From positions 123,584 to 143,583 of the forward strand of contig JBNGIO010006003.1 in assembly GCA_049999805.1 (NCBI GenBank): 20,000 nt of DNA, in the 5' to 3' direction. Below the pieces are notes generated by a model. The model was not told where the DNA came from, made no database searches, and saw nothing but the letters and a program-made list of their open reading frames with translations. Source of the stretch: Folioceros fuciformis. Its lineage: Eukaryota. The translations under genes and the position numbers were made by a program. Of the stretch, positions 1 to 20,000 are shown piece by piece (within the stretch, counting starts at the first letter, position 1; each line of letters opens with the position of its first letter).

Positions 1-315
1 CCACTTCTGGCGGCGGCCTCCTCCTGGCAGGTGTCCTCCGGCCACTTCCAACACCCGAGTCGGGGAAAGCGGGAGCTACAGGAGCTGGCGCAGGCAGGCG
101 CGAGGGATTGGCAGACGCAGCGTGAGATTGGCGGGCTCCACTACGCAGCTCTGGCATCCTTCACCCATGCACTCCCCCGCGAGCAGCCAGACCAACGCAC
201 CTCGACGCCCCTGGCGGTGTGCCTCCTGCTGCTGCGGCTGCGATCCTCTGCGCACCTCGCTCATATCTTTGCTCCAATGCCGCCTTGTGGCCGCCCCGCC
301 TCTCCGTCCCCGCAT
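1..315 (-). CDS. Possible 5' exons of an unidentified gene running off the left edge
   Basis: ATG at 315, donor GAG|GTGCGT at 200 and acceptor CGCCAG at 85 give a 116-bp intron and an open frame to the window edge (...QGRR|APVAPAFPDSGVGSGRRTPARRRPPPEV). GC-rich; no recognisable domain. Confidence 0.25.
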
Positions 316-500
316 GCAGCCTCGTAGAGCCTATCCTCCTCTACCCCGCCACCTACCCTATCCTAGCCTAGCCTATTCTATCCTAGCCGACTCCGGCACC
401 CGAGGCCCGTCTGTCTGTCTCCCCTTCACTGCGAGCATGGACAAGCCGCCTGCCTGGCTCCGCGAGTTCGCACCAAACCCCAACCTCCTTCCAGCCCGCG

Positions 501-571
501 CCCCTTCCCTTCCCTTCTCTTCTCTTCACTTCCCTTCCTCTTCCTTCCTTCCTTCCTGCCCTCTCCTCCCC
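501..571. repeat. Polypyrimidine (CCTT/CT) low-complexity tract
   Basis: About 70 bp of almost exclusively C/T on the plus strand. A short (CCTAN)n run lies nearby at about 351-388. Confidence 0.85.
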
Positions 572-1904
572 TGACACCGCGTCCTCCTCCGCTCCTGGTG
601 CCTACCCTCGCCCCGGCCCCTGCCGCTGGCCAAGAGCGGTCAGTGGATCTCGGCGCGCAGGCTGCAGCGCGCGGGAAGCGCACAATGCGGCGGCTGGGGT
701 TGGCGCGAAGTCGCGGGGAGCATGTTGCACCCGTAGCAGCGGGATGTGATGCAGGAGGAGACGGAAGAATGCAGAGGGTTTCACCGCGCTCGCACTCTCG
801 CCGAAGGGAGAGAGAAGCGATGGACGGAGAGGGAGAGAGAGAAAGAGTCCGTGGTCACCACAGAGCACAGCACAGGCACCAGCTCCAAATCACACACAAT
901 CAATCACTGTGCGTAAAAACGCGCGGCAGTCCACAAGCCAAGGCCCAAGGGGCTTTCATTTCCACATATGTATGTACATGCGTCCTTCCCTCCCTACTTC
1001 TGCTACTCCAATTCCACTCCACAGTGGGCCTTCAAAAAAAGGTCGGGTCCATTGTCCCACTTGCTTAACTTAAAAACAGGCCAGCCAGTCAGCCCAACCC
1101 AGCCCAGCGTCGTACGCTGCTCTGCCATCCCGACATGCCACGCTAATTACCCTGTCTCTCTAGACGCCTTGCGTCTTGCAACGGTGTCCGCTAACTGGTC
1201 CCTATGCACTCGGCGTCATCGTCACTGCGGCGATATTTCCTTTTATGCTTGCTTCTTGCTTCGGGCCCCGCCCACGTCCCGTCGCATTTCAAAAATAAAA
1301 AAATCTCCTTCAACTGCACATCCTCCAACCACAAATCCTCCTCCATCTCACCAAATTCCCCCTTCACTCGCACTAACCCGGGCATGCACAACACCAGTCA
1401 AAAATCTTCCCTATCCGGCTTACATCTTGAATGAATGGGCGGCCATCTTGGTATTCAAGATAAGCTTCATACCAATCTCACAATCTCTCTATCTTACCGC
1501 CATGAAGGCTCGAAGAGGTGGGAGCAGAGGTCTTGCTGCATGTATCATGCATTGCTTGTGAACATTAGTACACCATTGTGGTCCGCACATATGTACTTAG
1601 GGTCTGTGTGTGTACTATTTCCAAACATTGGTGACATCGTTAGAAGGAACACCCGGTGGTACTTGTTTGCTTGTATACAAACTGGTGCATGTGATGTCTC
1701 AGAGCAAGAAGAAACTTGGGGATGTTCGATGATTGTGATGTTGTACGTCCTGGTTTTACATCTGCACCTTGGGTGGTGACTCGCTTGATGCTGTACTGTA
1801 CATGTGCTGGTGATGATAAATTTTCAAAGCATGGAGATCGAAGTCCACATCCCTGATAAAAGTGCAATTCTGCAGAAAGGCTCATTGTGCTCTAGGACTT
1901 ATTG

Positions 1905-2076
1905 GCACCTCTTTCGTACAATGAGACTCAGTGCTTGTTGTGCAATCTCCATATGCTTGCTTCCCGTCATGGAACTTTCTTGTTGCTTTGCGCCTCTTTC
2001 GTACAATGAGATTTAGTTCTCATTGTGCAACCTACATATGCTTGCTTCTTCTACCACGCAACTTACTTGTTGCTCC
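1905..2076. repeat. Diverged tandem duplication, about 85-bp unit, 2 copies
   Basis: cctctttcgtacaatgaga...ttgtgcaa...catatgcttgcttc...cttgttgct occurs from about 1905 and again from about 1990. Confidence 0.8.
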
Positions 2077-2100
2077 ACATTTACTTGAGCCTTCTTTGTT

Positions 2101-2420
2101 CAATGTCGCCTCTTAGTCATGCAGATGTGTTGCCATCTTGTCCTTGCTTCATCACCTCTGTGTTACCTTGGTACCTACTTGCGCCTTCCTTTCTTCCTTC
2201 TTTCTTGCATGTTGCAATGTCTTCTCTTAGTCATGCTTGCCCCTTCTGTACCTTGTTACACCTTCCTTCCTTCCTACATGTTGCAATGTCTTCTCTTAGT
2301 CATGCTTGCCTTACACCTTCCTTCCTTCCTACATGTTGCAAATGTCTTCTCTTAGTGCTGTAATGTCTTCTCTTGGTCATGCTTGCGCCTTTTGTCCGCA
2401 GTGTTTCTCTTAGCCATGTG
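2101..2420. repeat. Degenerate tandem repeat with core catgttgcaatgtcttctcttagtcatgcttgc (about 6 full or partial copies) and CCTT-rich linkers
   Basis: Core copies at about 2101 (partial), 2208, 2277, 2332, 2362 (partial) and 2403 (partial). Two linkers share ttacaccttccttccttccta. Confidence 0.85.
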
Positions 2421-2634
2421 GAAGCATTTCATAACCGACTTGTGTCTTCTTGCTGTGTCTTCTTGCCGCACTACATTGTGGTACAGTGAACTTTATGCCT
2501 TGTGCTCGTGCACTTTGATGAGACAGTTGTCTACCTTTTCTAGCTCAATAAGTGAACTCATATATAAGTTCTAGGGCTAGGCAAGTCAACTCAGATAATT
2601 CAAAGTGTAGACCTACCTAGAGTTTTTGCAGCTC

Positions 2635-2696
2635 GCAAGCTCGTTCGCTCCCAAGGCATGTAAAGCAAGCTCCTTCGCTCCCAAGGCATGTAAAGC
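2635..2696. repeat. 30-bp tandem duplication
   Basis: gcaagctc(g/c)ttcgctcccaaggcatgtaaa at 2635-2664 and 2665-2694, with one mismatch. Confidence 0.92.
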
Positions 2697-3644
2697 TTTT
2701 ACAACTAGCCAGTCCCATTGGATAGGGCTTCTAGCATAGGTGTCTACCCCATTGCGTACGGCTCTCACAAGCTGTGAGTGCCATAGAACCTTTTAGGGTT
2801 TTGTGTGTATAGAATTATATGTGTAGATGAATCCTCTAGGACACAGAGGCACATTCTAAAAGGGCCCTTTGAGACAAGGAAGGAAGGCACATTGTGGAAG
2901 GGCTCTTTGACCAAGGGAAGGGATGCTGCATGAAGTAAGATAGATAAACATTGAAGTGGGAAGAAGATAGCTCCGGTCGTTGGACCTTTGGCGTGGTAGG
3001 ATTCAACAAAGATGTGAGAAACGACGTGCAAGATAAAATATGTGACAGAAAATGAAAATAGCTAATATAGCGAGAGCCTTACGTTGCAACGGAGTTGGTG
3101 AGGCCGAGTGTTGTGTGCAAAGACGATCGACCCTACAGACACGATCGTCACCAGGGACATCTCGACGACGTCCGGGCCTCGTCTCCACGATATCCCTGCC
3201 TCGTCTGCGGAGAAATATCCCGTAAATCGATGGGGACGTGGAGTGACAGGAATCATCAACAGTGTGCGGGAATCGTAGTTTACCACGCAACCTGAGTTGG
3301 AATCGGCAGTTTTATACACACAAGTGTCCCCAAGGGAGCAAGCAAGTCACCGCGGTGGAGGGGCGATGCCGGAAGGTTTTGTGGACGACTTTGGAAGGAC
3401 GAAGTACATCACGAAATGTAGGAATCAATCACACGAAACAGACGCCATTGGAATCACGCAAACATTGCACTTCTCGGAGGCGGCAGCAGTGTTCCCACCA
3501 TTCCACTCTTGGCTTCCTCGATTTCCAGACTCCGGACGACTTTCCTCATCACCACCTACTGAGGCTGTAGTTTGGTGCCTTCGTAGCACGTGGATGGGAT
3601 GTGGAGAGAGGCTCACCAAAATTGTTGTAACTCGTTTCTTCCTT

Positions 3645-6600
3645 TTACCCTGTGAGAACTCCTGCTAGAATCTCGCTCTTGCCACGAACTGTAATGGTGT
3701 AGGCGAGGCGGATGGCATCCAGCCACCCTTCCATCAGCTCCCAGGAATCTGCTACCTGCAGGCCGACATCGTTTTCAGGATCAGAAGAGAGGCTGGGGTT
3801 CAGGTGGCGGACAGCAGGGAGAACGTGGAGACCGGACTCACAAAGTATTGTTGCCTGGTGCTTGTGTCGATCCGGAAGCCGCCCCCCACAGGCAGGCTCA
3901 GGTCGGCAGATGGAGTCATGTAGACGATGTCCTCCAGCTCCATTCTGAAGGAGGAGATCTTGACCGGTGTCTTTGCCATGGACGGACTCGAGGGCTCCGA
4001 CCCGCCTGGGTTAGTTATCCTTCGCGAGAAATTTTTGGCGAGCTTCTCTTCTGGTTTATCCATCTTGCAGGTTACACGGTCAAGATCGATTCACGTTAGG
4101 GCTTACAAAACATTCCTCAGCACTCAAAAGTGAACCAGGTAGGTGCACTGAAGTTCGATAGATACCTCGTAGAACGCCTCATGGTCGATGACAAACCACA
4201 ACCTCTTCCAGTCATTATGCGGGGCTAGAGAATCATCCCCGGGATGAACAAGCAAGTAGCCTGCCTTCAGGTATGGCAGAGGAAGCTGCAGCCATTGCAA
4301 ACACTGCATGTCAGATGGACGTTTCATCACGCGTCACAAGAACACAATCCCAAAATTCTCATCGTCTTCTAATAGACTCAGGAGGGGACGAACGAGCACC
4401 ATTGATCTGACAAGCCGAAGAGCACTCCTGTAAACCTGCCGGCTTCAACCCACACAAGACTAACGGTGAGAACACAACACAGCACAACTTCAATTGGGCG
4501 TGAAGCCTACCAGAGCCCACAGAGGAAACAATCTACAAACTTCGATGGTTCAAGAGGATCCAATGACCAACCGGATAGTCGGGCTTCAAAGAATGTGCAG
4601 CGGCGATGTAGATGGCTGATTGGCTGTACAGTTCAGAAGGCATGTGGTCTGGTCGAGATACTTTCCGACCACTTCGAAGCGTGTCCTCAGCTAGGCCATA
4701 CTGCACATGGCACAAGGAAGTTATTGGCTTGCAATATGCATTTCAGGAGTGAAATGCAAAAAAGGGGAACCACAGGGCTCCGTCATCTCAACACACTCAC
4801 CAGGACAGTACCCAGGTTGTACACTGCTCGATGAAAGTCAAAGCGGAGTCCTATTGCAGCCCGAAACTGCAACAGAATCAAACGAGTGGTGAGTTTCTCC
4901 CTTAGGCAAAATGGATGAGGCAAAAGTGACGACAAAAATTGCAGCTCAACTGTCTTTCACCCTTGAAAGCAATCGACTCGTGGTGTCGGTGAGCGAGAGA
5001 GGGGAATGGGTGGCGGTGGGGAATGAGGGTGCTGCAGTCTATACTTAGCTTACCTTTCTTATTGCACTCCTTATGATTCCACGCTTCTCCTTAAGTGGAA
5101 CTATAGCGCCAAGCTCCTGCGACAGTCGACACCCTTCAGAAACTTTGCAAACATATCACACGGGACCAGTCCGTGTTGCAAACAGTGGGTTGTCCCACCT
5201 GCAGTGCCAGTCCCCAGTTGTTGAGAGCCTGCAAATCACCACAAGAGTTAATCGTCTGTGCTAGGCAGTTACTCACGACAGCACCCTTTTCAATACAAAA
5301 GCAACTGCTGATCTACAAAAGAATGCCCTGAGATGCTAGGGCCCAGGCATCCACCTGCGGGCTGTTCCAGTTGAGCTGCAAAGACCTTTCGTACTTCTCA
5401 CAAGCCTGCACAGGTGCCCAATGACCCCACTTATTTCTATCCCCACTGCGAGGACTGAAGGGACCCTAAACTCGAAGCCTGCAATGCACAATCCAATCCC
5501 ATAAACTTGAAGCACAAACAGGGAAGTTGGAACAAAACCTGCTTCCAAAGTTCCTCTGCCTCCTTGGTTCTACCCCTGATCTTTGCACGATCAGAAATGG
5601 CAATCGCCCAGTTGTAGTACGCCTGGTTGCAACCATCAAACTCTCACTGTGAGAATCGCTGAATAACACATGAACAACAGCTTCTCCCACCACCGGAAAG
5701 ATGGCCCCAGGGCCCGGAAACTGGAAAATACAGGGTGTTCACACCTCATGGAGCGACGGGCAGATACTAATCGCAGCTTCGTACTTGCTGCACGCATCTT
5801 CAAGCAGCACATCCTTTCCCGGGGGGCCACCATCTAGTGGCGTGTTATCCGCGGTTTCCTGCGCCCACGTACAAAGAAAAGACTCTGAAAAGAGCAACGC
5901 CTCCTGAGCCCCCAACCCACAGTCCCGACGATCATGACACCCAACCTCCCACGAACTCCGCACCAACTCACCTGGAGCACCAAAGCCCAATTGTACATGG
6001 CATCGAAGTCATCCGCGTTGGCAGCAACCGCCCTGGAGTACCTGAACCAAAACAGCCCAAATCCCACAATTCAGCATCCCGATCCCAGGATCTCGCTCAC
6101 TCACAATCCAATTCTCACCTCCTGGCAGCAAAAGACAACATCCTTTGCCGAGAGTGCTGATCATCCTCCCCAGGCACTGCACTACTGCGGANNNNNNNNN
6201 NNNNNNNNNNNNNNNNNNNNNNNNNNNNNNNNNNNNNNNNNNNNNNNNNNNNNNNNNNNNNNNNNNNNNNNNNNNNNNNNNNNNNNNNNNNCTTCTCCTC
6301 CACGATCTCACTCACATGCGCTTGAACTTCCACGTGCACTTGCTCCCCGGTCACCTGCTCCTCGATCTTCCCCAGCTGCCCCTCCACTTTCTCTTGCTCC
6401 TCAATCCTCTGCTCCTGGATCCCATTCCCATGCTCCTCGATCTCACCCACCTGCCCCTGCACCTGCTCCCGCTCCTGCTCCTGCTCCTCGATATCGCCCG
6501 ACTGCTCCTTAGCCTCCGTCACAACCTCGGGGTGCCCCTCCACAGGTTCCTCGATCTCACTACCCCGCACGGCCTCCTTCCCACAGTCCTGCTCAGGCTG

Positions 6601-6786
6601 CTGATCAGCCTCCTTCCCAGAGTCCTGCTCAGGCTGCTGACCAGCCTCCTTCCCAGAGTCCCGCTCAGGCTGCTGACCAGCCTCCTTCCCAGAGTCCTGC
6701 TCAAGCTGCTGATCAGCCTCCTTCCCAGACTCCTGCTCATCCACGAGCACCTCAGAGTCCCCGGTTGCCGTGGCCATCCCGGGCAT
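3645..6786 (-). CDS. HLB1: HLB1-like protein (HYPERSENSITIVE TO LATRUNCULIN B1 family; acidic N-terminus, TPR repeats, C-terminal PH-like domain); 13 exons
   Basis: Hand-spliced exons, all GT-AG and phase-consistent: 6786-6119 (spans the N gap; alternative ATG at 6777), 6041-5972, 5858-5745, 5622-5539, 5405-5355, 5228-5199, 5116-5054, 4866-4801, 4700-4572, 4435-4400, 4285-4166, 4063-3842, 3755-3645 (TAA). The product has HLB1-type motifs: [158 protein letters not shown]...LAGVLTG*. Introns are 77-187 bp. Confidence 0.92.
6192..6291. other. Assembly gap (100 N placeholder) inside HLB1 exon 1
   Basis: Exactly 100 N, next to Glu-rich repetitive coding sequence. The true length is unknown. Confidence 0.99.
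6572..6739. repeat. 36-bp coding minisatellite (about 4.7 copies) in HLB1 exon 1, encoding EQDSGKEA(G/D)QQ(P/L)
   Basis: Unit starts (gcctccttccc) at 6572, 6608, 6644, 6680 and 6716, an exact 36-bp period. Confidence 0.93.
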
Positions 6787-6896
6787 CCACGATCTCCAGG
6801 GCTGTAGTAGAGGCCCGCCTAAATTGAAAATTCGCGACTCATTTCTGATGCCCAGCCCTTGGCTAGCATGCTCTGGTGGGCTCACCTGTGCGCCAA

Positions 6897-7020
6897 TTTT
6901 ATACAACCCCGCCACATAGCGGCAAAGAAACCATGGGACGAAGGAAGCTTCCGGTTTCCGCCATGCCCTAAATCTCGGACTCGTTGGTACACATGGGGCG
7001 ACTGGGCCTCGGACTGGGCG
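6897..7020 (-). promoter_or_regulatory. Putative HLB1 core promoter: TATAAAA box with upstream site II-like TGGGCY motif
   Basis: Minus-strand TATAAAA at 6903-6897, about 110 bp before the ATG at 6786. A duplicated gactgggc motif at about 7000-7019 includes one TGGGCC. Confidence 0.4.
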
Positions 7021-7043
7021 GGTCTGCGCTGTCTTTGCATTTA

Positions 7044-10000
7044 CTACTGGCTATCTCCGCAAGAACAGAAGCCATCCTTAAACCGATGAACGCGATGGGC
7101 ATCTCTAATAATTATCTCTCGATGTTCTATTCTCGAGATGACCTTGGTGCCGGCGTGGCAATGGCCACACATCCTGAGATTCTTGCTGACCACCAGAGTG
7201 GTGCCCGGAGGGGTGTTGAGGAGGCCGAAAGCTAGAGCCAGCTTTTCGGCATGTTTGCACAAGGCATCTTCACTTTCCTGGAGAGGTCCAGGCCCGAGCA
7301 CCGGGTTCGAGTCCCTGCATGCCTCGAAAAGTGTGTTGAGGCTGTTGAGCTTGGCCGAGGTGTCGTCCCTACTTCTGCCTACTATGAATTCGTGTACCTG
7401 GCTACCCACCTCGATGAGGGCCCTGGCGGGCTTCTTTTGGGCACCTGCGGACTGCATCATGGTTTCCACTTGGTCAACATCCGCCCACCTGCCCGCTTCT
7501 GCGTAGATGTCGGACATGAGGGCGTAGGCGGAGGCATGTTGGGGTACCAGGTTCACGAGGCGGTGGAAGCAGCTCCTTGCTAGCTCGACATGGTTGTGGG
7601 CCTTGCAGGCTGTGAGGAGAGATGTCCACCCGATGGAATCCTGCTGTAGTGGCATTGTGTGGAGCATGGTTGCTGCTTCCTCCAGCCGGCCGGACCGCCC
7701 CAGGAGGTCTACCAAGGAGTTGTAATGCTCGACCTGGGGCTGGATGCTGTAGTCACGGGACATCATGGTGAAGTAGTTCTGGCCCTCGGTCACTAGACCC
7801 GCATGGCTGCATGCCGCCAGCAGACATGTGAAGGTTGCAGCATCAGGTTGGACTCCCTCTTCCTGCATCCTGGCGAAGCACTGCATAGCCATGGCGCAGT
7901 TGTTGTGCTGACCGTAGCCGCCGATGAGGGCGTTCCAAGTCACCAGATCCTTCCTCCCTGTACTATCGAATACACCCTGTGCGTCCTCCAGGTATCCGCA
8001 TTTTGCATACATGTCCACCAGACTGCTACCCACAAACGCGTCATTTTCAAGTCCCTTGTGCAGGATGTCAGCATGTATCTGTTGTCCTTCCTGAATGGCT
8101 CCCAGTTTGCCACAGACCTTTAATACACACGAATATGTGACAAGGTCAGGCGTCAAGCTTTCTTGCTGCATTCTGAAATATGCCTTAAGGCCATCGTGGC
8201 CGAGCCCATGCTCCGCGCATCCGGCGATGAGGGTGTTCCAGGTTGCCACATCTTTTGTCTGCAACCTTTCGAACAAGACACATGCATCTCCCATGCTTCC
8301 GCATTTGATGAACATGTCTATCAAGGCGTTCCCAACGCACAGATCTGATTCAAGTCCTCTTGCCAGAACCTCAGCATAAACCTTCCTGCCCTCCTCTAAG
8401 TTTCCTAAGCTACCACATGCTTTCAAAATGCTTACATAGGTGAAATTGTCTGGGACCGCGGCACTCAGAAACATGCTCCTGAAAAGTTCTATCGCCTCTT
8501 GCCCCAGCTCATGCTGAGCGTAACCTGCAATCATGACATTCCATGTCACCAAGTCCCTGGCCAGCAATCTGTCGAATACTCTGCGAGCATCCTCCAAGCT
8601 CCTGCATTTGGCGTACATATCAACCAACATGCTCCCAACCAGCTCGTCCTCCTCAGCTCCTCTTTCCAAAATTTGGACATGAATCTGCCTGCCTTCGTGT
8701 AAGTTTCCAATGATAGCACACGCTCTGAATAGGGCCGCATATGTGGCATTGTTAGGCACAATTCCATTCCCTTGCATCCTCATGTACAGCTTGTGGGCTT
8801 CATCCACAGGCCCCTGATGGACGTATCCCGCAATCATGGCAGTCCATGAAACCACGTCTTTTGAAGGCAATTTGTCAAACACCCGTTGGGCATCTTCCAT
8901 GCTTCCGCATTTTATGTACATATCTAACAGACAGTTTCCCAGTGAGCTATCAGCTTGAAGTCCCCTTTCAAGGACACGGGCATGAATCTGCTTGCCTTTC
9001 TCCAAGTGCCCTACACTGCCGCATGCTTTCACAACAGCGACAAGGGTTACATGATTGCCTGCCAACTTCCCATCCTGCTGCATAAGGGCGTAAAGTTGAA
9101 GCGCTTCTAGACCTCGTCCATGCTGAGCATATCCTGCAATCATAGCACTCCATGTCACCACGTTCTTTTTTTGCAGTCTGTCGAAAACTCCGCGGGCCTC
9201 CTCCAGACTACCACATTTGGCATACATGTCGACCAAGGTGCTACCAATATAGATATCAGCTTCCAGTCCCCTTTTCAGGACCTCAGCGTGAATCCCCTTC
9301 CCCTCTTGTATAGCTCCGACATTGCCACATGCTTTAAGAATGCTGACAAATGTGAAGTGGTTTGCTGGACACTTGCCCTCCTGCTGCATCTTCACATAAA
9401 GACTGAGCGCTTCCTGACCACACCCATTTTGAGCATAACCTGCAAACATAGCATTCCATGTCACAACATCTGTGCTCGGCAAATTGTCAAAGACATATCT
9501 GGCCGTCTCCAGGCTCCCACATTTAGCATACATGTCTACAAGGGCGCTCCCGACAAATACATTTGTGTCAAATCCATACTCCACCACATCCGCATGAATC
9601 AACTTGCCTGAATCTAAATCCCCTGCACTGGCACATGATTTCAGGACAGCAGCCAGCACAAAATCAGTCGGTCTGACACTTGATTGTCGCATTCGCACAT
9701 ACAATTTGATAGCCTGCTCAGCCTTTCCATGGTCACAGTGTGCTGAAATGATCGAAGCCCATACGAAAGTGTCGGGAGCAGCCAACGTGTTAAAAACCCG
9801 CTCTGCTTCCATCAAACTCCCCGTGGCAGCGTACATCCGAATCAGGTAGTTCGCCATGAAACAGTCCAACGCAGACCCAACTTGTCCAGAGAGGGCATGG
9901 ACACGCCTGCCCACCTCAAGGTTTCTAGTCGCAGTGCACCCTTTCAGGAGAATGTACAACATGTCATTCGGGATGGAAATTCCTCTCCGGTGCATCACGT

Positions 10001-10109
10001 TCACAGCCTCCAGCGCACTTTCTAGCGCTCCCTCCGTCCCGAAATCTGCAAGCTCCAATAGGTCTTCAACAGCCCCCATCCTGCAGGGTCGATCAATACT
10101 GTACCACAT
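7044..10109 (-). CDS. PLS-class pentatricopeptide repeat protein with E1, E2 and DYW:KP domain (candidate U-to-C organellar RNA editing factor); main exon
   Basis: The uninterrupted ORF parses into L-S, six P-L-S triplets, P2-L2-S2 (23 motifs), then E1 (SIGWTSLLTACKAH), E2 (ASAYALMSDIYAEAGRW), KKPARALIEV...VHEFIVG, HAEKLALAFGLLNTPPG, KNLRMCGHCH and IIIRDAHRVHRFKDGFCSCGDSQ*. The ORF-track start at 10115 is GTG; in-frame ATGs are at 10109 and 10079. The true start may lie in upstream exons. Confidence 0.95.
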   Translation of the reverse strand: MWYSIDRPCRMGAVEDLLELADFGTEGALESALEAVNVMHRRGISIPNDMLYILLKGCTATRNLEVGRRVHALSGQVGSALDCFMANYLIRMYAATGSLMEAERVFNTLAAPDTFVWASIISAHCDHGKAEQAIKLYVRMRQSSVRPTDFVLAAVLKSCASAGDLDSGKLIHADVVEYGFDTNVFVGSALVDMYAKCGSLETARYVFDNLPSTDVVTWNAMFAGYAQNGCGQEALSLYVKMQQEGKCPANHFTFVSILKACGNVGAIQEGKGIHAEVLKRGLEADIYIGSTLVDMYAKCGSLEEARGVFDRLQKKNVVTWSAMIAGYAQHGRGLEALQLYALMQQDGKLAGNHVTLVAVVKACGSVGHLEKGKQIHARVLERGLQADSSLGNCLLDMYIKCGSMEDAQRVFDKLPSKDVVSWTAMIAGYVHQGPVDEAHKLYMRMQGNGIVPNNATYAALFRACAIIGNLHEGRQIHVQILERGAEEDELVGSMLVDMYAKCRSLEDARRVFDRLLARDLVTWNVMIAGYAQHELGQEAIELFRSMFLSAAVPDNFTYVSILKACGSLGNLEEGRKVYAEVLARGLESDLCVGNALIDMFIKCGSMGDACVLFERLQTKDVATWNTLIAGCAEHGLGHDGLKAYFRMQQESLTPDLVTYSCVLKVCGKLGAIQEGQQIHADILHKGLENDAFVGSSLVDMYAKCGYLEDAQGVFDSTGRKDLVTWNALIGGYGQHNNCAMAMQCFARMQEEGVQPDAATFTCLLAACSHAGLVTEGQNYFTMMSRDYSIQPQVEHYNSLVDLLGRSGRLEEAATMLHTMPLQQDSIGWTSLLTACKAHNHVELARSCFHRLVNLVPQHASAYALMSDIYAEAGRWADVDQVETMMQSAGAQKKPARALIEVGSQVHEFIVGRSRDDTSAKLNSLNTLFEACRDSNPVLGPGPLQESEDALCKHAEKLALAFGLLNTPPGTTLVVSKNLRMCGHCHAGTKVISRIEHREIIIRDAHRVHRFKDGFCSCGDSQ

Positions 10110-10164
10110 AAACACAAGCTACTGACCCCAAATAGCTATCAACATGCCACTGCACGCCAAATAC

Positions 10165-10760
10165 CTGAAAGAGTTTCCTTGGTTACATCCGTAGTCAACA
10201 ACTGCGTCCCCAACTAGTCCGTTCCTTGAGGGCAGGGCAGGAGCTCCCCCTGAACCCAAGTTTCGTCCAGTGCTTGATTGAGACCCAGGACAGAAGGTCC
10301 CCCTTGTCGTGCAGTGCATGAAGGCCGGATACATGCAGTTTCTCTGTGGTGATCACCGATAGTCAACTGGAAACTGTGGGCAAAGCAACGCTGGCCAGGT
10401 CTCAATGACCATCTCGAGCCTTGCACAACCCAACCAGATGGCAGGCAGATTGGAATCACAGCAGATTTTACCTTTAAGAACCCCCAATTCCACGACTGAG
10501 AGCGAGCGGCCATGATTGTTGCCCCCATAACACCCCGGCCAATTGCAACACCTGCAAACCAGCTCAAACATCAACACCCATCCAGCAACCTCCTGCCAAT
10601 CTAATCCGAGCCATCACAGATACCCTGCGCATGACAACAGCTCACCATTTTCACATGGGTGGCGCTCAGCTGAGGCCCTTAAGGTCGACAAGCGCCTATA
10701 CCATGCTTTCAATGGCACGACAGGGCTGAATCTGCTCTGATTCAGCCAGGCCAGCACCAT
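10165..10760 (-). CDS. Tentative upstream exons of the PPR gene encoding an organellar transit-peptide-like N-terminus
   Basis: A phase-consistent model is 10760-10646 (MVLAWLNQSRFSPVVPLKAWYRRLSTLRASAERHPCEN; donor G|GTGAG), 10551-10472 (acceptor TTTGCAG, donor AAG|GTAAA) and 10343-10165 (acceptor CACAG, donor CAG|GTATT), joined to 10080 through CCCTGCAG. The introns are 94, 128 and 84 bp. Exon 1 is rich in R, S and L with no acidic residue in the first 30 aa. The middle acceptor is the least certain. Confidence 0.5.
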
Positions 10761-10993
10761 TCTTCCCTCAAGACGACCACTTCTCTTGGTCGCCCAGTGA
10801 GGTGACAGACTGCGGGGTAAGAAGTGCACAGGTACGCCTGGTACTGGGAAGCTGGACGTAGCGGCCTGAAACAGGCAGAACAGTAGTCGTTCTGTAGTTC
10901 ATCGGGTGGATGAAGTCGTCCAGATACAACAAATCGTGTTCTCAGCTTTGATACATATATGTGAAACTTGCTGGGTACCGGCAAGTGACAGCA

Positions 10994-11025
10994 TTGCGCA
11001 CCTACAGCTATGGGTAAGTGCGCAA
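10994..11025. promoter_or_regulatory. Inverted repeat in the divergent PPR/GCN1 intergenic region
   Basis: Arms ttgcgcacctac (10994-11005) and gtaagtgcgcaa (11014-11025) are 11/12 complementary around an 8-nt loop, and each arm holds the palindrome TGCGCA. The regulatory role is inferred from position only. Confidence 0.45.
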
Positions 11026-11291
11026 GACAAATTCTTGGTAGACCTTAGGGTTGTCTAGGGGTAGCTCTATGAAACGAGAAGGCGACAGCTTTCGATTCGA
11101 CTCTTGAATCAGGACAAGGTAGGCTGGATCCACTACAGGTGAATAGAATCAAAGCGTAGAACAGGGAAGGGCTCGTGCCAGGTATGGGGGCGTTGGAGAG
11201 AATGAGCTTGTGAGCTTTGGCTCATCAATCTTGGATCTGGGAATGTGAAATTGGCAGCTGTATCCATTGTTCCTGCTGGGGCCGTGGCGGA

Positions 11292-14200
11292 ATGGCGGTC
11301 TCGAACGGCGAGACGGGTGAAGGTGTAGAGGAACGCATCAGGGGTATTCTGCGGGACCTGCATCTTCCGGAGACCAGGGCAGATCATGTTGCAGTGGATG
11401 GAGAGATCAGAGAAAGTCTGAAGAGCGATCAGGTGTTCTTCAAAGCATTTGCTGGTGCCTTAGTTCTGGCGGCTGAGAAAACTTGGCGCACAGGGGCAGG
11501 ATCTGCGTGTTACAAACTGTTAAGATGGTCATGTATTCTGATTAGAGAGTGCGCTGAGATCGTGTCTTCAAAATCTGCGTTCTCCAGGTTAGTTTCTGTA
11601 CAGGGGTCTTTACTCTACGGACTTGCAGGGGCGTCTCGTCGACTGCAAAATGCTAGCAATCGCGCTATATTGCAATTGCTTTCCCAGAAACCCAATCTTG
11701 CCAAGCGTTATGTGGCTGAGCTGCAGGGGAGTGCTGCCGATCCGGTCAGCAGCAGTGGACTCGCCAGAGTTCTCATTCAGCTTGCAACAAGGGATGCAGA
11801 GTTTCTTGAGGAGCACAGGGCAGCTTTCCTTGGACTGTATATCTCTCTGGTATGGTCGTCCAAGGAGAAGCCGTCCAGGAGGTTGATTGAAACATTCCGG
11901 CCTCTTCTGAGCATCTTAAATCACAGTGAATTTGGGAACGTGGTGCAGCCTGCAGTGGTCAAAATGCTTCGCAGGAATCCGGAAACGGTGATGGACGCTG
12001 CCTGTGCTCTTTTCAGCTCAGTAAATTTGGACATGAGTAAATATGCTGTGGATGTCTACACAGCTATTCTCCCACAAGCTAGGCATAGTGATGAAGGGAG
12101 GCGGAAAGACAGTGCCACTGTGGTAGGCAACTTGGCTTTGCACACGAGTGACCAAAAGCTTGTACTGAGCATGTATCAGACTGTCAAGTCGGTGTTGGGC
12201 GGGTCTGAAGGAAAGCTGACATTCCCGTACCAAAGGGTGGGTATGATCGGAGCAATTTCGGCCCTATCGAGGACTGAAGGGGGCGAGCAAATTTCTTCTC
12301 TTGCTGCCTCAATTTGTAAGGATCTGATGATACTGTACAAGGATGAAGGAAATGAAGAAGTCAGGCTTGGGATATTGTCGTCTTTGGGTGTGTGGCTTCC
12401 TCGAGCCAAGAATGGTTTGCCTCAAGATTGTGTCAAGTTCTTTGCCGCTGGTCTGAAGGAGAAGGACAACTTGAGGCGGGGGCATCTTCGTTGTTTAAGG
12501 CTTGTTTGTAGCGATCCTGATTTTGCTACTCAATTACAGACGCTAATTGATCCTATGTTGCAGCTGGTGAAAAGTGGCATAACAAAGCCTGCTCAAAGGG
12601 TGGATGGTATTTTTGCCTTCCTTATATCAGTTTTGATTGCAACAGTGGACAGCAAAGCCAACGACTTGCTTAGCAAGGAGAAACTTTGGCCTATGGTCTT
12701 TCAAAAGGACTCTGTGCTGTTCTCGACATTATTTATTCCTAAGATGGCTGTTGAAGATTGCATCGCTCTTTTGCAACTTGCAGAGGTTTCTGTTTTGCAG
12801 TTTCCTCACCGTGTAACAGACAGCTCATCTACAGCTTCAGACGTGTTCAAGCTGGTTGTCACCCTTCTTTGGCATCCTGATCTCAATGTTCGAGAAAGGG
12901 CCTCTAAGGTTGTGTCGCAGTTGCATAAAGACAATCTTCAGTGGTCAAGGATACTTCTCAGTTCCTTCTGTGAGGCTATTGTTGCTGTAGAGGAGCGACT
13001 GTCCTCTCAGAAGCTTGGTGACATTGCAGAAACTAATACTGAGTCAACTGCTTTGGCACCGTTTGAGACCCTTCTTGGGAAGGCTCTGGTTGCTGTTGCC
13101 TCCCCAAATTTTGAGGGGAATGCAGATGCATGTGTACAGATTCTCCTCATTTCTCATCATCCTTGCGTCGTGAGAGGTCGTAGGAAGGATGTCGTGTGGA
13201 AAGTCGTTGTGAGGTCATGTAGGAAGCATGGGGCAAACCTTGTCTCAGCTTTGGAATCAGAACCTGTACTTTTGTGCAAGTACCTGCTTGGGCGCAGTGG
13301 GTTAAGCAGCAGTCGACCGTCAGAAGCGCTGGCAGCTGTGTCAGCCCTGGCAACTGCGATGCAGACCTTGCCTCAACGTTTGTTCTGTCATTTCTTTCTT
13401 GAAGTTCAACTGCTAGGCCGCCAAGCATTTGATTCTTTAACTGAGAAGGATAGAAAGGATGAATCTTCTGTAATTGAAGCTTCATTGGCTATTCCTGTTC
13501 AACAGATGAAAAGACAAGTTGGAGGACCTGGAAAGAAGGACACCAAAAGGCCAGGAAAGGGAGCCAGTGATGCTGAGAAGTCAAAGTCATCCAAGGAGCT
13601 GGCAAGAGAATTGCAGATGAAGGAAGAAGCTGCAGCACAGCTGAAGGTAAGGGCGGGGAAGGAAAGGGTCTCGTGGCTACTGGAAGCATTGGGTGCTGTG
13701 GCTGCTGCCAATCCCACCTTTGTGCAGAATCAGCTTTCTGTGCTGATTGAGTACGTTGTACCTCTCTTGAGTTCTCCAATAGTGGGAAACAAGGCCTTTG
13801 AGGTTATGGTGAAGCTAGCAGGATGTGTGCCACCTTCGTTGAGGCACTTTGCTCCGGATATTGCTGTGGCGCTGTCACTTGTGGCAGGTTCGCCTTCCAC
13901 AATCTCAGAAGAATTCTCTATCTCCTTGGAACAGCAGGAGATAAGACCTGGATTGGTTAGAAGACTTGTTTTGGGAATGGTAAATGCTTGCAAGGATGGG
14001 CCACTGCCCGCACCAACGTTTTCTCTATTTTTTCCTATTATAGAGAAGGTTCTTTCTATGCCCACCAAAAGTAGCGTGCATGACCAGCTTCTGTACATCT
14101 TCACCTTACATTCTTTCACTGATATGTCACTTCCCCATCTGAAGATGATTTTGGTGTTATATAAATTGTTGGAATGTGTACCTTCCTATCAGCAGCAGAT

Positions 14201-17200
14201 TGTAGGCTTGTTGAACAAGCTTTGTACTGGACTCGACAGCTCAGACCTGGCAGAGGCTCTGTCAGGGCTGTTCTCTGAGCATTTTGCTGTGCGCGCGGCA
14301 TGCTTGAATGCCGTCAAGTATGTGCCTTGCCTTGCGAGGAGGGATGCCCCTCCTGATAGGACTGTGGCTGCCCTCATCTGGATGGCCATGTATGATCCAG
14401 AATGGAAGTGTGCTGAGCTTGCAGAGGAGATCTGGGACCTGTACTCTCATGAACTTGGAAGAGATTATGCCTCGCCTCTTCTCAAGTCGCTTGGACATCC
14501 AAACCTGAATGTGCGGCTTGCAGTCGCTGGAGGTCTTGCTGCAGCTATGGACGAGTATACAACAACTGTGCCTGAAACGCTGTCCTCCCTTTTCTCATTG
14601 TATGTAAGGGATCTTCCTATTGGGGCTGGGAAGGAGGATCCTACCTGGCATTCAAGAGACGGAGTAGCTTTGGGGCTGCATGCTGCAGCAGACATCCTTA
14701 CTGATCGTGACCTTCCTGTTGTTGCCACGTTCCTGATCTCAAGGGCACTTGCGGATAGAAACCCAGAGGTGCGCATAAGGATGCTGAATGCTGGGGTTGC
14801 AATCATAGACAAGCATGGGAAGGAGAATGTTGGTCTGCTCTTCCCAATTTTTGAGAACTATCTTGACACCAAGCCTGCTGACGAAGATCAGCATGATCTG
14901 GTGCGTGAAGCAGTTGTGATTTTCATGGGTGCCCTTGCCAGGCACCTCTTACTGGATGACTCCAAAGTTTCAGCATTTTTGGACAAGTTGTTGGAGGTTC
15001 TGAATACTCCATCTGAGGCAGTTCAACGAGCAGTTGCCAAGTGTCTTCCTCCTTTGGTCCCTTCTCAACAAGATAAGGCACACACTCTTGTTACGAAGCT
15101 TCTTAGTCAATTGCTGCAGAGTGATAAGTATGCGGAACGTCGAGGGGCAGCATTTGGCTTAGCAGGCGTTGTCCAAGGTGTTCGGTTGTCAAGCCTTAAA
15201 AAGTATGGCATCATGGATGCCCTGAAAGCTGGAGCCCAAGATAAGAATGCCAATGCCCGCGAGGGAGCCTTACTTGGCTTAGAGTGTCTCTGTGAATTTC
15301 TTGGCCGGTTGTTTGAACCGTACTTGATTCACATTCTGCCCCTTCTTCTGGTGTGCTTTTCGGATCAGGTCTTGGCTGTTCGAAGTGCTGCAAATGCTGT
15401 AGCTCGTGCTATGATGGCTCAGTTGACTGGTCCAGGGGTGAAATTGGTCCTTCCAGGTTTGCTCAAGGGTCTGGAGGATAAAGCTTGGCGTACAAAGGAA
15501 GGGAGCGTACAGTTATTAGGAGCCATGGCATTCTGCGCTCCACATCAGTTGTCACATTGCCTTCCGACAATTGTTCCGAAGCTCAGTGAAGTCTTGACGG
15601 ATACACATCCCAAGGTGCAGTCAGCTGCACAAACTGCTCTGCAGCAAGTTGGCAGTGTGATTAAAAACCCTGAAATTGCTGCTCTTGTTCCTACACTTTT
15701 GACAGGAATCGCAGATCCAAATGAGCATACCAGGTCTTCCCTTGATGTGGTTTTACAGACCACATTTGTCAACTCCGTGGATGCTGCATCTTTGGCTCTG
15801 CTTGTCCCTGTTGTCCACAGAGGATTGAGAGAGAGAGGTTCTGACACAAAGAAGAAGGCTGCACAGATTGTTGGCAACATGAGTAGTTTGGTGACGGATC
15901 ATGAGGATATGCTTCCTTACCTTAGTCTGTTGATACCTGAAGTGAAGAAGGTTCTGGTTGACCCAATCCCAGAAGTGCGAACAGTTGCAGCTCAAGCCCT
16001 TGGTGCATTGATCAAGGGAATGGGGGAAGAGAACTTCAAGGACCTGGTGCCCTGGTTGCTAGAAACGCTGAAGTCAGAGACAAGTGGTGTGGAAAGGTCA
16101 GGTGCTGCTCAAGGTCTCAGTGAGGTTTTGGAAGCACTTGGCACAAATTATTTTGAGTCACTATTACCTGACATCCTGCACAACTGCTCTCATCAGCGTG
16201 CTGCTGTCCGAGATGGACACCTCACTCTATTTAAGTACCTTCCAAGTGCTTTGGGTTCTAACTTTCAAAAGTATCTAGCAGAGGTTTTGCCCGCAATATT
16301 GAATGGTTTGGCTGATGAGAATGAAGCTGTAAGGGATGCTGCCCTGAGCGCTGGGCACATCTTTGTTGAGCACTATGCAACGACATCTTTACCTCTGTTG
16401 TTACCAGCCATAGAAGACGGGATATTTAATGAAAACTGGAGAATTCGGCAGAGTTCAGTAGAGCTACTGGGAGACTTGCTGTTCAAGGTTGCCGGAACTT
16501 CCGGCAAAGTAGTAATAGATGGTGGAAGTGATGATGAGGGTGCAAGCACTGAAGCACATGGTCGTGCAATCGTGGACGTTCTCGGCAAAGAGCGGAGGAA
16601 TGAAGTTTTGGCAGCAGTGTACACGGTCCGGTCTGATGTCAGCCTCTCTGTACGACAAGCAGCATTGCATGTTTGGAAGACTGTGGTCTCCAACACGCCA
16701 AAGACTCTGAGAGAAATCATGCCCGTGCTAATGAACACTTTGATTTCAGCGCTTGCTTCAACATCCACAGAGCATCGTCAAGTGGGTGCTCGATCCTTAG
16801 GTGAGCTCGTTAGGAAAATGGGAGAAAGGGTCCTCCCGTCTATTATTCCAATACTTGCGCGGAGGCTTGTTGACGAAAACGAAAGCACAAGGCAGGGTGT
16901 TTGCTTTGGACTGAGTGAAGTTTTAGCTAGTGCGGGGAAGCACCAGCTTGTGTCGTACATGGTGGATTTGATCCCTACCATTCAGACTGCCTTATGTGAT
17001 AGCTCTCCTGAAGTTCGTGTAGCTGCAGGCATAGCTTTCAGTACTTTGTTCAAAAGTGCAGGTATGCAGGCAGTTGATGAGATTGTTGCTGCTCTCCTCC
17101 GGAACTTGGAAGACGAGGACAAGTCGGATGTGGCACTGAATGGTCTCAAGCAGATTCTTAGTGTGAGGGCGGCTGCAGTTTTGCCACATATTCTACCAAA

Positions 17201-18965
17201 GTTGGTCCACACTCCTTTGACGCCTTTCAATGCAAATGCCCTTGGGGCGTTAGCAGAGGTCGCAGGCCCTGGACTAAACGGATACCTGTCCACCATATTA
17301 CCTCCGCTTATATACGCCATGGGTGATGAAGATCAAGAGATAGCCTCCCTGACGAAGAAGGCAGCTGAGACGGTGGTTTTGGCTGTGGATGGTGAAGGCG
17401 TGAACTCACTTATTGGGGAGCTGAGTAAAGGCCTCGGTGACACACAGAGCGTTGTCAGGAGAGGTTCTGCGTACTTGACAGGGTTCCTGTTCAAAAATTC
17501 AAATGTTGAGCTGGAGGATGAGGTGCCGAGTCTGTTGACCACACTTATTGTTATGCTGACAGACCCTGACAGTAACACTGTTCAGGCTGCATTAGAGGCT
17601 CTAGCAAGTGTGACGGGCTCAATTCCAAAAGAGAACCTTCAGTCACATATCAAAGTTGTGCGCGATGCACTCTCTACTGCAAGAGACAAGGAAAGGCGGA
17701 AGAGGAAAGGGGATCGGATTCTCATTCCTGGGCTGTGCTTGCCTAAATCCCTGCAGACATTGTTGCCCATATTTCTTCAGGGACTCATGGGTGGTTCTGC
17801 TGAGGTCCGGGAGCAAGCAGCGGAAGGTCTTGGGGAGCTGATCGATGTCACCAACGAAATCACTTTGAAGCCTGTCATTGTCTCCATAACCGGGCCTCTT
17901 ATTCGAATTGTGGGAGACAGATTTACCTGGCAAGTGAAAAGTGCCATCCTGGCAACTCTGGGGATAGTCATTACAAAGGGAGGAATTGCCTTGAAACCAT
18001 TTCTCCCTCAGCTGCAAACGACGTTTATTAAGTGTCTGCAAGACAACTCAAAACCTGTGAGGTCCAGGGCAGCTTGGGCTCTTGGTCAGCTGAGTGCACT
18101 GAGCGTTAGGGTGGATCCAATGGTTGATGATCTCCTCACTCGCCTGCAGGCGTCTGAGAATGGGTTGAATGCAGTGCTGATTGCACTTCTGGGGGTGATG
18201 AAGAATGCTGGCAAGAATGTGAGCGCAAATGTGATCTCCAATGCTGTGGTAGCTTTGCAAGTTCTTCTCAATGCAGAAGAAGGTGACATCAGAGCGCTGG
18301 CAGCAAGGACGTTGGGAATCGTGTCAAAGTATGTTGATGATGGGAACTTTAGTAGGGTGCTGCAGAGTCTGGTAGCATCTCCCTCTCAGCCATGGCCCTT
18401 GCGACATGGCGCAACTATTGCATTGGCATCCGTGCTAAGGCACTCCTCTTCTCGGATCTGTGTGTCCAGTGCTCAGCTGTCAATTGCAACATCAGTCATT
18501 TGCGCGAGAGCCAGGGATGACAAGTCCCCGGTGCGGGAATATGCCGCCAGGGCCATGGGATTTTTGCTGAGTTTTCAGCTGAAAGAGAGCACATGTGGTT
18601 CCGACTCCCTGCCTGAGCTGGTGCCAATGCTGGTGGACCTTCTGAATGATGACACTAGCGAGGTGCGGAGAAGGGCCCTCAGCAGCCTCAAGTTGATGTC
18701 CAAGGCAAATGCAGGTGCATTGGTGGGGTATATTAAGCTGCTGGGCCCAGCCATCGGGAACTGCCTTAAGGACAGCAGCTCCCCAGTCCGATTGACTGCA
18801 GAGCGTGCTGCCTTCCACCTCTTCCAGTTGCCAAGAGGACCAGAGAATCTCCAACTGGCTCAGAAGTATATCACTGGGCTGGATGCCAGGCGCATAGCCA
18901 AGCAAGCAGAGTTCAGCGATGCCAGCGACGATAGTGAGGGAGACTCTTCTCCCTCTGGAGTCTAG
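11292..18965 (+). CDS. GCN1: GCN1 / ILITYHIA translational activator (HEAT-repeat GCN2 activator), single-exon, about 2557 aa
   Basis: One continuous ORF; first ATG at 11292 (the ORF-track start at 11217 is TTG). It contains GCN1 signature segments: VLNTPSEAVQRAVAKCL, KYAERRGAAFGLAGVV, LEDKAWRTKEGSVQLLGAMAFCAP, LPTIVPKLSEVLTDTHPKVQ, KKKAAQIVGNM, LVDPIPEVRTVAAQALG, VERSGAAQGLSEVL, NWRIRQSSVELLGDLLFKVAG, ITGPLIRIVGDRF, LKPFLPQLQTTFIKCL, and the plant C-terminus AQKYITGLDARRIAK. Confidence 0.96.
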   Translation: MAVSNGETGEGVEERIRGILRDLHLPETRADHVAVDGEIRESLKSDQVFFKAFAGALVLAAEKTWRTGAGSACYKLLRWSCILIRECAEIVSSKSAFSRLVSVQGSLLYGLAGASRRLQNASNRAILQLLSQKPNLAKRYVAELQGSAADPVSSSGLARVLIQLATRDAEFLEEHRAAFLGLYISLVWSSKEKPSRRLIETFRPLLSILNHSEFGNVVQPAVVKMLRRNPETVMDAACALFSSVNLDMSKYAVDVYTAILPQARHSDEGRRKDSATVVGNLALHTSDQKLVLSMYQTVKSVLGGSEGKLTFPYQRVGMIGAISALSRTEGGEQISSLAASICKDLMILYKDEGNEEVRLGILSSLGVWLPRAKNGLPQDCVKFFAAGLKEKDNLRRGHLRCLRLVCSDPDFATQLQTLIDPMLQLVKSGITKPAQRVDGIFAFLISVLIATVDSKANDLLSKEKLWPMVFQKDSVLFSTLFIPKMAVEDCIALLQLAEVSVLQFPHRVTDSSSTASDVFKLVVTLLWHPDLNVRERASKVVSQLHKDNLQWSRILLSSFCEAIVAVEERLSSQKLGDIAETNTESTALAPFETLLGKALVAVASPNFEGNADACVQILLISHHPCVVRGRRKDVVWKVVVRSCRKHGANLVSALESEPVLLCKYLLGRSGLSSSRPSEALAAVSALATAMQTLPQRLFCHFFLEVQLLGRQAFDSLTEKDRKDESSVIEASLAIPVQQMKRQVGGPGKKDTKRPGKGASDAEKSKSSKELARELQMKEEAAAQLKVRAGKERVSWLLEALGAVAAANPTFVQNQLSVLIEYVVPLLSSPIVGNKAFEVMVKLAGCVPPSLRHFAPDIAVALSLVAGSPSTISEEFSISLEQQEIRPGLVRRLVLGMVNACKDGPLPAPTFSLFFPIIEKVLSMPTKSSVHDQLLYIFTLHSFTDMSLPHLKMILVLYKLLECVPSYQQQIVGLLNKLCTGLDSSDLAEALSGLFSEHFAVRAACLNAVKYVPCLARRDAPPDRTVAALIWMAMYDPEWKCAELAEEIWDLYSHELGRDYASPLLKSLGHPNLNVRLAVAGGLAAAMDEYTTTVPETLSSLFSLYVRDLPIGAGKEDPTWHSRDGVALGLHAAADILTDRDLPVVATFLISRALADRNPEVRIRMLNAGVAIIDKHGKENVGLLFPIFENYLDTKPADEDQHDLVREAVVIFMGALARHLLLDDSKVSAFLDKLLEVLNTPSEAVQRAVAKCLPPLVPSQQDKAHTLVTKLLSQLLQSDKYAERRGAAFGLAGVVQGVRLSSLKKYGIMDALKAGAQDKNANAREGALLGLECLCEFLGRLFEPYLIHILPLLLVCFSDQVLAVRSAANAVARAMMAQLTGPGVKLVLPGLLKGLEDKAWRTKEGSVQLLGAMAFCAPHQLSHCLPTIVPKLSEVLTDTHPKVQSAAQTALQQVGSVIKNPEIAALVPTLLTGIADPNEHTRSSLDVVLQTTFVNSVDAASLALLVPVVHRGLRERGSDTKKKAAQIVGNMSSLVTDHEDMLPYLSLLIPEVKKVLVDPIPEVRTVAAQALGALIKGMGEENFKDLVPWLLETLKSETSGVERSGAAQGLSEVLEALGTNYFESLLPDILHNCSHQRAAVRDGHLTLFKYLPSALGSNFQKYLAEVLPAILNGLADENEAVRDAALSAGHIFVEHYATTSLPLLLPAIEDGIFNENWRIRQSSVELLGDLLFKVAGTSGKVVIDGGSDDEGASTEAHGRAIVDVLGKERRNEVLAAVYTVRSDVSLSVRQAALHVWKTVVSNTPKTLREIMPVLMNTLISALASTSTEHRQVGARSLGELVRKMGERVLPSIIPILARRLVDENESTRQGVCFGLSEVLASAGKHQLVSYMVDLIPTIQTALCDSSPEVRVAAGIAFSTLFKSAGMQAVDEIVAALLRNLEDEDKSDVALNGLKQILSVRAAAVLPHILPKLVHTPLTPFNANALGALAEVAGPGLNGYLSTILPPLIYAMGDEDQEIASLTKKAAETVVLAVDGEGVNSLIGELSKGLGDTQSVVRRGSAYLTGFLFKNSNVELEDEVPSLLTTLIVMLTDPDSNTVQAALEALASVTGSIPKENLQSHIKVVRDALSTARDKERRKRKGDRILIPGLCLPKSLQTLLPIFLQGLMGGSAEVREQAAEGLGELIDVTNEITLKPVIVSITGPLIRIVGDRFTWQVKSAILATLGIVITKGGIALKPFLPQLQTTFIKCLQDNSKPVRSRAAWALGQLSALSVRVDPMVDDLLTRLQASENGLNAVLIALLGVMKNAGKNVSANVISNAVVALQVLLNAEEGDIRALAARTLGIVSKYVDDGNFSRVLQSLVASPSQPWPLRHGATIALASVLRHSSSRICVSSAQLSIATSVICARARDDKSPVREYAARAMGFLLSFQLKESTCGSDSLPELVPMLVDLLNDDTSEVRRRALSSLKLMSKANAGALVGYIKLLGPAIGNCLKDSSSPVRLTAERAAFHLFQLPRGPENLQLAQKYITGLDARRIAKQAEFSDASDDSEGDSSPSGV

Positions 18966-20000
18966 ACTCGTTGACTAAAGATAATGTCTCATTTACCAGT
19001 TTTGTAGGCTTTGTAGGAAGCAACTGCATGGCAGTTTCTTTTTGGTACTAGCCATGGCATCCGGATTCGCGCATCACTTCTCCTTCCGTCTCTCGCTGAG
19101 TGTACAACATTCCGTATGTGAGTGCTGCTCTACTGTACTCTATTTGCCTTTTCCCAGGCAGACGTTTGACATTTAGCCTCTGAAGCCTGGGGTGGGGTAT
19201 ATTTGGAGCTCATGGCATTGCATCTATGGTGAGAACCGGACTCCGCACCAGGTTGATACCATACGTGTACTCAATTGCAGTCGCCGTTATATTACTCCGC
19301 AACTGTCGTACATCATTCCTACTGCAGACGCTGACTGTTGCCAGCGGTGCTGTGCATCCAGCCACCCACCCACCCAAACTCAATTCTCCATTCTGCGTTC
19401 TTTACCGAAATTCCCGAAGACTTATGTCAGTTCAGTCTACTTCAGGCCACGTAGCACCTTGTCTGCCCTGATTCCCGTCCTCCACCAGCAGGTCTGGTTT
19501 CCAGACACTATGTCAGGGTCAGGTCATTCCTCGCCCGCCGACTCTGGGTTCAATCCTCTCCGTCCTTACGTTTTCTCAAACGTAGCTCAGGATCCGGCAA
19601 CAACGATCAGCTATACGACGTCAGCAACCTCAAGCAGCCTCCGATTTGTTACAAGGAATAATAAAGAACAGTGCACCCGGAGGAGGCGATTGTGGGGGAA
19701 GCTTGCAAGGGTACAAGCTCGTCTCTCCTCTTTACGTGTTTCTCTCCGTTCTCTGCGCTTCTCCTTTCTGTCTAAGAAGGAGAGATGGAAGGAAGCCATG
19801 AAGGCAAGCTAGGGCGCCCATGTGGACTGGGTCTACGTACAGAGAATACACAGGAATCGGGAAATTGGACACAACAGGAGTTAGAAGGTCCGATAGAATA
19901 GGAATCAGGAGGTTCTGACCGAGAGAAGGCTGGATTCGGAGCCTGAGGAAAGAAACGGGTGCAGGGCACTTGTGGGAGTTTTCTTCCACTGGAAAGGCCG

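Follow-up and report, generated by a model that had tools for sequence, protein, structure and literature searches.

The minus strand of the window, the 20,000-nucleotide stretch of Folioceros fuciformis DNA analyzed here, carries an intact gene for a pentatricopeptide repeat (PPR) protein that ends in a predicted DYW:KP domain. To our knowledge, DYW:KP domains are the only enzymes that convert U to C in RNA, and they are under development as programmable base editors. With a probability of about 0.75, we consider the product to be a nuclear-encoded, organelle-directed PLS-type PPR protein of a seedless land plant, most likely a site-specific U-to-C ('reverse') editing factor. Its terminal Asp-Ser-Gln (DSQ) would then be drift on a working enzyme and would mark no new functional type. 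The gene is an ordinary added member of the known U-to-C class.

At positions 7047–7433 (minus strand) lies a DYW-type deaminase domain whose 129 residues begin with the K of KPA and close with the terminal Q. In the published numbering this K (codon 7431–7433) counts as position 1, and residue numbers were assigned from an alignment with five KP domains of 133 residues. Translation of 7047–7442 on the same strand gives 132 residues, opening with KKPARALIEV. HAEKLA is found at 7245–7253, with the codons CAT GCC GAA for HAE, and KNLRMCGHCH at 7155–7184 reads K88-N-L-R-M92-C-G-H-C-H. The C-terminal end of the domain is HRFKDGFCSCGDSQ, and its terminal codons GAT AGC CAG (7055–7047) specify Asp-Ser-Gln at positions 131–133 of the 133-residue KP numbering. 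Direct reading of the end of the open reading frame (ORF) gives two tandem stops, TAG at 7046–7044 and TAA at 7043–7041. A preliminary description of this DNA had listed KKPARALIEV, HAEKLA, CGHCH, HRF...CSC, and GDSQ followed by TAG TAA, all of which are present; it left the minus strand unstated, and its range of 7044–7440 takes in the domain and one stop codon, give or take a few bases.

The domain alone matches Pfam DYW_deaminase (PF14432) at E = 5e-31, and matches to PPR, PPR_2, and E_motif lie upstream of it. With phmmer, the synthetic PPR-DYW protein 9kfx matched at E = 4.9e-35, DYW1 at 1.5e-28, and OTP86 at 5.7e-21, and 2195 library proteins matched at E <= 1e-3. Because of these matches, the resemblance is not due to chance. 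The closest protein found is 63–64% identical over the domain. In the AlphaFold2 model (pLDDT 81.3), the domain is predicted to adopt the same fold as the DYW:PG structures OTP86 (7o4e/7o4f), DYW1 (7w86), and 9kfx with RNA (TM 0.60–0.80), the top matches being 9kfx (TM 0.80) and the OTP86 DYW domain (TM 0.72–0.74). His65, Glu67, Cys93, and Cys96 are invariant columns of a 26-row alignment and are all present. The second zinc site, which consists of His97, the His of HRF, and C-x-C (invariant in the same alignment), is present too, as is Lys88 within KNLRMC. Every residue predicted to serve in catalysis or zinc binding is kept in the domain.

The earlier assignment of the domain to the DYW:KP class is borne out by motifs, HMM scores, tree, and fold model, which together place it there. 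As published, the class has a KP start instead of a PG box (PMC11332814) and, next to the catalytic Glu on its N-terminal side, a hydrophobic residue that is Ala in most cases (PMC9478123, PMC11332814). The F. fuciformis domain agrees with this definition: KPA replaces the PG box, HAE replaces HSE, Met92 is present, and there is neither an xHP motif nor a DYW end. It also has HxE(x)nCxxC with the second zinc site, a PLS array with E1 and E2 upstream, and Asp at -3. The natural DYW:KP PPR proteins that occur in hornworts, lycophytes, and ferns and the consensus designs KP1–KP7 derived from them (Ichinose et al. 2022, PMC9478123) are alike in this architecture, with a C-terminal domain of about 130 residues, and in the KP(A) start, HAE...CxxC, Lys88, Met92, the Asp at -3, and the absence of xHP and DYW. 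The F. fuciformis domain differs from them in length (129 versus 132/133 residues, with four fewer in the linker), in the His that replaces the Asp of CxDCH, and in its DSQ terminus. Lys88 is conserved in C-to-U (PG) domains as well and is therefore not diagnostic of the class. DYW:PG structures likewise have the same zinc ligands, catalytic Glu, and Asp at -3, and OTP86 also has Ser at -2. Unlike them, the F. fuciformis domain has no PG box, carries Ala for Ser before the Glu and Met for Val before the first Cys, and ends in Gln rather than an embedded Trp. A PG-type domain is ruled out by KPA, HAE, Met92, DSQ, and a PG HMM score 45 bits below that of the HAE HMM.

With HMM reference sets assembled by motif in this analysis and distinct from the published HMMs, the domain scored 183.8 bits for the HAE/KP type (n = 24), 156.1 for the HCE type (n = 19), and 138.1 for the PG type (n = 100). 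In a 96-row tree that took in 30 of the 100 PG rows, a branch with SH-aLRT 96 parts 44 PG-like from 52 KP-like rows, and the F. fuciformis domain falls on the KP side. The clade around it holds 22 rows, all of the HAE type (support 82), and within that clade it falls in a subclade of 15 (SH-aLRT 90). This subclade takes in the hornwort DRH/GRP group, which includes a protein of Nothoceros (a hornwort). The domain itself branches from an unresolved polytomy and is not among the 8 rows of the DRH/GRP clade; given this position and its DSQ terminus, it does not belong to that subgroup. Names were obtained for four of ten close KP matches: Pteridium, Nothoceros, and Ceratopteris (two).

The full protein has 1068 residues and is a 25-motif PLS-type PPR protein closed by the DYW:KP domain. 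An uninterrupted ORF of 1023 codons spans 7044–10115 (minus strand). The E1 (34 aa) and E2 (33 aa) PPR-like motifs lie at 7437–7637 (Pfam E_motif, E = 6.7e-15), and the tiling stops right before KKPA. The PLS array, L-S-(P1-L1-S1)x6-P2-L2-S2, covers 7638–9968 with 23 motifs (Pfam PPR/PPR_2, E ~1e-107), tiled without gaps at motif lengths of 35/36, 35, and 31. All features of the gene are on the minus strand. The last coding exon, 7047–10080, follows from the ORF, and contigs of run X3 cover 6950–10079 with no other letters. An intron of 84 nt (GT..AG) at 10081–10164 interrupts the coding region, and one X3 contig joins 10079 to 10164. The first coding stretch, 10165–10334, belongs to the longest ORF of the spliced form, in an exon covered by an X3 contig; it starts with the ATG at 10334–10332 and encodes an N-terminal extension of 57 residues rich in Gly, Ser, Thr, and Arg. 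Two further GT..AG introns lie in the 5' leader, at 10374–10471 (98 nt) and 10552–10645 (94 nt), both from the spliced X3 contig. A possible alternative acceptor is located 30 nt downstream of 10374/10373. A leader exon at 10472–10551 (80 nt) would fit 77 unplaced letters of the X3 contig, with 3 bases ambiguous at the joint. The spliced leader holds an in-frame upstream ORF of 71 codons (10353–10760; ATG at 10760, TGA at 10355–10353), which stops six codons 5' of the main ATG. The contigs of run X3, which is taken as RNA solely on the strength of its spliced contig, are identical to 6950–10800 (0 differences), and one of them skips the three GT..AG intervals. The gene is intact, and three GT..AG introns close to its 5' end are spliced out of the RNA. 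A pseudogene is ruled out, as the frame is intact, transcribed, and conserved. The neighbouring GCN1 gene did not group with fern, seed plant, moss, liverwort, or lycophyte sequences in a 15-row tree, a result that fits a hornwort, though only by exclusion.

By analogy with the published consensus-designed KP proteins, a PPR protein of this kind would act at a single organellar site. Its array would bind about 25 nt upstream of the site, with one motif per base, and its PPR-code read-out, which we take to be U ? n G Y n A A n U A n G U n U U n G U n U, would be followed by E1, E2, and the edited base. The DYW:KP domain would then convert the target U to C. Glu67 would serve as the proton shuttle, and a zinc on His65, Cys93, and Cys96 would provide the hydroxide that frees cytidine. 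Asp131 may pair with the conserved Lys four residues past CxxCH (Lys101, counted from C93) and so steady the structural zinc site made up of His97, the HRF His, and C-S-C. U-to-C editing is lost in HAA and AxxA mutants (PMC9478123), Lys88 is required for U-to-C editing and crosslinking (PMC11845758), and a Schiff-base model of KP catalysis has been described (PMC11332814). Editing activity in the cited KP papers is that of consensus-designed KP proteins, with none for a natural KP protein; three of the seven consensus designs were active in E. coli (PMC9478123).

The preliminary description had called DSQ a non-standard terminus and had given GRP, DRH, or DYW-like endings as the usual ones. 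This part of it is not supported. The 28 other HAE-type domains gathered have 22 different endings, including DRH, DHH, DNH, DSP, DSF, DRF, and GRP, and the last two columns rank 7 and 8 of 129 by entropy, among the most variable of the domain. The structurally important Asp at -3 is found in 20 of 24 HAE-type rows and is kept in F. fuciformis. Together these facts make the domain an ordinary member without special-variant status. According to PMC11332814, DYW-KP shares no conserved C-terminal motif, and PMC9478123 (citing Gerke et al. 2020) uses DRH and GRP only as names for two subgroups in hornworts. By codon arithmetic, two substitutions would suffice to give GAT AGC CAG from a DRH ending, but the domain falls outside the DRH/GRP clade. 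Since Ser132 and Gln133 occupy positions that vary freely in the class, we read the tail as lineage-specific drift; the comparison does not support DSQ as a special or noteworthy terminus.

Contigs from related organisms bear on the same point. For runs X5, X4, and X6, the differences listed for the orthologous contigs include none within 7035–7121. The contigs of organisms B and C have at least 13 substitutions in 6988–7034 (3' UTR) and, among those listed, none in 7047–7121, the last 25 codons. By the differences listed, DSQ appears to be the same in the orthologous contigs of both related organisms. The contig of organism B (run X5) leaves out 3 bases at 7042, removing one of the two stops. 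The state of the tail in relatives is taken from these contig difference tables, because a search among shorter proteins gave no orthologous fragment above 58% identity. The related species are about 92–95% identical in DNA, so conservation of the tail is expected without a special function.

The editing direction is not readable from class membership alone, because KP6 also edits C to U, both in human cells and in vitro. The F. fuciformis protein could therefore be a KP-type factor working mainly or also as a C-to-U deaminase, although we regard this as unlikely. The domain has Leu6 and Ile17, versus the Cys6 and Thr17 that favour U-to-C and that the hornwort DRH rows carry. Its unusual Gln falls at position 133, and the substitutions E64G, L113V, and F133H, all away from the active site, turned KP6 to C-to-U. 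However, it has Lys64 and Ile113 instead of the C-to-U-favouring Gly64 and Val113, it retains Lys88 and Ala66, and it clusters with HAE-type domains apart from PG. Ala116 and Val119, the U-to-C-promoting states (D116A and I119V in KP6), are also kept and are common to the hornwort DRH rows, as are the HRF motif and Asp131. The importance of residue 133 in KP6, together with the absence of DSQ from all 28 other HAE-type proteins and its apparent conservation in two related organisms, could also be taken to mean that DSQ is the mark of a natural variant with a function of its own, one that arose from DRH and is altered in editing direction or efficiency. DSQ was not found in the literature on DYW pentatricopeptide proteins, and supplementary KP alignments may already show it or the His variant. 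Such a variant is highly improbable, given the variability of the last two columns, the DSP and DSF endings of relatives, the position of the domain outside the DRH clade, and the DNA identity between the related species. The Asp131 and Lys pair, which is replaced by Gly/Glu in GRP proteins (PMC9478123), is kept. OTP86, a C-to-U enzyme, ends in DSW, and its Ser at -2 is solvent-exposed and can be mutated without effect.

The His in CxDCH is, by comparison of the aligned domains, a rarer deviation than the DSQ tail, with Asp found in 148 of 158 domains. D922 of OTP86, the corresponding Asp, stabilises the autoinhibited ground state. The linker is four residues shorter than in most KP domains, with position 47 missing. 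These two changes and the upstream ORF in the leader could point to a domain that is catalytically dead or to a decaying gene, the protein binding only RNA or nothing. This is the least probable of the readings considered here, as the 1068-codon frame is without interruption, no zinc ligand is missing, the catalytic Glu and Lys88 are kept, spliced transcript contigs match the gene, and in relatives the end of the coding region is more conserved than the 3' UTR. The nearest relatives, P0077, P0005, and P0004, also have residues other than Asp at the CxDCH site (His, Asn, Ala), a pattern suggesting that the change is a trait the subclade tolerates. More speculatively, and with rather long odds, the F. 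fuciformis domain and these three may form an undescribed KP subtype in which the CxDCH Asp is lost, the gating linker is shortened, and the Dxx tails are free. Such an aminase could be constitutively 'open' and could differ in its turnover, release, or direction. An active U-to-C factor of the ordinary KP type is the reading we prefer.

There is some basis for the proposal to dissect editing direction with the natural terminus, since F133H contributed to the shift of KP6 towards C-to-U, but this position differs widely among natural domains and has already been an experimental target. A catalogue of 3,761 KP domains from 68 plants exists (PMC13386178). With thousands of domains catalogued, the tail known to be unconserved, and the last residue of KP6 already mutated, the DSQ tail opens no new question. 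The gene adds one intact, expressed natural KP member from a lineage that is sparse among named proteins. Natural KP variation is raw material for better base editors, and if the subtype outlined above is real, natural enzymes might finish U-to-C editing where consensus designs stall as crosslinks.

The PPR gene lies on the minus strand, where an uninterrupted ORF of 1023 codons runs from 10115 to 7044. Its C-terminal 132 residues are encoded at 7442-7047 (-). This stretch contains the domain start KKPARALIEV and the motifs HAEKLA and KNLRMCGHCH, and the protein ends in HRFKDGFCSCGDSQ, followed by TAG and TAA. The start, the HAEKLA and CGHCH motifs and the DSQ end with its two stops, as read in the preliminary description, are all present on this strand. 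Pfam identifies the repeats as PPR, PPR_2, PPR_1 and PPR_3, with an E motif (6.7e-15) and DYW_deaminase behind them (1.3e-29, or 5e-31 when the domain is searched by itself). Among solved structures, the best sequence matches are the synthetic PPR-DYW protein 9kfx (4.9e-35), DYW1 (1.5e-28) and OTP86 (5.7e-21). An AlphaFold2 model of the domain, built from a 26-row alignment, has a mean pLDDT of 81.3 and a pTM of 0.72, and its confidence is low solely for linker residues 49-59 and the extreme C-terminal end. Foldseek matches this model to 9kfx (TM 0.80), the OTP86 DYW domain (0.72-0.74) and DYW1 (0.60), and all six chains found at E < 1e-3 belong to these three.

Contigs from X3, a sequencing run whose organism is the likely source of the window and whose RNA label is a guess, show no differences from the window over 6950-8031, 8004-9537 and 9510-10079. 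A single X3 contig joins 10079 to 10164-10373 and continues with 10643-10800. It skips an interval with GT..AG ends at 10164-10081 (-); two more such intervals, at 10471-10374 (-) and 10645-10552 (-), follow from the same contig and the fit of an 80-nt exon between them, which explains 77 otherwise unplaced contig letters. The contig is taken as a spliced transcript of the PPR gene. In the spliced form, the longest ORF begins at ATG 10334 and yields 1068 residues. The 57 residues added at the N-terminus contain much Gly, Ser, Thr and Arg and few acidic residues, a composition that would fit an organelle presequence. The motifs tile as L-S-(P1-L1-S1)x6-P2-L2-S2-E1-E2, and these 25 motifs stop exactly at KKPA.

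The spliced 5' leader also carries an upstream ORF of 71 codons (10353-10760, -) in the frame of the main ORF. Its N-terminus is presequence-like (Arg/Ser/Leu-rich), and its stop, TGA at 10355-10353, precedes the main ATG by six codons. An alternative CAG acceptor, with its joint at 10344/10343, lies 30 nt downstream of the one used in X3; splicing to it would delete this stop without shifting the frame and so lengthen the N-terminus. The stop-containing form is the sole leader splice form observed in X3. Just downstream of the gene are a 36-nt tandem repeat (6572-6739; 4.7 copies, 94% matches) and an assembly gap of 100 N (6192-6291). The X3 contig over the 3' end of the gene runs about 280 nt past 6950 toward the repeat, so the 3' UTR may reach it.

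The neighbouring gene, divergent relative to the PPR gene, is a GCN1/ILITYHIA homologue at 11217-18965 (+; first ATG 11292). Over a 501-residue part, its identity is 84% with one record and 73-80% with sequences from ferns, a liverwort, a moss, a lycophyte, seed plants and Chara. When a tree of 15 rows is rooted on Chara, the window protein and that one record (72% full-length identity) form their own long-stemmed branch. This branch falls outside the fern and seed-plant clades (support 100 each) and joins neither the lycophyte nor the moss-liverwort pair. With KP proteins confined to three lineages, exclusion leaves a hornwort as the probable source. GCN1 genes of land plants usually contain dozens of introns; this one reads through genomic DNA as a single open frame of 2557-2582 codons and so looks like an intronless yet intact copy, possibly retroposed.

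The class of the editing domain was assessed against DYW proteins gathered in an exhaustive phmmer search, of whose 2195 matches at E <= 1e-3 the best 150 were used, and in two further searches that were word-indexed. All 220 gathered proteins have a DYW match. A complete domain that stops no more than 6 residues short of the C-terminus is present in 166; the remaining 54, truncated or extended, were excluded. Sorted by the residues ending at the catalytic Glu and by the PG box that starts the canonical C-to-U class, the 166 comprise 100 domains with a PG box and HSE, 25 with HAE (query included), 19 with HCE, 21 with HSE and no PG box, and one other. The query scores 183.8 bits against an HMM of the HAE type from which it was left out (24 rows), 156.1 against the HCE type (19 rows) and 138.1 against the PG type (100 rows). 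In a quick IQ-TREE analysis of 96 rows, comprising every one of the 66 non-PG rows and 30 randomly chosen from the 100 PG rows, a branch with SH-aLRT 96 separates 44 PG-like from 52 KP-like rows. The query groups with the HAE rows on the KP side, and its proposed membership of DYW:KP is thus borne out by both the scores and the tree. Its clade of 22 rows (support 82) consists entirely of HAE domains, and within this the query belongs to a subclade of 15 (support 90). The subclade holds the DRH/GRP rows as a clade of 8, including one from the hornwort Nothoceros; the sister clade of 7 (support 99) is formed by named fern proteins from Adiantum, Pteridium and Ceratopteris. The query lies outside the DRH/GRP clade, in the adjoining polytomy, and its nearest proteins are 63-64% identical. 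The alignment is short for so many rows, and trust should be limited to the deep split.

Aligned to five 133-residue KP domains with Lys88 and Met92 at their published places, the query has K1-P2-A3, Leu6, Ile17, Lys64, His65-Ala66-Glu67, Lys88, Met92, Cys93, Cys96, Ile113, Ala116, Val119 and Asp131-Ser132-Gln133. Relative to these references, the linker (window about 7290-7310, -) has a 4-residue gap around positions 45-48, so the 129-residue domain has no counterpart of position 47, a direction-linked site in the consensus-designed protein KP6. The accessible text of PMC9478123 states that U-to-C editing by designed KP proteins is abolished by HAE-to-HAA and by CxxC-to-AxxA; HAE-to-HSE reduces it in bacteria, and the Ala is called KP-specific. 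Lys88 is required for both U-to-C editing and an RNA-protein crosslink, and is conserved in PG domains too, according to the available part of PMC11845758. In the chemistry proposed in the portion of PMC11332814 at hand, the lysine attacks uracil C4 to form a Schiff base, whose hydrolysis gives cytidine.

The query has His in place of the Asp of CxDCH (first His of CGHCH, codon at 7161-7163, -). The motif could be located in 158 of the 166 domains (the other 8 gave no match), and 148 of these carry the Asp: 17/22 HAE, 95/98 PG, 16/17 HCE and 20/21 HSE domains without a PG box. Near neighbours of the query have His (P0077), Asn (P0005) or Ala (P0004). The OTP86 counterpart, D922, is said to stabilise an inactive, autoinhibited ground state, and strong autoinhibition may not be needed for U-to-C editing, according to the accessible text of the OTP86 paper. 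A non-Asp residue here is rarer than variation in the tail, and it is the ground for an unlikely reading in which the query and these neighbours would form a KP subtype of their own.

The preliminary description gave the DSQ tail a special status, which the relatives do not bear out. After CxC, the 28 other HAE-type proteins (29 gathered with the query) have 22 different endings: GDRH in four, EDNG, GDMF and GDSF in two each (both GDSF proteins in one 90% cluster), and DHV, DNH, DHH, DDL, DDT, DSP, DQG, DYV, DRF, DTF, GRP and some tails of other lengths once each. DSQ occurs in none of the 28, and a search through the main full texts of papers on DYW pentatricopeptide proteins found it in none of them. 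Ranked by entropy, the penultimate column of a 25-row alignment is 8th of 129 and the last is 7th; just ahead of them, 20 of 24 HAE-type rows have the Asp. In the accessible text of PMC9478123, DRH and GRP name two hornwort subgroups only, and the tail Asp is strongly conserved in all but GRP, in which Glu replaces its Lys partner; the GRP row P0085 shows this Glu. The OTP86 tail is DSW: its Asp is bonded to Lys928, its middle residue faces solvent and tolerates mutation, and its Trp stacks on a zinc ligand. The query keeps both Asp131 and the Lys four residues after CxxCH.

The 3' part of the gene has counterparts, roughly 92-95% identical, in contigs from two related organisms: B (runs X4, DNA, and X5, labelled RNA by guess) and C (run X6). 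These contigs show at least 13 substitutions and at least 4 insertions, each one or two bases long, in the 3' UTR at 6988-7034. The X5 contig lacks 3 bases of a tac-tac repeat at 7042-7044, leaving one of the two tandem stops; the X4 contig of the same sample does not have this deletion. None of the differences listed falls in the final 25 codons (7047-7121), GDSQ among them. Those listed farther upstream include some 10 amino-acid changes, concentrated in the linker and at residues 988-998, and Leu6 to Phe. As single-contig differences of the same depth are listed on either side, the absence is taken as real. It indicates that the stop is the true protein end and that the tail is stable over a short evolutionary distance, which does not demonstrate a special function.

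Because the tail columns vary and the published statements agree, Asp131 is the part of the tail with a known role, and it is kept in the query; Ser132 is unremarkable, and Gln133 adds a further state to a position that varies freely. That position is not without influence: F133H turns KP6 into a C-to-U editor when combined with E64G and L113V, according to the available part of PMC11845758, and the position has therefore already been probed by experiment. The last three residues were over-read, and the gene is correctly identified as a predicted DYW:KP editing factor, a further member of an established class.

Follow-up and report, generated by a model that had tools for sequence, protein, structure and literature searches.

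The window, a stretch of 20,000 nucleotides analysed at its full length, carries on its forward strand a single-exon gene for GCN1/ILITYHIA, preceded by two genes on the minus strand, one for a PPR-DYW protein and one resembling HLB1. The GCN1 coding sequence (11292-18965) consists of one open frame of 2557 codons and a stop, together 7674 bp, and encodes the full-length protein; the assignment is based on the open frame, the Pfam matches, the coverage of ILITYHIA proteins and the DNA contigs described below. By chance, about 120 stops (3/64 per codon) should occur in a frame of 2558 codons. The next in-frame start upstream of the ATG at 11292 is a TTG at 11217.

GCN1, a HEAT-repeat scaffold bound to the ribosome, senses when ribosomes stall or collide and activates GCN2. 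The product of the window gene, P0001, was aligned to named plant ILITYHIA proteins with a query coverage of 99% in the homologue search. Pfam analysis revealed GNC1_N, HEAT_EF3_N, HEAT_EF3_GNC1, HEAT_GCN1, HEAT_GCN1_C_2 and HEAT_GCN1_C in the canonical order from the N- to the C-terminus, with all matches far above the cut-offs (PF24993, residues 178-309; PF24987, 1283-1450; PF24984, 1488-1573; PF23271, 1963-2152; PF25801, 2275-2522; PF25786, 2371-2526). Residues 983-2529 match the PDB chain 8i9x_LR with an E value of 4.7e-276. The conserved EF3-like and C-terminal HEAT regions predict the functions of a GCN1 protein, namely binding to the ribosome, GCN20 and GCN2, and the activation of eIF2-alpha phosphorylation. 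P0001 is 55-61% identical to land-plant GCN1 proteins, and the only relative above 61% in the protein search is P0003, encoded on a single contig of 10,415 nt, with an amino-acid identity of 72%. In a tree of 21 sequences picked from 121 GCN1 proteins, P0001 and P0003 form a clade with a support of 100 within the land plants plus Chara. The root-to-tip distance of P0001 is about 0.46, compared with 0.29-0.65 for the other land plants. Since the rate is ordinary and the frame is intact, the gene is judged to be under purifying selection. It represents the working copy of GCN1/ILITYHIA in a land plant resembling hornworts.

The HLB1-like gene (3249-7050, minus strand), which served as an internal control, was identified by a homologue search with one of its exons, whose relatives are so named by their sources. 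It contains an assembly gap of 100 N at 6192-6291 and consists of 13 colinear coding blocks, from about 6171 to 3648, separated by 12 introns. Four of the introns, at 3754-3839, 4064-4165, 4286-4399 and 4433-4568 (86, 102, 114 and 136 nt, GT..AG on the minus strand), are spliced out in the RNA contigs of two organisms (runs X3 and X4) and retained in a DNA contig (run X1). An earlier note on this DNA, made from the sequence alone, had described a 7674-bp frame without stop or frameshift next to an HLB1 gene with 12 introns; the re-read frame and the 13 coding blocks, four of whose introns are seen spliced in RNA, bear out both statements. The PPR-DYW gene (7044-10115, minus strand, 1023 aa) is also intronless and stands head to head with GCN1, the two starts being 1177 bp apart. 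Ten further ORF pieces from the flanks yielded no Pfam match above threshold.

Intron-rich orthologues and the intronless gene

That land-plant GCN1 genes are normally split into dozens of exons, as the earlier note had stated, agrees with two metagenomic contigs, L005 and L002, whose intron-rich embryophyte GCN1 genes are divided over 19 kb into at least 41-50 coding blocks (41 colinear blocks in comparison with P0001, about 50 in comparison with Calypogeia). The two contigs are 96% alike, and the exon boundaries thus rest on one intron-rich lineage. A third contig, L003, shares with L005 the position of an intron near residue 1553. For mouse Gcn1, at least 53 exons are given in the cited account (PMC7179835). 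A 3.4-kb metagenomic contig, L001, carries a continuous C-terminal GCN1 frame of 1040 aa that is moss- or liverwort-like, being 80% identical to Ceratodon and Calypogeia compared with 72% to the window. It was dropped as evidence on introns since the contig may represent DNA or a transcript.

The DNA run of organism A, X1, tiles the gene and both flanks with contigs on 9510-15621 and 15593-19996 that show no difference from the window. They cover all 40 mapped ancestral junctions and contain no intron-sized insertion at any of them. X1 is DNA because the introns of HLB1 are kept in the same run; it is possibly the sample behind the window assembly, and hence not independent of it. In X12, a DNA run of a second species, organism C, six listed contig pieces are colinear with the gene at a nucleotide identity of about 92%, four of them with no gap letter. 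They cover 25 of the 40 junctions, again with no intron-sized insertion, and provide evidence neither way in omitted stretches such as 13005-13262, 14433-15362 and 16745-17330. X12 is identified as DNA because its contig on 4557-5280 reads through HLB1 introns, and no joint is seen in this run at the four HLB1 introns given above. One contig of organism C has an insertion of four letters behind 17330, which, if real, would shift the frame in that organism.

The 100-N scaffold gap in HLB1 indicates that the assembly is not seamless, and cDNA-derived sequence could have been built into the contig. Arguing against such an artefact are the X1 contigs, which run without a difference through both gene ends into flanks with real introns, and the colinear DNA of an independent species. 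We regard an artefact as extremely improbable. The candidate proposed in the earlier note, an intronless GCN1 in one genome, is therefore retained with regard to the absence of introns and must be given up with regard to its restriction to this genome, since organism C has the intronless gene as well. For annotators, the single-exon model is real and gives no reason to be flagged as cDNA contamination.

The RNA contigs of organism A (X3) and organism B (X4) are colinear with the gene DNA, spanning 39 of the 40 junctions in organism A and all 40 in organism B. None of the listed runs is recorded as RNA; these two are treated as such because spliced contigs are seen at HLB1, and their signal is not DNA carry-over because the depth is zero in the bins of 1335-2668. 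The X4 contig of 8140 nt extends over 11024-19144 and an X3 contig over 11057-11840, contig ends not being equivalent to mapped transcript ends. Upstream of the ATG, the RNA contigs are colinear over a leader at 11024-11291 (plus strand), in which X3 and X4 revealed no joint and hence no intron in the 5'-UTR. The trailer after the stop was placed at 18966-19144 (plus strand), where the X4 contig ends; X3 continues to 19900. Because RNA contigs of two species are colinear with the DNA, the gene is expressed. On two points raised earlier, RNA-seq coverage and introns in genomic reads, the contigs speak for an expressed gene that lacks introns in the DNA of organisms A and C.

The missing exon and the template

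Between residues 722 (K) and 723 (D) of P0001, at 13457-13458 on the plus strand, lies what we interpret as the scar of a skipped exon. At this point the intron-rich orthologue L005 has an exon of 120 nt with phases 0/0 (8220-8339), preceded by an acceptor ..acag and followed by a gt donor, which codes for 40 aa. In the pairwise alignment of P0001 with L005, a gap of 40 residues falls exactly on this exon and ends at both splice junctions. Of the 121 GCN1 homologues, 119 contain the exon peptide, namely Chara and 118 others; only P0001 and P0003 lack it. The cassette exon appears to be conserved from Chara to angiosperms. No relic of it was found elsewhere in the window.

A second difference affects the N-terminus. 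The first approximately 14 codons (11292-11335, plus strand) are non-homologous, and a conserved segment of about 40 aa encoded by exon 1 is missing, according to an alignment of ten GCN1 proteins. Exon 1 of L005 codes for residues 1-46, and homology to P0001 begins near L005 residue 57. The segment is missing from both P0001 and P0003, and a search of 10100-11420 revealed no relic (all E values at least 0.05). As an argument for a 5'-short cDNA the missing segment is weak, because short N-terminal forms occur elsewhere: among 88 other sequences, 14 have the anchor motif no further in than residue 68. A count of the exon-1 peptide by blastp-short matched only 23 of the 121 homologues and was dropped as too insensitive.

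Since exactly one ancestral exon of 120 nt and the part encoded by exon 1 are missing, the template was probably a spliced, exon-skipped and 5'-short transcript. The exon-precise gap, together with the genomic DNA of two species that is colinear with mRNA, supports an RNA-mediated origin of the single-exon gene. Alternatively, an ancestor that still had its introns could have lost the 40-aa exon before retro-processing took place. The earlier proposal that a full-length mRNA had been reverse-transcribed gains from the exon-precise gap as far as the RNA origin is concerned; the template was probably not the canonical full-length form, as the coding part of exon 1 and the cassette exon are missing.

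The scar also bears on the possibility that the intronless state is ancestral or that an intron-poor donor passed the gene on, for which no supporting observation was found. Against it, the gap coincides with a single exon of the intron-rich gene, an exon whose peptide occurs in Chara and 118 other homologues. Moreover, the gene sits among streptophytes in the tree and has the identity to land-plant GCN1 given above, and mouse Gcn1 is likewise rich in introns. Horizontal transfer and ancestral intronlessness were rejected on the basis of the tree and the exon scar, and their probability is considered negligible.

Possible retroposition or conversion in place, and the parental gene

In the model that we favour, to which we assign an even chance, a spliced cDNA was retroposed at this locus and the intron-rich parent was then lost, which would make the gene an orphan retrogene. 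A fully spliced mRNA without one cassette exon and the coding part of exon 1 would have been reverse-transcribed, and the cDNA inserted beside the start of the PPR-DYW gene, whose upstream region may serve GCN1 as a common promoter. The retrocopy would then have taken over from the parent. The event would have preceded the split of organisms A and C and probably that of the P0003 lineage, and the poly(A) tail and target-site duplications would have decayed since.

Neither hallmark was found, as had been stated before, which counts against the model. After the stop, runs of A or T stay below 6 nt and no stretch of 30 nt exceeds 47% A, and the longest direct word common to the flanks has 8 nt, compared with 7-12 nt in 200 shuffles. 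The lack of these hallmarks supports an old event common to the lineage; for the poly(A) tract it is not decisive, as decay is expected in an old copy. The age proposed in the earlier note fits the intronless state shared with organism C and the two exon-unit deletions shared with P0003. A tblastx comparison of the window flanks with those of L002, L004 and L005 gave no hits, the overlap of the flanks being small and the divergence deep.

Alternatively, the gene may have stayed where it was: recombination between a cDNA and the parental copy would have removed all introns in a single event. Such a whole-gene intron loss in situ would need no decay to account for the lack of a poly(A) tract and of target-site duplications, and would also explain the single copy seen by contig depth and the ordinary rate of evolution; the exon-precise gap fits it equally well, as the converting cDNA could have been an exon-skipped isoform. 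However, exon 1 and the original 5' region should then have stayed, whereas the exon-1 segment is missing without a relic within 1.2 kb upstream, where the space is occupied by the head-to-head PPR-DYW gene. Loss of intron sequence mediated by cDNA is expected to be biased toward the 3' end, and it would be unusual for such a process to remove at least 40-50 introns in a single 7.7-kb tract that takes in even the first intron at the 5' end. The exon-1 segment missing from P0001 and P0003 would fit a 5'-short cDNA better than conversion in place. We consider conversion plausible, though less likely than retroposition.

The genome could also contain both the retrocopy and, at another locus, its intron-rich parental GCN1, as a copy with less than 80% nucleotide identity would escape the comparison of DNA contigs. 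In the X1 run, no extra contig at 80% identity or above lies on the gene, and the summed depth over the gene (10.6-11.3) is about that of the two tiling contigs (10.6 and 10.9), from which it follows that the X1 contigs hold no second copy at this identity. Also arguing against a surviving parent are P0003, the sole relative above 61% identity, which has both exon-unit deletions, the lack of relaxed or accelerated evolution, and the expression in two species. Coexistence is thus unlikely.

Returning to retroposition with loss of the parent, we tentatively extend the model to the hornwort lineage, whose GCN1 may be an alternative transcript preserved like a fossil: an mRNA longer than 8 kb, without the first coding exon and the 40-aa cassette exon, would have been reverse-transcribed, landed beside the PPR-DYW gene and, in the stem lineage, taken the place of a parent split by about 50 introns. 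This version is conceivable and falls short of being probable. If true, the gene would rank as one of the largest orphan retrogenes so far described, and would amount to a deletion experiment of nature in which a universally conserved segment of GCN1 proved dispensable.

Significance and comparison with known systems

The complete loss in one step of about 50 introns from an essential single-copy gene of 7.7 kb would be rare in an intron-bearing plant genome, and the exon-precise scar would serve as internal proof of the RNA origin. The intronless GCN1 offers a dated lineage marker, present in at least two species and probably also in the relative that is only 72% identical. It bears on the question of whether long plant genes can function without introns, with regard to intron-mediated enhancement and mRNA export, and its natural deletion allows the role of a conserved GCN1 segment to be probed. 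No paper describing a single-exon GCN1 was found in full-text searches; the supplementary gene tables of hornwort genome papers may list it.

P0001 resembles the GCN1/ILITYHIA proteins of plants, yeast and mammals (PDB 7nrc_A, designated GCN1, and 8i9x_LR) in domain order and length, including the EF3-like HEAT block. Compared with other land-plant GCN1 proteins, it is shorter by about 70 aa, missing both the N-terminal approximately 40 aa and the conserved 40-aa segment (IF.T.EGVLS...RGRFKMY).

In intron loss through reverse transcription and cDNA recombination, and in the stepwise loss from the angiosperm ABCB1 genes, the removal of introns is likewise precise and the reading frame is kept. 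According to the cited account, ABCB1 shed its introns one at a time and in parallel and retains one to nine of them, the losses being mainly ascribed to NHEJ (PMC5716013). In GCN1, by contrast, no intron is left, and one whole exon and the coding part of exon 1 have disappeared as well.

The gene also resembles the orphan retrogenes in the account of Ciomborowska et al. (2013, PMC3548309), retrocopies that took over from intron-bearing parents, which are likewise functional single-exon genes, the only copy seen, under purifying selection and with multi-exon orthologues in other lineages. The old ones among them, as far as that account describes them, also lack the hallmarks of retroposition. 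Unlike them, the GCN1 gene has an unusually long coding sequence of 7.7 kb from which at least 40-50 introns were removed, belongs to a bryophyte-grade plant and appears to preserve an exon-skipped isoform, and its relocation and the loss of its parent are presumed.

The gene and its intron-bearing surroundings

A single long open frame occupies 11217..18965 of the plus strand when counted from an upstream TTG. From the first ATG at 11292 to the stop codon ending at 18965, the coding sequence specifies 2557 residues plus stop, in exact agreement with the frame 11292-18965 of the earlier note. Pfam models specific to GCN1 match the product, P0001, in their canonical order: GNC1_N (residues 178-309), HEAT_EF3_N, HEAT_EF3_GNC1 (1488-1573), HEAT_GCN1 (1963-2152) and two C-terminal GCN1 HEAT models reaching residue 2526. 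A homologue search with P0001 (8000 candidates scored) yielded 1614 proteins at E <= 0.001, the best 120 of which were listed; plant ILITYHIA/GCN1 proteins align over 99% of P0001. Among solved structures, chain 8i9x_LR matches residues 983-2529 (E 4.7e-276), and both 7nrc_A 'GCN1' and elongation factor 3 align with the EF3-like block. Judged from its sequence, the gene is a complete GCN1.

The genome around it is not intron-poor. A search with a single exon from a neighbouring gene (5437-5643, minus strand) retrieved proteins named HLB1 by their sources, and tblastn with two HLB1 proteins resolved 13 colinear coding blocks from 6171 to 3648, hence the 12 introns counted in the earlier note, four of which are confirmed by RNA. 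The base composition of the window is consistent with the 49.6% GC of a published hornwort genome, for which a passage in PMC7027989 gives 4.81 exons per gene. Inside its first coding exon, the HLB1-like gene has a 100-N scaffold gap (6192-6291) of the wrong size, since contigs of three sequencing runs (X1, X3 and X12) have 142 letters at this place. The HLB1-like protein holds, in its N-terminal part (~6520-6800, minus strand), a tandem acidic repeat of about four units of ...QQPE(Q/R)DSGKEAGQ.... At the left edge, positions 1-1334 are GC-rich (64% in 1-1000), with X3 RNA-contig depths of 229 and 99 in bins one and two, and probably belong to an expressed gene running off the window; a Pfam scan of one ORF there (917-1561) gave no match.

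GCN1 genes of other land plants are split into many exons, as the earlier note had held. In Arabidopsis, ILA is divided into about 60 exons. When metagenome contigs were scanned with P0001, five GCN1 loci came to light. Two of these, L005 and L002, are 96% alike and were counted as one lineage; their GCN1 is embryophyte, nearest to liverwort and moss (61-63% identity), and when aligned with P0001 it resolves into 41 colinear blocks over 19 kb, when aligned with Calypogeia into about 50. L004 is a partial copy of the L002 gene, and the moss-like L003 shares with L005 an intron at the same place, near P0001 residue 1553. On the 3.4-kb contig of the fifth locus, L001:3-3122 reads without interruption through 1040 aa of the GCN1 C-terminal part; the sequence resembles that of a moss or liverwort, with 80% identity to Ceratodon and Calypogeia, and represents either a transcript assembled into the metagenome or an independent, second case of an intron-poor GCN1. 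For mouse Gcn1, at least 53 exons are mentioned in a passage of PMC7179835.

Genomic DNA and transcripts across the gene

Four public runs, X1 and X3 from organism A, X4 from organism B and X12 from organism C, were placed on the whole window at a threshold of 80% likeness. X1, possibly the same sample as the window's assembly, tiles the window with 0 differences, and its contigs 9510-15621 and 15593-19996 bridge both gene ends into the flanks. It is DNA, because its contig 2312-6191 retains four HLB1 introns that are spliced out in X3 and X4. X12, from a different species (~92% identical), is likewise DNA, because its contig 4557-5280 reads through HLB1 introns. It covers the gene in colinear pieces at 10893-11529, 11738-13004, 13263-14432, 15363-16744, 17331-18117 and 18129-19142; of these six pieces, four contain no gap letters. 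A 4-letter insertion behind 17330 in a single X12 contig is either a real frameshift of organism C or a contig-end error. Ancestral intron positions were represented by the 40 inter-block gaps of L005 mapped onto the window; all 40 lie within X1 pieces and 25 within the listed X12 pieces, the other 15 falling outside the latter. Since the DNA of both runs is colinear wherever it covers these positions, an assembly artefact from contaminating cDNA is ruled out, and the intronless state, which is real, predates the split of organisms A and C.

An intron-bearing parent coexisting unseen with the intronless copy is improbable: no extra contigs lie on the gene at >= 80% in the DNA run, and the summed depth of 10.6-11.3 compares with contig depths of 10.6 and 10.9.

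X3 and X4 contain spliced HLB1 contigs (joints 3753/3840, 4063/4166, 4285/4400 and 4432/4569, CT..AC on the plus strand) and both have zero depth in bins 1335-2668, from which both were judged to be RNA with little DNA carry-over. One X4 contig, 8140 nt long, shows 547 differences and 9 gap letters over 11024-19144; X3 contigs lie at 11057-11840, 12080-12762 and 12929-19900 with 0 differences, the contig ends not being mapped transcript ends. Splice joints were sought in the gene and its leader in these RNA contigs and none was seen. GCN1 is transcribed colinearly with the DNA in two species, A and B. Past the stop codon, the organism A contig extends 935 nt to 19900 and that of organism B ends at 19144. 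A downstream transcription unit may overlap 18966-19900; an ORF at 19192-19812 has no Pfam match.

Missing exon units and the origin of the gene

Among the matches listed, the closest to P0001 is P0003 (72% identity, 2554 aa, encoded on a single 10,415-nt contig), followed by liverwort (61%), lycophyte (60%), conifer (59%), fern (58%) and moss (58%) proteins. In a tree of 21 rows selected from 121 GCN1 proteins (the other 100 omitted) and rooted on Chara, P0001 and P0003 form a clade with support 100, separate from the liverwort-moss, lycophyte, fern and seed-plant groups, with a stem of 0.25 and tips of 0.21 and 0.22. Taken with the DYW-type PPR neighbour and intron lengths of about 100 nt, this placement points, by inference, most simply to a hornwort. 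The root-to-tip distance of P0001 read from this tree, ~0.46, lies within the 0.29-0.65 of other land plants, so the gene does not show the evolution of a relaxed retrocopy.

An alignment of ten GCN1 proteins revealed two deletions common to P0001 and P0003 only. The segment missing internally is conserved from Chara to angiosperms and present in 119 of 121 homologues, the two exceptions being P0001 and P0003. In L005 it is encoded by an exon of its own, 120 nt long (8220-8339), that begins and ends in phase 0 and has the acceptor ...ggacag and the donor gttccc. The exon before it is 60 nt long and ends ...KDIK, and the one after it is 118 nt long and begins EEVQVKE; L002 shares both the 120-nt exon and its splice sites. 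When the spliced L005 peptide was globally aligned with P0001, a 40-residue gap fell precisely on the 120-nt exon (...KDRK/DESSVIE), at plus-strand junction 13457/13458 of the window, between residues 722 and 723. No relic of the exon peptide was found elsewhere in the window (best E 0.87). A DNA deletion within an already intronless gene would strike both junctions only by rare chance, ~1% by a post-hoc estimate from roughly 50 junctions and 2600 residues; the exon was thus removed while introns were still present, by skipping or by loss from an intron-bearing gene. The present gene would then descend from a spliced RNA lacking the exon. The coincidence of gap and exon at both junctions backs the mRNA-derived origin proposed in the earlier note, and it is very probable that the gene was rebuilt from spliced RNA. 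Ancestral intronlessness and horizontal transfer are both effectively excluded by the exon scar together with the tree.

The N-terminal deletion fits a 5'-short cDNA or an alternative-first-exon transcript. Exon 1 of L005 codes residues 1-46, homology of P0001 starts near L005 residue 57 after ~14 unrelated residues, and no relic of the exon-1-coded segment was found in 10100-11420. The argument is weaker than that from the internal scar because an early anchor motif also occurs elsewhere, at residue 68 or earlier in 14 of 88 other sequences where it could be located (P0001 75, P0003 72; not found in 31 of 121). Short isoforms in annotation or truncated calls probably account for these 14. Thirteen angiosperm-type sequences of 2587-2588 aa (P0029, P0032-P0034, P0036, P0037, P0040-P0042, P0046, P0049, P0063 and P0097) start ~40 residues later than the usual ~2629-aa forms, one being named 'isoform X2'. 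Other plants thus seem to make transcripts in which the part coded by exon 1 is absent.

As the earlier note had observed, marks of retroposition are absent. After the stop codon, runs of A or T never reach 6 and no 30-nt window exceeds 47% A; the flanks 10700-11300 and 18966-19600 have in common a direct word of 8 nt at most (7-12 nt in 200 shuffles), so neither a poly(A) tract nor a target-site duplication is evident. Both are expected to be missing for an event older than the 72%-identity split, but their absence leaves the retrogene label an inferred one. Insertion at this locus with replacement of the parent, an 'orphan' retrogene in the sense of a passage in PMC3548309, has about an even chance of being the course taken. 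In its favour, the exon-1 coding part has gone and no relic of it was seen. The GCN1 start lies 1177 bp, head to head, from that of an intronless PPR-DYW gene (7044-10115, minus strand, 1023 aa), the upstream region of which an inserted GCN1 could borrow. The PPR-DYW protein ends ...CSCGDSQ rather than in the usual DYW, and very many paralogous contigs of 80-90% likeness fall on its gene (depth up to 3866 in X12). Conversion of the parental locus in situ by cDNA is a tentative alternative to insertion. A tblastx comparison of the window flanks with those of L002, L004 and L005 gave 0 matches, a result of little weight given the small flank overlap and deep divergence.

Comparison with known intron losses

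A full-text literature search yielded no description of this intronless GCN1, though supplementary tables of hornwort genome papers may list a single-exon model. The gene belongs to a known kind, that of orphan retrogenes and intron loss mediated by RNA. Among plants, the nearest case found is ABCB1, the introns of which, according to a passage in PMC5716013, were lost singly, with one to nine retained. GCN1 of the window is unusual in scale, with at least 40-50 introns removed from a 7.7-kb coding sequence, in its target, an essential sensor of translational stress present in single copy, and in the preserved scar of a skipped exon.
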